Assembly (NCBI GenBank): GCA_965206845.1
Contig: OZ242221.1
Coordinates: 320,001-384,000 of the forward strand
Length of the DNA stretch: 64,000 bases
Reading direction: 5' to 3'
From: Cenarchaeum sp.
Lineage (GTDB): Archaea; Thermoproteota; Nitrososphaeria; Nitrososphaerales; Nitrosopumilaceae
The translations under genes and the position numbers were made by a program. The notes beneath the pieces are model-generated. The model saw only the letters and a program-made list of their open reading frames with translations, had not been told where the DNA came from and made no database searches. Every line of letters begins with the position of its first letter. Within the stretch, counting starts at the first letter, position 1. This document shows positions 1 through 64,000 of this stretch, in pieces.

Positions 1-2083
1 TTCCCTCGTCCATGACCTGTTTTGTAAGGTCCATGTCGACGCCCCTGTCGTCCTCGTCGGCCCACTCGATCACATGAACCATGTATACCCTTACCCGAAC
101 CATGCCGCGGAAGAAGTAGTTGGCGTGGTAGAGCGCCTTGAGCGAGTTTGCAGAGCCGTCTACGGGGATCAGGATCTTCACGATCGCATAGTCAGGGCTG
201 TCCGAGGCCTGGCCGTACTGCCCCACTACGTCTGCGTCCATGGTCGCCCTGTGGAAGATGCCATAGATGCTGTGTCTGGCCTCGATCATTGGCAGCAGGA
301 TTATGACTCCCGCCGCGCCAAACGCCCACACAATGGCAAGTGACACCCAGAGGTGGAACGACTGCTCGTCAAAGACAAACTCGGAGAGGAAGAAGCTCGA
401 GGGCCACACAACGACAAGAAAGACGGTTATCGAGAACCCGACCCTCTTGCAGAAGCTCAGGGAGCGCTTTAGGAACTCCTCATCAGTGTCATGCTGCATC
501 ATGGAGCGGATCTTGTCATCCACGACTACGATCTTCTGCCGGATGATGTCAAAGTTAAAGTTCTCAGGTATTATCAGGCTCCCGACAAGCGTGATTCCAA
601 CGCTGACCAGGATGGATGTGATGTTGCCTATCAGCAGCGGGAGTATGTTTCCGGTCGAGGATAACGTAATCTCGCCAAACATCAGATTTGCGGTCAGGAA
701 CCAGCTCAGAACCCCCGATGCCAGTCCCACCAGGGCCGCGCCGGTGGCGGCGTGCCGGTTGGTCTTCTTCCACAGGAGAGCAAAGGAGATGGGAGCCACG
801 GCGGATCCCACCAGAATGCCCATCATCAGGTAGACGTACTGCAGGCTGACCCCGAACTGGAACAGTATGGATGCCAGCGCGCCCATCCCTACGCCAAAGA
901 CCAGGATTGTAATCCGGGAGATCCTGATGAGCTCCCTGCCCGAGGCAGACGGCTTGAAGTAGGTTCGAAAGACGTCATACGTCATCAGCGATGAGACGCT
1001 TATCAGCTGGGAGGATCCCGCCGCCACTACCGCGGTAAACACTATCGTCAGAATCAGGATTGCCCCCAGGTCCCCCATTATGTGCTCGGCGGCGGTGGGG
1101 GCCACAAGTCCAAGATCAATCTGATCATCTGACAGCGTAACCCCGGTGGCAATGGCGGCAAGGCCAAGCGTTGTTGCCAGGGTGAACGGGATGGCAAACC
1201 ACACCAGCCCCCCGATGATAAATCCCCTGGTTGCCGCCCGCGGCCGGGCCGCAATCGCCCGCTGCCAGTACGACTGGTCGACAAAGACTGTTCCAAAGTT
1301 TCCCACTATGTTGATGATGCCAAAGATTAGTGCCCCGACGGACACCAGGGTAAGGTAGGTTCCCTGCAGGTTGCCCTCCACCGGGCTGAGGGTCGAGGCC
1401 TGGACAAGCTTGTCGTACATTCCCGGGATTCCTCCGATGTCCGGGGTCACAAAGTAGATCACGACCACAAAGATCAGGACAACCACAAAGATGAACGACG
1501 TGTTGAGGTATTCGGCAAAGAACGTGGCCTTGAGCCCCCCAAACACGGTGTAAAAGATTATCCCCAGCGGGATCAGGAACGCGGCAATTGTGATGTCGAC
1601 GCCGGTAAGCGAGTTCACCACCGCGGCGCCGCCAAGGACCAGCATTGCAGTAACGATGGTGTTGGTCATCAGCCCAAAGCACAAAAAGACCTTGTGGGCA
1701 TGCTTGCCAAACCTCACATAGAGCATCTCTGGAAATGTGTGGGTCATCGGCGCCTTGCGCTTCAGCTCGACTGCGAGGATTGAGAACAGGATCACCTGTA
1801 TGCTTGCGCCTGCGGCATACCAGAACGAGCCCCCGATGCCAAACTCAAAGGTCACCGTGGATGACTGGAGCAGCGTGGCGGCCCACGTCCAGGCAGAGAC
1901 GATGGATGATGCGATCAGTCCCGTCTTGATGGTTCTGCCGGCGGTGTAGAACCACTCGGACGTCTTTCTTGTCCCAAGCCACTTGGTCTCTGCCTTTACC
2001 ATCAGGGTAACGGCCAGAGCCATTACCGCTCCAACGCCAATGAGCACTAGGTATCCTACGTTCTCAGACAGGATGCTGGACAT
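1..2083 (-). CDS. DUR3-type urea/sodium:solute symporter with C-terminal universal stress protein (USP) domain; runs off the window start
   Basis: Translated manually (absent from the ORF track): MSSILSENVGY...SEWFYTAGRTIKTGLIASSIVSAWTWAATLLQSS, the DUR3/SSS signature, with many TM helices; continues in frame into KILIPVDGSANSLKAL...VHVIEW, the USP N-terminal motif. Confidence 0.85.
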   Translation of the reverse strand, partial: MSSILSENVGYLVLIGVGAVMALAVTLMVKAETKWLGTRKTSEWFYTAGRTIKTGLIASSIVSAWTWAATLLQSSTVTFEFGIGGSFWYAAGASIQVILFSILAVELKRKAPMTHTFPEMLYVRFGKHAHKVFLCFGLMTNTIVTAMLVLGGAAVVNSLTGVDITIAAFLIPLGIIFYTVFGGLKATFFAEYLNTSFIFVVVLIFVVVIYFVTPDIGGIPGMYDKLVQASTLSPVEGNLQGTYLTLVSVGALIFGIINIVGNFGTVFVDQSYWQRAIAARPRAATRGFIIGGLVWFAIPFTLATTLGLAAIATGVTLSDDQIDLGLVAPTAAEHIMGDLGAILILTIVFTAVVAAGSSQLISVSSLMTYDVFRTYFKPSASGRELIRISRITILVFGVGMGALASILFQFGVSLQYVYLMMGILVGSAVAPISFALLWKKTNRHAATGAALVGLASGVLSWFLTANLMFGEITLSSTGNILPLLIGNITSILVSVGITLVGSLIIPENFNFDIIRQKIVVVDDKIRSMMQHDTDEEFLKRSLSFCKRVGFSITVFLVVVWPSSFFLSEFVFDEQSFHLWVSLAIVWAFGAAGVIILLPMIEARHSIYGIFHRATMDADVVGQYGQASDSPDYAIVKILIPVDGSANSLKALYHANYFFRGMVRVRVYMVHVIEWADEDDRGVDMDLTKQVMDEG

Positions 2084-2289
2084 GGGCTATGTAAGGAGGC
2101 GCCGCACAGTATTAAAATTGCGCACGGGGATCGGCGCCCAGCCCCATACAGGCACATACCGGCGCATCCGGACCGGCCCTTGCACCCGATCCGGTGCGGC
2201 AGGCGGCCGCGCGCAGGACGCGGCGGGCCCGGCGCTGCGCCAGTCAGGATCGCTGCCCACCTTTTAAGTGACCGTGCCGTAGGTGCGGC

Positions 2290-2493
2290 ATGCGGGCAGG
2301 CATCGCGGTGGCAGGCATCATTGCCATCATCTCTGGCGCCGTTTTTCACCTGCAGGGGCAGGGGGTTGTCGGGCCCCAGAGCTCGTTCATGTACGCCAGC
2401 CCGCAGTGGGCAGACTATGGGCTGTACATCGCCATAGCGGGGCTTGCCGCGGTGGCGGCATGGGCTACAGGGCATGTCGCATCCCGCAGGTAG
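2290..2493 (+). CDS. small two-TM membrane protein
   Basis: 67 aa with two hydrophobic helices around QGQGVVGPQSSFMY; TATA-like ttttaa upstream. Confidence 0.6.
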   Translation: MRAGIAVAGIIAIISGAVFHLQGQGVVGPQSSFMYASPQWADYGLYIAIAGLAAVAAWATGHVASRR

Positions 2494-2511
2494 CCTGCGC
2501 GGCGGCTCCCG

Positions 2512-3708
2512 CTAGAACCCGGCAAGTACCGGATCCCCTGGCTTGATTACCTCCCGGAGCAGCACGGTCGCAAATGATCCCCGGCCAAGAGTAAAGGCTG
2601 CCGCACTGCCGGATACCGCAAAGTCCTCGCACCGGATGACAGAGTCCCTGAACCCGCCCTCGCCACTGACCTCCTGCAGCTCCTTTATGAAAAAGTCCCG
2701 GTGTGAGATCTCCTCCTGCTGCAGTATGTCAGAGACGTAATAGTCGAACCTGGTTTTTTTATAGTACGAGTAGCCCACCATCGGCACCGCAAGCCGCTGG
2801 CCCAGGCCCGGCGCGAACTTGCCCAGGGAGCTGCTTCGGTCATAGCAGACATCTGACGGCTGCGCGGAGAAGAGATCCTCTCCGCAGTCAAACGCCGCGG
2901 ACACGGTCCGGTTGAACAGGTATGACTGGTAGGCCTGGACGTACATCCTGCGGATCTGGACGGGCACTGCCCTCAGCGAGGCTAGGGGGTCGCCGTGCCG
3001 AATCATCTCCGCCAGGACCGCCCGCTCGATATCCATGCGCGCAGGCATCCTCTGCAGCACGCGGGCATAGTTTGCGCTGTCCAGAAGATCCCGGCGTATT
3101 GCCGTGTTCTCCTCAGAGTCGTACGGGGAAGTGAATGCCAGGATGTGCTCCACAGCACCCGCAAAGTCCCTCTGCACGATCGCCTTCCCAACCAGGTGGG
3201 TAACGGCCCGCCGCGAGCCAAACCTCTGGTAGCCGTAAAAGTTGAGCACCCTGTCCGCCTCGGCAAAGTCACCCAGCCGCCCGTCGTGTCCGGAGACCCG
3301 GATGGTAAACCTGTTTCCGACCATGTCCTTTTTGGTCAGCGGTCTCTTTGTGTATCCTACCCTAGTAAGCGAGAACTTGTCTGACTCGAAGCTGACAACC
3401 GACCTGGATCTGTTCATTGCGCAGACGTATTGCCGGGTCTCTGCATGGGCGTCCTTGAGGCCCAGGGCCTTGAGCCTCAGTCCCTTCAGCCGAAGAATTC
3501 CACCCAGGGCATGGTTTGTGTCGATGCCCTTCTTCCTTAGAATGTAGACTGCGTAGCCGTCGTCCTCCTTTATCCGTGAGGAGGCAGCCGGAGAGATGAT
3601 CTCCTCCACCTCAAAGTCGTCGGGGCCGGTTCTTATCCTCCCGCCGCACCCGGCAAAGGACGTGCTGTATGTGCCTATCCCTATATCCCTGTCCAGATCA
3701 GGTATCAT
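2512..3708 (-). CDS. truD: tRNA pseudouridine(13) synthase
   Basis: DFEVEE, GLKD, GNRF, NFYGYQRFG, AYQSYLFN and FTLGRGSFAT motifs. Confidence 0.95.
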   Translation of the reverse strand: MIPDLDRDIGIGTYSTSFAGCGGRIRTGPDDFEVEEIISPAASSRIKEDDGYAVYILRKKGIDTNHALGGILRLKGLRLKALGLKDAHAETRQYVCAMNRSRSVVSFESDKFSLTRVGYTKRPLTKKDMVGNRFTIRVSGHDGRLGDFAEADRVLNFYGYQRFGSRRAVTHLVGKAIVQRDFAGAVEHILAFTSPYDSEENTAIRRDLLDSANYARVLQRMPARMDIERAVLAEMIRHGDPLASLRAVPVQIRRMYVQAYQSYLFNRTVSAAFDCGEDLFSAQPSDVCYDRSSSLGKFAPGLGQRLAVPMVGYSYYKKTRFDYYVSDILQQEEISHRDFFIKELQEVSGEGGFRDSVIRCEDFAVSGSAAAFTLGRGSFATVLLREVIKPGDPVLAGF

Positions 3709-3774
3709 GTGGTGCGCCTGCAGGGTCCGGGCTTTATTTCATGCCAGGCCGCAGCCCTGCGGACGGGGGCACAG

Positions 3775-4227
3775 CTACAGGTCTTTTGTAAACGACAGCG
3801 ATGACTGCTCAAATCCCAGATCCTCGTAGAAGCGGTGCGACGATATGCGGCTGTTTCCGGACTCGAGGCGAATCCTGTGGCATCCGTTCTCCCTTGCAAG
3901 CCTGACACAGGAGTCGATCAGCTCCCTGCCTACGCCCTGCCGCCTGCTCCCCCTGCAGACCACAAGCTCCGGCACGTACATCTCGGGGCTGGTCCGGTTA
4001 AGGCGCGGCAGAAGCATCACCGCAACCACGCCCGCAACCTCGGAGCCGTCGGCCGTCGCCACGAGTATGCCCTTGTCGTCGTCTGCGATGTATCCCTTTA
4101 TCATGTCCCCAAAGGCATCGGCGTCTGAGGCCGCACCTGGCCTTGGCCGCCCGAGCTCATACAAGAGCTCAAGTATGGCAGGAACGTCCCCCGCCGATGC
4201 CTCCCTTACAGATACCATGTCCACCAA
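3775..4227 (-). CDS. GNAT family N-acetyltransferase
   Basis: LVV..SRRQGVGRELI acetyl-CoA motif and SHRFYEDLGF. Confidence 0.9.
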   Translation of the reverse strand: MVDMVSVREASAGDVPAILELLYELGRPRPGAASDADAFGDMIKGYIADDDKGILVATADGSEVAGVVAVMLLPRLNRTSPEMYVPELVVCRGSRRQGVGRELIDSCVRLARENGCHRIRLESGNSRISSHRFYEDLGFEQSSLSFTKDL

Positions 4228-4264
4228 GATCCAGTACCCGGCAGTACCCCTACGGCAACCATGG

Positions 4265-5890
4265 TCACAGTACCTGGGGCGGAACGCTCAGCGTGAAGTA
4301 CTTGGATACCGCTATCTCGTCGTTCTGCGCTCCAACAAGCACCTTGTAGGTGCCGCCTGAGGCGTCGGCGCTAATGTTCGCGGTCACGATTACCGTGCCG
4401 TCAGAGCCCCGGACGTACTCCCCGTACGAGAGATCAAGCTCCCCGGCAGACGGGTTTCCCACGGACACCCGGATGTCCCCGGCATAGCCAGGGGCAGGCG
4501 CAATCTGCACCACAATCTCCACGCTCTCGCCGGATCTGGCCCTTACCGCATCGGACACGACATCCACCTGGAATGGCAGCGCCACCGAGGTGTCCACAAC
4601 GCCGATGTTGTTCTCGACCCACTCGGTGAACCATATCTTGTCCCCGCTGACGGTAAATCCGAACACCTGTGCCAGTCCGCAGTCCGGTATGTCCCCGCAG
4701 TCACCCCAGTGCGGGTTCTTTGACGGCACCAGGTACTCGACCAGGGACTCGTCTCGGGGATCAAACACCGCAATCCTGTTTCCCGTCTGCTCGTTGAATA
4801 CAAGCCTTCCCTGGTCGTCTAGCGCGGTCCAGTACGGCCGGGTTACCGTGGAGTGTATGAGTCCCGAGGCGTTGCCGTACGTGGATGGCGGCGGGATCGA
4901 CGTGACGTACCGGGTAAAGTCCTCAGAGCCGGGATCAAACCTGAAGAAGTAGCTGCTGGAGGTGTCTGCAATCCAGACCGCGTCGTTGCCATCCACCGTC
5001 AGGCCGTTGGGCGTGGTGAGTCCCGGCGGCAGCGGGTACAGCGTGATGGAGTCGGAGATGGCGGTAGCGTTTTGCGCAATGACGCTGCTGGCGCGATCCT
5101 GATCAAACTTGACCAGCACGCCGCTCTGCAGGTACACCCAGTTGGTGTACCAGAGGTTGTTGCTCGAGTCCACGTCAAACCCCCCGGTCAGCGAGTTTGG
5201 TACAGGGGACGGAAGGTCGCGATAGGCCACGTTGGATCTGCTGAGATCGCTGCTCAGAAACGTGATCTTGCTTCCCTGAAAGTCGTTCACTACAAGCTCG
5301 TCGCCCATCACCACCAGCCTCTGGGGCAGCGGACTCTCCGCATCCGACGGGTAGGGCACGCGCAGGTACTCCTGATCCACGGTAGAGAACCGCCAGACCG
5401 ACGAGTACGTCGCGTCGGTGTACCAGATGTTGCCGTTCCCGTCATAGTCCATTCCCCACATCATGGATCGCCCCCCCTCGGGCCAGAGCGTGTTGCTGTA
5501 CTCGATGAACCTCTCAGATACCGGGTTGAACTTTGCCACCCTGCCGGCGGCCGTCTGTGCAAACCAGACCTGTCCCGCATCGTCTGTGGCAATGGCCAGC
5601 GGCTGCGTGCACTTGGAGGGAATCCTGTACTCCTTTACGTACGTGCCGGACTGCGGCTCGCCGGTGCCGCAGAACTGTTCTGTCTGGGCACCGGTGGTGT
5701 CTGTCACGGAAGGATCCGCAGGATCCTGGGTATCCGGGCTCCCGCCTTGGGGCGCTATGCCCGGGATTGCAATCACCACCCCAGATGTAACCATTATGCC
5801 ACCCATAAACACAAAGAGGATAATTCCCTTGACCTGTCTTTTCACAAAATACAGGTAGCGGGCTCTGTTATATCTCATTGGGAGTCGCAT
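4265..5890 (-). CDS. membrane-anchored virginiamycin B lyase (Vgb)-like beta-propeller protein
   Basis: N-terminal TM followed by repeated P.AI..D..G.VWF blades; true start may lie downstream. Confidence 0.8.
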   Translation of the reverse strand: MRLPMRYNRARYLYFVKRQVKGIILFVFMGGIMVTSGVVIAIPGIAPQGGSPDTQDPADPSVTDTTGAQTEQFCGTGEPQSGTYVKEYRIPSKCTQPLAIATDDAGQVWFAQTAAGRVAKFNPVSERFIEYSNTLWPEGGRSMMWGMDYDGNGNIWYTDATYSSVWRFSTVDQEYLRVPYPSDAESPLPQRLVVMGDELVVNDFQGSKITFLSSDLSRSNVAYRDLPSPVPNSLTGGFDVDSSNNLWYTNWVYLQSGVLVKFDQDRASSVIAQNATAISDSITLYPLPPGLTTPNGLTVDGNDAVWIADTSSSYFFRFDPGSEDFTRYVTSIPPPSTYGNASGLIHSTVTRPYWTALDDQGRLVFNEQTGNRIAVFDPRDESLVEYLVPSKNPHWGDCGDIPDCGLAQVFGFTVSGDKIWFTEWVENNIGVVDTSVALPFQVDVVSDAVRARSGESVEIVVQIAPAPGYAGDIRVSVGNPSAGELDLSYGEYVRGSDGTVIVTANISADASGGTYKVLVGAQNDEIAVSKYFTLSVPPQVL

Positions 5891-5962
5891 GGACCCGTCC
5901 GGGAACGGCCGGGCAGGTCTTCACGCCTGGCCAGGCACGGCAGGCGGCGTATCGCCTCCCGC

Positions 5963-6310
5963 TCAGAGCAGCTTCAGATCCCCGGTAATCCTGTCGAGCT
6001 GCTCCTCCGGGGCAGGCCCTATGGAGACGCAGGTGACGGTGCCCGGCGTTATCTGGGTAAGGCCCGCATCGGTCACCTTGGACCAGGGCAGCCCCAGCTC
6101 CGCTGCGGCCCGAACGATATCCTCCAGCTCCCGGGGGCCGGGAACCCTTACCACCACCTTTGCCTGCCCGGACCACCACAGCGAGAACCACTGAGGATGG
6201 TGCTCCCTTGCGCGCTCCGCACCCAGAACGCAGGCATGGCCCACCTGGGCTGCGATCTTTCCCCTGCCCATCTTCAGATCGGTTCTCACCGCAATGACCT
6301 GCTTTATCAC
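5963..6310 (-). CDS. pth2: peptidyl-tRNA hydrolase Pth2
   Basis: KQVIAVRTDLKMGRGKIAAQVGHA, DAGLTQI, IGPAP; GTG start chosen. Confidence 0.95.
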   Translation of the reverse strand: MIKQVIAVRTDLKMGRGKIAAQVGHACVLGAERAREHHPQWFSLWWSGQAKVVVRVPGPRELEDIVRAAAELGLPWSKVTDAGLTQITPGTVTCVSIGPAPEEQLDRITGDLKLL

Positions 6311-6377
6311 ATGCACAATGGGGCGGACATCTTGAAAAACTTGTAAATTAAATAATTGAGCCAAAAGGGTACAAAAT

Positions 6378-7511
6378 ATGCACTACGATGTGGTTGTGGC
6401 AGGCGGATCCGTGGCCGGCCTCCTCTGCGCCCGGGAGGCCGCAAGGGGCGGCCACAGCGTGCTTGTCCTGGAAAAGGGCCACGAGGTCGGGAGTCCCGAG
6501 CACTGCGGCGGCTTGGTCAGCACGGGCGCCCTGGAGGAGCTGGGGGTGGTGCCCGGCCTCGGGGTGTTTGGCGGCATGATAGAACGGGCAGACATATTTG
6601 CCCCCGGCGGAGGACGGCTCACCATAAACCCGAAGGGGTGCCAGGTGGCAGAGATCAGCCGGCGGGAGCTGGACAAGCAGATCGCAGGCCAGGCACACGA
6701 CAGCGGGGCGGAGATCCGCGTGGGCAGCCACGTCCTGCAGGTTACCGGCGATGGGGTGCGCACCGCCGAGGGAGAGATCCGGGCCAGGGTCACCGTTGAC
6801 GCCCGGGGCGTCGCATCCCTCACGCACGGGGACAGGGCAGGCATCATCCCCTGCGCGCAGTACGAGGTGCATGCCCCCTGGATAGAGAGGAGGGTCGAGG
6901 TCCACCTGGATCAGGCAAGGTACCCTGGGTTCTTTGCGTGGGTGATCCCGTCGTCGTCCGGTACAGGGAAGGTCGGGGTCGCAGGACGGGCCATCAACGC
7001 CGCGGCCGCGCTAGACGAGTTTCTGAAGTCAAGGGGCAAGTTCTCCACGATACGGAGGATCTTTGCTCCCGTCTGGATCGGGGGGCCGCTGAAGAGGTTT
7101 GTCGCAGGCACCACGGTGACTGTGGGGGACGCCGCGGGGCAGGCCAAGCCCACCACAGCAGGAGGGATATACTCTTGCGGCATGGGTGGGATTCTGGCAG
7201 GGCAGGCCATATCAAAATTTCTGGACTCCGGGGATCATGAAGACCTGAAGCGGTACCAGACGGAGTGGCTGCGCAGGTTCGGCAGGGAGTTTGAGAGGCA
7301 GAGGAAGGCAAGAAGGCTGCTGGAGAGGCTGGACAACGACGCCATCGACAGGCTCTTTGACGGGATCACTCCGGAGGCGGTTCGGGAGATGTCGCAGAGG
7401 GATGACTTTGACTTTCACGCGGCATCCATCATCCGGCTGCTGGGCGCCCGGGGAGTCGTCAGTGCCGCCGGAGCGGTCATCGGATCGGAGATTCGCAAGG
7501 TGCGCGGCTAG
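6378..7511 (+). CDS. geranylgeranyl reductase family FAD-dependent oxidoreductase
   Basis: YDVVVAGGSVAG Rossmann motif, PEHCGG, VGDAAGQAKPTTAGGI. Confidence 0.88.
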   Translation: MHYDVVVAGGSVAGLLCAREAARGGHSVLVLEKGHEVGSPEHCGGLVSTGALEELGVVPGLGVFGGMIERADIFAPGGGRLTINPKGCQVAEISRRELDKQIAGQAHDSGAEIRVGSHVLQVTGDGVRTAEGEIRARVTVDARGVASLTHGDRAGIIPCAQYEVHAPWIERRVEVHLDQARYPGFFAWVIPSSSGTGKVGVAGRAINAAAALDEFLKSRGKFSTIRRIFAPVWIGGPLKRFVAGTTVTVGDAAGQAKPTTAGGIYSCGMGGILAGQAISKFLDSGDHEDLKRYQTEWLRRFGREFERQRKARRLLERLDNDAIDRLFDGITPEAVREMSQRDDFDFHAASIIRLLGARGVVSAAGAVIGSEIRKVRG

Positions 7512-7624
7512 GCGGCGCCCGTGCCGGCCGCCATGCCGCACACAGCCGTCCCCGTTCCGGTGCGCGCAGGCGGCATCGTGCACATCGGATAAGGTATAAA
7601 TGAACCGTGTACGTGCCTGACAAC

Positions 7625-7804
7625 ATGTCATTTACCATATCGCTTCCCATGTGCAGCTGCTGCAGGAGATACATAATGCCAAACGACAAATGCGTAAAGT
7701 TCGACTGCCCCAGCTGCGGCGGCAGCCTGATCTGGAGATGCCAAAGCTGCCGGGATGCGGCAAGAAACTACACATGTGGCAAGTGTGACTTTATGGGTCC
7801 TTAA
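7625..7804 (+). CDS. archaeal zinc-finger protein (DUF1610/HVO_2753-like)
   Basis: Four CxxC pairs including FDCPSCG, WRCQSCR and [11 protein letters not shown]; sits upstream of EF-1beta as is typical. Confidence 0.85.
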
Positions 7805-7806
7805 AG

Positions 7807-8088
7807 ATGGCACAGCTTCTCTTAATCGTAAAAATTTTGCCCGTAGGGGTGGAGATAGACCTAGAGCGGGTGACCGCAGACATCAAAGCCGCCCTCAAGG
7901 ATGGCATACAGATGAGACGGTACCAGAAGGAGCCGCTTGCATTCGGACTCGAGTACATCAAGGCCGAGTTCATACTATACGACAAGGAGGGACAGAGTGA
8001 CTCCTTGGAGGAAGCGATCAGATCTGTGTACGGCGTCAGTGAGCTCGAGGTCCTGAACATGAGCAGAATGTCCGTAGACATGAAATAG
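7807..8088 (+). CDS. ef1b: translation elongation factor 1-beta
   Basis: KILP, EPLAFGL, GVSELEV; 93 aa. Confidence 0.92.
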
Positions 8089-8098
8089 GTGCTGCAGA

Positions 8099-10270
8099 CT
8101 GGCACGAAGAGACGAGCCACTTCAAATGCGAGTCGGTGAGGCAAAGCAGCGCGACGTAGGCAAGAAGCGCGCAAGGATAGGGCCGCAGGCCATGGTTCGC
8201 CTCAAGGCAACACCGGGGGATGTGGTGGAGATCGTCGGCTCACGGGCCAGCTGTGCCGTGGTGTGGCCCGCAGACGAGGATGAAAAGTACCCGGAGATAA
8301 TCAGGATAGACGGCCAGACAAGAAAGAACACGGGCGTGGCCCTGGATGACACCGTAAGCGTGAAGAAGACGGTTGGCAAGGTAGCAAAGTCCGTTGCGCT
8401 GATGCCGGTAAACAGCTCGGTGGCCGTGGACAAGGAGTTCACCGATTTTGTGAAGAGCAGGCTCAAGGGCATGCCGCTCTCCCACGGGGACGAGATATCG
8501 GTCATGATCCTAGGAAACTCGATCGACTTCAAGGTAAGCAAGGTGCTTCCCCGGAGCGTGGTAAAGATAGACCGCTCCACGAGTCTGACCATACTTGCCG
8601 AGACCGTTGGGGACAGGAAGGCCAAGGTCACCTACGAGGAGGTGGGCGGACTCCAGAACGAGGTAAAGGCCATGAGAGAGATAGTGGAGCTTCCGTTGCG
8701 GCACCCGGAGCTCTTCAGCAGGCTAGGAGTCGAGTCGCACAGTGGGATACTGCTCTACGGGCCGCCCGGCTGCGGGAAGACGCTGATCGCCAAGGTCTTG
8801 GCCAGCGAGTCCGAGGCAAGCATGTACTCGATCAACGGACCGGAGATCATGAACAAGTACTACGGGGAGACCGAGGCAAGGATCCGTGACATATTCAAGA
8901 ACGCAAGGGACAACTCGCCCAGCATCATATTCATTGACGAGATAGACGCCATTGCGCCCAAGCGCGAGGAGGCCTACGGTGATGTGGAGAAGCGAGTGGT
9001 GGCGCAGATCCTGGCCCTGATGGACGGACTGACGGAGCGTGGAAACGTTATAGTCCTGGGCGCCACCAACAGGCCCGACAGCGTCGATCCCGCCTTGAGG
9101 AGGCCCGGCCGGTTCGACCTGGAGGTGGAGATACAGGTGCCAAACACCGAGGGTAGGATCGAGATCCTCCACATACACACGAGGGGAATGCCCATTGCAG
9201 ACAACGTGAACCTGGAGGAGCTGGCATCAGAGCTCCACGGGTACACCGGCGCCGACATCAGATCCCTGTGCAGGGAAGCTGCCATGAAGGCGATCAGGAG
9301 GTACCTGCCGGAGATCGACCTGGAGACCGAGAGGATACCCTCAGAGACGCTGCAGTCCATGGAGATCAAGCTCGAGGACTTTTACAACGGGATGCACGAG
9401 GTCGTCCCCACGGCCATGCGGGAGTTTTACGTAGAGAGACCCAAGGTGTGGTGGAGTGACGTAGGCGGCCTGAACGATATCAAGCTGGAGCTGAGCGACA
9501 ACCTGATCGTCGCAATGCGCAATCCGGAAAAGTTTCACAGTATCGGCATCAAGCCGCCCAAGGGAGCCCTGATCTACGGGCCCCCCGGATGCGGAAAGAC
9601 GCTTCTTGCCAGGGCCATGGCGACCGAGAGCGGCGCCAACATGATTCTGGTACGGGGGCCGGAGATACTCTCAAAGTGGATGGGGGAGGCCGAGAAGGCG
9701 ATAAGGGAGATATTCCGCAAGGCAAAGGCGTCGTCGCCGTGCGTGGTAATCTTTGACGAGATGGACTCGCTGGCGCGCTTCAAGACTGATGAGGGGGGCA
9801 GCATGCGCGAGACCATCCTAAGCCAGCTGCTCACGGAGATCGAGGAGGGCGTCTCGTCCCGGGTGGTGGTGATCGGGATCACAAACAGGCCGGATCTGCT
9901 GGACAACTCGCTTCTGCGCACCGGCAGGCTGGACCTGAGGCTGTATGTGCCGCCGCCCGACGAGAAGGGAAGGCTGGAGATCATAAAGATACTGACAAGC
10001 AAGATGCCGCTGGCATCTGACGTAAAGCTGCAGGAGATTGCGGTAACGACCCAGCACTACACCGGCTCTGACCTGGCCGCCCTGTGCCGGGAGGCTGCAA
10101 TAGACGCCATGCGGTGCGGCACGGACAAGATCGCAGGCGCGAGCTTTGCCAGGTCCATCAAAAAGATCAGGCCCACCGTGACCAAGGAGATGAACCAGTG
10201 GTACAGCTCCGTGGGCGAGATGATGTCCAACGTGGTGCCACAACATATAGAGAGGCCGTACTACAGGTAG
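8099..10270 (+). CDS. cdc48: CDC48/VCP family AAA ATPase
   Basis: Two AAA modules (GPPGCGKT twice; DEID and DEMD; RRPGRFD); start is either CTG 8099 or ATG 8126. Confidence 0.95.
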   Translation: MARRDEPLQMRVGEAKQRDVGKKRARIGPQAMVRLKATPGDVVEIVGSRASCAVVWPADEDEKYPEIIRIDGQTRKNTGVALDDTVSVKKTVGKVAKSVALMPVNSSVAVDKEFTDFVKSRLKGMPLSHGDEISVMILGNSIDFKVSKVLPRSVVKIDRSTSLTILAETVGDRKAKVTYEEVGGLQNEVKAMREIVELPLRHPELFSRLGVESHSGILLYGPPGCGKTLIAKVLASESEASMYSINGPEIMNKYYGETEARIRDIFKNARDNSPSIIFIDEIDAIAPKREEAYGDVEKRVVAQILALMDGLTERGNVIVLGATNRPDSVDPALRRPGRFDLEVEIQVPNTEGRIEILHIHTRGMPIADNVNLEELASELHGYTGADIRSLCREAAMKAIRRYLPEIDLETERIPSETLQSMEIKLEDFYNGMHEVVPTAMREFYVERPKVWWSDVGGLNDIKLELSDNLIVAMRNPEKFHSIGIKPPKGALIYGPPGCGKTLLARAMATESGANMILVRGPEILSKWMGEAEKAIREIFRKAKASSPCVVIFDEMDSLARFKTDEGGSMRETILSQLLTEIEEGVSSRVVVIGITNRPDLLDNSLLRTGRLDLRLYVPPPDEKGRLEIIKILTSKMPLASDVKLQEIAVTTQHYTGSDLAALCREAAIDAMRCGTDKIAGASFARSIKKIRPTVTKEMNQWYSSVGEMMSNVVPQHIERPYYR

Positions 10271-10274
10271 CAAC

Positions 10275-10571
10275 ATGACCATACCGGTAAAGAACATCAT
10301 ATTTGACAAGATACACGATGCAGGCTCACTGACAGACAGCGAGCTCCTCAAGGCGCTTGCCAAGGACGATCGGGCGATTGCAGAGGACCGGTTCAACAAG
10401 CTGCTGCTGGATCTTGAGATAATGGGCCTCATCAAGGTATCATGGCTCTCAAAGGACGCCAGAAGGATAGAGGTCGTAGAGGAGAAGGTCGACGAGGACG
10501 AGGTGGATGCCAGCAACAGAAGGATGGAAGAGAGGGACTACGAGGCCAGCTTCCCCGGAGCCGGGCAGTAG
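10275..10571 (+). CDS. conserved hypothetical protein (winged-helix-like, acidic tail)
   Basis: 98 aa immediately downstream of cdc48; LLLDLEIMGLIKV. Confidence 0.7.
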   Translation: MTIPVKNIIFDKIHDAGSLTDSELLKALAKDDRAIAEDRFNKLLLDLEIMGLIKVSWLSKDARRIEVVEEKVDEDEVDASNRRMEERDYEASFPGAGQ

Positions 10572-10751
10572 GCTGGCCCGCCGGGATCACCTCAGGCGCA
10601 GGACTCTTCGCTCAGTCGCCACACTTACCATTCCCGCGGGCGCCCCGTTGCAGTCGCAAGGCCGCACCACCCATTCACACACGCATATGCGCATAGTAAT
10701 ACGAATAAAGATTCGGAAAACTCAGCCATGTGACATGCAAACCGAAAGGCT

Positions 10752-11825
10752 TTGATCGAACCCTTGCCAAGAGACCATATGCGACCGGCAAAGGCGGTAA
10801 AACTGGGAGAGGAGTTCCTCAAGGGCATCAGCGAGGGGGAACTCGTGTCGATGCAGGTGATGGAAAAGGACTACAAGGTCAAGACCATGCTGCAGGCGGC
10901 TAGGCACCGCAAGAAAGGAATGCTCCTGAGGGAGATATCCGAGGCAATCGGAAAGGCAGTGAGCACGGTACACGGCTGGCTGCTGCGGCTCGAAGAGTGC
11001 ATGGAGAGGAGGTACGACCGCAAGAGTCCCGGCAGGCCGTGCCGCCTGTCTGACGCGCAAAGGAGTGTCCTTGACAGGGACATCGAGAAAAATCCGGAGG
11101 AGAGCGGCTTCCGTCGAAGCACGTGGACTGCCAAGCTCGTCGTCCGCTACATACTGGAAAGGTTTGGTGTCAGGTACAGCTCCGACGGCGCCCTCCGGCT
11201 TACAGACAGGCTGAACTTCTCGGTCAGGAAGGCCAGGCCGGTACCGTACAATTCGGCCACAAAGGAAGAGACAGAAAAGTACGTGAGGGATACCATAAAG
11301 GAGATAGAAGCACACACCGAGAGGGGCTACAAGGTGGTGTGTCTGGACGCGACCGCCCTGATCGACTCTCCGCTGTCCAGGCGCGGCATACGGCGCAGGG
11401 GCGGGCACGACACCGTCAAGATCAATCACTCCAAGAAGAGCATCAAGATCATCGGCGCCCTGGGCAGGAACACACTGGACATCCAGTTCCACGAAAACCT
11501 GGCCACGGGGAACATAATCGAGCTACTGGAGGAGCTCCGGCAAAAGTACGTGAACGTCTTTGTCATAATGGACAACGCGGCGGCTCACAAGAGCAGGGAC
11601 ATGGAGGCTTACATCAGGGGTACGAACGGCTCCGTGGTCAGGTGGTTCCTGCCCCCGCACACCCCGCAGCACAACCCAATCGAGATACTGTGGAGGGAGA
11701 TCAAGAGGGCGATCGCAGACACCTTCTTCGGCGGATTTGACAGGCTACAGGAGAGAATCAGGAAGATACTGGATAGCGAGGGGGTGCCCAGAACAAGGCT
11801 GTTCAGAGACATGATCCGCAATTAA
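10752..11825 (+). CDS. IS630 family transposase, C-terminus truncated by a MITE insertion
   Basis: HTH region, VCLDAT, IMDNAAAHKS, LPPHTPQHNPIEILW DDE motifs. Confidence 0.9.
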   Translation: MIEPLPRDHMRPAKAVKLGEEFLKGISEGELVSMQVMEKDYKVKTMLQAARHRKKGMLLREISEAIGKAVSTVHGWLLRLEECMERRYDRKSPGRPCRLSDAQRSVLDRDIEKNPEESGFRRSTWTAKLVVRYILERFGVRYSSDGALRLTDRLNFSVRKARPVPYNSATKEETEKYVRDTIKEIEAHTERGYKVVCLDATALIDSPLSRRGIRRRGGHDTVKINHSKKSIKIIGALGRNTLDIQFHENLATGNIIELLEELRQKYVNVFVIMDNAAAHKSRDMEAYIRGTNGSVVRWFLPPHTPQHNPIEILWREIKRAIADTFFGGFDRLQERIRKILDSEGVPRTRLFRDMIRN

Positions 11826-11944
11826 GAATCGGGCCTTCGATGCCCATAATCTTACAGATGTGTGCTCCAAAGCATGCAACTTTCGTATGATTATGCCAAA
11901 GATCGTGCTCTAATGTGCCTGCGTGCTAATTACGAATCACATCT
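11807..11944 (+). mobile_element. 138-bp MITE, copy 1
   Basis: TIR AGACATGATCCGCAATTA / AGATGTGATTCGTAATTA, CAG on both sides; near-identical to 19993-20130 and 31208-31345. Confidence 0.9.
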
Positions 11945-12272
11945 CAGGTACATGCTGGATGCCATGGGTTGTCAAAAGGGTTCGGAAGAGACCAGTTAGC
12001 TCAGAAGTGACTAGCGTCTAGGGTGGGCATTGGCTGGAGAATATGCGGCAGGCCACGCGCCGGAAGCCAAAATGTGAGCCGTCCTGCGTGGTCATGTGCA
12101 ATTTGGGTGTGCGGAGGCGCAGTGTGCCATCGACGATCCCTGCATGGCGCAAAAGGACGGGCCGGTGCGGAGTGTGGGACCGGCTGCAACGCAGTGGGGA
12201 GGCAGGTGCAGCCCCGGGATTGGCGGCGCGCGGCCTTCCGGCCCATTACTGCGGCAGGCGGCCCCGTAGGGA

Positions 12273-13049
12273 CTACCGCGGAAGTGGCGGAGCGGTGCTG
12301 ATGCCACGGCATGTGGCACCTGTGCAGCAGGGGCAGTGCGGATCGGGCGGCGGCTTTCCGCCATCCGTGCTCCAAGGAAGGATATCCATCAGCATGATCA
12401 CCTTCATGTCGGTCTGCGTGAATCTGGAGTAGACACCGCCCAGCGCGAGTGGGCTGCTTGTCAGCTCGGCGTTTGCGAGAATCCAAGCGTTGAACAGTAC
12501 AAGTGAGTAGAGAAAGCAGAGCGTCCTGACGGTGACGCTCCTGCTGCGCGTTCTTACCCTCTCGTTCTCCACCATCCTGAAGCCCGTCTCTATCATCCAC
12601 CTCTCGGCGTACCTGTCGACGTCGATCCCTGGCCTGTTTGTGGCAAACGCGATGTACCGCTCCTCGGGCTCCTCTTCGCAGGATTCCGCCTTGCGCCTCT
12701 TCTTGCTCTTTCTCTTGCGCTCCGTTATGATCATGGTATATTCTGCGTAATCGTTCTTGGACTTTGCTATGCGGAACCCCGATACCTGCGGGCGCTCCCC
12801 TTTGGAGAACTCCGTAATGGCATCGACCACGTTGGGTGTGTTGACGCAGGGAATGAGGTAGCCCACGCCCAGCTCCCCCAGCGTCCTGATGACGTCAGTA
12901 GAGAAGAACTCGCGGTCAAGCACGACCGTTCCGATCTCGGCACCCGTCCCCCTGCACGCCGTGATTGCCCTGCGCACGTAGTCGGCCGTGTCCTCAAGGG
13001 CAGGCATGTGCAGCAGCGCCAGCGCCAGCTGCACGCCCGGCCTGACGCA
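12273..13049 (-). pseudogene. ISH3-like transposase, C-terminal half
   Basis: VLDREFFS, YIAFATN, YAERWMIETGFR; joins 19132-19654 in frame once the insert is removed. Confidence 0.85.
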
Positions 13050-14442
13050 TAGTAGTGGCCACAATGATCCGATCACCTAGCCAGAAAAACTGCAAGTTTC
13101 TGTAATGTTGCAACCCCGTTACCCACACTGACCGTCTCAAGCCAGATCTGCCGATCCAAATTCGAAAGATACTGATCCGGGAAGATTGACGCCATTTTGT
13201 GAAGCCAGAAAGCGATTGCGGGAACACCCGAGAAGGCGGATGCGCGCGGCTGGAGTCCGGCACCGCGTTCATGCCGGGCGTCAGCGAGAAGAGGCTGGAA
13301 AAAGCGGCACGAAGGGAGAAGGACAAGTGCGCAAAGTTCAGGCTCTTGGCGTGCCTGGGCAGGAAGAAGGACCACAGCATACGCAGGATATCCAGGGATC
13401 TGAAAACCGCCTACTCGACTATCCGCGACTGGCTGCTGCGGATGCGCGACCGCGGACTGAAGGGCAGGTTCAACGCGAGGCCCAAGGGGCGAAGAGCCAG
13501 GCTCCCCCTCCAGATCATCCGTACCGTGCGGCGCTGGCTCAAGAGGAGCCCGAAAAAGTGTGGCTTTGAGACCGGCTCGTGGCAGATGGACATGGTAACC
13601 GAGATGATCCGGAAGGAGTTTGGCGTAACCGTCAGGGCGCGCACGCTGCGCAGGTGGCTGCGCAGGATCGGGTTCTCTTGGAGAAAGGACAGGTACGTCC
13701 CGTACAGGTCAGTCTCCAAAGAGAGGCAGGAGGAGTTCAAAAGGGAGGCAGGGGAGCGCGCGGCCCAGAGGCGCGCGGACGGTATGACCGTCTTTGCCGA
13801 GGACGAGGCCGCGGTCCAAAGATCCCAGAACCCCGCCTACGGGTGGAGGCCGACCGGGGGGCGCGAGCAGGTCAGGGCAAGCTTCTCAAGGGAGTCTGTC
13901 AGGATATTCGGCGCGATGTCCCAAGACGAGCTGCGAATAAAGATCGTGGAGTCGACGAACTTGGAGGCGTTCCGGGAATTCCTGGAGGAGATCCGCAGGG
14001 ACCGTCCGCGGTTATTCATGGTCCTTGACAACGCCTCCTACCACAAGTCGAAGGCTGTCAGGGAGTACGTGGAGTCCGCCGGGGGCGACGTCGAGCTGGA
14101 GTTTCTCCCGCCCTACACTCCGCAGCTGAACCCTGTCGAGACCGTGTGGAGGGACCTGAAGAAGAGGCTTGCCGGCAGGTTCTTCCGGTCGCTCGACGAG
14201 CTGAAGGCGGCGATAACCGCAATCCTTGAGCGCGAGATGGGCAACAGGCTCAAAGGCTATCTTGTAGCATAATCAAACTTGCCTGTACAAATACACGACT
14301 CTGCACTCCAATAGCGTACGACAGTCGCCCGTTCCAGCATGTAATCCAGAAAAATTGAAGGACGTGGAGAATAATGTCACATGGTGGTCAGTGCTTAGCA
14401 GCATTTTTCGTCAAAATGAGCGGATTGTTCTGGCCAGTACTA
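13050..14442 (+). mobile_element. IS630-family element copy A (left arm of composite transposon)
   Basis: TIR TAGTAGTGGCCACAA / TAGTACTGGCCAGAA; flanked by CGCA on both sides. Confidence 0.88.
13199..14272 (+). CDS. IS630 family transposase (intact)
   Basis: FAEDEA, VLDNASYHKS, LPPYTPQLNPVETVW; start may be ATG 13271. Confidence 0.92.
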   Translation: MKPESDCGNTREGGCARLESGTAFMPGVSEKRLEKAARREKDKCAKFRLLACLGRKKDHSIRRISRDLKTAYSTIRDWLLRMRDRGLKGRFNARPKGRRARLPLQIIRTVRRWLKRSPKKCGFETGSWQMDMVTEMIRKEFGVTVRARTLRRWLRRIGFSWRKDRYVPYRSVSKERQEEFKREAGERAAQRRADGMTVFAEDEAAVQRSQNPAYGWRPTGGREQVRASFSRESVRIFGAMSQDELRIKIVESTNLEAFREFLEEIRRDRPRLFMVLDNASYHKSKAVREYVESAGGDVELEFLPPYTPQLNPVETVWRDLKKRLAGRFFRSLDELKAAITAILEREMGNRLKGYLVA

Positions 14443-14495
14443 CGCATAATCTCTAATAAGGACGTAAAGCGTACCGTTTGTTGTAGGAATAGTCT

Positions 14496-15071
14496 ATGAA
14501 AAAAAAGACAGTTGGTATAATGACCTCAGTGATTATAGTTGTAGGAGTATTAGGAATGTTTGTCTGGCCAAATCCTGTAATACAAAATCCAAGCTTTGCA
14601 TGTGCTTTAACTGAAGGGAATCCACAAGGCCCTTACTATATCTCAGGAGCGCCAAACAAAGAGAGACTTGGAGAATCACTTGAAGGACAAAAACTAATAA
14701 TTTCTGGGCAGGTATTAAATCAGAACTGTGATCCAGTACGCGAAGCAATAGTTGACGTTTGGCAAACTGATTCAAACGGGAATTACAATTTTGAAGATTT
14801 TACACTTCGTGGAAAAATAAAGGCAGATGAGCGTGGTCAGTATAAACTTGAAACCATACTTCCTGGTAAATATTCAGAAGCTGGAGTTATGCGCCCAGCA
14901 CATATTCATGTAAAGGTCTCAGCTCCTGGTTTGCTATTGCATACTACCCAGCTTTATTTTGAGGGAGATAAAGACTATGACTTTTTTGTAAAACCTTCTT
15001 TGATTTTGAAATTAGATGAAAAAGATGGAACAAAGTATTCTGAATTTGACTTTGTTATTTTTACTCCTTGA
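14496..15071 (+). CDS. intradiol ring-cleavage dioxygenase-like protein with N-terminal TM anchor
   Basis: QGPYY, VDVWQTDSNGNY, TILPGKY, RPAHIH, TTQLYF (Tyr/His iron ligands); AT-rich. Confidence 0.88.
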   Translation: MKKKTVGIMTSVIIVVGVLGMFVWPNPVIQNPSFACALTEGNPQGPYYISGAPNKERLGESLEGQKLIISGQVLNQNCDPVREAIVDVWQTDSNGNYNFEDFTLRGKIKADERGQYKLETILPGKYSEAGVMRPAHIHVKVSAPGLLLHTTQLYFEGDKDYDFFVKPSLILKLDEKDGTKYSEFDFVIFTP

Positions 15072-15146
15072 TGAGTTTGAATACACATTTGACATGAACT
15101 GCTAATGACAAAATGTAGGTTTCAGTTTGTGATTGGGTCTTTACCT

Positions 15147-16493
15147 CAGTAATCCCAGATGTGCTCACGGAGCCACGGGATCTGGCGGTGGCTCGGGCTG
15201 GATCGTAATATTCTGATAGATTGCTATTAGCGTGGCAATTTTCATATACAGCTGCGTCACCGGAAGGACTCCGCCACACAGCTTCAGAAAGCTTGCCAGC
15301 TGCGCGTTTACCAGCGCCCATGCGTTAAACAGCGTCAGCGAGTACAGAAAGCAGAAAAGCCTGGCAGGCCTATTGCTGCCGAACGACTTTGCCCTGGCGT
15401 TCTCTACCAGTCTGTAGCATGTCTCGATGGTCCACCTTTTGGAATATTCTTCCACATCCACCCACGGGGCATTGGTGGCAAACGCAATGTATCGATCTTC
15501 CGGCGCATCTGCCTTCTTCGCCTTCTTGTCCCCGTTCTTCGTCCTCTCACTTTCTTTCCTTACTCTCTTCTTCTTTGTTATGATCATGTGGTACTGAACC
15601 GTTACCTTGTCAGAATTCGTCATGTCGGATTTTGAGATGGGGCCGAGCGTCTTGGCCACGAACTTGCGCAGCGAGTCTTTCACCCTACTGGTTCTGGTGC
15701 ACGGCATCAGGTACTCAAGGCTAAGGCGCTCAATCTCGGATATCGAGTTCACTGAAAAGAAACCCCTGTCAACCAGGATCAGTCCCAGCCTGGATCCGAC
15801 GGCGGAGACGTTTTCTAGGCACAAATTGATGATTCTACGCAGGGATTCGTGCACGGATGAAGACTTGTCCATGTATAGGGCCGCAAGGATAAGCCGCGAT
15901 TTGGAGTTGACGCACTGCGCCGTGATGTACGCCTCGAATCTGTTGGTGCCGCTCTTGCGCTCGCCACCCCTCAGGTCAGAGCCAAGTTTCTTGCTGTGGC
16001 ACGGTATCAGGTGCATGTCGATGGCCACATCAAGCACATCAGGCAACCTGCCAAGCAAGCAAATCTCATCCAGCTGTGCCCTTACCGCCTGGTTAAAAGT
16101 CTCAAGCGCCTTGCCCTCGTCCGTCTTGGACAGGATATCGCGAAACCACTCGCCGCTTGGAGAATGGCGCGAATATCTTGGATTCTCGATGGGCTGCGCC
16201 GTGATTTCTCTCATGACGAGACTGCATCCGCCGACCGAAGTGTCAAGCATCGCGGCATGCAGCATGCCGGCGTTAAAGTCGCTTGCTCCATATGTCGCGT
16301 TGTACCTTTTGGAGACCTCGGCGGACGGCACGATGCTTTCCCTCAGCATCTTCTCAACAGATTCATATATTTTGCCGTTGTTCATCATATCACGTCTCAG
16401 GCGATCTTTTTGGTAGTACACAAGGATCGTCTGGGCGCGCCCTCATTGATCTGTTTGCATTAGGTGCCAGATCTGGCACATCTGGGATTACTG
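15147..16493 (-). mobile_element. ISH3-like element (intact)
   Basis: 18-bp perfect TIR CAGTAATCCCAGATGTGC; 5-bp TSD TACCT at 15142-15146 and 16494-16498. Confidence 0.9.
15165..16421 (-). CDS. ISH3/IS4-like DDE transposase
   Basis: VAIDMH, LVDRGFFS, YSKRWTIETCYR. Confidence 0.88.
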   Translation of the reverse strand: MYYQKDRLRRDMMNNGKIYESVEKMLRESIVPSAEVSKRYNATYGASDFNAGMLHAAMLDTSVGGCSLVMREITAQPIENPRYSRHSPSGEWFRDILSKTDEGKALETFNQAVRAQLDEICLLGRLPDVLDVAIDMHLIPCHSKKLGSDLRGGERKSGTNRFEAYITAQCVNSKSRLILAALYMDKSSSVHESLRRIINLCLENVSAVGSRLGLILVDRGFFSVNSISEIERLSLEYLMPCTRTSRVKDSLRKFVAKTLGPISKSDMTNSDKVTVQYHMIITKKKRVRKESERTKNGDKKAKKADAPEDRYIAFATNAPWVDVEEYSKRWTIETCYRLVENARAKSFGSNRPARLFCFLYSLTLFNAWALVNAQLASFLKLCGGVLPVTQLYMKIATLIAIYQNITIQPEPPPDPVAP

Positions 16494-16771
16494 TACCTAA
16501 TCACAAAGCGCCCACCAATCGATATAATCGATAAAGTATTCACACGAGTATGAGAATTAAAGATTACTGAAGCATACTATTTTTTAGTAATGAATTGTTA
16601 ATTATGCCTGCGGAAGCTGATTTGAGGTTAAGACCAAGATGACCTCGATGGCGATTCAACACTCCACTTTGCCACTCTCAGTTTCCGCAAATTAATCTAG
16701 TTAACATTTGATATGAACTGTTAATAAAAAAATATAGATCTGTTATATTTCTAAAATAGCTATTAGAAAAT

Positions 16772-16876
16772 ATGAAAATACATTGTGAATGTGAAATCTG
16801 TGATCATTTTATTGCTCAAGAATGCATAATGAATGACTGCGATTGTTGTGTAAATTTTCACATGCGTTCTAGATAA
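16772..16876 (+). CDS. 34-aa Cys/His-rich small protein (putative metal-binding)
   Basis: MKIHCECEICDHFIAQECIMNDCDCCVNFHMRSR; TATA-like ttatat about 25 bp upstream. Confidence 0.55.
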   Translation: MKIHCECEICDHFIAQECIMNDCDCCVNFHMRSR

Positions 16877-16905
16877 TCTATAGTTAGATTACAAAAGATT
16901 TTGAA

Positions 16906-17706
16906 TTATTTTCTTATTTCTAATAGAATATTCTCATCATGCCATTTGATTTGCTCTAAATCATCAAAATTTTTCTTGATATTTTGTTGAAATATTTCTA
17001 GAGATTCATCAAAGATTTCTTTATCGTATAGGGCAAAGGTGGAATAGTGATTATTCTCTGCTTGAGCTACTAGTCTATCAAGACTAGATGTTCTAGAATA
17101 TCCAAACACCCTGGTGGAGTGCATATTCATGTCTGCATTTTGTATGTACTGTTTTAATTCATCCAACTCATACAAACGATCCTCTATATCTGCAAATAAT
17201 GGAAAGTGCTCTCCCCATATACTCCTAAAATTTTGATTTTTTAGTCTAGTGTAGATAAAGAGATGTCCATCATCTTTGAGTGCTCTTAGTGATTCAGACA
17301 AAAACTTTGGAACATTAAAGTGGTGTATTGCATTAAAGGTAACGATGCAATCCATTGAATTATTATCTAATGGAAGACGGTTTGCATCCCCCAGTCTTAC
17401 ACAAAAGTTTGTTGTGTTTTGCTCTATAAGATAATATTCAAGAGATTCTAACATTTTTTCATTATAATCTACACAGTGAATGTAAAATGAATCATCAAAG
17501 CATCTCAAAAACTCTAGGGAATATCGACCATCACCGCAACCAATATCTGCCATGCTAATTTTGGATTTTTTTTTTAGTTTGTCTTTTATGTGTGAAATTG
17601 GTTTTGTATCAAGTGTTCTTACACTTCGGTATTTTGAGGCAATAGCTGAAAAGTGGGCATACATATCTTGTTTGTTAAAATTAATTTCATTTTCAATATT
17701 TGACAA
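16906..17706 (-). CDS. class I SAM-dependent methyltransferase
   Basis: ADIGCGDG, GDANRLP, AIHHF, LKDDG; AT-rich. Confidence 0.9.
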   Translation of the reverse strand: MSNIENEINFNKQDMYAHFSAIASKYRSVRTLDTKPISHIKDKLKKKSKISMADIGCGDGRYSLEFLRCFDDSFYIHCVDYNEKMLESLEYYLIEQNTTNFCVRLGDANRLPLDNNSMDCIVTFNAIHHFNVPKFLSESLRALKDDGHLFIYTRLKNQNFRSIWGEHFPLFADIEDRLYELDELKQYIQNADMNMHSTRVFGYSRTSSLDRLVAQAENNHYSTFALYDKEIFDESLEIFQQNIKKNFDDLEQIKWHDENILLEIRK

Positions 17707-17740
17707 TGGTAAACATACCGGTTCATCTCATATGAATGCA

Positions 17741-19131
17741 TAGTAGTGGCCACAATGATCCGATCACCTGGCCAGAAAAACTGCAAGTTTCTGTAATGTT
17801 GTAGCCCCGCTACCCACACTGACCGCCTCAAGCCAGATCTGCCGATCCAAATTCGAAAGATACTGATCCGGGAAGATTGACGCCATTTTGTGAAGCCAGA
17901 AAGCGATTGTGGGAACACCCGAGAAGGCGGATGCGCGCGGCTGGAGTCCGGCACCGCGTTCATGCCGGGCGTCAGCGAGAAGAGGCTGGAAAAAGCGGCA
18001 CGAAGGGAGAAGGACAAGTGCGCAAAGTTCAGGCTCTTGGTGTGCCTAGGCAGGAAGGAGGGCCACAGCATACGCAGGATATCCAAGGATCTGAAAACCG
18101 CCTACTCGACTATCCGCGACTGGCTGCTGCGGATGCGCGACCGCGGACTGAAGGGCAGATTCAACGCGAGGCCCAAGGGGCGAAGAGCCAAGCTCCCCCT
18201 CCAGATCATCCGTACCGTGCGGCGCTGGCTCAAGAGGAACCCGAAAAAGTGTGGCTTTGAGACCGGCTCGTGGCAGATGGACATGGTAACCGAGATGATC
18301 CGGAAGGAGTTTGGCGTAACCGTCAGGGCGCGCACGCTGCGCAGGTGGCTGCGCAGGATCGGGTTCTCTTGGAGAAAGGACAGGTACGTCCCGTACAGGT
18401 CAGTCTCCAAAGAGAGGCAGGAGGAGTTCAAAAGGGAGGCAGGGGAGCGCGCGGCCCAGAGGCGCGCGGACGGTATGACCGTCTTTGCCGAGGACGAGGC
18501 CGCGGTCCAAAGATCCCAGAACCCCGCCTACGGGTGGAGGCCGACCGGGGGGGCGAGCAGGTCAGGGCAAGCTTCTCAAGGGAGTCTGTCAGGATATTCG
18601 GCGCGATGTCCCAAGACGAGCTGCGAATAAAGATCGTGGAGTCGACGAACTTGGAGGCGTTCCGGGAATTCCTGGAGGAGATCCGCAGGGACCGTCCGCG
18701 GTTATTCATGGTCCTTGACAACGCCTCCTACCACAAGTCGAAGGCTGTCAGGGAGTACGTGGAGTCCGCCGGGGGCGACGTCGAGCTGGAGTTTCTCCCG
18801 CCCTACACTCCGCAGCTGAACCCTGTCGAGACCGTGTGGAGGGACCTGAAGAAGAGGCTTGCCGGCAGGTTCTTCCGGTCGCTCGACGAGCTGAAGGCGG
18901 TGATAACCGCAATCCTTGAGCGCGAGATGGGCAACAGGCTCAAAGGCTACCTCGTCGCCTAAGCTGGGCCGCCTGGAAAAACCGCAATTTCGTACCGAAA
19001 CGGCGTACGGCAGCCGCGAGTTCCTTCATACATCCTTGAAAAATTGCAGGGCAATACGAATAATATCAGAGGAGGTCCGGTGTATTCCTGCATTTTTCGT
19101 CAAAATGAGCGGATTGTTCTGGCCAGTACTA
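17741..19131 (+). mobile_element. IS630-family element copy B (right arm of composite transposon)
   Basis: Same TIRs as copy A; flanked by TGCA and CGCA. Confidence 0.88.
17890..18962 (+). pseudogene. IS630 transposase with a 1-nt frameshift near 18553
   Basis: Lacks one C after the G-run relative to copy A; split into ORFs 17890-18630 and 18270-18962. Confidence 0.8.
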
Positions 19132-19654
19132 CGCACTGCGCCACAACGTACCGCTCGAAGGTGCCCGTCCTGCCCTTGCTCTTTGAGCGCACCAGTTCGG
19201 CCCCGTGCTTGCGATCCCAGCGCCGTATCAGGTGCATGTCAATGGCAATGTCCATCCGTTTTCCGCGAAGCAGGCCAAGCGACTGCAGCCTGTCCAGGTG
19301 GGAGGATATCATTCCTTCAAGCGACCTTGCCAGATCGCCCGGGTCAATCCCCAGGCAGATGTGGGACATCCACTCGCCGCAGGGGGCCTCGCGGTGGCGC
19401 TTGGCGAGCATGCATGAGGCCGTCTTCCACCTCCGCACGGCTGCGGTATATCCGAAGATCGAGGCGCCGAGCGCGGCGGCCCCCATCATGATGGCATGAA
19501 AGGCGGCAGATCCGTATTTTGCGTTGGGCTTTTTGGAGAGCGGGACGATCGGATCGAACACGGTCTCCGCCTCGCTCGTGGCAGACGAGCGGAGCCGCCG
19601 GTCGTTTGCGATGGAGCGCCGCATGCCTCTCGGCAGGCGCGGCTTGCCTGTCAT
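19132..19654 (-). pseudogene. ISH3-like transposase, N-terminal half
   Basis: PCGEW, IAIDMHLI, FERYVVAQC; homologous to the N-terminus of 15165-16421. Confidence 0.85.
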
Positions 19655-19992
19655 TTGGCGCTCCTCCCGCCTCCGTTCCCAGCGGGGCGCGGGATCGAGT
19701 TAGGCTTAAATGCCGATTCTGTGAGTCTAAACCGGTGTGTGAGCCCGTTCATGGTGATTCATTGACGGGTACTCTCACGCCGTTCATTTAACATGCAATG
19801 TTGCCTGTTTTGCAGGCGTTGGCAAATACCTCACAACGCGGGGGTGGTTGCCGCATGCGTCAGCGACGATCTGCAACACGTCCCCCTGCAATTATGCAGC
19901 ATACAAATCACTTCTGAGCTAACTGGAGACGGGCTCCGTGCCGGCGCGTCACCATGACAGCCTGCCCGAACCCACCCCGACATAGCATACTG

Positions 19993-20130
19993 AGATGTGA
20001 TTCGTAATTAGCACGCAGGCATATTAGAGCACGATCTTTGGCATAATCATACGAAAGTTGCATGCTTTGGAGCACACATCTGTAAGATTATGGGCATCGA
20101 AGGCCCGATTCTTAATTGCGGATCATGTCT
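19993..20130 (-). mobile_element. 138-bp MITE, copy 2
   Basis: Reverse-complement copy of 11807-11944, CTG on both sides. Confidence 0.9.
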
Positions 20131-20432
20131 CTGGATGCAACCACACATCCGGACAAGATCCACGAATCCTGTCTTGAGTGTGCCGGATCCTTGCAGGACA
20201 AACTCCTTGGAAAGCCCAAATCTGGCTGCAACGTCACACCAAAGGATCTTCAATCCCTGCTTTGTTCGCCCTGTTTGAGATACAGTGCGTCTGAAGGTGG
20301 GCCTGACCGGACGGTTTATCCAAAAGGCAGGTCCGCCCAGCTCCGGTTTTTCAGATCTTTAATCGGAATACTACGCACATACGCACACACACACCGTGAC
20401 GGGCCTTCATGCCACACCCGGCACTACGGGGA

Positions 20433-21311
20433 TCACAGCCGGAAGTGAAAGGCCGCATCGGCTGCCACCGCGGCAAAGATGATCGTCAGGTACGGCGCCG
20501 TTACCTTGTACGCCTTCCAGGCAAAGTCCGCGGTGGGGGTCTGCGTGAGCCTGTAATGGTACACGAGCATCATCCCGCCAGAGACGGCGGCTATGACCAC
20601 GTAGACCACACCCATGCCAAAGGCGTAGAGGGCAAGCGAGAACGGAACCAGGATTAGCGTGTTGGCCAGGATGTACTTTGAGGTTCGCTGCATGCCGATG
20701 ACCACCGGCAGCATGGGCACGTTGGCCTCCTCGTAGTCGGCCCTTATCTTCATTGCAAGGCACCAAAAGTGCGACGGCGTCCAGGCAAAGACCAGAAAGC
20801 CCACCATAAACCCCAGAATGTCAAGGGATCCGGTGGCGCCAGCCCATCCGGCCCAGGACGCAGCGCTGCCGGCAATTCCGCCTATCACAATATTTGAGGT
20901 GTTGATGCGCTTGAGCCAGACGGTGTAGATTATGACGTATGAGAATATCCCCAGTGCGATAAAGAACGCTGCAAGCCAGTTGAGCGCAAGGTACCCGTAG
21001 ACTACAGATGCCGCGCTCAACACCAGCCCGTACACAAACACCTGGCGCTCCCCGATCCGGCCTGACGGGATGGGCCTGGTGCTGGTTCTCTTCATCATGG
21101 GATCTATGTCCCTGTCGTAGTAGTGATTAAGCGCGCTCGAGCCGGCAGACGCCATCGCGCCGGCAACTATGATGTGCAGGTAGGCCCAGAGATCAAGATC
21201 GGGCGCCCCGGAGACAAGCCTGCTTGCGGCATACATCGAGGCCACTGCGGTAATTACCAGCAGCACGACTATCCGCGGCTTGGATACCTCCATTATCTCT
21301 CTTAATCCCAA
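20433..21311 (-). CDS. ctaB: protoheme IX farnesyltransferase (heme o synthase)
   Basis: SKPRIV, NHYYDRDIDPMMKRTSTRPIPSG, YTVWLKR, WTPSHFW, DYEEANVPMLP. Confidence 0.95.
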   Translation of the reverse strand: MGLREIMEVSKPRIVVLLVITAVASMYAASRLVSGAPDLDLWAYLHIIVAGAMASAGSSALNHYYDRDIDPMMKRTSTRPIPSGRIGERQVFVYGLVLSAASVVYGYLALNWLAAFFIALGIFSYVIIYTVWLKRINTSNIVIGGIAGSAASWAGWAGATGSLDILGFMVGFLVFAWTPSHFWCLAMKIRADYEEANVPMLPVVIGMQRTSKYILANTLILVPFSLALYAFGMGVVYVVIAAVSGGMMLVYHYRLTQTPTADFAWKAYKVTAPYLTIIFAAVAADAAFHFRL

Positions 21312-21688
21312 CTACATCATTGGCTTTGCCATTGAATTTAATTCCTTTGTAATTTTGTCCGTACTGGATCATCCGTATCCGGTCGCGTGCAAAGTCTCTT
21401 GTGGACACGCTCTCCACAAGCATGAGAAGAAGGAATGCCACGCTCTCTGCAGACAATGCCCAAACGGCCCTGCCGGTCTGCCGCGGCGCAGCATACGGGC
21501 GCCGGCTCCGTAGGGCCGCCCGGGACTTTGCTATGTGGTGTAGCCGCCCAGAGTGGCATGCCAGATTCCGAGTCAGCGCGATCAGGGACAGGATGCCCGT
21601 CCAGCACGGTGCTGGGCCTGGCTCCCGCGTCAGCAGGAAGACATGTTTCAAAAGGATTTAATTATCTCGGCTCGGCCAGCTACCGTAA

Positions 21689-22765
21689 ATGAGCAATTGG
21701 GATCTCATGATGCCGGGCATGGGCCTTACGGCAATCGGCCTTGCAGGTGTCTTTATCTCGTACTCCGGCTTGGCCCACACGTTTATCGACGGCATGCATG
21801 CCCTCACGGGGCTCACCATGTTCATAGGCCTCATATTCCTGTCCACGGGAATCCTGGACGGCGGTGTATCCACCAGCAACAGGGCCAAGGCAACGACGCT
21901 TGTGATAATCTCAATTGCGCTGTCCTTTGGGGTCTTCGGATTTACCCTGGGAACCTTTGACTCGACTAGCATCTTTGCCGGAATTATGATGGCCCTTGTG
22001 ACGCCTGCCGTCGTCATATCATACATGGCCGCCAAGATGCCCCAGTTTTTGCGGCCCGTCGGTACCATCTTTGCCCTGGCCATAGGCGCAGGGATCCTAT
22101 CCTTTGTGGGCTTTGGCCTAGTAGGGCCTGACCCGTATCTCATTCCGGAGCAGATAGAGATCGAGCTGGATGTGATACCGGATATCATCTCTGATGCGCC
22201 AGTGTTTACCATCGTCATGCTGGCGGGATCCGCAGATCAGGGAAACCCGGACTATGATCCAGACCTGGCCGTCGTCCAGCAGGGAGACCGTGTCGTGTGG
22301 TCCAACGAGGACGACGTTGCCCACACCTCAACCAGCAGTGTGGACTTTGGGGACACCTTTGACACGGGCCTTCTGGGCGTCGGAGCCACGTACACACTAG
22401 ACACCGCAGACATACCCGTAGGCGAGTACGACTACCTGTGCTCCGTTCATCCATGGATGACCTCGGTTCTGATCATCGAGGGCACTCCAGAGCCCGCCGT
22501 GGTGTCGCTGCCCATGGGATCATCGCTCCAACAGCCCGGGCAGATCTACTACGACCCTGATCTGATAGTCGTGTCCGTCGGCGACACTGTGGCATGGAAC
22601 AACGACGACAACGCAATACACACCGTTACCGCAAACCAGAACGAGTTTGACTCCGGACTGCTGACGGTAGGTGGCGTCTTCGAGTACACCTTTGAGGAAG
22701 AGGGAACGTTTGACTACCTGTGTACGGTTCATCCCTGGATGGTTGGAACTGTAATAGTGGAATAG
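21689..22765 (+). CDS. polytopic membrane protein with two C-terminal plastocyanin-like cupredoxin domains
   Basis: N-terminal TM helices; HT..., YLCSVHPWM and YLCTVHPWM type-1 copper sites. Confidence 0.88.
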   Translation: MSNWDLMMPGMGLTAIGLAGVFISYSGLAHTFIDGMHALTGLTMFIGLIFLSTGILDGGVSTSNRAKATTLVIISIALSFGVFGFTLGTFDSTSIFAGIMMALVTPAVVISYMAAKMPQFLRPVGTIFALAIGAGILSFVGFGLVGPDPYLIPEQIEIELDVIPDIISDAPVFTIVMLAGSADQGNPDYDPDLAVVQQGDRVVWSNEDDVAHTSTSSVDFGDTFDTGLLGVGATYTLDTADIPVGEYDYLCSVHPWMTSVLIIEGTPEPAVVSLPMGSSLQQPGQIYYDPDLIVVSVGDTVAWNNDDNAIHTVTANQNEFDSGLLTVGGVFEYTFEEEGTFDYLCTVHPWMVGTVIVE

Positions 22766-22767
22766 CA

Positions 22768-23175
22768 TTGTACAGAACCATATCGATCTCTCTGGATCAG
22801 AGGCGTCAGCTGCTCCGGCATGCCGCAGACGGCATGCCATACGAGTCGTGTGCCATACTCCTGGGAACGAGCCAGAACCAGGATGCCACGGTAGCCGAGA
22901 TCTATCTCACGGAGAATGCGGACAGATCCTCCACAAGGTTTACCGTCTCAAGCAAGGATCTGATGGAGATATACGCAACAGCAGAGAGAAAGAGCCTTGA
23001 GGTGGTGGCCATATTTCACTCCCACCCGCTCTCCGAAGCGTACCCCTCTGCCACGGACCAAAAGTTCATGTTCAACAACCCGGTGGTCTGGGTCATTGCA
23101 GGGCTAGCCCGCACGATCAGAGCGTTTGTCCTGGATCCCGGGGTACGCGAGATTCCGATCATACAGCAAAGTTGA
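22768..23175 (+). CDS. Mov34/JAMM metalloprotease
   Basis: PYESCAIL, FHSHP...PSATD. Confidence 0.88.
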   Translation: MYRTISISLDQRRQLLRHAADGMPYESCAILLGTSQNQDATVAEIYLTENADRSSTRFTVSSKDLMEIYATAERKSLEVVAIFHSHPLSEAYPSATDQKFMFNNPVVWVIAGLARTIRAFVLDPGVREIPIIQQS

Positions 23176-23297
23176 GGGCGGGCCGCAGGCGCCGACCCGT
23201 GTGCGCAGGCCGACATTCCACGGCCGCAGAACGCCACCATATATCCTGCACGCAGAGCAGGTTCCTTGAAATAAATATCCCCTGCTTTGTGGGATGG

Positions 23298-23556
23298 TAT
23301 GCAAATCCACGTATACGACACATACGTCAGATCAAAGGCAGGACACATCATGCACTTTGACGTGATTACCGGCGAAAAGGATCACGGCAAGGCCATAGAG
23401 TACGGCAAGGAGTGGTTGACATCAGTCGGCGAGGACGGAGCCACCATCACGACAAACGAGTGCCAGTTCTGCCACTCCCAGGGAGCCCCCGAACCTGTAG
23501 AGAGCGAGATCAGGGAGAAGGGGTACTTTATCCAGAAGATGGAAGGCTGTCCCTAG
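23298..23556 (+). CDS. DUF2024 family protein
   Basis: MQIHVYDTYV...MHFDV...ECQFCHSQ. Confidence 0.8.
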
Positions 23557-23682
23557 GCCTTCATCGACCCTTTTTTTTTATTTAGATTTGCGGCATGGGA
23601 TCAGATCCCATTTCAACCACGCACCCAGAAGAGTCCCTGCGCCCGGCTCGGTACTACAGGCGGCACTGTGTCCGCAGCCAGC

Positions 23683-23943
23683 CTAGCCGTGACCCGTGCT
23701 TGGGGCAAACGCGTCTCCCTGGCATGCCTTGCTAGAGTCAGTCGCAAACACCCGGTTCTCCGTGGACCACCAGTACGCGGTGGCAGTATAGTCCACAATC
23801 TCCCCACAGTCCATGCCCCGTATCAGCTCCATCTGCGCCTCTGCCAGCGGATCAAGGTAGAGCACCTTGTAGATCCCGATGTAGACGCCGAGCACTATGC
23901 CCACGGCAAGAAATATGGCTGCGATAACAAAACCGTACTCCAT
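23683..23943 (-). CDS. hypothetical single-TM protein
   Basis: MEYGFVIAAIFLAVGIVLGVYIG TM helix; start uncertain. Confidence 0.45.
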   Translation of the reverse strand: MEYGFVIAAIFLAVGIVLGVYIGIYKVLYLDPLAEAQMELIRGMDCGEIVDYTATAYWWSTENRVFATDSSKACQGDAFAPSTGHG

Positions 23944-24008
23944 TGCTGATACGCCCGGGATTGCCATATTTTTAGTTTTGACATGGAATACGGCGCAGGC
24001 AGCCTGCC

Positions 24009-24320
24009 GTGCCGGGCAGGGGAGATCGCAGGATATGCGGTGCCCGCACCCAGATGGATGAAGATGTGACATCGCATGGCAGAGGACGGCAGATCGCGAG
24101 ATTTTTTAGGAGACGGCTTGCACACACAAGCATGAAGCACCCATACGTGCGCCTCACAGTCGAGGGGGACAAGAGCACCAAGTGGATCTGCGGCTGCTTT
24201 CAGACAGAGGACGGCTTTTTCAAGTTCTGCCCCAGGCACGACGAGATCATGAGGAAGACCATCCTGGCACAGATCGACGAGATGGACATGACCACGGAGA
24301 TAAGGGATCCCGACGCGTGA
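24009..24320 (+). CDS. hypothetical protein with Cys motifs
   Basis: WICGCF...FCPRH; real start probably internal. Confidence 0.5.
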   Translation: MPGRGDRRICGARTQMDEDVTSHGRGRQIARFFRRRLAHTSMKHPYVRLTVEGDKSTKWICGCFQTEDGFFKFCPRHDEIMRKTILAQIDEMDMTTEIRDPDA

Positions 24321-24329
24321 CCGGAACGG

Positions 24330-26372
24330 CTAGAGCGCGACTATGGCCACAAACGCCGACACGAAGACGATTGCCACCGTGTTGAGCAGCTTTATCACCG
24401 TGTTGAGCGCCGGGCCCGCGGTGTCCTTGTAGGGATCGCCGATGATGTCTCCCACCACGGCCACCTTGTGCTCCTCGCTCCCCCTCTGGCCCCTCATCTC
24501 CACCAGCTTCTTTGCGTTGTCCCAGGCACCGCCGGTGTTCGCAAGGTGGTACGCCAGGAATATCCCGGTTACGACGGCGCCCATCAGGAGCCCCGCAACC
24601 GCGGTGGGCCCCAGCAGCACCCCCAGTATGATGGGCGCAGTGATTGCCATAACGGCAGACTTCCAGAGCTCCTTGATCGACGCCACGGTGGCGATGTCCA
24701 CGCACCGGGCATAGTCGGGCTTTGACTTGCCTGTAAGAATTCCCGGATCGGCCTTGAACTGCCTTCGCACCTCGTCGACCATCTTGGTTGCGGCACGGGT
24801 TACGCCGCTGATGAGCTGGCCCGTGATTATAAACGGGAGCAGCCCGCCGACCAGGAGCCCGATCACCACGGCGGGGTTTGTCAGGCTGTAGTCGAGCTCC
24901 AGCACACCCGCAAAGAAGTGGGCAGCCTCATACTGGAATGCCTGGATCATTGCCAGTGCAGCCAGGGCCGCGCTGGCAATTGCAAAGCCCTTTGTCACGG
25001 CCTTGGTGGTGTTGCCCACCGCGTCTATCTCGTCGGTGATCTTCCGGTTTGCCTCCCCCATGCCCGTCATCTCGACTATGCCGCCGGCGTTGTCTGCAAT
25101 GGGCCCGAAGGCGTCTATGCTGAGCACGATTCCGGCCAGGCTGAGCATCGCCATGGCAGTCAGCGACGTGCCAAGGATTCCGTACAGCACGGGATCCGCA
25201 CCCTCCGGCGCCGCCGCCGAGGATATGCCGTAGGAGAGGGTTATCGCGACCACCAGCGCTAGCATGAACGGTCCGGTGGACTGCAGTCCCTTGACGATTC
25301 CCATCAGCGTCAGCGACGCATAGCCCCACTTGGCGGACTCGGCAATCTCTTTTACCGGACCGTACTTGTAGCTGGTGTACCTGTCGGTAATCTTCTGGAT
25401 CACGGGAACCAGGATTACGCCGATCACCGTTGCGCCAAACAGCGCGTATGCGGCGCTGGACTCGCCGATGAAATAGTATGTAAACGCAAAGTTGAGCGCG
25501 ACGGCAATTCCCGCAGACACGTAGAATGAGCGGTTCAGCGGAGCCATCACGTCGGTCACGTTCTTGGATCTTATGATGAGCACGCCCACGATTGATGCGA
25601 TCATGCCAGACGCCCCGATGAGCATCGGGTACAGCACCAGCTCCGGCGCCCCGATCAGCGCAGTGATCAGCAGCGCAGCAAGGATGGTAACTATGTAGGA
25701 CTCGTAGATGTCAGAGCCCATGCCCGCGGCATCGCCGACGTTGTCGCCCACGTTGTCGGCTATGGTGGCCGGGTTACGAGGATCGTCCTCTGGTATGTTG
25801 GCCTCCACCTTCCCCACCAGGTCGGCCCCCATGTCGGCTGCCTTTGTGAAGATTCCGCCGCCGATCCTTATGAAGAGGGCTATGAGGCTGGCGCCTATGC
25901 CGACTCCGGCAATCGTGATGGGATCCGGATACACCATGTACAGGCCGGTAATCACCAGCAGCGCCATGGCAGGCACCGCGAGACCCACGGTTGCCCCACC
26001 CCTAAAGGCCATGACAAAGGTGCTTCCCAGGCCGACATTGCTCAGGTTCGCGGCCCTCACCGCAGTCTTGACGGTAATCTTGAGTGAGATCAGCCCGGCC
26101 ACGGCAGACAGGGTCGCGCCGACGGCAAACGCGACTCCGTTTGAGAACTCCAGGAATGCTCCGATGAGCACCGCCAACCCAATTGCCACGGGAATTATAA
26201 TCTTCATCTCCCTTCTGATAAACGCCGAGGCACCCACCTTGACGGCATCGGAGATCTCCTGCATCTCCTTGGTGCCGGCAGGCTGCCTTGAGATCCATGC
26301 CACAAGACCGCCAGCTATAATAAAAGAAACTATTCCTGCCACAATGGGCAGAAGTTCGTGGGGAAGATCCAT
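24330..26372 (-). CDS. hppA: membrane-bound proton-translocating pyrophosphatase (K+-independent type)
   Basis: GGIFTKAADMGADLVGKVE, DNVGDNVGD, GNTTKA (Lys at the K+ determinant position), GDPYKD. Confidence 0.95.
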   Translation of the reverse strand: MDLPHELLPIVAGIVSFIIAGGLVAWISRQPAGTKEMQEISDAVKVGASAFIRREMKIIIPVAIGLAVLIGAFLEFSNGVAFAVGATLSAVAGLISLKITVKTAVRAANLSNVGLGSTFVMAFRGGATVGLAVPAMALLVITGLYMVYPDPITIAGVGIGASLIALFIRIGGGIFTKAADMGADLVGKVEANIPEDDPRNPATIADNVGDNVGDAAGMGSDIYESYIVTILAALLITALIGAPELVLYPMLIGASGMIASIVGVLIIRSKNVTDVMAPLNRSFYVSAGIAVALNFAFTYYFIGESSAAYALFGATVIGVILVPVIQKITDRYTSYKYGPVKEIAESAKWGYASLTLMGIVKGLQSTGPFMLALVVAITLSYGISSAAAPEGADPVLYGILGTSLTAMAMLSLAGIVLSIDAFGPIADNAGGIVEMTGMGEANRKITDEIDAVGNTTKAVTKGFAIASAALAALAMIQAFQYEAAHFFAGVLELDYSLTNPAVVIGLLVGGLLPFIITGQLISGVTRAATKMVDEVRRQFKADPGILTGKSKPDYARCVDIATVASIKELWKSAVMAITAPIILGVLLGPTAVAGLLMGAVVTGIFLAYHLANTGGAWDNAKKLVEMRGQRGSEEHKVAVVGDIIGDPYKDTAGPALNTVIKLLNTVAIVFVSAFVAIVAL

Positions 26373-26674
26373 CCTACACCAGCAAGCCAATAATCCTGAA
26401 ATATAAATTATCAAGCAGCAAGAGTGGCAGGCAGTTGGGTCTCCTTCGCCATGTCCGTAGGGAGTCGGTTAGGCATAGATCAAACCCTTGAATTCTGTCG
26501 TATCCGCCATCATTTGTGCCCAAACCCGCACGGAACGGTCACAAATATCCGGACAGAACCAGCCATCAGCCAGATCAAACAGTAACGATCTAACCTCTTA
26601 CGAGGGGGACGCGAAAGGTCCGGTGCCGTCCGCAACCTTTGGCGTCCCGTCCTGCCATCCCTGGCAGAGGCGGA

Positions 26675-27037
26675 TCAGCGCCTCTTGCGGTACGGCAAAA
26701 AGACGCCGCCCCGCCTTGCCCGTCTTATGAGCCCGTTAAACCGGCGCCCGTGGCTGAGGTATGGAAACCGCATGTGGATCAGCTCATGGACTATGGTCTC
26801 GTCTAGCACCTGCTCGTTGGGAATCTTTCGTATGTTTATGAAGATCATGTTGCTTTTGAGGTACGCCACGCCATAGTACCGGTATGCCGTGCTTCGCCTT
26901 CCCCTAGTCATCTGCCGGGGCATCTCTAGCACGTCCTTGGTTGTCAGCAGCACCCGCGGCTCGGCAATGGAGAGCCGGCCGGAGTAGATGCTGACCTTTT
27001 CAAGAATCTGCCATTTGAGATCTGGATCCAGCCTCAC
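26675..27037 (-). CDS. YgjP/SprT-like HExxH metallopeptidase domain protein
   Basis: TIVHELIHMRFPYLSHGRRF. Confidence 0.7.
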   Translation of the reverse strand: MRLDPDLKWQILEKVSIYSGRLSIAEPRVLLTTKDVLEMPRQMTRGRRSTAYRYYGVAYLKSNMIFINIRKIPNEQVLDETIVHELIHMRFPYLSHGRRFNGLIRRARRGGVFLPYRKRR

Positions 27038-27243
27038 GACAGAGACTCGATGCGCCGCAGTATATCCGGCGGTGTCAGCTGTTGCTGCGGGTTTGGTCTA
27101 CTTTTTGGCAGGCCGCCTCCCCCGCACTGCCGCGGCCGGGGATCGCCCGGGCCGTGCGGTATCTGATCCGAACATCTAGGTCATTGGGACGACAGGATCA
27201 GAAAATTAGCAGTGTAATCACGAATCATACAGCCACCGTCTCA

Positions 27244-27726
27244 TCATATCCTGTCCATCATATCTAGGAGCGAGTGAGCCTTATCTCTTACTTGCGCGCT
27301 GACGTGCACCACGACCAGACCCTCATTTGGCTGGCCGTACATTACCGTCGAGCCCAGGGGGGCACTGGTGCATACGGGCAGAACCAGCAGATCCTCCTCG
27401 CCGTCCACCAGTATCCTGGAAGGCTTTGGGGAGGCAAGGGCCTCGTCTATGGCCGTGATCGCCTCCTCGGTGATCCCGCCGGGCGGGTTGCTACACCTTA
27501 TGCGGGTTCTCAGCAGTCCCCTATCCGGAAGATCCCTCCTTGCCCGCTTTTCAGTGCCGTCAACTATCTGAACCGACGGGACGATGCCGTACTGCATCAT
27601 CTTCTGCGTGGTGGCATCCCCTACGGTAATCAGCATGCCGTCGCCAAGCTCATCTAGCACGTTCTCCTGCGAGGTATCGGCATCCGGAATCAGCTTGCCA
27701 AGCGGCGTCTTGAACCTGTCACGCAT
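27244..27726 (-). CDS. GTP-dependent dephospho-CoA kinase (DUF359)
   Basis: KTPLG, ITVGD, NPPGGIT, VDGEEDLL, YGQPNEG. Confidence 0.88.
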   Translation of the reverse strand: MRDRFKTPLGKLIPDADTSQENVLDELGDGMLITVGDATTQKMMQYGIVPSVQIVDGTEKRARRDLPDRGLLRTRIRCSNPPGGITEEAITAIDEALASPKPSRILVDGEEDLLVLPVCTSAPLGSTVMYGQPNEGLVVVHVSAQVRDKAHSLLDMMDRI

Positions 27727-27751
27727 TCCTTCGGCAATCTTTCCGGCGTAT

Positions 27752-28885
27752 CTACGGGCTGACGGTTCCAATGACCTGTCCTGTGTCCTGCGGTGGCGCC
27801 TCCGGTGGATCGTCCGGGGCGGCCATCTCCTCCCTGAGCTTGGCGGCAAGAATGCTGCACTGGGCGGCTATGTTCTTTGCCGCCGACTCGAAGGCCAGTG
27901 CGGCGGGGAGATCCGGATCTGAAAGCATGATCGACCTTCCAAGGTCTGAGCCCGACATTATGTCAGAGTGGAGCGGTATCTCTCCCAGGAACGGTATGCT
28001 GAACTTTTCGCTGATCTTTCTGGCCCCGCCCTCGCCAAATATGTAGTGCCTCTGGTCGCATCCGGTGCAGATAAAGTGGCTCATGTTTTCAACCACGCCT
28101 ATGATGGGAACGTTCAGCTTCTCAAACATGCCTATCGCCTTGACGGCCACGTTGCTTGCCACATCCTGGGGGGTTGTAACTACAAGTATGCCGGTAATCG
28201 GGATGGTCTGCGCCAGCGTAAGCGGGATGTCACCTGTTCCGGGCGGCAGGTCCACCACAAGGTAGTCCAGGTCAGACCAATTGGTGTCGACCAGAAACTG
28301 CTTGAGGATGCCAGATATGATCGGTCCACGGTATATGGCTGCCTGGTGCTGCTGCTCTGCAAAGAATCCAAACGACACCACCTGGATGCCGCTTGCGGTT
28401 GCCGGCTGCAGCTTGTTGTTCTCCACCTCCATGTATGCGTCCTTCATGCCAAGCATCAGCGGTATGCTGGGGCCGTATATGTCGGCATCCAAGAGGCCAA
28501 CCTTGGCCCCTGACTTTGACAGCGCCAGCGCCAGGTTCAGGGAGACTGTAGACTTGCCGACCCCACCTTTGCCGCTTGCGACGCCGATGATGTTCTTTAC
28601 GGTCGACATTCCCGTGTCGTCGTCCAGGGAGCGGCCCTCCATGACCTTGGCGGTAACCTTGAGGTCAAAGCTGCGCACCCCATCAAGCTCCCCTATCACC
28701 CGTCGGACATCCTCCTCGATGTCTGCGTTAAACGGACAGGCCGGGGTGGTCAGCTCCAGTGTAAACTTGAGGTCGCCCTGATCCAGCTCCAGATCCTTGA
28801 TCATCCCCATCGAGACGATGTCCTTCTTCAGATCAGGATCGATTACCGTGCTCAGCTTCTCAAGTACCTGATCTACTCCAGCCAT
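27752..28885 (-). CDS. mrp: Mrp/NBP35 Fe-S cluster carrier ATPase
   Basis: DUF59 N-terminus (LTTPACP), ASGKGGVGKST, DLPPGTGD, ENMS..C..C. Confidence 0.93.
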   Translation of the reverse strand: MAGVDQVLEKLSTVIDPDLKKDIVSMGMIKDLELDQGDLKFTLELTTPACPFNADIEEDVRRVIGELDGVRSFDLKVTAKVMEGRSLDDDTGMSTVKNIIGVASGKGGVGKSTVSLNLALALSKSGAKVGLLDADIYGPSIPLMLGMKDAYMEVENNKLQPATASGIQVVSFGFFAEQQHQAAIYRGPIISGILKQFLVDTNWSDLDYLVVDLPPGTGDIPLTLAQTIPITGILVVTTPQDVASNVAVKAIGMFEKLNVPIIGVVENMSHFICTGCDQRHYIFGEGGARKISEKFSIPFLGEIPLHSDIMSGSDLGRSIMLSDPDLPAALAFESAAKNIAAQCSILAAKLREEMAAPDDPPEAPPQDTGQVIGTVSP

Positions 28886-29194
28886 GCGCAAGGAATTGCG
28901 GAGTGCATTATTTAGTTCTTATGGGAGCCTCCGGTTCTGCAGGCTCGGACACAGGCGATGACAAGGCAGGCGCCTGGCCCGTGCCCGTCCCAGCGCACTA
29001 TCCCGATCCTGCAGCGGATCAGGCCGCCGCAGTCCTGTCAAGGGACTGGCTCTGCCCAGATGCTCCTAGCCGTTCCCCACTGCATGGGCGCAGGTAATGT
29101 CAGGCACGGCAGAATGTAAGAGCCAAACCCCCGCCCAATCAAATTCTTCACCGGATCCCCAACTAAAGATTCATAAATCCAAATCTGGCAGAAG

Positions 29195-29794
29195 ATGCCA
29201 GTGTTTTCTATATCAACGCTGTTAGATGTAATAAGGATCCCTCCGGATCGATTTAACGCCTCACTAAAAGAGGCGGCGATTGCCATACTGAAGGAAAAGT
29301 ACGAGAGCATGATCAACGCCGAGCTGGGCTACATCATCATGATAATGGATGCCAAGGTGGACAGGATGGGAAAGATGATCGCAGGAGACGGAGGGACATT
29401 TCACAAGGTGGAGTTTGAGGCGCTGACGTTCTATCCCAAAATGCAGGAGATTGTGCAGGGGGAGATTGTAGATATCACGGACTTTGGGGCATTTGTCAGA
29501 ATAGGCCCAACCGACGCACTGCTGCACCTGTCACAGGTGATGGACGACTACCTAAAGAGCGACGTCAAGGCAGGCATCATAATTGCAAACCAGAGCGGCC
29601 GCACGCTCAGGGTGGGCTCTACGCTTCGGGCCCGCATTACCGCGGTATCCCTTGGCAAGGCCGCATCCATGGGCAAGATCGGAATCACCTGCAGGCAGCC
29701 GTTCTTGGGTGCTGATGCGTGGATCGCAGAGGAGCTCAAAAAGGCCGAAGAGGGGACTGAAAAGCCAAAGATGGCAGAGATAAAGGAGAAGTAG
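29195..29794 (+). CDS. rpoE1: DNA-directed RNA polymerase subunit E' (Rpo7)
   Basis: DVIRIPP, S1 domain DFGAFVRIGPTDALLHLSQV, CRQPFLG. Confidence 0.95.
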   Translation: MPVFSISTLLDVIRIPPDRFNASLKEAAIAILKEKYESMINAELGYIIMIMDAKVDRMGKMIAGDGGTFHKVEFEALTFYPKMQEIVQGEIVDITDFGAFVRIGPTDALLHLSQVMDDYLKSDVKAGIIIANQSGRTLRVGSTLRARITAVSLGKAASMGKIGITCRQPFLGADAWIAEELKKAEEGTEKPKMAEIKEK

Positions 29795-29795
29795 G

Positions 29796-29984
29796 ATGGC
29801 AAGAGAGATGGCCTGCAGAAAGTGCAAGCATGTAACAATAGGCAAGGTATGCCCCGCCTGCAAGTCGTCTGATCTGACGCCGGACTGGGAGGGAATCGTG
29901 CTGATAATCAACCCCACGGGATCCCAGATAGCGCAGACCCTGGGAATTACCGCAAAGGGCAAGTACGCGCTAAAAGTGACATAG
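29796..29984 (+). CDS. spt4: transcription elongation factor Spt4 (RpoE'')
   Basis: ACRKCK...CPACKS...WEGIV...GKYALKV. Confidence 0.93.
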   Translation: MAREMACRKCKHVTIGKVCPACKSSDLTPDWEGIVLIINPTGSQIAQTLGITAKGKYALKVT

Positions 29985-30060
29985 GACATGTCGCGCGTAT
30001 CGAGTTTGGTCATTTGCCGATGTGCCATGGCAACATGCTATCCAGACAAAACATGAGTAA

Positions 30061-30081
30061 TGGGCCGGATGGAGTTTGCAC
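30061..30081. repeat. degenerate att-like copy of the tRNA-Val 3' end
   Basis: TGGGCCGGATGGAGTTTGCAC vs TGGACCGGATGGGATTTGAAC (42494-42514): 17/21 identical, same orientation. Confidence 0.55.
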
Positions 30082-30576
30082 TTGGTGCAAATTTTAGTTC
30101 CGCTGCTCGGAGTTGTGGCGACAGTGTGCATCTGCGATCCAGGCAGGTAGCGACCAGGCGCAGGCGCACGCACGAGTGGGATGGCCGTTGCCGCGGACAC
30201 CATGCCTGCCAGAATAAGTAATATGAAGCGGATCCCGGCGTATGGTGGATGCCTACAGGTAAGAGAAAGGAGTGCCCCATGTGCGGACATGTGATGATCG
30301 ACATACGGGGCTGATCAGGTCACTTTTGGGTTAACCGGTAAGAGTTGGGCGAAAAAGGGTCGATTTTTAATTACGAACCATGTCTCTGCTCTCTTTTGGC
30401 GTATGATCCACCTAGCTTTTGACCCGTCTGGTTTTTTCATGACTCTGGCGCGGTGTATGCCGATATGCCTCCATCTCTTTGCGTACCGGGGCATATGCAG
30501 GTGTAGGTGGTTTCCGGACCTGAGCATATACTTCCAATATCGGACAATTCTTTATATATATCCGTATCTTCCTTTT

Positions 30577-30706
30577 AACTTTGTTTCCCAATCCAAACAT
30601 TTCGCACTTTTACGATTAATTTAGTCCGTAAACAGTGTCAAGTCACACGAGAACCGTGTTCTTTGTGGCAACTCAGGTGCGTTTATCGAAATTGGGAAAC
30701 AAAGTT
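30577..30706. mobile_element. 130-bp MITE (second family)
   Basis: Perfect 16-bp TIR AACTTTGTTTCCCAAT; 8-bp TSD TTCCTTTT at 30569-30576 and 30707-30714. Confidence 0.8.
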
Positions 30707-30775
30707 TTCCTTTTTAGTGTGTTGCATAATTCCCCCTGCTCGCTTAGAACATGCACGGGCCCTGCATATTTTGGA

Positions 30776-31960
30776 CTACACCGCACCTGCCCCCATGTCT
30801 ACCAGCTTGTTGTACGTGGCCACCTTGATCCTGACTTCCTGCACCATGTTCTTCCACTTTAGCGAGTACAGGTGCTCGCCGAACATCCGCTTGAATGCAG
30901 AGAACACGATCTCCACCAGCCATCTCTTGCCGTACTCGACCTTCTTTTTCCATTCCCCCCGGAAGCGCCTTTTCTCGTCGTCTGACATCTTCCACACGTG
31001 GCTGTCAGCAGATCCGCCAAGCTGCTTCCTGACTGCGATCCCCCATGCGTCGCCGGTCCCTTTCCCGCGCGCCGTCGAGTTTACCCTGAGCTTGATGCGC
31101 GAATTCACGTCGCGATCCCCGCATGCAGTCACGCTGCTTCTGGAAGCGTAAGCGGCATCTCCGTACAGGCAGCATCCTGCACCTGCCGGCCCGGCGGCGG
31201 AATCCTGAGATGTGATTCGTAATTAGCACGCAGGCACATTAGAGCACGATCTTTGGCATAATCATACGAAAGTTGCATGCTTTGGAGCGCACATCTGTAA
31301 GATTATGGGCATCGAAGACCCGATTCTTAATTGCGGATCATGTCTCTGCGCCTGACCTGTCCGTGCCGCAGCCTCCAAGGCCTCGTCAAGCAGCGGAATG
31401 AGCATCGGCGAGTCTCCGGTTCTGTCGTCGGTGACCTGGACTGCCAGTATCTTCTTCGTGTCCACGTCCACCATCACGTGGAGCTTGACGAATCCTCTCC
31501 GGACCTTCCATTTGTGCCTGATCCACTCTCCCCTGTTGTGCTGCTTTAGGCCAGTGGAGTCAACTGCGAGGCGGACCGGCACTGTCCCGCCGCCCGTGAC
31601 GGTAAACACGCTGCCATTCCTTTTGACCTCCAATGCCTGGAACCTTCTGTATATTGTGGTGTAACAAGGCGTGTCCCAGTCACCGAGCGTCTCAATCAGC
31701 ATTCCCTGCAGGTGCCTGTACGGCAGTCCTGTCATCGATTTTACCGCCGCCAGGGCCGCAAACAGTGACTCGGCGTACTGGAACGGCGCGCCCACCTTGT
31801 TCCTGTTAGCGGCCATCATCTCCTCGTGCCTTTGCGGATCGTCCCGGATGATCAACGCTTGGCCGCGCTTGACGTATTTCTCGTTGTCAGTCATCAGCAA
31901 TCTGTGTCTGATCCACTGATCCTTAGCTTTTTCGGTCTCGGACGGAGTGGGGATATTCAC
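30776..31960 (-). pseudogene. IS5 family transposase split by a MITE
   Basis: LAVDSTGLK, GEW, FVKLH, LYGDAAY, YGKRWLVEIVFS; frame is restored when the MITE is removed. Confidence 0.88.
31208..31345 (-). mobile_element. 138-bp MITE, copy 3
   Basis: Near-identical to copies 1 and 2, CTG on both sides. Confidence 0.9.
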
Positions 31961-32020
31961 GGTAATGTACTAGGAGGAATTATGCAACACACTAACATGT
32001 AAAATAGCTTTTTAAAGAAG

Positions 32021-32416
32021 ATGCCCAAATCTGCCCTATTGGCCAGGAGATACACCAAGGAACACGAATGGGTGGACACAATAGACGGCGGCATCATAGT
32101 GGGAATTACGGAATTTGCACAGGACCAGCTTGGCGATGTGGTCTCTGTCGAACTGCCCGAGGTCGGGGTCTCTTACAGGCAGAATGACGCCATGGCAATA
32201 ATAGACTCCGTAAAGACATCAACGGACGTATACAGTCCGGTGGATGGGCGGGTCACCCATGTCAACGAGAGCCTGCTGTCACAGCCTGAACTGATCAACA
32301 AGTCACCGCATCAGGACGGGTGGATTGTAAAGATGGTACCGGAGCATCGGGCCCAGTTGGACTCTATGCTCACCGAGGACCAGTACGACGAATTGGTTGG
32401 CAACGCTGAGAAATAA
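32021..32416 (+). CDS. gcvH: glycine cleavage system H protein
   Basis: YTKEHEW, GITEFAQDQLGDVV, DSVK (lipoyl-Lys), INKSP..DGW. Confidence 0.95.
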   Translation: MPKSALLARRYTKEHEWVDTIDGGIIVGITEFAQDQLGDVVSVELPEVGVSYRQNDAMAIIDSVKTSTDVYSPVDGRVTHVNESLLSQPELINKSPHQDGWIVKMVPEHRAQLDSMLTEDQYDELVGNAEK

Positions 32417-33673
32417 ATGAACTACATTCCACACACAGGGGAGCACATCTCGGAGATGCTCGCTGCAATAGGCTGCCGGACGGTCGACGAGCTTGTGCCA
32501 AGGCAGGTTCCCAGAGCGGCAAGACTCGACCTTGGAAAGTCCATGAGCGAGATGGAGATTGTATCGTACATCGAGTCGCTTGCCGCAAAGAACACACAGA
32601 CCAAGTGCTTCGCGGGTGGCGGCTCGTACGACCACTACATCCCCTCTGCCATAAGCCACATAGTTATGAGGGGGGAATTTCTCACCTCATACACCCCGTA
32701 CCAAGCAGAGGCAAGCCAGGGGGTGCTGCAGGCGCTATACGAATACCAATCATACATATGCCTGCTCACCGGAATGGATGTCTCCAACGCGTCACTTTAT
32801 GACGGAGCCTCGGCCCTGGCAGAGGCCGTGCTCTTGGCCCACTCGTACACAAAAAGAAGAGGCGTTTTCGTGGATGGGGGATTGAATCCCGCATACCTTC
32901 AGGTTCTCAGGACATACTGCGAGGGAACCGACATCTTCATTTCGGATGCCATAAACGACGATGTGGCATGCGTCATACAGCAGACGCCCGCCTTTGACGG
33001 TTCCATAAGGAATCCCACACACATGGCAGAGAAGGCCCACCGGAACGGATCGCTCTTCATAAGCTGCATATCGGATCCCACATCGCTGGCCATCATGCGT
33101 CCTCCCGGGGAGGCAGGGGCGGACATGGTGACGGGCGAGGGGCAGGCATTCGGAATACCCAAGAGCTTTGGGGGCCCGTATCTCGGATTCATGGCGGTCA
33201 GGAATAAGCTGACCAAGAAACTGCCCGGAAGGATAGTGGGCGCAACCCGGGACGGGTCTGGCAGGCGGGGATTTGTTCTTACGCTACAGGCAAGAGAGCA
33301 GTTCATCAGGCGGGAACGCGCCACCAGCAACATAACGACAAACCAGACGCTCTTGGCGCTGTCTGCGACCATATACCTGGCCCTGCTGGGAAGGACCGGC
33401 CTTCGGTCGGTTGCCCGTACCTCGTACCGTCGGGCGCACCGGCTACAGCAAATGCTGCACACAAGGGGGTTCCGCACCATAACGCCGGGCCCGTTCTACA
33501 ACGAGTTTCTTGTAGAGACGCCAAGGCCCGCGGCGGACATACTGGAACGCCTACAGCGGTACGGCATACTGGGAGGAATCGCAGTGGACGATTACAGGCT
33601 GCTTATATGCTGCACAGAAAAGAGCACCATGCCGGACATGGAGACGTATGCGAAGGAGGCCTCCTTGCAATGA
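32417..33673 (+). CDS. gcvPA: glycine dehydrogenase subunit 1
   Basis: FLTSYTPYQAEASQG, NASLYDG, FGGPYLG, LQAREQFIRRERATSNI. Confidence 0.95.
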   Translation: MNYIPHTGEHISEMLAAIGCRTVDELVPRQVPRAARLDLGKSMSEMEIVSYIESLAAKNTQTKCFAGGGSYDHYIPSAISHIVMRGEFLTSYTPYQAEASQGVLQALYEYQSYICLLTGMDVSNASLYDGASALAEAVLLAHSYTKRRGVFVDGGLNPAYLQVLRTYCEGTDIFISDAINDDVACVIQQTPAFDGSIRNPTHMAEKAHRNGSLFISCISDPTSLAIMRPPGEAGADMVTGEGQAFGIPKSFGGPYLGFMAVRNKLTKKLPGRIVGATRDGSGRRGFVLTLQAREQFIRRERATSNITTNQTLLALSATIYLALLGRTGLRSVARTSYRRAHRLQQMLHTRGFRTITPGPFYNEFLVETPRPAADILERLQRYGILGGIAVDDYRLLICCTEKSTMPDMETYAKEASLQ

Positions 33674-35115
33674 CCGCACGCGGCAGGACTGCGCCCACGA
33701 AGCTTATCTTTGATTACGGCCAAGCAAGCACCGGACACGTCCACACGGATGAAGACGGCATAAAAGACCGGTTTCCGGAACGGGAATGCCTGCCCCTGCC
33801 GGATGTGAGCGAGCTGCAGGTGATCCGCCACTATACGGAGCTCTCCAGAAAAAACTACGGAATAGACACCGGCATATATCCGCTGGGCTCGTGCACCATG
33901 AAGTACAACCCGCGCGTAAACGAGGATATGGCCAGGCTCCCCGGATTCGCAGGCATGCACCCCCGCGCCCCGCCGTCCCACGCGCAGGGCGCGCTGGAGG
34001 TCATGTGGGAACTGCAGGAGGCCCTCAAGGAGATCACCGGCATGGACGCGTTCAGCCTCCAGCCTGCCGCCGGCTCCCAGGGGGAGCTGCTGGGGGTCAT
34101 GATCGCCAAGAGATACTTTGCGGACATGGGCGAGAGGCGCACCCGAATAATAATTCCGGACTCGGCGCACGGAACGAATCCCGCTACTGCCGCCACATGC
34201 CGGTTCCAGACCGTAACGGTACGCAGTGACGAGCGCGGAAACATGGACTTGGACGGGTTCCGGCAGGCCATAGGGGACGACGTGGCCGTGGTGATGATCA
34301 CAAACCCCAACACGCTGGGGTTCTACGAGGAGCACCTTCAGGAGATAACGGATCTGTCAAGGAAGCACGGAACACTGCTGTACTGCGACGGGGCAAACAT
34401 GAACGCGATGCTGGGAATCAGCAAGCCCGCGGAGCAGGGGTTTGACATGATGCACCTGAACCTGCACAAGACGTTCTCCACCCCGCACGGCGGCGGCGGG
34501 CCCGGCGGGGGCGCCCTGGGAGTCAGATCATTCCTTGAGGAGTACCTGCCGGTGCCAAGGGTTGTGAGGCATGACAGCGGCCCCACGTTTGATCTAGACC
34601 ACAACCACGAAAAGAGCGTCGGCAGGATCCACTCGTTTTATGGAAATTTTGGAGTCATGCTCAGGGCCCTGGCGTATATCAAATCGTGGGGATCCGACAT
34701 TGTGAATGTCTCGGAGGCGGCCCTACTCAATGCAAACTACCTTCTGGGCCTCATAAGGGGGAGCTTTGACGTGCCGTATGACCGGCGGTGCGCCCACGAG
34801 TTTGTGGTGTCTGCAAGAAGGTTTGGCGAGAAGAGCGCCCTGAACATGGCAAAAAGGATGATCGACTATGGATTCCACCCGCCCACCGTATACTTTCCGC
34901 TCATAGTAAAGGAGGCCCTAATGATAGAGCCCACCGAGACGGAGAGCAAGGAGACGTTGGACCGGCTTGCCGGCGCGTTTTTAGCGATAGCGAGCGAGAT
35001 GGACCAGAATCCGGACATGCTCGACGGCGCGCCCCACACCACGGCCACCGGAAGGCTGGACGAGGTGATGGCCGCGCGGCGCCTTGACCTGCGCTGGAAG
35101 CCCCCGGAGGGATGA
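33670..35115 (+). CDS. gcvPB: glycine dehydrogenase subunit 2
   Basis: YPLGSCTMKYNP, SAHGTNPA, HLNLHKTFSTPHGGGGPG (PLP Lys), EPTETE; ATGA overlap with gcvPA. Confidence 0.95.
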   Translation: MTARGRTAPTKLIFDYGQASTGHVHTDEDGIKDRFPERECLPLPDVSELQVIRHYTELSRKNYGIDTGIYPLGSCTMKYNPRVNEDMARLPGFAGMHPRAPPSHAQGALEVMWELQEALKEITGMDAFSLQPAAGSQGELLGVMIAKRYFADMGERRTRIIIPDSAHGTNPATAATCRFQTVTVRSDERGNMDLDGFRQAIGDDVAVVMITNPNTLGFYEEHLQEITDLSRKHGTLLYCDGANMNAMLGISKPAEQGFDMMHLNLHKTFSTPHGGGGPGGGALGVRSFLEEYLPVPRVVRHDSGPTFDLDHNHEKSVGRIHSFYGNFGVMLRALAYIKSWGSDIVNVSEAALLNANYLLGLIRGSFDVPYDRRCAHEFVVSARRFGEKSALNMAKRMIDYGFHPPTVYFPLIVKEALMIEPTETESKETLDRLAGAFLAIASEMDQNPDMLDGAPHTTATGRLDEVMAARRLDLRWKPPEG

Positions 35116-35118
35116 CGC

Positions 35119-35424
35119 ATGGACCATGACCGGGACAGCACGGTTGTAACCGAACATACGGCAAAGCTGGAGAAGATGGTGAGAATAAGGCTGGACTATT
35201 CCCGCCAATCCCGCACGATAAGGTCCATAAGGATAACCGGGGACTTTTTCATGCATCCGGAGGACGCGATAGAGGGCCTGGAGATGGGGCTGCGGGGGGC
35301 AGAGCTGAAAAGGGACACCCTGAGGCAGAGAATCTCCTCGGCCCTTGCCGGTACCCGGTGCTTTGGGTTTGACGAGGAATCGCTGGCGGGGGCAATATTG
35401 GATGCGGGAGGCGGTGCGCCATAA
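35119..35424 (+). CDS. lipoate-protein ligase C-terminal subunit (LplB-like)
   Basis: IRITGDFFMHPEDAIEGLE. Confidence 0.8.
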   Translation: MDHDRDSTVVTEHTAKLEKMVRIRLDYSRQSRTIRSIRITGDFFMHPEDAIEGLEMGLRGAELKRDTLRQRISSALAGTRCFGFDEESLAGAILDAGGGAP

Positions 35425-36155
35425 GGTTTGAGCGCATCAAGATACTGGAGACCGGCTTTGGCACAGGCCCGTGGAATATGGCCGTCGATGAGTGCCTCCT
35501 TTACAGGTATGGCGCCTCCGGGGACACCGTTTTACGGATATACGGTTGGTCCCGGCCATGCATAACGATAGGCTACTTTCAGGGAGCGCGCGAGGAGGTT
35601 AATCTGGAACGGTGCGAGCACAGCCGGGTGGATGTTGTAAGGAGAATCACCGGCGGGGGAGCGGTGTTTCACGATATGGAGGTTACATACTCGCTGGTCA
35701 CCGGGAGGTTTCCTTCAGACATAATGGCATCATACCGGGGCATATGCGACATGGTAATATCGGGGCTGGGCCGCATGGGTTTGGACGCATCGTTCTCCCC
35801 GCTCAACGATGTCACCGTAAAGGGGAGGAAGGTCTGCGGCAATGCCCAGACAAGAAAGGGTAGCGCGCTGCTGCAGCACGGCACCATACTGCTGGATGTG
35901 GATGTGGAAAAGATGTTCTCGCTGCTCAACGTGCCCACCGCAAAGATACGGGACAAGGCCATTGCGGGTGTGAAGGAGAGGGTGGCGGGCATAGGCCGTA
36001 CATTCGGACAGACCACCGAGGCGCTAAAGAGGGGCGCGCAGGACGCGTTTGGCTGTGAGCTGGACACCATGTCGCTGTCCCGGGAGGACACCACAGAATG
36101 CAGGAGGATAATGGCTGCAAGATACTCCCAAGAGTCGTGGACGCACAGGAGATAG
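35421..36155 (+). CDS. lplA: lipoate-protein ligase A catalytic subunit
   Basis: NMAVDE, IGYFQ, RRITGGGAVFHD, KVCGNAQ, LQHGT; frame is open back to ATA at 35421. Confidence 0.9.
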   Translation: MRFERIKILETGFGTGPWNMAVDECLLYRYGASGDTVLRIYGWSRPCITIGYFQGAREEVNLERCEHSRVDVVRRITGGGAVFHDMEVTYSLVTGRFPSDIMASYRGICDMVISGLGRMGLDASFSPLNDVTVKGRKVCGNAQTRKGSALLQHGTILLDVDVEKMFSLLNVPTAKIRDKAIAGVKERVAGIGRTFGQTTEALKRGAQDAFGCELDTMSLSREDTTECRRIMAARYSQESWTHRR

Positions 36156-36601
36156 TGCACGGCGGCAGGGGCTGCCCTGCCCGGCAATGCCGGAAACCGC
36201 ACCTGCGGGCGCGCCCGCCACACGGGGGCCCGACCGCCATGCGCACCATGGCTGCGTCCCGCAGGCACGACACTGGCTGCAAGGAATGCAAAAACCAGCG
36301 GCTGGCAGAAAGAGGCAGATCCTCGCCCAACCCCATGCAAGGCGGTGCCGACAAATCGTGTAGATGCGCACCCGCACAGCGTCGGGGCGCCCGCGCCCCA
36401 AGAGATGCAGCAAAACGAGCCCCCCCCCCCGGCAGGTCGGGGGAAGGGCCACGGGCGGCCACAATGAGAAAACCCTGTGCCACAGAAATCCGATCCCAAC
36501 ACGAGAATCTGCGTACCGGAAGGGCGGTTGGCGTTCCGGGTGCCTTTGGCGGGCGCCGTCGCCCTCGCAATATTTATTGCATATTGTATTGACCCCCTTC
36601 C

Positions 36602-37921
36602 ATGTATGACGCCATAGTTGTGGGGGCCGGGCCCGGGGGCTACGCGTGCGCCATGAGCCTGGCCAAAGGCGGCGCCAGGGTGTGCATAATAGAGCGGAAC
36701 GGCCTTGGCGGCACCTGCACCCAGAGAGGATGCATCCCTACAAAGTATCTTCATGCGATGGGCGACTTGGCCCGGAGGACGAGGGCCGCAAAGAGGCACG
36801 GCATAGGGGACGGCACCATAAGCGTCAATTATGACATGCTGAGCGCCGGCATGAGGGGCACAATATCCAGGATTGCCTCGGGGATGCGGCTCCAGCTCCG
36901 ACAGCACAACGTGGACACAATATCCGGGGAGGCCAGCGTGATATCGCCCGACATTGTAGAGGTTGGCGGGGCGCGATACGAGACCCGCAATGTGGTGCTG
37001 GCGACAGGGAGCGGGCCCAAGACCGTCGATTTGGCAGGATATGACACGCTTACCACCGACTCCGTGTTTGAGATGCAGAGTCTCCCCGAATCCATACTGG
37101 TCATAGGAGGAGGGTATAGCGGATGCGAGTTTGCGTCCATACTGAATGCCTTGGGCTGCAGGGTGTGGCTGGCCGAAGCGCAAGGATCCCTCCTGCCTGG
37201 GCAGCCAAAGGTGGTGGGGGATACAATAGAAAAGTACATGAAGCTGGACGGCATATCGGTATTCACCGGCTCCACGGCAAACGCACACGACGGCCATATT
37301 GCGGTGGGGAATGACGAGATAGACCCCGAGGCCATACTGGCCTGTGTGGGAAGATACCCGGTTCTGGACGCAGACCGGCTCGATATGCTGGGCGTCAAAT
37401 ATACCTACAGGGGGATAGCCGTGGATGCAAGAATGCAGACCAGCGCAGACAGGATATATGCGGTAGGCGACGTTACTGGGGTATACGAGCTGGCGCATGT
37501 GGCCACGCGTCAGGGGGAAGTCGCGGCGCAGAACATGCTGGGCCGACACACCCAGATAGACTACACCACAGTACCCTACTGCGTGTTCACGTACCCAGAG
37601 GTGGCCATGGTGGGAAGGCTGGAGGGCCAGGCGGCCACGGTGCAGATGGCCGCCAGTGCAAAGGCAAACTGCCTGGGGCAGACCCGGGGGTTTGTCAGGG
37701 TGTATGCCAGAAACGGTACACTGCGGGGGGCGCTGATAGTGAGCGCGCACGCCAGCGAGATCATAGGCGAGGCGGCGCTGGCCATAAGGATGGGCCTCAG
37801 ACCCCAAGACGTGGTCGACACCATACACGCGCACCCCACCCTGCCGGAGGCCCTTGCCGACGCGGCGGCCACCGCAGCACGCATGCAGGAGGACGCAGAG
37901 TCGTGTCCGGGGCCAGAATAG
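36602..37921 (+). CDS. lpdA: dihydrolipoamide dehydrogenase (GCS L protein)
   Basis: GAGPGG, GGTCTQRGCIPTK redox disulfide, YAVGD, HAHPTLPE. Confidence 0.92.
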   Translation: MYDAIVVGAGPGGYACAMSLAKGGARVCIIERNGLGGTCTQRGCIPTKYLHAMGDLARRTRAAKRHGIGDGTISVNYDMLSAGMRGTISRIASGMRLQLRQHNVDTISGEASVISPDIVEVGGARYETRNVVLATGSGPKTVDLAGYDTLTTDSVFEMQSLPESILVIGGGYSGCEFASILNALGCRVWLAEAQGSLLPGQPKVVGDTIEKYMKLDGISVFTGSTANAHDGHIAVGNDEIDPEAILACVGRYPVLDADRLDMLGVKYTYRGIAVDARMQTSADRIYAVGDVTGVYELAHVATRQGEVAAQNMLGRHTQIDYTTVPYCVFTYPEVAMVGRLEGQAATVQMAASAKANCLGQTRGFVRVYARNGTLRGALIVSAHASEIIGEAALAIRMGLRPQDVVDTIHAHPTLPEALADAAATAARMQEDAESCPGPE

Positions 37922-38829
37922 GGATAGAGCTGGGCATACGGGCCCCCGCAAAGGCCGTGCGGAGGGCGGCCGGACTGGCAGGATCTTATGCGGGATACTT
38001 TCTGGTTCCCGAGACCCACCCGCACATAATGGGGGTCGATGCGCTGGACATGATACTGGAGGTATCGGCAGGGCTCCCAAGCCGCGCATGCGTGGGCACC
38101 GGCGTAATCAGCGTGTTTTCCCGCACCAGTGCGGACATGCTAGATCAGGCGCTCCGCATCCACTGCACCATGGGAGAGCGGTTCATCTTGGGGATCGGCA
38201 CAAGCGCGCCGGTTGTCGTAGAGGGCATGTGGAAGATGGAGTTTCGCAGGCCCGTATCCCGTCTTGTGTCATATACCAGGAGCCTCCGGGAACATGGGTA
38301 TACGGGGCCCATATACTGGGCCGCGGTGGGCGAGAGGACGCTGCGGCTCGCCATGCAGAACGCCGACGGCGTCATCTTCTTTCTCAAGCCGCGCTCACAC
38401 ATGCCAGGGCACGTCAGGGCAATCCGGGAGGGGGCGCCGCCGGAATTTGGCATAATGTCCATCATTCCCGTATCCATGAGTCGCGGCCCGGCGCATGACG
38501 CCCATATGGATGTAAAAACGACCGTTGCCGGATATCTGGGCGCAAACGGCTTTTATGGCGAGCCCCTGGCCGCGGCGGGGTTTGACGTTGCCAGCATACG
38601 GGACGCATACGTCAGAGAAGGGGTGCGGGGCGGGGCACGCATGGTGGGCGACCGCATGTTGGACGAAGTGCAGGCGGTATGGGGCACCCCCGAGTCCTGC
38701 GCCCGTGCGATACGCGGCATGGCCCAAAAGTCGGAGGCCGACGTGCTGGTTCTGGGCTTTGATCTTCCGCCTGACAGGTATGACGACGCATTCTTTGAGG
38801 GCCTGGACACGTTGCTGCGGGGGCTGTAG
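37903..38829 (+). CDS. LLM-class (luciferase-like) flavin/F420-dependent oxidoreductase
   Basis: VPETH, VGTGVISVFSR, GERFILGIGTS, PIYWAAVG, ADGV, GTPE. Confidence 0.82.
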   Translation: MSGARIGIELGIRAPAKAVRRAAGLAGSYAGYFLVPETHPHIMGVDALDMILEVSAGLPSRACVGTGVISVFSRTSADMLDQALRIHCTMGERFILGIGTSAPVVVEGMWKMEFRRPVSRLVSYTRSLREHGYTGPIYWAAVGERTLRLAMQNADGVIFFLKPRSHMPGHVRAIREGAPPEFGIMSIIPVSMSRGPAHDAHMDVKTTVAGYLGANGFYGEPLAAAGFDVASIRDAYVREGVRGGARMVGDRMLDEVQAVWGTPESCARAIRGMAQKSEADVLVLGFDLPPDRYDDAFFEGLDTLLRGL

Positions 38830-38833
38830 GCGG

Positions 38834-39910
38834 ATGGTGTGGCTCTCGGGCATTTCGGTGGTCAAGGCGCCGTTCCGCTATTCCATATCGGAGATTGTGG
38901 ACGACATGCTGCGGGACAAAATGGACAGGGAGGCAAGGGAGTATGCCAAGAGCCGGCTGGGCATTGATTACGTTTACAAGTCATACGATCTGTCAAGGGT
39001 GGACTTTGGGAGCGACCAGTATCTGGAGCCCCACATCGCGATGGACGGGCTGTACCGGCAGACCGCCAGCGCATCCCTGGGCGGAATGGACCGGTCCGGC
39101 ATAGGAATGCTGATTACCGTCAACGACAATCCCCAATACCTGGATCCGGCACCCGCCGCGAGTTTGGTGCCGCAGCTCTCTCTGCGCCACGACATAAGGG
39201 CGCAGAACCTGCAGGGGCTTGCGTGCTCGGCGCTTCCGGAGTCCCTTCTGAACTCGGCGGGGCACTTTGCCATGGGCGGCAGGGGGGACGTGCTACTAGT
39301 CATGGGGTCCGGCTATACGGAGTGGTTTCTGGACAGGATAAAGCAGATCAAGCACGTCACAAGAAAGAGCCGGGGCGACTTTTACAGTATGATATACTTT
39401 CTCATATTCAGCGATGCCGCCGCGTCGGCCATAATATCGTCAGAACCGGACGGGGCGCAGGTGCGCATAGACCCGCACAACGTGGTCGTGTCAAGGAGCG
39501 CAAGGCCCGCCCCGGCGGCCACACTGAAGATGTCGCCGGACAGCAGATGCAGGGTGATATTTGACATGAGCCTAGACCCCCGGGGCCTGCGGGACGACAT
39601 TGTGCGTTTGGCCGCCAGGAGCCTCATGCGGCTGCAGAGGGCCATCCCAGAGGAGATAGAGATATTCGGCATACACACAGCGGGAAAAAAATTTGTGGAC
39701 TCGGTGGCCGAAGGGTGCAATCTGGACCCCTCAAAGATACGCATGAGCTATGACATGATGAGCAGCACGGGCAACATGGGCGCCCTCAGCTCCATACAGT
39801 TTGTAGACGAATGCATCAGGCGGGATGCAATATCCAAGGGCGGCATGGGCTGCTTCATAGACTACGGTTGGGAGGGCGCGGGCGCCTTTGCCTTTGAGAG
39901 GACATCATAA
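38834..39910 (+). CDS. FabH/type III PKS-like condensing enzyme (thiolase fold)
   Basis: Cys-His-Asn triad motifs: QGLACSAL, FSDAAAS, IHTAG, TGNMGALS. Confidence 0.75.
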   Translation: MVWLSGISVVKAPFRYSISEIVDDMLRDKMDREAREYAKSRLGIDYVYKSYDLSRVDFGSDQYLEPHIAMDGLYRQTASASLGGMDRSGIGMLITVNDNPQYLDPAPAASLVPQLSLRHDIRAQNLQGLACSALPESLLNSAGHFAMGGRGDVLLVMGSGYTEWFLDRIKQIKHVTRKSRGDFYSMIYFLIFSDAAASAIISSEPDGAQVRIDPHNVVVSRSARPAPAATLKMSPDSRCRVIFDMSLDPRGLRDDIVRLAARSLMRLQRAIPEEIEIFGIHTAGKKFVDSVAEGCNLDPSKIRMSYDMMSSTGNMGALSSIQFVDECIRRDAISKGGMGCFIDYGWEGAGAFAFERTS

Positions 39911-40804
39911 TGCAGTAGGGCGCATGCCCCGGCAGCCCGATACAATATCCGATATGTCCGAGGCCCGAAAGGAGCTCCGCACAAAGGGCCCGGCCTCCAC
40001 ATGCAGGAACCCCATGTCATACAGCATGTGTTTTAGATGGCCGAACCTCTCAGGATGTATGTACTCTTTGACCGGAAGGTGCCGTGCTGAAGGCTGCATG
40101 TACTGGCCCAGCGCAACAAAGTCCACTGCGGATTTCCGGAGGTCTGTGGCGGCCTCAAGTATCTCGCCTGTGGACTCGCCTAGCCCCAGCATTATGGATG
40201 ACTTTGTAAATATTCCGGGATGCCTCTTTTTGGTGTGGCGCAAGACCTGCAGTGACTGGGAGTAACCCGCTCGGCGGTCCCGGGCCTGCGGGCTGAGCCG
40301 GCGCACGGTTTCTATGTTGTGGCCCACCACATGGGGCCCCGCATCGGCCACCGCATCTATCAGGACACGGTCGCCTGCAAAGTCCGGAATCAGCGACTCC
40401 ACTATGGTATCGGGGCACCGGTGCCGTATGTGCCGAATGGTCTCTGCAAAATGCCCCGCCCCGCCGTCGGGAAGATCGTCCCGGCATACCGACGTTATCA
40501 CCGCGTACTGAAGGCCCAGGTCCCGTATTGCCCCGGCCACGGCGCCCGGCTCCCGCACATCCGGGGCCCCGGGCCTGCCGGTATTCACGTCGCAGAACCC
40601 GCAACCCCGGGTGCAGGTGTCGCCCATTATCATTATGGTGGCAGTACCGGTGCCCCAGCACTCGGCCACATTCGGGCACGATGCCTCCTGGCACACCGTA
40701 TGCAGATTGTGCCTCTTGATGGTCCTTCGCACGTTGGCGTATGTCTCGCCCGAGGGCATCCTCGTCTTCAGCCAGCGCGGATGTGCGAGAGTAGGGCCGC
40801 CCAT
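39905..40804 (-). CDS. lipA: lipoyl synthase
   Basis: TVCQEASCPNVAECW, GDTCTRGCGFC, HNIETV, KSSIMLGLGE, GQYMQP, VRSSF. Confidence 0.96.
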   Translation of the reverse strand: MGGPTLAHPRWLKTRMPSGETYANVRRTIKRHNLHTVCQEASCPNVAECWGTGTATIMIMGDTCTRGCGFCDVNTGRPGAPDVREPGAVAGAIRDLGLQYAVITSVCRDDLPDGGAGHFAETIRHIRHRCPDTIVESLIPDFAGDRVLIDAVADAGPHVVGHNIETVRRLSPQARDRRAGYSQSLQVLRHTKKRHPGIFTKSSIMLGLGESTGEILEAATDLRKSAVDFVALGQYMQPSARHLPVKEYIHPERFGHLKHMLYDMGFLHVEAGPFVRSSFRASDISDIVSGCRGMRPTAL

Positions 40805-40853
40805 GCCCTAGGCTTAATCAAGACATATCTATAATGGTAACGCCCCGTATGCA

Positions 40854-41915
40854 ATGAGAACCGTATTCTACGGGCGACACCGCAAGCTGGGCGCAAAGAT
40901 TGTGGACTTTTATGGCTGGGAGATGCCCCTCCAATACTCGGGGATCATTCAGGAGCACAAGGCCGTCCGAGGCAGTGCGGGCCTCTTTGATGTGTCACAC
41001 ATGGGGCGTTTCAAGATACGCGGTCCGGATGCCCAAGAGCTGATACAGCGCATCATAACAAACGACATACGCCAGGTGGCAGACGGCCAATCGCTGTACT
41101 CGCCTATGTGCAACCACAACGGCGGGATAGTGGACGATGTCATAGTGAGCAGGTTGGGTCCGGGTGATTTCATCATGGTGGTGAACGCGTCCAACAGGAC
41201 AAAGGACATGGACTGGATAATGGCCAGTGCAGACATGGGCCGGTGCGAGGTAAAGGACGTTACGGCCGAGACGGCCCTGCTGGCCCTGCAGGGCCCGCAG
41301 TCGCCCCGCATACTCGAGGAGATGGGTGCGGACATGGGAGGTGTGAGACCCTTCCGGCTTGCGCGCATGGATCTGGACGGCGCGCCCTGCGTCATATCCC
41401 GGACGGGATATACCGGAGAGGACGGCTTTGAGTTGCTTTTTGATGGCAGGCACGTGCACCTCTGGGATGCGATATTGGAGGCCGGCGCCGCATGTGGCAT
41501 AATGCCCGCAGGCCTGGGGGCGCGCGACACCCTGCGGCTGGAGGCGGGGATGATGCTGTATGGCAATGATATAGACGAGGACACCACCCCCCTAGAGGCG
41601 CCCTTGGGGTGGACAGTAAAGATGGAGGCGGATTTCATCGGCAGAGATGCACTGCTCTCAAGGAAGATAACAAAGAGGTTGCGGGGCTTTATGGTTGTCG
41701 GTTCTGGGCGTGTGGCAAGAAAGGGCGACACCGTATATGACAATGAGAGGCCGATAGGCACGGTCACGTCCGGCGGCTTCTCCCCCACGCTGGGCAGGCC
41801 CATCGGATACTGCTACGTTTTGCCGGAGTACGGGGTGGGGGCCCACGTTGCAGTAGGCATTGGCAAAAAGAGATACAAGGCACGGTTGGCATCCACCCGG
41901 TTCTACAAGCGATAG
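40854..41915 (+). CDS. gcvT: aminomethyltransferase (GCS T protein)
   Basis: GWEMPLQY, GLFDVSHMG, ALQGP, SRTGYTGEDGFE, GLGARDTLRLEAG. Confidence 0.96.
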   Translation: MRTVFYGRHRKLGAKIVDFYGWEMPLQYSGIIQEHKAVRGSAGLFDVSHMGRFKIRGPDAQELIQRIITNDIRQVADGQSLYSPMCNHNGGIVDDVIVSRLGPGDFIMVVNASNRTKDMDWIMASADMGRCEVKDVTAETALLALQGPQSPRILEEMGADMGGVRPFRLARMDLDGAPCVISRTGYTGEDGFELLFDGRHVHLWDAILEAGAACGIMPAGLGARDTLRLEAGMMLYGNDIDEDTTPLEAPLGWTVKMEADFIGRDALLSRKITKRLRGFMVVGSGRVARKGDTVYDNERPIGTVTSGGFSPTLGRPIGYCYVLPEYGVGAHVAVGIGKKRYKARLASTRFYKR

Positions 41916-42059
41916 TCAACGGGGCTTTTCCGGGCGTGGGATACTAAAAGTAGATCTTATACAAAACGTTAACCCCAGCGGACGCCATATTGGCAGCCAT
42001 GGCAGGCTCGAGGGTCGGGGGTGAACTGCCCCGGCGCGGTTCCAGACGGATGCCTGTCT

Positions 42060-42420
42060 GGAGGGAACGTGGCGTAGGTGTGCTTCCACGGCATCGAGAC
42101 GCCGTGCATGTCGAAGAGCTTCTTTATCGGCTTGAAGTAGTTGCCAAAGGAGACTGGGTTGAGGTAGCCGGGGCCGTCCCTCGGGAGCTCAGTCCGCTTC
42201 CGCAGCTTGCCCGAGAGGTTTAGCAGTAGGCCGCGCGTCCACCCCGGCTTCTCCCGCCCGACTTTACGAGCCGGGCCACCCGCTCCTTAACCGTCCCCTC
42301 CAGGATCTCTTCCAGGAACCCGCAGACGACCTTCCGGAGCGTCCTCGTGTACTTCTCCCGCGTCTCGGGCGCGCGCATCCCCTGCGCGAAGAGCTTGAGA
42401 GAGGGGGCGCGTCCTCCGAC
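42060..42420 (-). pseudogene. tyrosine integrase N-terminal remnant (frameshifted, truncated)
   Basis: Manual translation across shifts: LKLFAQGMRAPETREKYTRTLRKV...LEG...YLNPVSFGNYFKPIK..LFDMHGV..PWK..YATFP; resembles thaumarchaeal integrase N-termini; adjacent to the tRNA 3' end. Confidence 0.6.
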
Positions 42421-42493
42421 CGTGCCGTCTCGCCTCTTCTGGGCCTCGCGCCTTTTTTTGCATTGCAGGTCTGTGCAAGTTGCCTGAATAAGG

Positions 42494-42586
42494 TGGACCG
42501 GATGGGATTTGAACCCATGACCCTTGCGGGGTGCAGTACCCTTACGCAGTGTGAGTGCGTCATCCTAACCACTAGACAACCGGTCC
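42494..42586 (-). tRNA. tRNA-Val(CAC) with a 20-nt intron at position 44/45
   Basis: Acceptor GGACCGG/CCGGTCC, anticodon arm ACGCA-CTCACAC-TGCGT, T-arm ATGGG-TTCAAAT-CCCAT; intron at 42523-42542. Confidence 0.88.
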
Positions 42587-42722
42587 GTCATTACTGTAAA
42601 AGAGCGGGCTTTTTTGTCTTTGTTTGTGTGGTACGGAACCGCCTGCCTTACATGGCGCAAGAACCCTCCGGGATGCAGATTACGTAGTGCCAAATGCAGG
42701 ATTTGAGCGCGCCCCCTGCAGG

Positions 42723-42890
42723 CTACTTTTTTATGCCCATGTTTCTGTTTTTGAGCCGCAGGTAGTTGCTGTGACACTTGCGGCACCTTGTGGCGTTGAT
42801 GTCGTTTCTTGCCCCGCAGTGGAAGCATATCTTGAGGTGCAGCAGCGCCTTTTGGGCAATCTGCCTCTTTAATGGATCAGTTATGGGCAA
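42723..42890 (-). CDS. rpl40e: 50S ribosomal protein L40e
   Basis: Manual translation from TTG: MPITDPLKRQIAQKALLHLKICFHCGARNDINATRCRKCHSNYLRLKNRNMGIKK. Confidence 0.92.
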   Translation of the reverse strand: MPITDPLKRQIAQKALLHLKICFHCGARNDINATRCRKCHSNYLRLKNRNMGIKK

Positions 42891-42923
42891 TCTGAGTCAT
42901 CCTGCCGTACACTCTCTTTTAAC

Positions 42924-43838
42924 TTAATCGACGGACTCCAGCCTCTTTGCCAGCAGGTCCGGTACCTCCATCGGCCTTTTTGCCACAGGAACGCCTGCCT
43001 TGCCAAACATCGAGACCTTGGACTCGGCAGAGCCGTAGTTTCCGTACACGATGGCGCCGGCGTGTCCCATCCTCTTCTCCTTGGGCGCCGCCCTTCCCAC
43101 AATGTATGCCACCACTGGCTTTTTGAATCCCGTGTCGATGATCTCCTGGGCAAGCAGCTCCTCGGCATCTCCGCCTATCTCTCCCACTATGACCACTCCC
43201 CGCAGGTCAGGCATGTCCCTTACCATGGCAAAGGCGTCAAGCAGCCTTGTGCCGTTGACCGGATCCCCGCCCACCCCCAGGGTGATCATCTGGCCAAATC
43301 CCGATTGCGTCAGGCTGTGTGAGATCTCGTATAGTAGCGTCCCGCTCTTTGATATGACCGCAATGTCGCCTGCCTTGAACGGTCCGGCGGGCATGATCCC
43401 GATCTTGATCACCTCGGGGATGATCACGCCGGGGGTGTTGGGGCCGACGACTATGGCGTCGTGCCTCTTTGCCATCTCCAGCACCTCCAAGGAGTCCCTT
43501 ATCGGGACATGCTCTGGAATTGCAACCAGGAGCTTGATTCCCGCGTTCAGCGCGTCCCTGGCCGCATCAAGAAACAGCCTCGCCGGCACAAACACGGCAG
43601 ATATCTGGGCCCCGGTGGCCTCGACGGCGTCCCTGGCGTTGTCGTATATCGGAATCCCCTCAAAGGTCTGGCCCCCCTTGCCCGGCGTAACGCCGGCCAC
43701 AATGTTTGTGCCGTACTCCCTCATCAGCTGCGTGTGCCGCGATCCGAACCTTCCAGTGATTCCCTGAACGATCACGGGCTTTGCGCCATAGTCCGCGTCC
43801 CCGGGCCTTCCCCTCAGCAGATCAAATATCCGAGTCAT
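42924..43838 (-). CDS. sucD: succinyl-CoA synthetase alpha subunit
   Basis: VQGITG, GVTPGKGG, GPNTPG, SKSGTL, GEIGG, KRMGHAGA. Confidence 0.95.
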   Translation of the reverse strand: MTRIFDLLRGRPGDADYGAKPVIVQGITGRFGSRHTQLMREYGTNIVAGVTPGKGGQTFEGIPIYDNARDAVEATGAQISAVFVPARLFLDAARDALNAGIKLLVAIPEHVPIRDSLEVLEMAKRHDAIVVGPNTPGVIIPEVIKIGIMPAGPFKAGDIAVISKSGTLLYEISHSLTQSGFGQMITLGVGGDPVNGTRLLDAFAMVRDMPDLRGVVIVGEIGGDAEELLAQEIIDTGFKKPVVAYIVGRAAPKEKRMGHAGAIVYGNYGSAESKVSMFGKAGVPVAKRPMEVPDLLAKRLESVD

Positions 43839-44938
43839 CCTGTCCCCCTCACCGCAGCGTCGATCGCGTCCTCCACTGTGTCATGAAGGCTTGTCTGGGT
43901 TCCCTCAAGCATCGCCCTTGCCGTCTCTGACTCGGCGCCCATCAGCCTGGCATGCGCCGGAACGCTGAGCAGGCGGTCGTCGTACGCCTTGACGAATGCC
44001 GATGCGACGGTGGTCGTCTTGACTATTCCGCCGTACAGGTTTATCAGAATCGCCTTTACCCCGTCCATCTTGCTTATCAGCATAAGGGCCCGGTAGACGG
44101 TCTCCGTTGTGGCGCCGCCTCCGACATCCAGGAAACACGCCGGCTTGCCGCCGCCGTCATGCAGCATATCAAGGGTGGACATCACCAGTCCCGCCCCGTT
44201 TCCAACCACAGCGATGTCCCCCCCAAGCTCCACCAGCGAGAACCCGCTCTTCTCTGCGGTCTCCTCCAGCTCCGAGACCTCCTGGTACTTGAGAAGCTCC
44301 GGGTGCCTGAACTTCGAGTTGTCGTCTGTTATCACCTTGCCGTCAAGCGCCATGACAGAGCCGTCGCCCAAGACCGCCAGGGGATTTATCTCTGCCAGCT
44401 CGGCCTCCTTCTCCACTGCGAGCCTTGAGAGCCTCTTTAGCATGTCTGCCAGACCGTCGGCAGTCCCTGCCTCCAGGCCCATCCTGGACGCCACGTCTGC
44501 TGCCATCTCCCCGTCCACGTTGCCGGTGCCCGCATCGATGATGATCTGGTCCTTCTGGGACTCGATGTCCACCCCGCCCTCAGATGATGCTATTATCGTG
44601 TAGCACCGCTTGCTGCGGTTCAGAAAGAGCGACAGGTAGAGTTCCCTCTTTATGTCGGCCATCTTCTCCAGCAGTACGGCCCTGGTCTTCTCTGACTTGA
44701 TGCTCATGTTCATAATCTGGGGGTACTTGGTCTCAAGCTCGCCGTTGTTGTGGCACACCTGGATTCCCCCCGCCTTGCCGCGTCCGCCTACCGGAACTTG
44801 GGCCTTGATGACAAAGGGGTAGCCCATCTCCTGCGCGTCCTTTCTTGCCTGCGCCACATCCGCAGACGTCCGGCCCTCCGGGATGCGGATGCCGTACTCC
44901 CCAAACAGCTCCTTTGCCTGGTACTCTAAGAGGCGCAT
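43835..44938 (-). CDS. sucC: succinyl-CoA synthetase beta subunit
   Basis: LLEYQAKELF, KAQV.VGGRGKAGG, EINPL, GNGAGL, FLDVGGGA. Confidence 0.95.
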   Translation of the reverse strand: MRLLEYQAKELFGEYGIRIPEGRTSADVAQARKDAQEMGYPFVIKAQVPVGGRGKAGGIQVCHNNGELETKYPQIMNMSIKSEKTRAVLLEKMADIKRELYLSLFLNRSKRCYTIIASSEGGVDIESQKDQIIIDAGTGNVDGEMAADVASRMGLEAGTADGLADMLKRLSRLAVEKEAELAEINPLAVLGDGSVMALDGKVITDDNSKFRHPELLKYQEVSELEETAEKSGFSLVELGGDIAVVGNGAGLVMSTLDMLHDGGGKPACFLDVGGGATTETVYRALMLISKMDGVKAILINLYGGIVKTTTVASAFVKAYDDRLLSVPAHARLMGAESETARAMLEGTQTSLHDTVEDAIDAAVRGTG

Positions 44939-44978
44939 TTGGTTTTGTTGCCGGATGGGCGCTTTATAACCTATAACA

Positions 44979-45314
44979 CTATTGCAGTTCCGCCTCTAGG
45001 AGCTCCGTGATCTTCTGAAACCGCTCCCTGCTCTTTCGGAGCAGCATTCGCGGGTAGTCGTCCACGGCATAGACGGACTGCTCGTCGATGGACGGGCGCA
45101 AGAGCCCGCCTGCCGTTATCCGCTGCTCCACGACGTAGCCCTCTGTCAGGGTGCATACGATCTCCTCGCACGAGTCCCCCTCCTCCTCCATGGTCTGCCG
45201 GTACAGCACGATGGGGATCCTGGTCTTTTGGACCGTCTCCGAGCCCCGCCTGAGCAGTTTCTCTAGGCGCTCGGCCTGCCACGAGTCCAGATTGATCTGT
45301 TTTGGCAATGACAT
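44979..45314 (-). CDS. conserved hypothetical protein
   Basis: 111-aa ORF between ileS and sucC, TATA-like element upstream. Confidence 0.65.
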   Translation of the reverse strand: MSLPKQINLDSWQAERLEKLLRRGSETVQKTRIPIVLYRQTMEEEGDSCEEIVCTLTEGYVVEQRITAGGLLRPSIDEQSVYAVDDYPRMLLRKSRERFQKITELLEAELQ

Positions 45315-45356
45315 GCATGCACGGGGATCGTATTTATCTAAGAATGGACCGCGCGG

Positions 45357-48300
45357 CTACTCGACGGAGATGCGGATCTTCTGGCCGTCTATGTCGACCT
45401 GCTCGTACTCGCGGCAGACCTCCTCAAAGCTCACCTGCCTCACCCTGACCAGAAACCGGAGATCGTCTGCCCTTGCCCTGACCATCTCCAGCTGTTCTGG
45501 CTCCAGATCGAGGATCGATGCCACGTCCAGCACTGCCGTGGGGTTGTATCCCCTCTTCTTTCGCAGATCCTGCAGCCTTCTTGCCAGGTCCTTTACGAGT
45601 CCCCTAGCCACCATCTCCGGACTCCTGACGGTGGGGATCAGGACCGTGCAGCGATCCCGGCTGGCCGTGGCGTAGCCGTCCTGGGCATCAAAGCCCACGG
45701 TGACGTCGTCTGCCCCCAGCACCACGCTTTTGCACGCATCGAGAGAGAACTCGCCATTCTCGGCCAGTTCCCGCAGGATCTCGCGCGGGTCTGCCTTTGA
45801 GAATCCTGCCAGCAGGGCGGCCATGTGTTGCTTGGCTCTGGGGCCGATCCTCTTCCGGTCCAGCTGCAGTACGGGCATGACCGGCAGGCCAAGCTTCAGC
45901 ATCTCTGCCAGCCGGTCCAGCCCGGGGCTGCCTGTCAGCTCCACTATGGTGCACCTTTGCACGTTTAGCTGGGAGACCAGAAGATCCGCTAGCCGATCCA
46001 GCTTATCCTTCTGGCCAGGGGCCACGCAGACGATGGCCTCATCCAATGGCCACCGCCTCTTCAGCCTGCCGCTCATTCTCGCGGCAGCCGCCACCGAGAC
46101 TGCATCCCTCATCAGGGCAAAGGACTCCTCCAGGGGGTTGTCCTCCAAGGCGCCATCTGCCTGCGGCCAGCCATCCAGGAGTATGCTCTGCTCCCTGCCG
46201 GAGAGGCAGAGGTACAGGTACTCGCTGGTATAGGGGCACATCGGGTGAATCATGACATCCAGGGACTGGAGAGCCAGGCGCAGCACCGCGTATATGGCCA
46301 GCCGCCGATCCCTCTTTGAGCCGTCCTCGTCCCACAGCTCGCCCCTGGTAATCGGAATGTACGACTGGCTCAGCGTGTCAATGACAAACTCCTCTAGGGC
46401 CCTGGCCGACTCGTGGAACCTGCACCGGTCGTTGTTCCTGCTTACCCTCTTGATCAGCTTTTGAAGCCGGGAGAGGAGCCACATGTCAGGCGCCGTCAGG
46501 AGGCCGCGCTCTTCTGCCCAGCCCGTGTCGTACGAGTCATCAAACTTGTCATACTCGCTGTTCTGCTTGAAGTACAGGTGGAGGTTGTACAGGGTCGAGA
46601 GCACCTGGTATGGCCGGGACATCAGCTCCTCCGTGCTGAAGTTGAGCGCCTCTATGGGACTGGACTTCCACAAAAAGTAGAACCTCACCAGGTCCACCGG
46701 GTATTCCTGTAAAAGCTCCCGGGCGTCCAGCACGTTTCCCAGGCTCTTGCTCATCTTGTTTCCGTTCTTGTCAAGGACATGCCCCTGGAAAAGGAATGCG
46801 CTGTACGGCGACACTGGGGCGTCATTCAGTATCACGTTCTCCACTAGAAGCGTATACGCCCAGCCCCTGGTCTGGTCTATCCCCTCTGTGAAGAACGGCG
46901 CCGGAATGTGCCCCGAGTATGTTTCGTCGTCCAGCGACGAGTAGGGCGCCGAGCCGCTGTTGTGCCACGTGTCCAGGACGTAGGGCTCCCTCTGGGTGTC
47001 TGCGCTCCCGCATTTCTGGCAGTGCACCTTCACGCCGTCGATCCATGGGCGGTGCAGCTCAAAGTCTCTTCCGTCGGGCAGCTCGGCGGACGCCGCGACG
47101 ATCTCCTCTCTGGAGTAGAACCAGCTCCGGTGGCCGCACAGGCGGCAGCTCCAGACAGGGATCGGGCACCCCCAGAACCTCTCCCGGGATATGCACCACG
47201 GGTGCCGCTCCCTCACTATGCCCAGGAACCTGTTCCTTGGCTGCTCGTAAAAGTACTCGACTGCTTCGGCCGCCTCTATCGCCTTCTGGCCTAACCGGTC
47301 CAGCTTGTAGAACCAGCCCCTCCTTGCCAGCCACACGATCCGGTGGCGGGAGCGCCAGCAGAGGGGGTACTTGTGCTTGATCCTGCGTATGCTCACAAGG
47401 GAGCCGCCACTCTCAAGGTCGTCCACTATCCTCTGATCTGCGTCCCGGACAAACAGGCCCGCATACTCGCCTGCCTCCCGGGTGAACCTGACCTCGTCGT
47501 CTATGGGGTTGAAGACGCGCACGCCCCTCCTGTTTGCTATGCCGATATCCTCCTCGCCGTTGGCAGGCGAGAGGTGTACCAGGCCGCTGCCTGCGCCGAC
47601 ATCCACAAACTCCTCGGATACGGCGGTGTGGTAGCCCGGCTCCCGGGACAGCTCGCGCAGTTTCGGGATCCGATCCAGCAGTGGATGTATGTACCTCCTT
47701 CCCTCAAGGTCTGCTCCCGTGACGGTCCGGAGCACGGTGTGCTCCCCTATGCGGGCCTCCTGGAGAAACTCCTCCAGCCTCGTGGCGCCGACTATCCATG
47801 TCTGGTCCCCTGTCCGGATGTAGTGGTACTTCTCCCGGGGGTGGAGTCCCACCATTGCGTCAGTGACCAGCGTGAACGGCATCGTGGTCCACACCACAAG
47901 GTACGCGTCCTCATCAGCAAGCTTCACCTTGTAGTACAGGGAAGGGTCCTCCACCTCCTCGTATCCCTGGTTCACCTCGGCGTGGCTCAGCGAGGTCTGA
48001 CACGAGGGGCAGTATGCGATTACGGTGTAGTCATCCTCCAATATGCCGGTCTCGTTTGCTCGCTTGAGAAACTGCCACTCGCGCTGTATGTAACCGTCAA
48101 GAAACGTCCAGTAGGCCCCGTCGTGGTTGAGTGACATTCCCAGCAGGTTATCTGCCTCGATCCACTTCTGGCTGTACCTGTCCACCAAATCCTTGCACCT
48201 AGCCACCAGGTTCCGGATGCCCACCTTCTCCACCATCTCGCTCTTGCCGCCGGTGACGCCCATCTCCTTTTGCGCCTGCAGCTCCACGGGGAGCCCCTGG

Positions 48301-48554
48301 GTGTCCCAGCCGGCGTTGAAGATCACCTTTTTGCCCTGCAGGACGTTGTACCGGTACCACAGATCCTTGATGACCCGACCCCTCAGGTGGCCGGCATGCG
48401 GGATGCCGTTCATCGTGGGCGGGCCCTCGATGAACATAATCTCCTGATCCTTGGCGTCGGACTCGCGGATCATCCTGTGCAGATCCAGGCCGGAGTTGCG
48501 CTCCCTTATCAGGGACTCGATCCTCTTAAAGTCAAGCTCCCCCGAGAGATCCAT
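45357..48554 (-). CDS. ileS: isoleucine--tRNA ligase
   Basis: EGPPTMNG.PHAGH, GWDTQGLP, WTTMP, WCISRERFWG, EGIDQTRGW, KMSKS. Confidence 0.96.
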   Translation of the reverse strand: MDLSGELDFKRIESLIRERNSGLDLHRMIRESDAKDQEIMFIEGPPTMNGIPHAGHLRGRVIKDLWYRYNVLQGKKVIFNAGWDTQGLPVELQAQKEMGVTGGKSEMVEKVGIRNLVARCKDLVDRYSQKWIEADNLLGMSLNHDGAYWTFLDGYIQREWQFLKRANETGILEDDYTVIAYCPSCQTSLSHAEVNQGYEEVEDPSLYYKVKLADEDAYLVVWTTMPFTLVTDAMVGLHPREKYHYIRTGDQTWIVGATRLEEFLQEARIGEHTVLRTVTGADLEGRRYIHPLLDRIPKLRELSREPGYHTAVSEEFVDVGAGSGLVHLSPANGEEDIGIANRRGVRVFNPIDDEVRFTREAGEYAGLFVRDADQRIVDDLESGGSLVSIRRIKHKYPLCWRSRHRIVWLARRGWFYKLDRLGQKAIEAAEAVEYFYEQPRNRFLGIVRERHPWCISRERFWGCPIPVWSCRLCGHRSWFYSREEIVAASAELPDGRDFELHRPWIDGVKVHCQKCGSADTQREPYVLDTWHNSGSAPYSSLDDETYSGHIPAPFFTEGIDQTRGWAYTLLVENVILNDAPVSPYSAFLFQGHVLDKNGNKMSKSLGNVLDARELLQEYPVDLVRFYFLWKSSPIEALNFSTEELMSRPYQVLSTLYNLHLYFKQNSEYDKFDDSYDTGWAEERGLLTAPDMWLLSRLQKLIKRVSRNNDRCRFHESARALEEFVIDTLSQSYIPITRGELWDEDGSKRDRRLAIYAVLRLALQSLDVMIHPMCPYTSEYLYLCLSGREQSILLDGWPQADGALEDNPLEESFALMRDAVSVAAAARMSGRLKRRWPLDEAIVCVAPGQKDKLDRLADLLVSQLNVQRCTIVELTGSPGLDRLAEMLKLGLPVMPVLQLDRKRIGPRAKQHMAALLAGFSKADPREILRELAENGEFSLDACKSVVLGADDVTVGFDAQDGYATASRDRCTVLIPTVRSPEMVARGLVKDLARRLQDLRKKRGYNPTAVLDVASILDLEPEQLEMVRARADDLRFLVRVRQVSFEEVCREYEQVDIDGQKIRISVE

Positions 48555-48645
48555 ATGTGGGTGAAGGAGGCAGATGACATTATGAAAGTATGGATTTTGG
48601 GCTTGCGCCAGTTGTTTTAAATTTTGAATGTGCACATATGCCGTG

Positions 48646-48930
48646 ATGCTAAACCCACAGCAGATCCTGGAGAAAAAGCCACGCCGTTTGGCCTTGTCGT
48701 GGCCGGCGTGGCGGGCATCCTCATGGCGCCAGTCATCGCCCCGCACATATTTCACGGATTCCACATGGTCCACATAGCGCTGCATGCGGCGGCGTCGTCC
48801 TGACCGCATTCCTGTCTGCGCTGGGAATCACAGCATACGCCAGACTGCGGACAAAGAGGATGATGCTGACGGCTGCAGGGTTCCTGGTGTTTGTTGCGGC
48901 CGAATCGATGATGTCTTTGGCTCCCTCTAG
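48646..48930 (+). pseudogene. frameshifted membrane-protein remnant
   Basis: Hydrophobic segments spread over different frames (GILMAPVIAPHIFHGFHMVHIALH / GVVLTAFLSALGITAYARLRTKRMML). Confidence 0.4.
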
Positions 48931-48975
48931 GGCCGCATAACTTCGATTATATACGCGCCCGCCCACAGTACTGCA

Positions 48976-50250
48976 TTGGCCAATGTCCTGGTGGTGGGAT
49001 CCGGAGGCAGGGAACACGCCCTCTCTTGGAAGCTGTCCCAGAGCAGTGCGGTCGATACCGTGTTTATCGCTCCGGGAAACGGCGGAACCCGGGACAACGT
49101 GTTCGTAGCCGCCGAGGACATCGGTGGTCTGGCAGGCTTTGCAGAGAAGAACGACTGCTTTACCGTGGTAGGCCCCGAGGTGCCCCTGTCCATGGGTATT
49201 GTCGACCTGTTCCGCCGGAGGAACCTGGAGATCTTCGGGCCCACGGGGGGCTCCGCGCAGCTCGAGTCCAGCAAGATCTGGGCAAAGCAGTTCATGAAGA
49301 GGAACGGCATCCCCACTGCGGGGTTTGAGGTGTTTGATGACAGGAAAGAGGCGCTAGAGTACGTGGCTAGCACGCCGCACCAGGTGGTCGTAAAGGCCGA
49401 CGGGCTGGCAGCCGGAAAGGGCGTGTTTGTGTGCTCTGATGCGGCAGGGGCAGGGGATGCCGTGGATGCCATACTGGGCAGAAATGTGTTCGGGCGGGCG
49501 GGCAGCCGCATAGTGGTGGAGGAGAGGATCGACGGCGTCGAGGCGTCGTACATCGCCCTGTGCGACGGCGACACCGTGGTGCCCATGGCGACCAGCCAGG
49601 ATCACAAGAGGATATACGACGGGGACAGGGGTCCGAACACCGGCGGCATGGGGGCCTACTCGCCCACGCCGGCGGTGGATGCAGAGATTGCGGCGAAGAT
49701 CCAGAGCCGGATCATAGAGCCCACCGTCTCTGCCATGAAGGGCCTCGGCCTCCCATTCCAGGGATTCCTCTATGCCGGAATAATGGTAAAGGACGGGGAG
49801 CCGTACGTGCTGGAGTTCAACACCAGGATGGGCGATCCCGAGTGCCAGCCGATTGTCATGAGAATGGACTTTGACCTCTACGAGTACCTGCTTGAGTGCT
49901 CCCGGGGCAGGCTGTCCCGGCTCCCTGCCCCGCGCTGGAAGAGCCAGAGCGCTGTGTGCGTCGTGCTGGCATCCCGCGGATACCCGGGGAAGTACCCCAA
50001 GGGCGAGGAGATAACGGGTCTTGGGGAGGTACGCGACGGCATGGTGTTTCACGCTGGAACCCGGAGGGACTCGGGCCGGGTTCTGACCACCGGCGGCAGG
50101 GTGCTGGGCGTGACAGCTCTGGGCTCGGATCTGAGGGATGCGGTGTCGCGGGCGTACTCGATGGCAGACAAGATACGCTGGCCACACAAGCACTGCCGGA
50201 CGGACATTGGGAGTTGGGGCCTGTCCGGCGCGGATCAGGCCGCCCTGTGA
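48976..50250 (+). CDS. purD: phosphoribosylamine--glycine ligase
   Basis: GSGGREHAL, VVGPE, KADGLAAGKGV, QDHKR, GPNTGGMGAY, EFNTRMGDPE. Confidence 0.96.
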   Translation: MANVLVVGSGGREHALSWKLSQSSAVDTVFIAPGNGGTRDNVFVAAEDIGGLAGFAEKNDCFTVVGPEVPLSMGIVDLFRRRNLEIFGPTGGSAQLESSKIWAKQFMKRNGIPTAGFEVFDDRKEALEYVASTPHQVVVKADGLAAGKGVFVCSDAAGAGDAVDAILGRNVFGRAGSRIVVEERIDGVEASYIALCDGDTVVPMATSQDHKRIYDGDRGPNTGGMGAYSPTPAVDAEIAAKIQSRIIEPTVSAMKGLGLPFQGFLYAGIMVKDGEPYVLEFNTRMGDPECQPIVMRMDFDLYEYLLECSRGRLSRLPAPRWKSQSAVCVVLASRGYPGKYPKGEEITGLGEVRDGMVFHAGTRRDSGRVLTTGGRVLGVTALGSDLRDAVSRAYSMADKIRWPHKHCRTDIGSWGLSGADQAAL

Positions 50251-50807
50251 TCGGTCCTAAAGGCGCCATTCTCTGTTGCCACCCAGTGCACCCTCATGTC
50301 GTGCCCGTCAAACGGGATCGACTCCACAACCTGCAGCCGGTACGCGACTGCAATTGATGTGGCACCCGAGCCGCCAAGAAACCGGTCATAGTACCCGTGG
50401 CCATATCCCAGCCGGTGGCCGTCAGGGGCAACCCCCACGGCCGGCACAACGACCACGTCCATATCGCAGCATGTTGGGCATCTCTCCTTGGGCACCATGA
50501 TGCCAAACCGCCCCATCTCCAAGTCCTCCGGCCCGCCCACCGCGCAAAACACCATGTCGTCCCCGAGTATCCTGGGCAGCAGCACCTGCACCCCTCGGGA
50601 TATGGCATCTCGCATGATCTCCTGGGTCTGCACCTCGCTTCCCACGGGATGGTACAGGGCCATCCTGCGGGCCCGGGAGAACGCATCAATGCCATTCAGG
50701 CTGGAGTGTATCTTTTTGCTTGCGATCCTGGCATAGTCCGCAGGTATGGCGTTGCGCCTTTGCAGGAGGATCCGGCGGAGGGATTCCTTTGACGTGCTAT
50801 CTGCCAG
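50235..50807 (-). CDS. 5-formyltetrahydrofolate cyclo-ligase
   Basis: SKESLRR, LLPR, VVPAVG, RLGYGHGYYDRFL, HD; frame is open back to CTG at 50807. Confidence 0.9.
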   Translation of the reverse strand: MADSTSKESLRRILLQRRNAIPADYARIASKKIHSSLNGIDAFSRARRMALYHPVGSEVQTQEIMRDAISRGVQVLLPRILGDDMVFCAVGGPEDLEMGRFGIMVPKERCPTCCDMDVVVVPAVGVAPDGHRLGYGHGYYDRFLGGSGATSIAVAYRLQVVESIPFDGHDMRVHWVATENGAFRTDHRAA

Positions 50808-51675
50808 CCCGGGCCAGCTCCGCTGCTGCGACCGTGTTTCTCAAAAGCATCGCAACCGTCATGGGCCCGACTCCCCCGGGAACCGGCGTGACTAGGGACG
50901 CCTTTTGTATCACGTCCTCATAATCCGCATCGCCTGCGAGCCTTCCCTCGTGTCTTGTTATTGCCACATCGATTATCACCGCCCCGTCCTTTATCATGTC
51001 CCGGGTCAGCAGGAACTTTGCCCTGTTGCCCACTGCCGTGACTATGACGTCAGCCAGGCGCGTATGCCGTGCCAGATCTTTGGTCTTTGAGTGGCAGGTG
51101 GTCACGGTCGCGTCCCGGGCCAGCAGCATGTGGTACAGCGGCCTTCCGATCAGGTTGCTGCGGTTTATCACCACCACATGCCTGCCCCGGAGATCGACGT
51201 TGTGGTAGTCCAGCATCCTCATGATTCCCGAGGGCGTGCACGCAGCAAACGGCGCCCTGCCCATCGAGAGCAGGCCTGCGCTGCTCGGGGTCAGGCCGTC
51301 CACGTCCTTTGAGGGCAGCATTTTAGATATGATCTCAAAGCTGTCCAGGTGATCCGGCAGTGGCAGCTGCACCAGTATTCCGTGAACCCGGTCGTTGCAG
51401 TTGAGCGAGTCCACCAGCCTGCCAAGCTCCTCCTGCGTGATCGAGGCGGAAAGGCGGTGATCATCTGTTGCAATCCCGGCCTCCTGGCACGCCTTGTGCT
51501 TGTTTCTGACATATGTAGCCGAGGCCGGATCGTCTCCCACCAGTATGGTCGCAAGGCAGGGCAGGATGCCCTCGCGCTTTAGCGCGTCAACGGCCTCCTT
51601 TACCTCGAGCCTCACCGACTGCGCAATCACCTTGCCGTCAATCTTGCCGCCACTCAACACTGCCAGAACCGGCAT
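50797..51675 (-). CDS. folD: methylene-THF dehydrogenase/cyclohydrolase
   Basis: IDGK, YVRNKHKAC, GILVQLPLP, KDVDG, CTPSG, TPVPGGVGPMTVAML. Confidence 0.95.
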   Translation of the reverse strand: MPVLAVLSGGKIDGKVIAQSVRLEVKEAVDALKREGILPCLATILVGDDPASATYVRNKHKACQEAGIATDDHRLSASITQEELGRLVDSLNCNDRVHGILVQLPLPDHLDSFEIISKMLPSKDVDGLTPSSAGLLSMGRAPFAACTPSGIMRMLDYHNVDLRGRHVVVINRSNLIGRPLYHMLLARDATVTTCHSKTKDLARHTRLADVIVTAVGNRAKFLLTRDMIKDGAVIIDVAITRHEGRLAGDADYEDVIQKASLVTPVPGGVGPMTVAMLLRNTVAAAELARAGR

Positions 51676-51960
51676 GTCTCTATTTAATCCTAGGGTGGTC
51701 TTTTCTGCAGGTGGTGCCCAAATGGCCTCCACTGGGATCACACATCCCTGGCCGGTGCGCGGCAGCGATGCTGCCCCGCAGAACCGCCCACGGTACGACG
51801 TCCTGGCCGGGCCGCCTTGAAGGCCGAGGGGCATCCCGGGCCGGTACGGGCAGGCATAGCGCGGACTCGCAGCTCGTTCGGGGCGGGAACCGCCGCCTAG
51901 ACGGGAATAGCACCTCAAATGGTCAGCGCAGATGTCCGTATGGCGCCGTCTACCACGGCG

Positions 51961-52593
51961 CTACGCCGGAGGATCCTCGATGATCGTCCGTCTCCCCTCA
52001 ATTTTGATCCTTCCGGTGGCAAAGAGGTTTACGGCCCGCGGGTATAGGATGTGCTCCCTTCTTAGAATCCTTTCTGACAGCGACTCGGCGGTATCGTCAT
52101 CACGCACCAGAACTACATCCTGCAAGATGACAGGGCCCGTATCCACTCCCTCGTCGACAAGGTGCACCGTGCATCCGGAGCACTTTGCTCCGTATTTTAC
52201 CGCCTGCCCTTGCGCGTCGAGTCCAGGAAATGCCGGCAGCAGGGCTGGATGTATGTTCAGAATTCTGTTTCTGTACATCCTTACAAACTGCGGGCTGATG
52301 ATCCGCATAAAGCCGGCAAGGCAGACCAGGCCGTTCTCTGGAGTCACGCCGCAGTCTTTGAGTGCAGAGACGATCCTCTGGTCGTACCCCCATCGGTCGC
52401 CTGCAAAACCCCTGCTCTCTATGACGCGGGTCTCCACCCCCAGCCTTTTGGCAGACGCAAGCCCTAAGGCGTCTGGCCTGTTTGATATGACAACGGCAGG
52501 GTTGATCGGAATCCTGCCGCCCCTTGCGGCCTTTAGAATTGCGCTCATATTGCTACCACGGCCGGAGATCAGTATTCCAAGATTCAGCAACAT
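51961..52593 (-). CDS. purN: phosphoribosylglycinamide formyltransferase
   Basis: ISGRGSN, LAGFMRI, NIHPALLPAFPG, GCTVHLVDEGVDTGP. Confidence 0.95.
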   Translation of the reverse strand: MLLNLGILISGRGSNMSAILKAARGGRIPINPAVVISNRPDALGLASAKRLGVETRVIESRGFAGDRWGYDQRIVSALKDCGVTPENGLVCLAGFMRIISPQFVRMYRNRILNIHPALLPAFPGLDAQGQAVKYGAKCSGCTVHLVDEGVDTGPVILQDVVLVRDDDTAESLSERILRREHILYPRAVNLFATGRIKIEGRRTIIEDPPA

Positions 52594-52766
52594 GTGGTGG
52601 CGCATAAAATCTACATTTAATCTGTATGACTGCGGGATCAGACCTCGCATACTGCTCAGGCGGCGGCTCCCGGACAGGCATCCCTTGGGGGCAGCCCACG
52701 AGGCATGATCCGGGCCGCCCCTGTAGAACACCGTGATTTATATGAAAACCAGACTTCGCTTGACAG

Positions 52767-53747
52767 ATGGTTGGCAGGGTGAGAGTGGCAGAGGGCGGCG
52801 GAATCTGCCAGACCGAGACCGCAACCATATACCTGGATCCTAAACGGTCAAGTCCGGACGGAGTCAATTTTGTCTCCCACGCCCACATGGATCACCTGCC
52901 GTCGGGGAACGGCGGCACCGTGCTGGCCTCGTCTGAGACGCGCAGGATTGCCGAGCTGCGCGGCTTTAGGATGGAGAACCATACAGAGCACACGGAGGGC
53001 GCCACGCTCATAGACTCCGGCCACATACTTGGCTCCAAGGGGCTCCTGGCCGATGGCGTCTTTTACACAGGGGACATATGCGCCAGGGACAGGGGATTTC
53101 TCAAGGGCGCAAGGGTTCCAAAGTGCGACATCCTGATTACCGAGTGCACCTTTGGCCTGCCGGAGTTTGTCTTTCCGCCCATACGGGAGACCGAGTCTGC
53201 AGTGAACCGGTTCATATCCGAGATGTACTCCAAGGGAAGGCCCGTCATACTCATGGGGTACCAGCTGGGCAAGGCCCAGACGATTGCGCACATGTTTGGC
53301 CACTGGGATCCACTATACTACAGCGACGAGATCGTAAAAATGAACGACCTGCACCGGAGTCTGGGAGTCCCGCTCAAGGATGCGATGGGGCACACCGAGG
53401 CAGAGCGGAAGGGACTCCTAGACAAAAAACCATGGGTAATGATAGCGCCAATGATGTCAGGCAGGAACCCGTTCATACAGGGCATGAAGGCCAGATACGG
53501 CGCGGTGACAGTCGGATTCAGCGGATGGGCAAAGTCAGCCAGGTTTGCGTTTGGCCGCAGGTGTGACGTGTCGATGGCAATGAGCGACCACTGCGACTTC
53601 AACGAGCTGGTCCAGATGGTGGCAGACTCGCAGGCAGGGAAGATTTACACCGTACACGGATTTGTCGCAGAGTTTGCGTCACACCTCAGAAAGATGGGAT
53701 TTGACGCGCAGCCGTTAAAAGCAGGCAGCCTGGACAGATACACCTAG
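52767..53747 (+). CDS. metallo-beta-lactamase/beta-CASP fold nuclease
   Basis: SHAHMDH, GHILGS, YTGD, ECTFG, LGKAQ, SDHCD, VHG. Confidence 0.85.
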   Translation: MVGRVRVAEGGGICQTETATIYLDPKRSSPDGVNFVSHAHMDHLPSGNGGTVLASSETRRIAELRGFRMENHTEHTEGATLIDSGHILGSKGLLADGVFYTGDICARDRGFLKGARVPKCDILITECTFGLPEFVFPPIRETESAVNRFISEMYSKGRPVILMGYQLGKAQTIAHMFGHWDPLYYSDEIVKMNDLHRSLGVPLKDAMGHTEAERKGLLDKKPWVMIAPMMSGRNPFIQGMKARYGAVTVGFSGWAKSARFAFGRRCDVSMAMSDHCDFNELVQMVADSQAGKIYTVHGFVAEFASHLRKMGFDAQPLKAGSLDRYT

Positions 53748-53987
53748 GACTTTGGCGCCGCCGAGGCGCGGGGGCACGGCACGGTTCACGGATCCCAGAT
53801 ACGGGATCCGCCGGTTGCCCGTAAACCGCAGATCTCTTCTCAGATACCGGCATCTGCTGCGATCCTACCAGACACGACAGCCTAACGCGGGTTGTGGCGC
53901 AGGAAAGCGAGCATGCATGCCGTGACGGCAAGCGAGGCACCAGAGGCACCCGACAGGATGTCCAGGACATAACCCTGTACGGTGCGG

Positions 53988-54254
53988 CTACCGTGTCTGG
54001 GAGCCGCCTTTGCCGCTCTGTTTTTTGAACTCTGTGCAGTCGCAGGACTGGATCAGGCATGTCCCAGAGTTTCTTATGTGATCGTCTAGCATGTGGCGGC
54101 AGTTCTGGTTATGGCATATTCGGCGCTCCGTCTCCCTCATGACCACCCTCTGGGCTATGGAGTTTGCCTGCTCTTTGGGATACCCCTTCTTGTCTATGTA
54201 GTAGCGTATGATTCTGTTATAGAGTAAATCTGCATTAAACTCCGACTCGATCAA
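53988..54254 (-). CDS. conserved hypothetical protein with Cys/His-rich C-terminus
   Basis: YYIDKKGY, CHNQNCRH...H...C...CDC. Confidence 0.65.
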   Translation of the reverse strand: MIESEFNADLLYNRIIRYYIDKKGYPKEQANSIAQRVVMRETERRICHNQNCRHMLDDHIRNSGTCLIQSCDCTEFKKQSGKGGSQTR

Positions 54255-54499
54255 CCCTTTCCACCTTGGGACGGAATCCAGCGCAGTGTGATTGTGGAGC
54301 GAATGCGCCTGATTCTGCGGATCTTCTTTGTGATGATCTCATCCATGGCATCCCTGTCATCGGACTGGATCTTGCAGAAGATGTCATGGACACCATACGT
54401 TCCCCTTACCTCTTTTATCTCTGGAAGCCTTGCCAGTTCTTCAATAATGTCTACCTCGGCACCCAGATCGCACTGAATCAGCACGTAGACGATCTCCAT
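54251..54499 (-). CDS. Lrp/AsnC ligand-binding domain protein
   Basis: YVLIQCDLG, GTYGVHDI, IRSTITL. Confidence 0.88.
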   Translation of the reverse strand: MEIVYVLIQCDLGAEVDIIEELARLPEIKEVRGTYGVHDIFCKIQSDDRDAMDEIITKKIRRIRRIRSTITLRWIPSQGGKG

Positions 54500-54779
54500 A
54501 CTTGCTCAATAACCATATGCCGCTTTCAGTATATATGCAGATGAGATTGCTCCTTTTTAGATTGGCAGGTTGGCACCTAATGCGGAATTTGTCGCCGTCT
54601 CATCCCGCAATGCTGGTACTGGCGCCGCATGTGGCATCTCGTTTACATACACCATTGGACCGTCAGACCTCAAATGATTCTCCACGGGTGTTACGTGGAT
54701 GAGAACATGAATGGTTACTAAACAGATACTCCAGGGGAGCATTGAACGTTAATATTTCGTTAATTCAGGAATACGACAA

Positions 54780-55358
54780 ATGATATCAATGGAAAAGGCG
54801 GCAGCCGGATGGTCTATAGCCATCGTAGCAATTTTTGTCGCACTTGCAGCAGCTGGTGACTCGGTTCAGAGCACAAGCGCGCCGATAGCAGTTCCCTCCG
54901 CCCCACCCGCAGTTGTTGAGCAACCAGTAGAGGCAGAGACGATGATAGAAGAAGGGCTCATGATAGAAGAAGCGATGGCCGAAGAGGAGGAGGAGGCCAT
55001 GGCAGAAGAGGAAGCGATGGCCGAAGAAGAGGAGGCAACAACAGAGCCCACAGAACCGCAGACCGTAACAGTCGAGATACCCATAGACACGGCACTCCCA
55101 GGATGTGAGATCACCGACGCATGCTACATACCCGGCTCCGTAACCATCAATGTTGGCGACACGGTGGCATGGGACAACGCAGACATCGCTGCACACACGG
55201 TAACAAGCGGCTCACCTCAAACCGGACCGAGCGGAGAATTCGACAGCAGCCTGATCATAGGCGGAGCGATATTTGAGGTGACCTTTGACGAGGCTGGAAG
55301 TTACGAGTACTTTTGCCTGGTCCATCCCTGGATGTTAGGCACTGTCGATGTAAGCTAA
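54780..55358 (+). CDS. membrane-anchored plastocyanin-like blue copper protein with acidic linker
   Basis: TM, EEEAMA repeats, HTVTSG, YFCLVHPWM. Confidence 0.9.
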   Translation: MISMEKAAAGWSIAIVAIFVALAAAGDSVQSTSAPIAVPSAPPAVVEQPVEAETMIEEGLMIEEAMAEEEEEAMAEEEAMAEEEEATTEPTEPQTVTVEIPIDTALPGCEITDACYIPGSVTINVGDTVAWDNADIAAHTVTSGSPQTGPSGEFDSSLIIGGAIFEVTFDEAGSYEYFCLVHPWMLGTVDVS

Positions 55359-57488
55359 GGGAATTATATACATGAGTACACAGTACACTTGCCTTTTTCT
55401 GGCGCTCTTGCAACCCTCCCGGCGCTTGGCTCTCGCGCCCTGTCTGGGGAACGCGCGGGAGCAATCCCGCGCTGGTGTCTCGCGTCTTTGGACGACCATC
55501 CCGGCCGCCCTGCCGCCACGGCTTCCGCCCTGGAGGCAATGTTATGCGCGGCATTGATGTCCGCGTTGACGTCATTGTCACATCTGTCATTGGTACAGCG
55601 GAACTCGCCCCGCGACACCCTGGATTCCTTGTCACTGTGGCCGCACCTGTGGCATGTTATGCTGGTGCCCTTGGGGTCCACCATAATTACAGTCACGCCC
55701 GCGTTCTCACAGGCGCCCCTGATCTGGCGCTGGAACGTCCCGGGCCTGGAGTAGGCCATCTCGCGGTTGAGCCCGGTCTTGGCCGTGCTTCCCTTTCCCT
55801 TGGCTCTTGCAGTCATGTTCACGAGGTTGAGGTCCTCCATGGCCACCGTTCCCGCGCCGTCCGCTATCCTCTTGGAGGCGTGGCGCTCCCAGTTGGTTTG
55901 CCTGTTGGCGAGCTTCTCGTGCTTCTTCCTGATCTTTCTCTGGAGCTCCTTGTAGCTTCTTGACTTGGGCTTCCTTGCCTCGTTCCTGTTGCGGCCGCTG
56001 GTGTTGTTGCTGCTGCCGCCGTTGGCGCCGTTCCCGCCGTCCGAGCCATCGCTCACGCCACTGGCGCCTTCCTTGGCATCCTGTTTGGTGCGCCTGTTGC
56101 CCCTCCCGCCGCGCTTCCTAGAGAGCTCCGAGTACATCTTCGATATGTCGTCGTTCTTCGCCCTCCTGCAGTCCTTTGGGAGGTCATAGAATGTGGGGTG
56201 GCCGGTGCCAAGGTCGACGGTGGCGGCGCCGTGGACTATGCCCATGTCGACGCCCCTGGTTACCGTGGACTCCGACGGCCCTGGGGCCTTGGTTTCAACC
56301 TGGATGTGGAGCCGGTACGTCCTGTTGTGGTCCTCGGTGCGTTTCGTGGTCCTCTTGGTCGTCTCGACGAGCTGGAAGGAGAGCATTTCGAGGCCATCCA
56401 CGTCGCCGTGCACCCTCACTATGCCGATACCGGGAAGATGCAGCATGCCGTTGCCCTTGTACACGGGATTCCTGAACACGGAGAGGGACCGCTGCTCCCC
56501 CTTCCTCTTAAACAGGGAATCCCTGTGGGTCCATTCGTTCCTCTTGTTGCTCCACTTGTTCGACGGCAGGTTGGGCGCGGTGCCGATGTCCGGTATCCCC
56601 TCCTTTTCCCGTTCCCGCCTGGCCAGGCGTTTCCACAGGGACTTGTTGGAGCGCTTTTTGCCGTTGGATGCCATGAATTTTTTTACGGCGTCAAGGCCCA
56701 GCAGGAGCCCCGCCCTCTGCACCCTGCTGTAGCAGGCCTCCTTGCGTCCAGCGGCCCGCGCTTTCTTGTCATGGACCAGCCACCCGTTTGCGTCCCTCCA
56801 TTTGGTGAGCATCTTGTTGAGGTCGAACTTGGTTGTCCTCGGGTCTTTCAGCTTTTCCCGCACCGCCATGTTGAACGCCCACCTCTGCTGGTCCATGTGG
56901 CGCGATATGAGATCCGACGTCTCGGCAGACTGGTCAAAGTCCATTTTTATGGTGCGTATCATGATGCCCTCCATTGGGCGCTTTGACCACTTTTTTGGCG
57001 CCGGCTCGGTTGCCGTTGCTGTTGCCGCTGCCGTTGGCGCAGTTGTGGTTGCCACGATGGGTTTCATTACCGCATGCAAATGCCAGCCGAGTATAAAAGG
57101 AGATATGGCGGTGCCGCGCCTGCCAGTGAGGTTCCGGCCGCCACGGTGTGGCGCCGGCACCGCGCGGGAACGGCGCCCCGGACGGAAGGCCCGAAGATGA
57201 CGGGTTTTGGCCGCTTTTGCATGCGGCTGCCGCCTTGCGCCAATGCCGGATCGGTTTGGGACGGCTCCCCATGCGGATCCGGCATTTGCCTGTATGAAAG
57301 GCGCAACCAAGCCGCCGCCTTCCGGGGCTCCTGCCTGCCTCGGGATGCCGGCCGGCATCGGAAAACCGGATGCAATTGCCGGCCCGTCATGAATCGGGAA
57401 GGCCGGTCTGTCGGACCGCATGATCGGCCGGGACGGGAAGCCCCGGCCATGCGGCAGCGCCGACAGTTTACTTAACTATGTAATTCCC
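55359..57488 (-). mobile_element. TIR-bounded non-autonomous element carrying tnpB
   Basis: TIR GGGAATTATATACATGAGTACACAGT / GGGAATTACATAGTTAAGTAAACTGT (20/26); TAA direct repeats at 55356-55358 and 57489-57491 (or CTAAG). Confidence 0.72.
55364..57067 (-). CDS. tnpB: TnpB-family RNA-guided endonuclease, about 567 aa
   Basis: RuvC-I GVDMG, RuvC-II AMEDL, zinc finger TSITCHRCG...FRCTNDRC, RuvC-III NADINAAHNI; TTTTATA upstream of ATG 57067. Confidence 0.88.
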   Translation of the reverse strand: MKPIVATTTAPTAAATATATEPAPKKWSKRPMEGIMIRTIKMDFDQSAETSDLISRHMDQQRWAFNMAVREKLKDPRTTKFDLNKMLTKWRDANGWLVHDKKARAAGRKEACYSRVQRAGLLLGLDAVKKFMASNGKKRSNKSLWKRLARREREKEGIPDIGTAPNLPSNKWSNKRNEWTHRDSLFKRKGEQRSLSVFRNPVYKGNGMLHLPGIGIVRVHGDVDGLEMLSFQLVETTKRTTKRTEDHNRTYRLHIQVETKAPGPSESTVTRGVDMGIVHGAATVDLGTGHPTFYDLPKDCRRAKNDDISKMYSELSRKRGGRGNRRTKQDAKEGASGVSDGSDGGNGANGGSSNNTSGRNRNEARKPKSRSYKELQRKIRKKHEKLANRQTNWERHASKRIADGAGTVAMEDLNLVNMTARAKGKGSTAKTGLNREMAYSRPGTFQRQIRGACENAGVTVIMVDPKGTSITCHRCGHSDKESRVSRGEFRCTNDRCDNDVNADINAAHNIASRAEAVAAGRPGWSSKDARHQRGIAPARSPDRAREPSAGRVARAPEKGKCTVYSCI

Positions 57489-57628
57489 TAAGTTAACCCA
57501 AAAACAAGGCCTTTTTGTCTCCCGATACCCGCACGAGTGTGGGATTACCCATAGCATCAAGATGAGGAACCTGCGCGGGAGCGGCCACACACGGGCAAGT
57601 TGCGCTTGCAGGAGGGCAGATACTGGCC

Positions 57629-59209
57629 TCACAGCTTGCGCAGCTTTCTGTTGTAGGCAACGCCAAACCGGTGTGCCTCATCCCTGGCATACTGCAGTAT
57701 CTTCAGTCCCGGGTTGTCCCGGGGCATCCGGATGGGCCCGCCCCTGCCGGGCATAAACACCTCCTCGTCCCTCTTTGCCAGGGACGCGCAGGGAACCTCT
57801 ACCCCAATGTCTTTCAGGGATTTTAGCGCGGCGCCGAGCTGTCCCGTGCCGCCATCCACCAGGACAAGATCCGGCATTGCAGACTCTTCCTTCAGCAGCC
57901 TCGCGTACCTCCGTGTGACTATCTCAGAGATCATCGCAAAGTCGTCCTGGCCGCGCACCGTGCCTATCTTGAACCTCCGGTACCCTGACCTGTCCGGGAC
58001 GCCGTCATCAAACCTCGACATCGCACCCACCGCATAGTCGGTGCCGTGGTTTGAGACATCAAAGCACTCGATTATCCTTGGGGGGTGCCCAAGGCGCAGC
58101 GCCTCCTCCAGCTCGGTCAGGCCCGGCTGCGCCCCCTGGTGCTGGATCAGCGCTATATTCTTCATGATCAGGGAGATCATCTGCCGCTTCTTTCCACCTT
58201 TGGGCATTATGATGCTGACATCAGAGCCGGCATTCCTTGAGAGCAGCCCCTCCAGGGTCTCCCGGTTCTCGGGCAGCTCGCTTACCAGGATGTTCCTGGG
58301 CGCCTTGTGGGTGGTGTAGTACTGGAACAGAAAGTTTCCAAACGTGTTGTCTGCCACCATGTCAAAGGAGAAGCGATCCGTGTCGCGAATCACGCCGTGC
58401 TTCTGCCTCAGCGTCATAATCAGCGCGGTGTGATCCTCGACCGTTATCCCGAAATAGTCCTCGTCCGGGGCCCCGGTAACGTACTCCATCTTCTGCTCCG
58501 TCTGGAGGCTGCCCAGCCTCTGCAGCGTGTCCCTGATCTCCATTGCCCGCTCATACTGCTGCGATGCGGCGGCCTCATCCATCTCCCGGCGCATCCGCTC
58601 AACAAAGTCCCGCATGCCCTGCTTTCCCTTCAGGACCGACTCGAGGTTCCGGACATGCTGTCCGTACCTCTCCTGGGCCTCGCCAAACTGGCACGGCGCC
58701 TCGCAGTTTCCCAGGTGGTACTCCAGGCAGGCCTTCTTGGGAAGCGTCTTGCAGATCCTGATCTTAAACGCCTTGCGCAGGGCGCCTATCGTCAGCAGCT
58801 TCGAGCTGCCCTGCGTGAACGGGCCGTACACCCTTCCCTCGCCAAGAAACTTTCCCGACCTGGTCCTTCGCGTGACCAAGAGCCGGGGATACTTCTCCCC
58901 TGTAACCCGCAAGTATGTGTAGCGCTGCTGATCCTTCAGCTCTATGTTGTACATCGGCCGGTACCGCTTTATCATATTGGATTCTAGCATGAACGCCTCG
59001 GCCTCGCTGTCTGTCAGGACAAACTCGATGTCGACAATCCTCTGGACGAGCTTTTGCATCTTGTAGTTCTGGTTCTTGGCAAAGTATGACCGGACCCTGT
59101 TCCTCAGGTTCTTTGCCTTGCCGATGTATATCGTGGCGCCCGCCGCATCCTTCATTATGTAGATGCCGGTGCGGGACGGAATGGAGAGGGTTGACGGATC
59201 CAGGGTCAT
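57629..59209 (-). CDS. uvrC: excinuclease ABC subunit C
   Basis: GIY-YIGKAKNLRNRV, ECFDVSN, DDFAMI, LVDGG.GQL, RDEAHRF; no HhH tail. Confidence 0.95.
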   Translation of the reverse strand: MTLDPSTLSIPSRTGIYIMKDAAGATIYIGKAKNLRNRVRSYFAKNQNYKMQKLVQRIVDIEFVLTDSEAEAFMLESNMIKRYRPMYNIELKDQQRYTYLRVTGEKYPRLLVTRRTRSGKFLGEGRVYGPFTQGSSKLLTIGALRKAFKIRICKTLPKKACLEYHLGNCEAPCQFGEAQERYGQHVRNLESVLKGKQGMRDFVERMRREMDEAAASQQYERAMEIRDTLQRLGSLQTEQKMEYVTGAPDEDYFGITVEDHTALIMTLRQKHGVIRDTDRFSFDMVADNTFGNFLFQYYTTHKAPRNILVSELPENRETLEGLLSRNAGSDVSIIMPKGGKKRQMISLIMKNIALIQHQGAQPGLTELEEALRLGHPPRIIECFDVSNHGTDYAVGAMSRFDDGVPDRSGYRRFKIGTVRGQDDFAMISEIVTRRYARLLKEESAMPDLVLVDGGTGQLGAALKSLKDIGVEVPCASLAKRDEEVFMPGRGGPIRMPRDNPGLKILQYARDEAHRFGVAYNRKLRKL

Positions 59210-61980
59210 CGGCTCATGAATTTTTTCAGGTACTTGCCCGTGTAGCTTCCCGGCGATGCAGATATCTGCTCCGGGGTTCCTGTGGCAACCACCCGGCCGC
59301 CCTCAAGGCCGCCCTCGGGGCCCAGGTCTATGACCCAGTCCGAGTTTCCTATAACGTCCATGTTGTGCTCTATCACAACCGCGGTGTTTCCCAGGTTTAC
59401 CAGCCGGTTGATGACCTCCAGCAGCTTCTGAACGTCCGCAAAGTGCAGGCCGGTCGTCGGCTCGTCCAGTATGTACATCGTCCTTCCCGTGTCCGTCTTT
59501 GAGAGCTCCGCTGCCAGCTTTACCCTCTGGGCCTCGCCGCCGGACAGCGTGGTGGAGGACTGGCCCAGCTTGATGTACCCAAGGCCCACGTCGTATATGG
59601 TCTGCATCTTTTTTCTGATCGAGGGCACGTTCTCAAAGAACTTGATGGCCTCATCCACCGTCATGCCCAGCACGTCAGATACGTTCTTCCCCTTGTACCG
59701 CACCATCAGGGTCTCTGAGTTGTACCTCTTGCCGTGGCACCGGTCGCACTGCACGTACACGTCTGAGAGGAACTGCATCTCGATCCGCTTCAGGCCGTTT
59801 CCCTCGCACTCAAAGCACCTTCCCGCATCCACGTTAAAGGAGAACTGGCTTATCGTGTACCCCATCTCCTTTGCCCTGCCGGTCTTGGCAAAGATCTGCC
59901 GGATGGGCGTAAAGGCGCCTATGTATGTGGCGGGGTTGGATCGCGGCGTCCTGCCGATGGGAGACTGGTCGATTGCAATGATCCTGTCTATGTTGCCAAT
60001 ACCCAGAATCCGGTCGTGCTTGCCCGGTATCCTTCTCTTGTCGTGGAGCTTGTACTCGAGCGACTTTAGCAGGATCTCGTTTACGAGTGATGACTTGCCA
60101 GAGCCGGACACTCCGGTGACCACGATAAAGAGCCCCAGGGGAAACTCGACGTCGATGGACTTGAGGTTGTTTACGGCCGCCCCCTCGACCAGGATGCTGC
60201 CGTTCTGCCGCCTTGTCCGCTCCTTGAGGGTTATCACTTCCTTGCCGTTGAGGTACCTGCCAGTAATCGAGCTGTCGCTGCCGAGCATCTTCTGGACGGT
60301 TCCCTCAAAGACTATCCTGCCGCCGTTTACCCCGGCCCGCGGTCCCAGGTCTATGATCCAGTCCGAGCTCCGTATCACCTCCTCGTCGTGCTCGACCACG
60401 ATTATGGTGTTTCCCAGATCCCGCAGCTTGGCCAGCGTCCTGATGAGCCTGGCGTTGTCCCTCTGGTGCAGGCCGACGGTGGGCTCGTCTAGGACGTACA
60501 GGACACCGGTGAGGTTTGAGCCTATCTGCGTCGCCAGCCTGATCCTCTGGGACTCGCCTCCCGACAGCGAGGAGCTGGACCGGCCCAGGGTGAGGTAGTC
60601 AAGCCCCACGTTTCGCAGAAACTCCAGCCTGCCCCTGATCTCCTTTAGGACGTCCCGGGCGATGTACTGCTCCGTGTCAGACAGGTTTATGGTGGAAAAA
60701 AAGTCATAGCACTGATCCACGGGCAGATCGCAGACGTCCATTATCCCCATGCCGCCGACCGTTACCGCCCGCGCCTCTGCATTGAGCTTTTTTCCGTTGC
60801 AGGTATCGCATGGGATGTCCATCATCAGGTGGTCCAGCCGGTCCCTGCCCATTCCGTAGTAGCTGCTCGCATGCAGCCTGTACAGGCAGTCAAATATGCC
60901 CATGTATGTACCCGACAGGCCGCGTCTGGCATCAGAGCCGTGAAGCAGCAGGTCCAGCTGCTTGGCGGCCATCTTCCTTATGGGCATGTTCATCTTGATA
61001 CCGGCAGCCTTCAGGGTACGGCGCAGTGCTGAACCAAACGAGTCCACAAGGTAGTCCCACGGGACTATGGCCCCCTCAAGGATGGACTTGGAATCATCCG
61101 GAATTATCAGATCCCGGTGAAACACCCGGGAGTGTCCCAGGCCGTTGCACTCCTTGCACATCCCAAACGGGGAGTTGAACGAGAACGAGCGCGGCTCAAG
61201 TGTGCCGATGCTGATCTTGCACTTGGGGCAGGCATTGTTCTGGGAGAATATGCGGTCGTCTGCCTCTGCTGATATCATCACGTAGCCCTTGGCCGCCCTC
61301 AGTGCTGTCCCCACGGACTCGAACAGCCTGGACCGCTCTGACTTTTCTGCGGTCAGGCGATCCACGACAATCTCGACGTTGTGCCACTTTTGCTTGTCTA
61401 GGGGTGGCATCTCCCCGTCAAGCGGCACAATGCTGCCGTCCACCCGTATCCGGGAGTAGCCGTCCTTTTTGATCGACTCAAAGAGCCAGTCATATGTCCC
61501 CTTTTTGTGCTGCACCACGGGCGCCAGCACAAGCACCTGCCGGCCCTGAAACTCCTTGAGGACCGTATCGCAGATTGCCTCGACTGACTGGCTGGATATC
61601 ACCCCGCCGCACCGGATGCAGTGCGGTATGCCCACCCGCGCGTACAGCAGCCTCATGTAATCATAAATCTCCGTGACGGTTCCCACCGTGGAGCGGGGGT
61701 TCTTGCTGGTGGTCTTCTGCTGTATCGATATTGCGGGGGAGAGTCCGTCGATCGAGTCCACATCCGGCTTGTCCATCATCTCAAGGAACTGGCGCGCGTA
61801 CGCCGACAGGGACTCGACGTACCTTCGCTGGCCCTCTGCGTACAGGGTGTCAAAGGCAAGGGTGGACTTGCCAGAGCCAGACAGGCCGCTGATTACAACC
61901 AGCCTGTTCTTTGGTATGTCCACATCAATGTTCTTCAGGTTGTGCTGCCTGGCGCCGCGGATCTTTACCTTATCTTCCAT
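59206..61980 (-). CDS. uvrA: excinuclease ABC subunit A
   Basis: GLSGSGKS, EGQRRYVESLS, LSGGESQR, GVSGSGKS, LSGGEAQR. Confidence 0.96.
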   Translation of the reverse strand: MEDKVKIRGARQHNLKNIDVDIPKNRLVVISGLSGSGKSTLAFDTLYAEGQRRYVESLSAYARQFLEMMDKPDVDSIDGLSPAISIQQKTTSKNPRSTVGTVTEIYDYMRLLYARVGIPHCIRCGGVISSQSVEAICDTVLKEFQGRQVLVLAPVVQHKKGTYDWLFESIKKDGYSRIRVDGSIVPLDGEMPPLDKQKWHNVEIVVDRLTAEKSERSRLFESVGTALRAAKGYVMISAEADDRIFSQNNACPKCKISIGTLEPRSFSFNSPFGMCKECNGLGHSRVFHRDLIIPDDSKSILEGAIVPWDYLVDSFGSALRRTLKAAGIKMNMPIRKMAAKQLDLLLHGSDARRGLSGTYMGIFDCLYRLHASSYYGMGRDRLDHLMMDIPCDTCNGKKLNAEARAVTVGGMGIMDVCDLPVDQCYDFFSTINLSDTEQYIARDVLKEIRGRLEFLRNVGLDYLTLGRSSSSLSGGESQRIRLATQIGSNLTGVLYVLDEPTVGLHQRDNARLIRTLAKLRDLGNTIIVVEHDEEVIRSSDWIIDLGPRAGVNGGRIVFEGTVQKMLGSDSSITGRYLNGKEVITLKERTRRQNGSILVEGAAVNNLKSIDVEFPLGLFIVVTGVSGSGKSSLVNEILLKSLEYKLHDKRRIPGKHDRILGIGNIDRIIAIDQSPIGRTPRSNPATYIGAFTPIRQIFAKTGRAKEMGYTISQFSFNVDAGRCFECEGNGLKRIEMQFLSDVYVQCDRCHGKRYNSETLMVRYKGKNVSDVLGMTVDEAIKFFENVPSIRKKMQTIYDVGLGYIKLGQSSTTLSGGEAQRVKLAAELSKTDTGRTMYILDEPTTGLHFADVQKLLEVINRLVNLGNTAVVIEHNMDVIGNSDWVIDLGPEGGLEGGRVVATGTPEQISASPGSYTGKYLKKFMSR

Positions 61981-63923
61981 GCCCCTTCCTCTCGATTGCC
62001 TTGCTTATTCTCCGGATCTCGTCCCTGTACTCTATGGCCCCCTCAAAGTCCAGCTCCTGCGCGCACATCTCCATCTGCGCATCCATGTTTACGATATCTG
62101 CGGAGAGGTCGTGCGTGGACTTGATCTTGATGTCATCAACCTCGGTCACCTGCTCAGGTATGGACTTTGTGATGGTTTGCGGCGTGATGCCGTGCCTCCG
62201 GTTGTACTCCGCCTGCCTTGCGCGCCTCCTATCGGTCTCGGCCACTGCCGTCTTCATGGAACGCGTGACCGTATCTGCGTACATGATGACCGCGCCGGCG
62301 TCGTTTCTTGCAGCCCTCCCAAAGGTCTGAATCAGGCTGGTGTTGTTGCGCAAGAATCCCTCCTTGTCGGCATCCAGTATTGCCACCAGGGAGACCTCTG
62401 GAATGTCCAGGCCCTCCCTGAGCAGGTTGATTCCCACCAGCACGTCAAACTCGCCCAGCCGCAGCTGCCTGATGAGCTCCGTCCTCTTGAGGCCCTCAAT
62501 TTCTGAGTGCAGGTACCGCACCCTCACGTCATGCCTGGAGAGGTACTCGGCCAGATCCTCTGCCATTCTCTTGGTCAGCGTGGTCACCAGCACCCGCTCG
62601 TTCCTCTGCACCCTCTTTTGAATCTCGGCGATCAGATCGTCCATCTGATCCCCGGTGGGCCTTATCTCCACCGAAGGGTCCACCAGCCCCGTGGGGCGCA
62701 CCAGCTGCTCTGCTATCCGATAGGAGCGCTCCCGCTCATAGTCGCCGGGCGTGGCAGAGACAAATATCGCGTTTTTCATGTATCCTTCAAACTCCTCAAA
62801 CTTTAGCGGCCTGTTGTCAAAGGCGCTGGGCAGCCGAAAGCCGTACGTCACGAGATGCTCCTTTCTTGAGCGATCGCCCTTGTACATCCCGTGCAGCTGG
62901 GGCAGCGTGACGTGCGACTCGTCTATTACCAGGAGGTAGTCGTCGCCAAAAAAGTCCAGCAGGCAGAACGCCGGCTGGCCGGGACTTCGCCCGTCAAAGT
63001 GCCGGGAGTAGTTCTCTATTCCGGAGCAGTACCCCAGCTCCTGGATCATCTCAAGGTCGTGACTTGTTCTCATCTCCAGGCGCTGGCGTTCCAGCTCCCG
63101 CAGCTCCGGGAGCCTCTCCTGTAGCTCCTGGCTGATCGAGCCGAGCGCCCTGTCCCGGACATCGCTGGCAATGAGGTAGTGCTTGGCAGGAAATATCTTG
63201 AACTGGGACACCTGCCTTCTCTCATGGGACGCCATGTTGTCAAGTATGCTTATCTTCTCTATCTCGTCGCCGAACATGGAGATCCGCACTATGTCGCTGG
63301 AGTAGGCGGGCACCACGTCTATGGTGTCCCCCCGGACACGGAAGTTGCCCGGCGCGACCTCGGTGTCGTTTCGCTCGTACCTGGCATTTAGCAGTCCGGC
63401 GATGAGATCCCGCCGGCTGATCCTCTGGCTTTGGCGTATGATGACAGACATCTGATCCCAGTCCGCTGGGTTTCCCAGGGAGTAGATGCACGACACGGTG
63501 GCAACAACGATGGTGGGCTCGTCGGAGAGCAGCATGGCGGTGGTCTCCAGCCGCATCTTCTCTATCTTCTCGTTTATCTGCGTGTCCTTCTCAATGTAGG
63601 TATCGGTCTGGGGCATGTAGCTCTCCGGCTGGTAGTAGTCATAGTATGACACAAAGTAGCCCACGTTGTTCTCCGGAAAGAACTGCCTCAGTTCGGAGTA
63701 GAGCTGCGCGGCCAGGGTCTTGTTGTGTGATATCACAAGCGTGTTCTTGCCGGTTCTGGCAATCACGTTTGCCACCGTAAACGTCTTTCCGCTGCCGGTC
63801 ACGCCCAGCAGGGTCTGGTTCCTTCCCTGCTTTGACGCCGCGGACCAGGGACTCGATGGCCTGGGGCTGGTCCCCGGTGGGGGCAAACTCAGAGACCAGC
63901 TTGAATGGGCGGTTGCGAGTCAA
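61970..63923 (-). CDS. uvrB: excinuclease ABC subunit B, apparent frameshift near 63825
   Basis: FAPTGDQPQAI lies in one frame and QTLLGVTGSGKT onward in another; YYDYYQPE, DESH, GINLLREGLD. Confidence 0.9.
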
Positions 63924-64000
63924 TGCGCAGGCGGGGAGCAAAACTAGATTTAAAGCATCATGTCACCAGACCGGCTCGTCGATCATCTCAAGCTTGCCGC

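Follow-up and report, generated by a model that had tools for sequence, protein, structure and literature searches.

Gene content of the locus

Within the 64,000-nucleotide window (the whole stretch of DNA that was analyzed), two adjacent genes on the plus strand are embedded in a set of glycine cleavage and lipoylation genes. The first, LLM1 (37903..38829), encodes an F420-type luciferase-like (LLM) oxidoreductase, and the second, KS (38834..39910), encodes a divergent type III PKS/KCS-like condensing enzyme of 358 amino acids, of whose product LLM1 is the proposed reductase. Together with lipA, gcvT, gcvH, gcvPA, gcvPB, lplB, lplA, and lpdA, they form a 10-gene island. A DDE transposase ORF on the minus strand (31262..31960; PF13737, 48 bits; PF01609, 38.6 bits) lies at its left edge. 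This is followed, on the plus strand, by gcvH (32021..32416; PF01597, 133.5 bits), which encodes the lipoyl acceptor and whose translation carries a DSVKT sequence that we take to be the lipoyl-lysine motif. The next gene, gcvPA (32417..33673, plus strand), was named from its length, position, paralogy to gcvPB, synteny, and conservation in related loci, and gcvPB (33607..35115, plus strand) was named from its synteny with gcvPA and its conservation in related loci. The small and catalytic subunits of a lipoate-protein ligase are encoded, again on the plus strand, by lplB (35119..35424; PF10437, 26.4 bits; NF053749, 52 bits, below the cutoff of 65) and lplA (35478..36155; PF21948, 159.2 bits; TIGR00545, 166 bits, below the cutoff of 280). 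Between lplA and lpdA lies orf164 (36098-36592), which had no Pfam or NCBIfam match, showed weak similarity in only two of five close relatives, and was treated as a spacer. The dihydrolipoamide dehydrogenase (L protein) gene, lpdA (36602..37921, plus strand; PF07992, 187.5 bits; PF02852, 67.8 bits), precedes LLM1. On the far side of KS are lipA (39905..40804, minus strand; PF04055, 56.9 bits; PF16881, 38.6 bits), the translation of which contains CX3CX2C, CX4CX5C, and RSSF, presumably marking it as a lipoyl synthase, and gcvT (40854..41915, plus strand; PF01571, 318 bits; TIGR00528, 351 bits, above the cutoff). By Pfam analysis, an LplA catalytic domain, LplB, LipA, and a lipoyl acceptor are encoded together, and the Lpl(AB)/LipA assembly set is present.

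The tight coupling of the pair to its neighbors, described in a first-pass annotation of this DNA, was borne out with the same coordinates when the sequence was read again. LLM1 starts with a GTG codon at position 37903 and overlaps lpdA by 19 bp, its stop is separated from the KS ATG (38834) by 4 bp, and lipA is convergent with KS and abuts its end (39905 versus 39910). In comparisons with three close relatives, dN/dS was 0.12 to 0.19 for KS and 0.22 to 0.32 for LLM1, against 0.12 to 0.21 for the gcv genes. LLM1 and KS are therefore real genes under purifying selection. In four runs of one study, whose template is only guessed to be RNA, short near-identical contigs were scattered over the island and also lay inside LLM1 and KS; such contigs cannot show transcripts.

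KS belongs to a small family with a predicted type III PKS/KCS-like fold

KS gave two Pfam matches, both subthreshold (ACP_syn_III_C, 26.2 bits with a cutoff of 26.6; Chal_sti_synt_C, 18.1 bits with a cutoff of 27), and matched neither Chal_sti_synt_N nor ACP_syn_III. Against the NCBIfam FabH models it scored 15 to 20 bits, where the cutoffs are 249 to 285, which does not place it in FabH/KAS III; nor does the genome hold the ACP partner of such an enzyme (no PF00550 match). All 16 family members have Cys131, His281, and Asn314, as do all 18 sequences of a set widened to distant relatives, and these residues align with the catalytic residues of Pks11, so that the retention of a Cys-His-Asn triad noted in the first reading is confirmed. 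When the AF2 model of KS (pLDDT 89) was searched with Foldseek, the best 50 matches were all type III PKSs (TMq, 0.74 to 0.80). Structural alignment (VIA) with type III PKSs gave Z scores of 35 to 36.5 and rmsd values of 2.6 to 3.0 over 332 to 339 residues, and plant KCS6 scored a Z of 35.1, compared with 31 to 32 for FabH or BioZ. The modeled fold thus appears nearer to the CoA-using type III PKSs and KCS6 than to FabH and BioZ, which supports the CoA-type condensing role first suggested for KS.

The family itself is sparse. Only 17 relatives were found at an E value of ≤1e-30 among 1.84 billion representatives, and the family profile matched no PDB sequence at an E value of 1e-5. In the ESM Atlas, nothing came back beyond the family's own cluster and generic KAS III/type III PKS clusters, and a metagenome scan for divergent members (P0071-P0079) returned only core-type loci. 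Family members have invariant motifs of their own (WFLDRIKQ and DYGWEG). Judging from the model and these searches, KS belongs to a family that is both small and isolated and whose fold resembles that of the type III PKS/KCS enzymes. Distant type III PKS-like genes of other Thermoproteota (approximately 20% identity) were considered and rejected, as tblastn found no LLM1-like gene at any of the six loci. Two loci of family f44 with such genes had no LLM in the scanned flanks; in the same two genomes, gcvP or gcvH lies 1 to 7 kb from the PKS-like gene on the opposite strand, an arrangement that we judged coincidental.

LLM1 is an F420-type enzyme with a paralogue next to a thiolase

LLM1 matched PF00296 with 67.4 bits (cutoff, 27.9), which places it among the luciferase-like TIM-barrel proteins. 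Its nine NCBIfam matches were all F420 or Mer-type LLM families, each scoring under its cutoff. With the AF2 model (pLDDT 90.4), Foldseek returned an F420-dependent LLM at every match listed through rank 21, the best being Mer, KvPepI, FGD1, and FGD2, and FMN luciferases ranked lower. The genome has the means to make F420, since CofD (313.6 bits) and CofH (464.9 bits) both scored above their cutoffs. The NCBIfam matches, the Foldseek listing, and the presence of CofD and CofH support the F420 assignment of the first-pass annotation, with LLM1 closer to F420 than to FMN enzymes. A complex prediction for KS and LLM1 gave a score of 0.00, which counts neither way.

Among its paralogues, LLM1 is most similar to LLM2 (27.7% identity; E value, 4e-25), a third LLM being far more distant (E value, 0.012). 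In a quick tree with one outgroup, LLM1 branched as a separate clade, with the core LLM2 of these archaea as its sister group. In 19 of 19 genomes examined, a thiolase and DUF35 pair immediately follows LLM2. The coupling of an F420-type LLM to a Claisen condensing enzyme therefore recurs in these archaea. In a single genome (G153), genes resembling bioB and bioF adjoin the LLM2-thiolase cassette.

The pair travels with a mobile island

Full or partial island synteny was found at 26 related loci, in three gene orders. These are rotations of one circular order, and the pair therefore moves with the island. All 10 genes were present at 21 of 23 loci on genome contigs; one of the remaining two ends at a contig edge, and the other (L009) has the pair alone, with lipA on another contig of that genome (G301). 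Among six metagenome loci, island synteny was seen at four, and the other two were too short to tell. The distance from the LLM stop to the KS ATG was −4 to +6 bp at all 27 loci. In family f5 the order is LLM-KS, lipA, gcvT ... lpdA, and a formate-THF ligase gene flanks the island. An island edge lies directly after KS, as the genes that follow KS in Nitrosopumilus-type loci are core genes, found at 532 kb in this genome. The transposase at the island edge and the rotated gene order point to mobility. LLM1-KS is a fixed part of this mobile glycine cleavage/lipoylation island, and the recurrent linkage of the pair with lipoate genes, which the first-pass annotation had made the test of its proposal, holds strongly.

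To follow the pair more widely, 301 genomes of the same class were searched for KS, the LLM orthologue, and lipA. Every one of the 15 genomes with a KS family member carries lipA and the LLM orthologue as well. The 15 comprise G000, 12 of 191 genomes in the organism's own family, and 2 of 4 in f5 (G114, among the 12, is unpublished; leaving it out gives 11/11), and eight genera carry the pair. No genome among the 301 has the pair without lipA; the remaining KS profile match, in a genome lacking lipA (G185), is a 24%-identity paralogue outside the KS family. In G142, KS, LLM, lipA, and lpdA are all fragments, decaying together. Within the organism's own family and f5, all 15 island genomes have the pair. 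In the class as a whole, 21 of 36 lipA-positive genomes lack it. Three of these 21 belong to f3, and the one examined (G221) has a full island that includes LplAB. Lipoylation therefore does not depend on the pair everywhere. Because the genomes are related, independent events are fewer than the co-occurrence counts suggest.

Host setting

Neither ACP (PF00550) nor LipB (TIGR00214) had a match in the one-contig, 99.99% complete genome, with positive controls (for PF00550, positive in 11 of 14 genomes). The absence of lipB and acp, first noted for the window, thus extends to the whole genome. Besides GcvH, a PF00364 search found only one other biotin/lipoyl domain, presumably a biotin carrier. 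The genome also has a MetF-type MTHFR match above the cutoff. The island itself encodes no dehydratase, enoyl reductase, or thioesterase, and a MaoC-type dehydratase was found neither in this genome nor in five of five others; as it turned up in none of them, this enzyme, a marker of the Sulfolobus-type FAS, does not tell f3 and f1 apart. According to the available text of one report, free octanoate is the substrate of Lpl/LipA systems, and it is unknown what donates the acyl chain for lipoate in ACP-less archaea (PMC10332631). The available part of a preprint on archaeal FAS likewise states that the octanoyl source for lipoate in ACP-less archaea is an open question (bioRxiv 10.1101/2024.07.05.601840).

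A candidate route to the C8 chain of lipoate

The reading that we prefer, although we hold it tentatively and at somewhat less than even confidence, starts from what was observed, namely the anatomy of the locus, the family and fold of each protein, their linkage and co-occurrence, and a genome with F420 synthesis genes but neither ACP nor LipB. LLM1-KS may be a module for malonyl-CoA condensation and F420H2 keto-reduction, providing LplAB and LipA with their C8 acyl chain. The two proteins would act as a single "condense, then reduce" unit of the mobile island. KS would work like a type III PKS/KCS enzyme, lengthening a short acyl-CoA with malonyl-CoA in a CoA-dependent, decarboxylating condensation; malonyl-CoA is plentiful in these autotrophs. 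LLM1 would then reduce the 3-oxoacyl thioester with F420H2. Dehydration and enoyl reduction might come from host enzymes of the 3-hydroxypropionate/4-hydroxybutyrate cycle, and LplAB would attach the finished C8 chain to GcvH, where LipA would sulfurate it. It is linkage and co-occurrence that point to the C8 product role, and the substrates, chain length, helper enzymes, and release step of such a route are putative.

Several observations weigh against this reading. A condensing enzyme and one reductase alone cannot yield a saturated C8 chain, enzymes with the KS fold usually make pyrones or resorcinols (according to PDB titles), and L009/G301 has the pair and lipA on different contigs. The octanoyl-supply proposal of the first-pass annotation therefore fares unevenly: its linkage, its F420-type LLM, and its CoA-type KS stand, whereas the two enzymes are insufficient by themselves for a saturated chain and the island works without them in f3.

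That last point, together with the mobility indicated by the edge transposase and rotated gene order, would also suit a pair that makes an unrelated small polyketide or 3-hydroxy acid (e.g., a pyrone or resorcinol modified by LLM1) and merely rides in the island, and the 50 best Foldseek matches of KS are all product-forming enzymes of that sort. We regard this as possible but on the unlikely side. A hitchhiker would be expected sometimes to be lost or to occur free of the island, yet the pair is in every island genome of its own family and f5 and never without lipA among the 301. It also decays along with the island in G142 and is under purifying selection similar to that on the gcv genes, and these archaea lack fatty acyl starters.

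LLM1 could instead resemble Mer in function, using F420 to reduce the methylene-pterin that GcvT produces and so supplying methyl groups, with a separate role for KS. Mer accounted for six of seven matches when the LLM profile was compared with solved structures (best E value, 1.3e-25), these being the sole strong matches, and had the highest Foldseek TM-scores (0.75 to 0.77), which would fit a C1-pterin role beside GcvT, as would the formate-THF ligase gene flanking the island in f5. However, LLM1 scored only 26.6 bits against one Mer equivalog (NF002619; cutoff, 276) and 17.4 bits against the other (TIGR03555; cutoff, 348.7), far too low for a Mer assignment, and the genome already has its MetF-type MTHFR. 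The nearly constant LLM-KS spacing, with the two genes moving as one block, and the coupling of the sister paralogue LLM2 to a thiolase also make this quite improbable.

The variant raised in the first reading, in which GcvH itself is the substrate of KS, which would either transfer an acyl group to it from acyl-CoA or elongate a chain tethered to it, draws on the linkage to gcvH, lplAB, and lipA and on the existence of KAS III-like acyltransferases, with ChlB3 and CerJ among the KS fold matches. We consider it very improbable, because LplA and LplB already provide attachment and KS keeps the triad Asn, which fits decarboxylative condensation; acyltransferase relatives often replace this residue. 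Tethered elongation is also chemically unlikely, since octanoyl is amide linked to GcvH and Claisen condensation needs thioesters, so that the tethered chain would probably be a poor substrate. Supply of another acyl-derived cofactor precursor, such as pimelate for biotin, would have a precedent in BioZ, a KAS III dedicated to biotin precursor synthesis, and an echo in the bioB-like and bioF-like neighbors of the G153 cassette, but it is hardly probable at all given that all these autotrophs need biotin, whereas the pair is in only 12 of 191 own-family genomes and only with lipA.

The preferred reading, of LLM1-KS as a C8-supplying module, can be set in a broader scheme, itself unlikely in full. 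ACP-less ammonia-oxidizing archaea might build cofactor acyl chains with dedicated CoA-based modules of a common design, in which the gene for an F420H2-dependent LLM reductase lies directly upstream of a Claisen enzyme gene; LLM1-KS would serve lipoate octanoyl, and the universal LLM2-thiolase-DUF35 cassette would be the F420-dependent core of archaeal fatty-acid-type synthesis, perhaps feeding biotin. The island pair is in any case a concrete candidate for the octanoyl source of lipoate in ACP-less archaea, and a tractable one: the two proteins are small and soluble, the substrates are known or can be guessed (acyl-CoA, malonyl-CoA, and F420H2), and the mass of GcvH gives a readout. If this is correct, archaea would have their first example of decarboxylating, CoA-based chain elongation linked to F420, and the pair would be to lipoate what BioZ is to biotin. 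Such a role would also explain how a glycine cleavage island can establish itself in lineages without other lipoate metabolism, and it would bear on the use of glycine by deep-sea and sponge-associated ammonia oxidizers.

Comparison with known systems

The best fold matches of KS are Steely1 (2h84), Pks11 (4jao), and KCS6 (9lgy), with Z scores of 36.5, 36.3, and 35.1 over 332 to 333 aligned residues. KS has in common with the type III PKS/KCS enzymes the Cys-His-Asn triad and the Phe of an FGDG-type motif, and CoA substrates are plausible for it; it differs in its low identity to them (13 to 18%), in falling below the cutoffs of the Pfam CHS domains, and in its own invariant motifs. LLM1 has the TIM-barrel LLM fold of the F420-dependent oxidoreductases Mer, KvPepI, FGD1, and FGD2 (Rv0132c), but it scores below the cutoff of every named F420 LLM subfamily and forms its own clade. 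Among these relatives, PepI and FGD2-type enzymes have keto or hydroxy forms of lipids and peptides as substrates. BioZ is reportedly a KAS III-type enzyme that makes the pimeloyl precursor of biotin in alphaproteobacteria. Like KS, BioZ (PDB 6kue) is a stand-alone condensing enzyme of the same fold (Z score, 31.4), and, as would be the case for KS, it serves solely to make the acyl chain of a cofactor whose last step is sulfur insertion by a radical-SAM enzyme. Unlike KS, whose genome has no ACP, BioZ uses malonyl-ACP and the host fatty acid synthase, and KS is nearer to the type III PKS/KCS enzymes and is paired with an F420-type reductase.

No paper connecting this island with a condensing enzyme or an LLM came up in a literature search. 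The glycine cleavage system of these archaea is described in the available text of three papers (PMC7265257, PMC7848895, and PMC8397731), the first two of which also describe lipoylation genes. The word "oxoacyl" is absent from the available text of all three, although supplementary tables may list both genes, and "polyketide" is absent from that of PMC7848895 and PMC8397731. The Lpl(AB)/LipA assembly from free octanoate has LplA, LplB, and LipA beside GcvH, as does the island; the pathway as described in the available text names no octanoate source in ACP-less archaea, and the island adds two candidate genes (PMC10332631).

The Sulfolobus FAS complex, as described in the available part of the preprint, consists of a ketothiolase/DUF35, an SDR reductase, a MaoC dehydratase, and an MDR enoyl reductase. 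It is nondecarboxylating; the authors found no decarboxylating ketothiolase, and use of malonyl-CoA by Saci_1114 was disproved (bioRxiv 10.1101/2024.07.05.601840). As far as that text goes, the complex uses NAD(P)H reductases, whereas the island KS keeps the decarboxylating triad and is accompanied by an F420-type LLM, with no MaoC found. It resembles LLM1-KS in being CoA based and ACP independent and in coupling a condensing enzyme to a ketoreductase, and its KT/DUF35 core, as described there, is resembled in turn by the LLM2-thiolase-DUF35 cassette.

Island architecture and gene order

A glycine cleavage and lipoylation island is already known in these archaea from two earlier reports (PMC7265257, PMC7848895). 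The island in the window comprises 10 genes. On the forward strand, gcvH (32021-32416), gcvPA (32417-33673), gcvPB (33607-35115), lplB (35119-35424), lplA (35478-36155) and lpdA (36602-37921) are followed by LLM1 (37903-38829), which encodes an LLM-class oxidoreductase, and KS (38834-39910), which encodes a 358-aa condensing enzyme. These are followed by lipA (39905-40804) on the reverse strand and gcvT (40854-41915) on the forward strand. A DDE transposase ORF (31262-31960, reverse strand) lies directly ahead of gcvH. The tight gene coupling claimed in the first-pass annotation was confirmed: LLM1 and lpdA overlap by 19 bp, 4 bp lie between LLM1 and KS, and the convergent lipA gene abuts KS. 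The overlap arises because lpdA has a C-terminal extension of ~23 residues. The Cenarchaeum-like loci L001-L005 share this extension; in more distant loci it is unmatched, the alignments ending at residue 416 of 439. The ~450-bp spacer between lplA and lpdA (36156-36601) is peculiar to the Cenarchaeum-like clade, the gap being ~45 bp in Nitrosopumilus-type loci. No family match was obtained for orf164 (36098-36592), located in this spacer, and its conservation is poor. Elsewhere in the window, positions 14001-18000 have a GC content of 0.40-0.48, versus about 0.60 in the remainder, and are possibly foreign DNA.

The whole 10-gene set, with lipA on the reverse strand, was found in 21 of the 23 genome loci that have a KS relative. 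One exception (L017) is an island interrupted by a contig end; in the other (L009), LLM1 and KS (the pair) occupy a different neighbourhood, and lipA of the same genome is on another contig. Island synteny was also observed in four of six metagenome loci, the remaining two being too short to tell. The distance from the LLM stop codon to the KS ATG was -4 to +6 bp in all 27 loci. In one genome of family f5 the order is LLM-KS, lipA (reverse strand) and then gcvT through lpdA, and a further f5 genome carries LLM-KS at the end of one contig and KS-lipA at the end of another. Comparison of window positions 32021-41915 with L007 and L031 revealed that the Nitrosopumilus-type, window-type and f5 orders differ only in where a single circular arrangement is opened, without any change in gene orientation. 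Such a pattern points to movement of the island via a circular intermediate, tandem duplication or end-to-end block transposition. The core genes that follow KS in Nitrosopumilus-type loci are located at 532 kb in the window's genome, so the island boundary lies right after KS.

Phyletic distribution and selection

KS, lipA and LLM1 were searched for in one set of 301 genomes of the class, each at least 80% complete. The KS profile matched the window's genome, 13 of 191 genomes of its own family and two of four f5 genomes. The thirteenth own-family match (G185) is a paralogue at 24% identity and was rejected as a family member. lipA was present in the window's genome, 12 of 191 own-family genomes, two of four f5 genomes and 21 genomes elsewhere (f3, 3/43; f4, 4/4; f6, 1/1; f7, 4/8; f8, 8/10; f9, 1/1). 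LLM1 orthologues (E<=1e-100) coincide exactly with the KS genomes, with a fragment only in G142. Each of the 15 pair-bearing genomes also encodes LipA. This linkage to lipoate genes bears out part of the first-pass proposal that the LLM and the condensing enzyme supply the octanoyl chain for lipoate; a C8 product is a step that we still infer. The pair is absent from 21 of the 36 lipA genomes. KS, lipA and LLM1 are all missing from G186 (96% complete), the sole other species of the same genus sampled. The 12 own-family genomes include an unpublished one (G114), without which the counts stand at 11/11. The pair was found in eight genera, related genomes being non-independent observations.

The dN/dS values indicate that LLM1 and KS are both under purifying selection, and pairwise KS divergence correlates most closely with that of LLM1 (r 0.97; 0.89-0.90 for other island genes). 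A decayed island in G142 (L033; G142:C1:1158000-1177999) retains fragments of KS, LLM, lpdA and lipA with stop codons, and no gcv genes were detectable in these 20 kb. In the f3 genome G221, the full island stops at lpdA, with a pyruvate-phosphate dikinase gene next to it, and contains neither LLM nor KS; therefore, the pair is auxiliary, not obligatory. The two genes form an integral part of the island that is under selection and has so far gone undescribed. In the literature passages covered by our search, KS is unmentioned and no LLM is tied to the island; one report describes what F420 LLMs do in these archaea as unclear (PMC8397731).

Family and fold assignment of KS and LLM1

Pfam analysis of KS yielded only subthreshold matches, to ACP_syn_III_C (26.2 bits; cut-off, 26.6) and Chal_sti_synt_C (18.1 bits; cut-off, 27). 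The best PDB sequence match was Pks11 (E 5e-7), and C131, H281 and N314 of KS align on its catalytic triad. These residues are invariant in 16/16 KS family members, or 18/18 when distant relatives are included. The KS family profile retrieved no PDB sequence at E 1e-5, and against 1.84 billion representatives it gave 208 matches at E<=1e-3, of which 41 reached E<=1e-10 and 17 reached E<=1e-30; the family is small and isolated. An AF2 model of KS (pLDDT 89, pTM 0.90) was compared with known structures using Foldseek, and every one of the best 50 matches was a type III PKS. A structural search against representatives ranked type III PKSs highest (Z 35-36.5), together with plant KCS6 (Z 35.1), followed by OleA (Z 33.6), FabH and BioZ (Z 31-32) and thiolases (Z near 21). 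On the basis of the triad and this fold ranking, we place KS in the CHS/KCS-like branch as a divergent, predicted CoA-using member that keeps the decarboxylating triad, and not with FabH. Neither ACP nor LipB was found in the one-contig genome (99.99% complete).

Two loci of other Thermoproteota (L055 and L056; f44 genomes G498 and G478) contain distant type III PKS-like genes that share about 20% identity with KS and adjoin a TFB gene, and in both gcvP or gcvH lies 1-7 kb away on the opposite strand. Neither locus was found to have an LLM next to the PKS-like gene.

LLM1 matches PF00296 (67.4 bits) and nine NCBIfam models, all of F420-class or Mer-type LLM families and each far under its cut-off. 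A profile built from 16 LLM1 orthologues recovered seven PDB matches, six of which were Mer (best E 1.3e-25). Among the Foldseek matches listed for the LLM1 model (pLDDT 90.4), exclusively F420-dependent enzymes (Mer, KvPepI and FGD1) occur to rank 21, with FGD2 at ranks 23-24. CofD and CofH both score over cut-off in the window's genome. Taken together, the family scores, fold matches and CofD/CofH indicate that LLM1 is an F420-type reductase or dehydrogenase outside every named subfamily.

Proposed role of the pair

From the observed parts list, fold and family assignments and genomic association, we infer a pathway whose substrates, chain length, helper enzymes and release step would be as follows. 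KS would join acyl-CoA with malonyl-CoA, which is abundant in these archaea from their known carbon-fixation cycle. LLM1 would then reduce the 3-oxo group using F420H2; the keto-reductase role ascribed to its enzyme class comes from PepI and FGD2-type enzymes. Dehydration and further reduction would be carried out by host enzymes, and at C8 the chain would be released, ligated to GcvH via LplAB and sulfurated by LipA. A role for the pair as C8 supplier is the best-supported reading, and we advance it tentatively. PMC10332631 describes the use of free octanoate by Lpl/LipA combinations and treats the octanoyl donor in ACP-less archaea as an open question.

A paralogous LLM2-thiolase cassette

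The next-best matches of the LLM1 profile, after LLM1 itself, were to a paralogue, LLM2. In the window's genome, LLM2 has 27.7% identity to LLM1 (E 4e-25); a third LLM shows scarcely any similarity (E 0.012). LLM1 and LLM2 formed sister clades with an SH-like support of 98 in a quick tree with a single distant outgroup. LLM2 is encoded outside the window, on the reverse strand, in a core cassette with an NTP-transferase, a thiolase (PF22691/PF00108) and a DUF35-type protein (zf-ChsH2/OB_ChsH2_C) (G000:C1:1590653-1593933, equivalent to L063:10653-13933). LLM2 followed by the thiolase was present in 19/19 ammonia-oxidiser genomes examined (f1, f2, f3 and f5), both island-positive and island-negative; tblastn missed the DUF35 protein in three of the 19 and the NTP-transferase in one.

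In G153 (L059:9603-11745) a bioB-like gene (radical SAM and BATS domains) and a class I/II aminotransferase gene (bioF-like) lie immediately next to the cassette. Homologues of these genes in the window's genome (G000:C1:1574841-1576938) are separated from the cassette by about 14 kb, and none was found in L060-L062, in stretches covering about 6-9 kb on each side.

The genes for two paralogous F420-type LLMs each lie immediately upstream of one for a Claisen condensing enzyme, and the two condensing enzymes belong to different subfamilies. This arrangement argues that the condensation product is the substrate of the LLM. The fatty acid synthase of Sulfolobus is thiolase-based, and the authors of the preprint describing it found no decarboxylating enzyme (10.1101/2024.07.05.601840). 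The LLM2 cassette could represent an F420-linked equivalent of the KT/DUF35 core of that synthase.

What the first reader, a model, noticed from the sequence alone, without database searches (positions are those of the whole stretch)
55356..57491. TnpB nuclease carried by a TIR/TSD-type transposase-less element
Seen: tnpB with all three RuvC acidic residues lies inside 26-bp imperfect TIRs (GGGAATTA...), flanked by TAA (equivalently CTAAG) duplications. It is inserted exactly at the cupredoxin stop codon, with a T-run terminator-like sequence just past the far end. The last 170 nt of the ORF are hairpin-rich (GCGCGGGA/TCCCGCGC, GGCGC/GCGCC), as expected for an omegaRNA whose guide would be the flank TTAGCTTACATCGACAGTGCC. 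Known: prokaryotic TnpBs normally ride IS200/IS605 or IS607 elements, which lack TIRs and TSDs; association with TIR DDE transposons is typical of eukaryotic Fanzors. Inference: an archaeal lineage in which TnpB has been captured by a cut-and-paste (IS5/Harbinger-like) element and is mobilised in trans.
Basis: partly seen in the sequence, partly recalled or inferred. Interest (0 to 1): 0.8.

Follow-up and report, generated by a model that had tools for sequence, protein, structure and literature searches.

The report
TnpB riding an IS1595-type transposon
A guide-RNA nuclease gene (tnpB) sits in a small mobile element that has no transposase of its own, carries the ends of an IS1595-type cut-and-paste transposon, duplicates 8 bases on insertion, and is probably moved by a transposase encoded elsewhere in this sponge-associated archaeon.

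Summary
Window 55359-57488 is a 2130-bp element with imperfect TIRs (GGGAATTA...). It carries one gene, tnpB, and a structured 3' RNA that runs to the element end.

- **Duplication:** it is 8 bp (TAAGCTAA/TAAGTTAA), not TAA or CTAAG. Ten of 15 copies in this genome have perfect 8-bp duplications. Contigs from a related strain join 55355 to 57494, skipping 2138 = 2130 + 8 bases. This gives the empty site GTAAGCTAACCC, not the predicted AGCTAAGTTAAC.
- **Partner:** it is an IS1595-family (Merlin-related) DDE transposase, not IS5/Harbinger. Elements encoding that transposase in related genomes have the same 13-nt termini and 8-bp duplications. This genome holds one intact and one decayed transposase gene, and no Y1 or serine TnpA.
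- **New observation:** the base just outside the duplication on the tnpB-upstream side is G in 15 of 15 copies here and 13 of 19 elsewhere. Elements that carry the transposase do not show this (4 of 16 ends). That fits a TAM.

TnpB in DDE/TIR transposons of prokaryotes has been in print since 2023, so this is a new variant (IS1595 type, archaeal), not a new kind.

The parts
54780..55358 (+). Cupredoxin gene. Its last 8 bases, including the TAA stop, are the left copy of the target-site duplication.
   Evidence: ORF; Pfam Copper-bind 1.9e-08.
55351..55358 (.). Target-site duplication, copy next to the tnpB-3' end (RE): TAAGCTAA.
   Evidence: The empty-site contigs carry one copy with this spelling.
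55338..55358 (-). Flank that would be transcribed as the guide if the 3' RNA reads out of the element. On the minus strand it reads TTAGCTTA (the TSD) followed by CATCGACAGTGCC.
   Evidence: Inference from the position of the structured RNA and the known TnpB omegaRNA layout. No RNA 3' end was measured.
55359..55384 (.). Terminal inverted repeat at the tnpB-3' end (RE), GGGAATTATATAC... Its inner part forms the last hairpin of the RNA, and it contains the tnpB stop codon.
   Evidence: helix 7.
55359..55510 (-). Candidate omegaRNA scaffold: six conserved helices ending 11 nt before the element terminus. It overlaps the last ~50 codons of tnpB.
   Evidence: Alignment A1 of 17 copies: 95.8% of cells paired against 36-50% when partners are slid; 13 of 42 pairs changed on both sides; 0 of 500 shuffles reach the observed score; two invariant G-U pairs. 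No Rfam match.
55364..57067 (-). tnpB coding sequence (567 aa plus stop), counted from the start conserved among copies (MKPI...). The open frame runs upstream to 57421, but that part is not conserved.
57068..57462 (-). GC-rich region upstream of tnpB, variable in length among copies, with local hairpins (for example 57239-57289). Presumably promoter and leader; function not established.
   Evidence: Element lengths are 1829-2644 bp, and the differences lie mainly here.
57463..57488 (.). Terminal inverted repeat at the tnpB-5' end (LE). Its reverse complement reads GGGAATTACATAGTTAAGTAAACTGT.
57489..57496 (.). Target-site duplication, copy next to LE: TAAGTTAA (one mismatch to the other copy).
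57497..57497 (-). Base just outside the LE-side duplication: G on the tnpB-sense strand. It is a candidate TAM position.
   Evidence: G in 15 of 15 copies in this genome and 13 of 19 in other genomes. The RE-side equivalent is G in 4 of 27. Transposase-bearing elements have G at 4 of 16 ends.
57506..57516 (+). Palindrome AAGGCCTT plus a T5 run. Probably the cupredoxin gene's own terminator, now separated from the gene by the insertion.
   Evidence: Read from the sequence. The empty-site contigs run from the cupredoxin straight into this region. Its function as a terminator is inferred.

Best explanation
Window 55359-57488 is a non-autonomous member of an IS1595-family (Merlin-related DDE) transposon lineage. 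Its only cargo is tnpB and its 3' guide-RNA scaffold.

Shown:
- The element has TIRs and makes 8-bp target duplications.
- It occurs as about 15 diverged copies in this archaeal genome. Related TnpB-only elements occur in other genomes of the same family.
- The same 13-nt termini bound elements that encode an IS1595-type transposase.
- An allele without this insertion exists in a related strain.

Inferred:
- An IS1595-type transposase supplied in trans cuts at the shared termini and inserts the element with an 8-bp stagger. One intact transposase gene is present in this genome.
- The structured RNA is transcribed through the RE terminus into the flank. Its guide is therefore the 8-bp duplication plus the next bases.
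- TnpB loaded with this RNA would recognise the unoccupied site: a G, then the 8 bp, then the right flank. It would not recognise the occupied site, where the guide match is preceded by ...TTCCC at RE and broken by the TIR at LE.
- Cutting empty alleles would favour copying the element back by recombination (homing or retention), as proposed for IS200/IS605 TnpB.
- The conserved G beside the LE-side duplication is read as the TAM.
For: Ends and duplications:
- Fifteen paired copies in the own genome share the termini. TSDs match 8/8 in 10 of 15, 7/8 in 2, 6/8 in 1, and do not match in 2.
- Of the 19 TnpB-only elements taken from G226, G143, G175 and G349, TSDs match 8/8 in 15, 7/8 in 3 and 6/8 in 1.

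Empty site:
- One contig in each of runs X17 and X18 joins 55355 to 57494, skipping 2138 = 2130 + 8 bases.

Partner:
- The Pfam domain DDE_Tnp_IS1595 is found in G175 (5.4e-33) and in the own genome at C1:27527-28453 (8e-34; intact 309 aa).
- A decayed second copy begins 57 nt after a GGGAATTATATAC terminus.
- Eight transposase-bearing elements in G226 and G176 have TIRs beginning GGGAATTATA and 8/8 TSDs. Six of them share the full 13-nt terminus GGGAATTATATAC; L117 and L130 diverge after GGGAATTATA.
- In one sample of 231 genomes, all 11 genomes with 4 or more matches to the terminus carry this transposase. Only 5 of the other 220 do.
- A paper passage states that IS1595 members are usually flanked by 8-bp TSDs (PMC8101967).

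No alternative mover:
- No Y1_Tnp or Resolvase domain in the 99.99%-complete genome.

TnpB looks functional:
- The stop-to-stop frame is at least 548 aa in 12 of 15 copies, and the motifs are conserved.

TAM-like base:
- G at LE -1 in 15 of 15 own copies (binomial p = 8e-8 for the 13) and in 13 of 19 elsewhere.
- Five of the 6 exceptions fall in two separate TnpB clades, where 0 of 5 have G (quick tree).
- Transposase-bearing elements have G at only 4 of 16 ends.
Against: - No transposition or cleavage was tested.
- The intact transposase gene of this genome has only a degenerate left terminus (19 of 24 positions match the c375 RE terminus) and no detectable right terminus. It may be immobile, and its activity on these ends is unproven.
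- Its zinc-ribbon Pfam hit is below the curated cut-off (21.6 against 25.4 bits).
- Copies in this genome are only 70-84% identical to one another, so there is no sign of a recent burst here.
- No element with both the transposase and tnpB inside one TIR pair was found among those examined.
- The empty-site contigs come from RNA libraries of a single study. They show an unoccupied allele, not excision.
- The TAM reading rests on flank statistics only. Six of 19 elements outside this genome lack the G. The clade split was seen after the fact on an unfinished quick tree.
- The Fisher test used groups chosen after looking at the data.
- A one-base TAM would be unusually short compared with the 4-5-nt TAMs quoted for IS200/IS605 (PMC13565253, passage).
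Confidence: 0.8

Rival explanations
1. One reading: an IS5/Harbinger-like cut-and-paste element that duplicates TAA (TWA) or CTAAG.
For: TAA does flank both ends in the window. IS5-like and Harbinger-like (DDE_Tnp_4) transposases do exist in the genome.
Against: - The flanking TAA is part of an 8-bp duplication. The other copies duplicate unrelated 8-mers such as GTTGATCA and CGGTTACG.
- The observed empty site differs from the predicted one.
- The IS4/IS5/Harbinger-like elements here have other termini: GGCTGTGTCC, GGGGTTGGTGCG, AAACTCTGTTTCC, GTTCTGAGAAC and CAGTAATCCCAG.
Confidence: 0.02
2. An ordinary IS200/IS605 (IS1341-type) or IS607 element moved by a Y1 or serine TnpA, with the inverted ends and flanking repeats being coincidence.
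For: TnpB is most often found in those families (PMC10691335 section 9). Solo tnpB copies that are diverse within one genome are typical of archaeal IS1341-type elements (PMC3119063, passages).
Against: - No Y1_Tnp or Resolvase domain in the complete genome.
- Inverted termini are present in all 15 own pairs and in the 19 pairs taken from other genomes. The flanking 8-mers match at 6 of 8 or better in 13 of the 15 own pairs and in all 19 others.
- Those families are described as lacking both TIRs and TSDs (PMC13565253, passage).
Confidence: 0.02
3. The structure is as in the best explanation, but the conserved G beside the LE-side duplication is not a TAM. It reflects an orientation-dependent target preference of the transposase, or a need of tnpB expression, or chance shared history. 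TnpB then serves another role, such as regulation or defence, or is a selfish passenger.
For: - Only one position is conserved.
- Six of 19 elements outside this genome lack it.
- The two complete G226 transposase elements L117 and L130 also have G on the transposase-upstream side.
Against: - Across 8 transposase-bearing elements, only 4 of 16 ends have G.
- The bias is strictly on the tnpB-upstream side (26 of 27 against 4 of 27).
- It changes with TnpB clade, as expected if the nuclease rather than the transposase sets it.
- The insertions are at independent sites.
Confidence: 0.3
4. The copies in this genome are fossils: the elements no longer move and TnpB no longer acts here.
For: - No two copies are more than 84% identical.
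- The only intact transposase gene lacks a recognisable right end.
- Two of 15 pairs have lost matching duplications, and 3 of 15 have shortened frames.
Against: - Twelve of 15 frames are open for at least 548 aa with motifs kept.
- Ten of 15 duplications are still perfect although the copies differ by 16-30%, which suggests insertion after divergence of the lineages.
- This insertion is polymorphic between strains about 97-98% alike in the flanks.
- RNA-library contigs cover parts of tnpB and the 3' RNA region (weak).
Confidence: 0.15

Closest known systems
DDE-transposase-associated TnpB branches (DDE-1 to DDE-6) of Altae-Tran et al. 2023, PNAS (PMC10691335). A 2026 review names the transposases as ISL2, IS630 and IS1031 (PMC13565253).
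   Same: A prokaryotic TnpB inside a transposon with symmetrical inverted ends. The tnpB 3' end is close to the transposon end (here 5 bp). Solo TnpBs share ends with transposase-bearing elements and are presumably moved in trans (section 9).
   Different: The partner here is an IS1595-family transposase, which the passages I read do not name. The supplementary tables that list the branches could not be opened, so membership in one of the six branches is open. No element examined here carries the transposase and tnpB together.
IS1595 family of insertion sequences (ISPna2, ISH4, IS1016, IS1595, ISSod11, ISNwi1 and ISNha5 groups) and its eukaryotic relative Merlin.
   Same: 8-bp target duplications. 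TIRs start with GG. The transposase has an N-terminal zinc ribbon and a DDE_Tnp_IS1595 domain (PMC8101967 passage; Pfam). Some related elements carry passenger genes, here a DNA methylase-HNH fusion.
   Different: The window's element has no transposase. Its cargo is an RNA-guided nuclease whose RNA scaffold and stop codon are built into the terminal repeat.
IS200/IS605 IS1341-type (tnpB-only) elements and IS607.
   Same: A TnpB with an omegaRNA overlapping the 3' end of the gene and reading into the flank. Many diverged solo copies occur in one archaeal genome (PMC3119063 passages).
   Different: Those families have no TIRs and make no TSDs. They insert beside a 4-5-nt motif and depend on a Y1 or serine TnpA (PMC13565253 passage). 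Here TIRs and 8-bp TSDs are present, and no TnpA exists in the genome.
Fanzor nucleases in eukaryotic DDE transposons.
   Same: A TnpB-type nuclease carried by TIR/TSD cut-and-paste transposons, with a flanking target base or bases apparently read as the TAM (PMC13565253 passage).
   Different: The host is an archaeon: the SSU rRNA scores 1455 bits on the archaeal model against 1086 on the bacterial one. 'Merlin' and 'IS1595' do not occur in the two Fanzor papers searched. No phylogeny against Fanzors was made.

Membership tests
TnpB (OMEGA RNA-guided nuclease) | OrfB_IS605 / Cas12f-like TNB (zinc-ribbon) domains | tested here: met
   PF07282 at 6.7e-16 and PF01385 at 2.6e-08, both above their cut-offs. 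PDB sequence hits to TnpB and Cas12f chains at about 1e-10.
TnpB (OMEGA RNA-guided nuclease) | RuvC D/E/D catalytic motifs intact | tested here: met
   GVDMG, MEDL and NADxNAAxN, plus CxxC...CxxxxC, are conserved across the copies. The last two motifs align with solved Cas12f and TnpB chains. The link from motif to catalysis is recalled, not tested.
TnpB (OMEGA RNA-guided nuclease) | Structured RNA overlapping the gene's 3' end and reaching the element end | tested here: met
   Forty-two pairs in 7 helices, 95.8% of cells paired, 13 pairs with compensatory change, 0 of 500 shuffles as high. That it is transcribed was not shown.
TnpB (OMEGA RNA-guided nuclease) | RNA-guided, TAM-dependent DNA cleavage | not testable with these tools
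   Only a flank statistic is available: G at LE -1 in 15 of 15 own copies and 13 of 19 other elements.
IS1595 family (as a non-autonomous derivative) | 8-bp target-site duplication | tested here: met
   8/8 in 10 of 15 own copies and in 15 of 19 copies in other genomes. The empty site skips element + 8 bases. The family trait comes from a PMC8101967 passage.
IS1595 family (as a non-autonomous derivative) | Termini shared with elements encoding a DDE_Tnp_IS1595 transposase | tested here: met
   GGGAATTATATAC forms both ends of L173-L177 (transposase elements) and of the TnpB-only elements. A decayed transposase copy in the own genome has it too.
IS1595 family (as a non-autonomous derivative) | Encodes its own single transposase gene | tested here: not met
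   tnpB is the only conserved coding region in the element. It is therefore filed as a non-autonomous derivative, not as an IS.
IS1595 family (as a non-autonomous derivative) | Mobilised by the IS1595-type transposase | not testable with these tools
   Supported only by co-occurrence: 11 of 11 genomes rich in the terminus have the transposase, against 5 of 220 others.
IS200/IS605 (IS1341 group) and IS607 | No TIRs, no TSDs; Y1 or serine TnpA available | tested here: not met
   TIRs and TSDs are present. PF01797 and PF00239 are absent from the complete genome.
IS5 / PIF-Harbinger | 2-4-bp (TWA / CTAG-type) duplication and an IS5- or Harbinger-type transposase with matching ends | tested here: not met
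   Duplications are 8 bp. The IS4/IS5/Harbinger-like elements of the genome have different termini. The TSD sizes of those families are recalled.
DDE-associated TnpB branches of Altae-Tran 2023 | Inverted terminal repeats around tnpB, with the tnpB 3' end within 250 bp of the end | tested here: met
   compared with section 9 of PMC10691335.
DDE-associated TnpB branches of Altae-Tran 2023 | Falls phylogenetically in one of the branches DDE-1 to DDE-6 | not testable with these tools

The most novel reading that the evidence does not exclude
A TnpB lineage has co-evolved with IS1595/Merlin-type cut-and-paste transposons. Its guide-RNA scaffold and stop codon are fused to the terminal repeat. Its guide begins with the 8-bp target duplication. 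It uses a minimal, clade-specific TAM: a single G just 5' of the duplication on the upstream side in the main clades, and A or T in two others. On this reading, only insertions that land next to the right base can be re-copied into empty alleles. The flank bias would therefore be the footprint of RNA-guided homing acting on a DDE transposon in archaea, a prokaryotic counterpart of the Fanzor-transposon partnership.
Probability: 0.4. Interest if true: 0.75.

Novelty: new variant of a known kind. Interest (0 to 1): 0.6.

Why it matters
It is still an open question what an RNA-guided nuclease does for a cut-and-paste DDE transposon. A 2026 review argues that such pairings are rare in prokaryotes and their benefit unclear (PMC13565253, passage).

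This lineage offers a clean natural data set for that question:
- dozens of independent insertions with exact 8-bp duplications;
- a documented empty allele;
- transposase-bearing and TnpB-only elements with identical termini in the same genomes;
- a flank base that tracks TnpB clade rather than the transposase.

The homing hypothesis, and the rule for where the guide starts relative to the duplication, become directly testable. The set also adds compact archaeal TnpBs (about 450-570 aa) with a possibly very relaxed TAM. Finally, it links TnpB to the prokaryotic relatives of eukaryotic Merlin elements.

Tried and rejected
- **Autonomous partner among the multi-copy IS families of the own genome.** I clustered all ORFs of at least 150 aa, ran Pfam on 14 representatives and mapped the ends. 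IS4/IS5-like, Harbinger-like, IS630, IS110 and rve families are present, but none has the GGGAATTATATAC terminus.
- **Other GGGAATTA-containing repeats.** A 30-nt motif occurs at five places, and another lies inside an IS5-like element. Neither is related to this element.
- **The search for related loci in genome contigs with the TnpB.** Ninety-nine pattern matches, none confirmed.
- **Empty site in the same-genus genome G001.** It is only 68-71% identical and not syntenic at the cupredoxin, so it was unusable.
- **TnpB searches in relatives.** With E <= 1e-3 the protein matched 5 of 41 genomes, G000 included. With E <= 1e-30 it matched 2 of 401 genomes of the class. The close family was therefore not found in most genomes searched with this query.
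- **Rfam.** No match at E <= 1.
- **An element carrying both the transposase and tnpB.** None among L173-L179 and L143, nor among the wider set.
- **Right terminus of the intact transposase gene in the own genome.** Not found within 3 kb at up to 4 mismatches.
- **RNA-library contigs.**
  - Short contigs cover 55359-55475 and 55359-55506 plus 15-18 bases of a different flank (X17 record 10, 132 nt; X19 record 24, 166 nt; X19's RNA label is a guess). This looks like scaffold plus guide.
  - Contigs cannot show RNA ends, strand or level, so this is only a hint.
  - Parts without cover (57122-57424 in the RNA runs) support no claim.
- **Careful maximum-likelihood tree.** It did not finish, so only the quick tree was used.
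- **Literature searches for this pairing.**
  - 'IS1595' + 'TnpB' returned 9 papers (listing only); none is about this by title or abstract.
  - 'Fanzor' + 'Merlin' returned 4 papers, all gene- or epigenome-editing reviews by title.
  - 'TnpB' + 'Thaumarchaeota' + 'sponge' returned 0.
  - 'TnpB' / 'DDE transposase' / 'omegaRNA' / 'TIRs' from 2023 returned 3, none on IS1595.
  - Within these searches I therefore found the IS1595 pairing nowhere in print.
  - The supplements of PMC10691335 could not be checked.


Full report
**What is in the window.**
- Bases 55359-57488 form a 2130-bp element. On the minus strand it holds one long open frame, at most 55364-57421.
- The frame matches the Pfam families Cas12f1-like_TNB (6.7e-16) and OrfB_IS605 (2.6e-08), so it is a TnpB.
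- An alignment of the copies in the genome shows that conservation begins at MKPI... The start is therefore window 57067, giving 567 aa. The upstream part of the frame is not conserved.
- The motifs GVDMG, MEDL and NADxNAAxN and a CxxC...CxxxxC zinc finger are kept across the copies. Solved Cas12f and TnpB chains align over the last two motifs and the finger at about 1e-10.
- The ends are inverted: GGGAATTATATACATGAGTACACAGT at 55359, and the reverse complement of GGGAATTACATAGTTAAGTAAACTGT at 57488. By my count, 20 of 26 positions match. The repeat finder reports a 35-nt pair at 74%.
- The element starts directly after the TAA stop of a cupredoxin ORF (54780-55358; Copper-bind 1.9e-08).
- A palindrome and T5 run at 57506-57516 lies just past the far end.
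- The host is an archaeon. Its SSU rRNA scores 1455 bits on the archaeal Rfam model and 1086 on the bacterial one.
- The stretch is held in runs labelled sponge metagenome.

**Copies, boundaries and duplication.**
- The window lies in a complete 1.65-Mb, 57% G+C, single-contig genome.
- A DNA search of that genome with the element gave 26 matches. Fifteen are longer than about 780 bases, at 70-84% identity. Every match that covers the tnpB-3' end starts at query base 53-60, that is within 6 bases of window 55359.
- A motif scan paired the termini into 15 elements of 1829-2644 bp.
- The flanks of each pair repeat an 8-mer that differs from pair to pair. Examples are GTTGATCA, TATTTAAA, TTGAATCA, AATCACAA and CGGTTACG.
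- The match is 8/8 in 10 of 15 pairs and 7/8 in 2 (including the window's TAAGCTAA/TAAGTTAA). It is 6/8 in 1 and absent in 2 (c1075, c1049), which may have recombined.
- Twelve of the 15 copies keep a stop-to-stop frame of at least 548 aa. One (c870) is interrupted by another insertion sequence.

**The empty site.**
- Contigs of four public runs were laid on 54900-57900.
- In two RNA-library runs of one study (X17, X18; sponge metagenome), one contig each (591 and 571 nt) joins 55355 to 57494. There are 194-255 bases on the shorter side and 6-14 other letters per flank.
- The skipped part is 2138 bases, which is the 2130-bp element plus 8.
- The joined sequence is GATGTAAGCTAACCCAAAAAC.
- This shows an unoccupied allele in a related strain. 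It does not show excision.
- The same-genus genome G001 could not serve, because it is only 68-71% identical and not syntenic here.

**Which transposase.**
- None of the multi-copy insertion sequences of this genome has these termini. That covers the IS4/IS5-like, Harbinger-like, IS630, IS110 and rve families.
- The lead came from a relative, G175. A TnpB 41% identical over its C-terminal 200 residues sits in a 1350-bp element with the same termini and a 7/8 8-bp duplication.
- The terminus pattern occurs 22 times in G175 and 13 times in G018, against 0 for the reversed control.
- Near two such termini in G175 lies an ORF with the Pfam domain DDE_Tnp_IS1595 (5.4e-33) and a weak zinc-ribbon hit.
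- tblastn of that protein on the own genome found two copies.
  - An intact 309-aa gene lies at C1:27527-28453 (64% identity, 1e-132; Pfam 8e-34). A degenerate terminus, GGGGCTTATATCGCTGAGTACACA, precedes it and matches the window's RE terminus at 19 of 24 positions. No right terminus was found.
  - A decayed copy starts 57 nt after a GGGAATTATATAC terminus. It carries in-frame stops and an IS4-like insertion.
- The transposase was found in 16 of 231 genomes of the family, G000 included, and in 10 of 10 genomes of genus g18. This tally includes the unpublished G425.
- In g18 genomes the same 13-nt terminus bounds two kinds of element.
  - The first kind encodes the IS1595-type transposase, alone or with a DNA-methylase/HNH passenger. 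These are L173-L178 (1823-3869 bp) and L117/L130 (2144 bp). All eight have 8/8 duplications.
  - The second kind is TnpB-only, 1420-1574 bp. I analysed eleven such copies in G226 and four in G143.
- In one sample of 231 genomes, all 11 genomes with four or more terminus matches are among the 16 with the transposase. Only 5 of the other 220 have it. One search's tally includes the unpublished G247. Nine of the 11 belong to one genus, so these are not independent.
- A paper passage states that IS1595-family members are usually flanked by 8-bp TSDs and have a zinc-finger plus DDE_Tnp_IS1595 transposase. It also states that eukaryotic Merlin elements are their relatives (PMC8101967).
- The complete genome has no Y1_Tnp and no Resolvase domain.
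- I conclude that the element is a non-autonomous IS1595-type element moved in trans. Transposition itself was not tested.

**The RNA.**
- The last 200 bases of 16 copies from this genome and one from G175 were aligned on the tnpB-sense strand.
- RNAalifold predicts 42 pairs in 7 helices.
- On this structure, 95.8% of cells are standard pairs, against 36-50% when partners are slid by 1-3 columns. Thirteen pairs change on both sides, and 0 of 500 shuffles reach the observed covariation score.
- Two G-U pairs are invariant, which points to the sense-strand RNA.
- In window coordinates the main structured part is 55359-55510. The last hairpin (55370-55392) lies inside the terminal repeat, and 11 unpaired bases run to the terminus.
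- The tnpB stop codon lies in the repeat (…TGTATATAA|TTCCC) in most copies.
- Rfam has no match.
- Short contigs of RNA-labelled libraries cover exactly 55359-55475 and 55359-55506 plus 15-18 bases of another flank (the RNA label of X19 is a guess). Contigs cannot show RNA ends, so I count this only as a hint.

**A flank base that follows TnpB.**
- Read on the tnpB-sense strand, the base just 5' of the LE-side duplication is G in 15 of 15 copies of this genome. For the 13 copies used the binomial p is 8e-8, against a G frequency of 0.286.
- The equivalent base on the RE side is G in 3 of those 13.
- As a test set I took 19 TnpB-only elements from G226, G143, G175 and G349. G is present in 13 of 19.
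- Five of the six exceptions fall into two separate TnpB clades on a quick tree. In those clades the base is A or T in 5 of 5. The sixth exception (L190) has a near-identical sister with G (the careful search did not finish).
- Pooling the clades with G gives 26 of 27 on the LE side against 4 of 27 on the RE side (Fisher p = 7e-10). Those groups were chosen after looking, so the a-priori figures above are the ones to trust.
- The eight transposase-bearing elements have G at only 4 of 16 ends.
- The bias is therefore orientation-specific, tied to elements that carry tnpB, and changes with TnpB clade. That is what a TAM would produce.
  - In the empty site the guide match (duplication plus right flank) is preceded by this G.
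  - In the occupied site the guide match is preceded by ...TTCCC at RE and interrupted by the repeat at LE.
- This part is inference. A transposase or expression effect is not excluded.

**How it compares with what is known.**
- Altae-Tran et al. 2023 report DDE-transposase-associated TnpB branches (DDE-1 to DDE-6). All have inverted terminal repeats, a tnpB 3' end usually within 250 bp of the transposon end, and solo TnpBs with the same ends that are probably moved in trans (PMC10691335, passages and section 9).
- A 2026 review names those transposases as ISL2, IS630 and IS1031. It calls such pairings rare in prokaryotes (PMC13565253, passages).
- IS1595 is not named in what I could read, and the supplementary lists were closed.
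- My literature searches found nothing on an IS1595-TnpB pairing or on TnpB in sponge-associated archaea.
- The two Fanzor papers I searched do not contain 'Merlin' or 'IS1595'.
- The TnpB clade is small: 31 clusters at 50% identity reach E <= 1e-30 among 1.84 billion representatives.
- It is nevertheless well represented in public data. A word-indexed search found 142 proteins at E <= 1e-5, the best at 99% identity in a 2.47-Mb contig.
- Among GTDB species representatives, a protein search at E <= 1e-30 found it in only 2 of 401 genomes of the class.

**Verdict.**
It is wrong in family: IS1595, not IS5/Harbinger.
- The finding is a new variant of a kind known since 2023.
- Its value lies in three things: the clean natural series of insertions, the shared termini with transposase-bearing elements, and the TAM-like flank base. 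Together these make the role of TnpB in a cut-and-paste transposon testable.

Noticed in passing
L173:292-1692 (G226), also L176 and, broken, L174/L175/L178: IS1595-type transposons in genus g18 carry a passenger ORF that fuses an N6_N4 DNA methylase (9e-41) to an HNH endonuclease domain (1e-12). It lies inside the same GGGAATTATATAC termini and the elements have 8-bp duplications.
   Followed up: partly
own genome C1:1188043-1189924 and C1:1049606-1051551: Two TnpB elements have RE-type sequence at both ends, about 79 nt of the 3' RNA region repeated in inverted form at the LE. The first has a perfect 8-bp duplication and the second has none.
   Followed up: no
own genome C1:1075256-1077418 and C1:1049606-1051551: In these two copies the flanking 8-mers do not match (TTTGGTTT/TAGCAAAA and TAAAAAAA/TAAATAGG). 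This would fit rearrangement by recombination between copies.
   Followed up: no
own genome C1:870565-872715: The tnpB of this copy is interrupted by a member of the 1209-bp IS4/IS5-like family, which has termini GGGGTTGGTGCGTAATTCT and 8-9-bp duplications.
   Followed up: partly
window 15145-16494 (genome C1:335145-336494): An IS4-like insertion sequence (DDE_Tnp_1, 417 aa) with termini CAGTAATCCCAGATGTGC lies in the window. A sister copy has split the decayed IS1595-type transposase gene at C1:1465286-1466773.
   Followed up: partly
own genome, whole: The 1.65-Mb genome is very rich in repeats: megablast found 158 merged repeat intervals of at least 200 bp. These include about 20 copies of a 1233-bp IS5-like element (termini GGCTGTGTCC, 9-bp duplications), and IS630, IS110, rve-type and Harbinger-like families.
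   Followed up: partly
own genome C1:430376, 878897, 950645, 1107985, 1439784: A 26-30-nt motif starting GGGAATTAATCTTATGTGCGCCGATC recurs at five places with unrelated sequence on the outer side. It shares the first 8 bases with the element's terminus but nothing else. Its nature is unknown.
   Followed up: partly
L103:1100-1180 (G175): A tRNA-3'-end-like stretch (…GGTTCGAATCCCACTCCTGTCGCTA) lies just upstream of the intact IS1595-type transposase gene of G175. About 1 kb of unrelated sequence separates the gene from the nearest terminus.
   Followed up: no
G175 C1:562158-562543 and 891809-891973; G143 C1:1710543-1710860; own genome C1:938659-939364 and 1178387-1178755: Short pairs of the same termini, 165-700 bp apart, look like miniature derivatives (MITE-like) of the family. 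The two in the own genome lack matching duplications.
   Followed up: no
window 54930-55030: The acidic Glu/Ala/Met-rich repeat region of the cupredoxin varies in length between strains. Contigs show 3- to 21-base insertions and deletions here (table 4).
   Followed up: no
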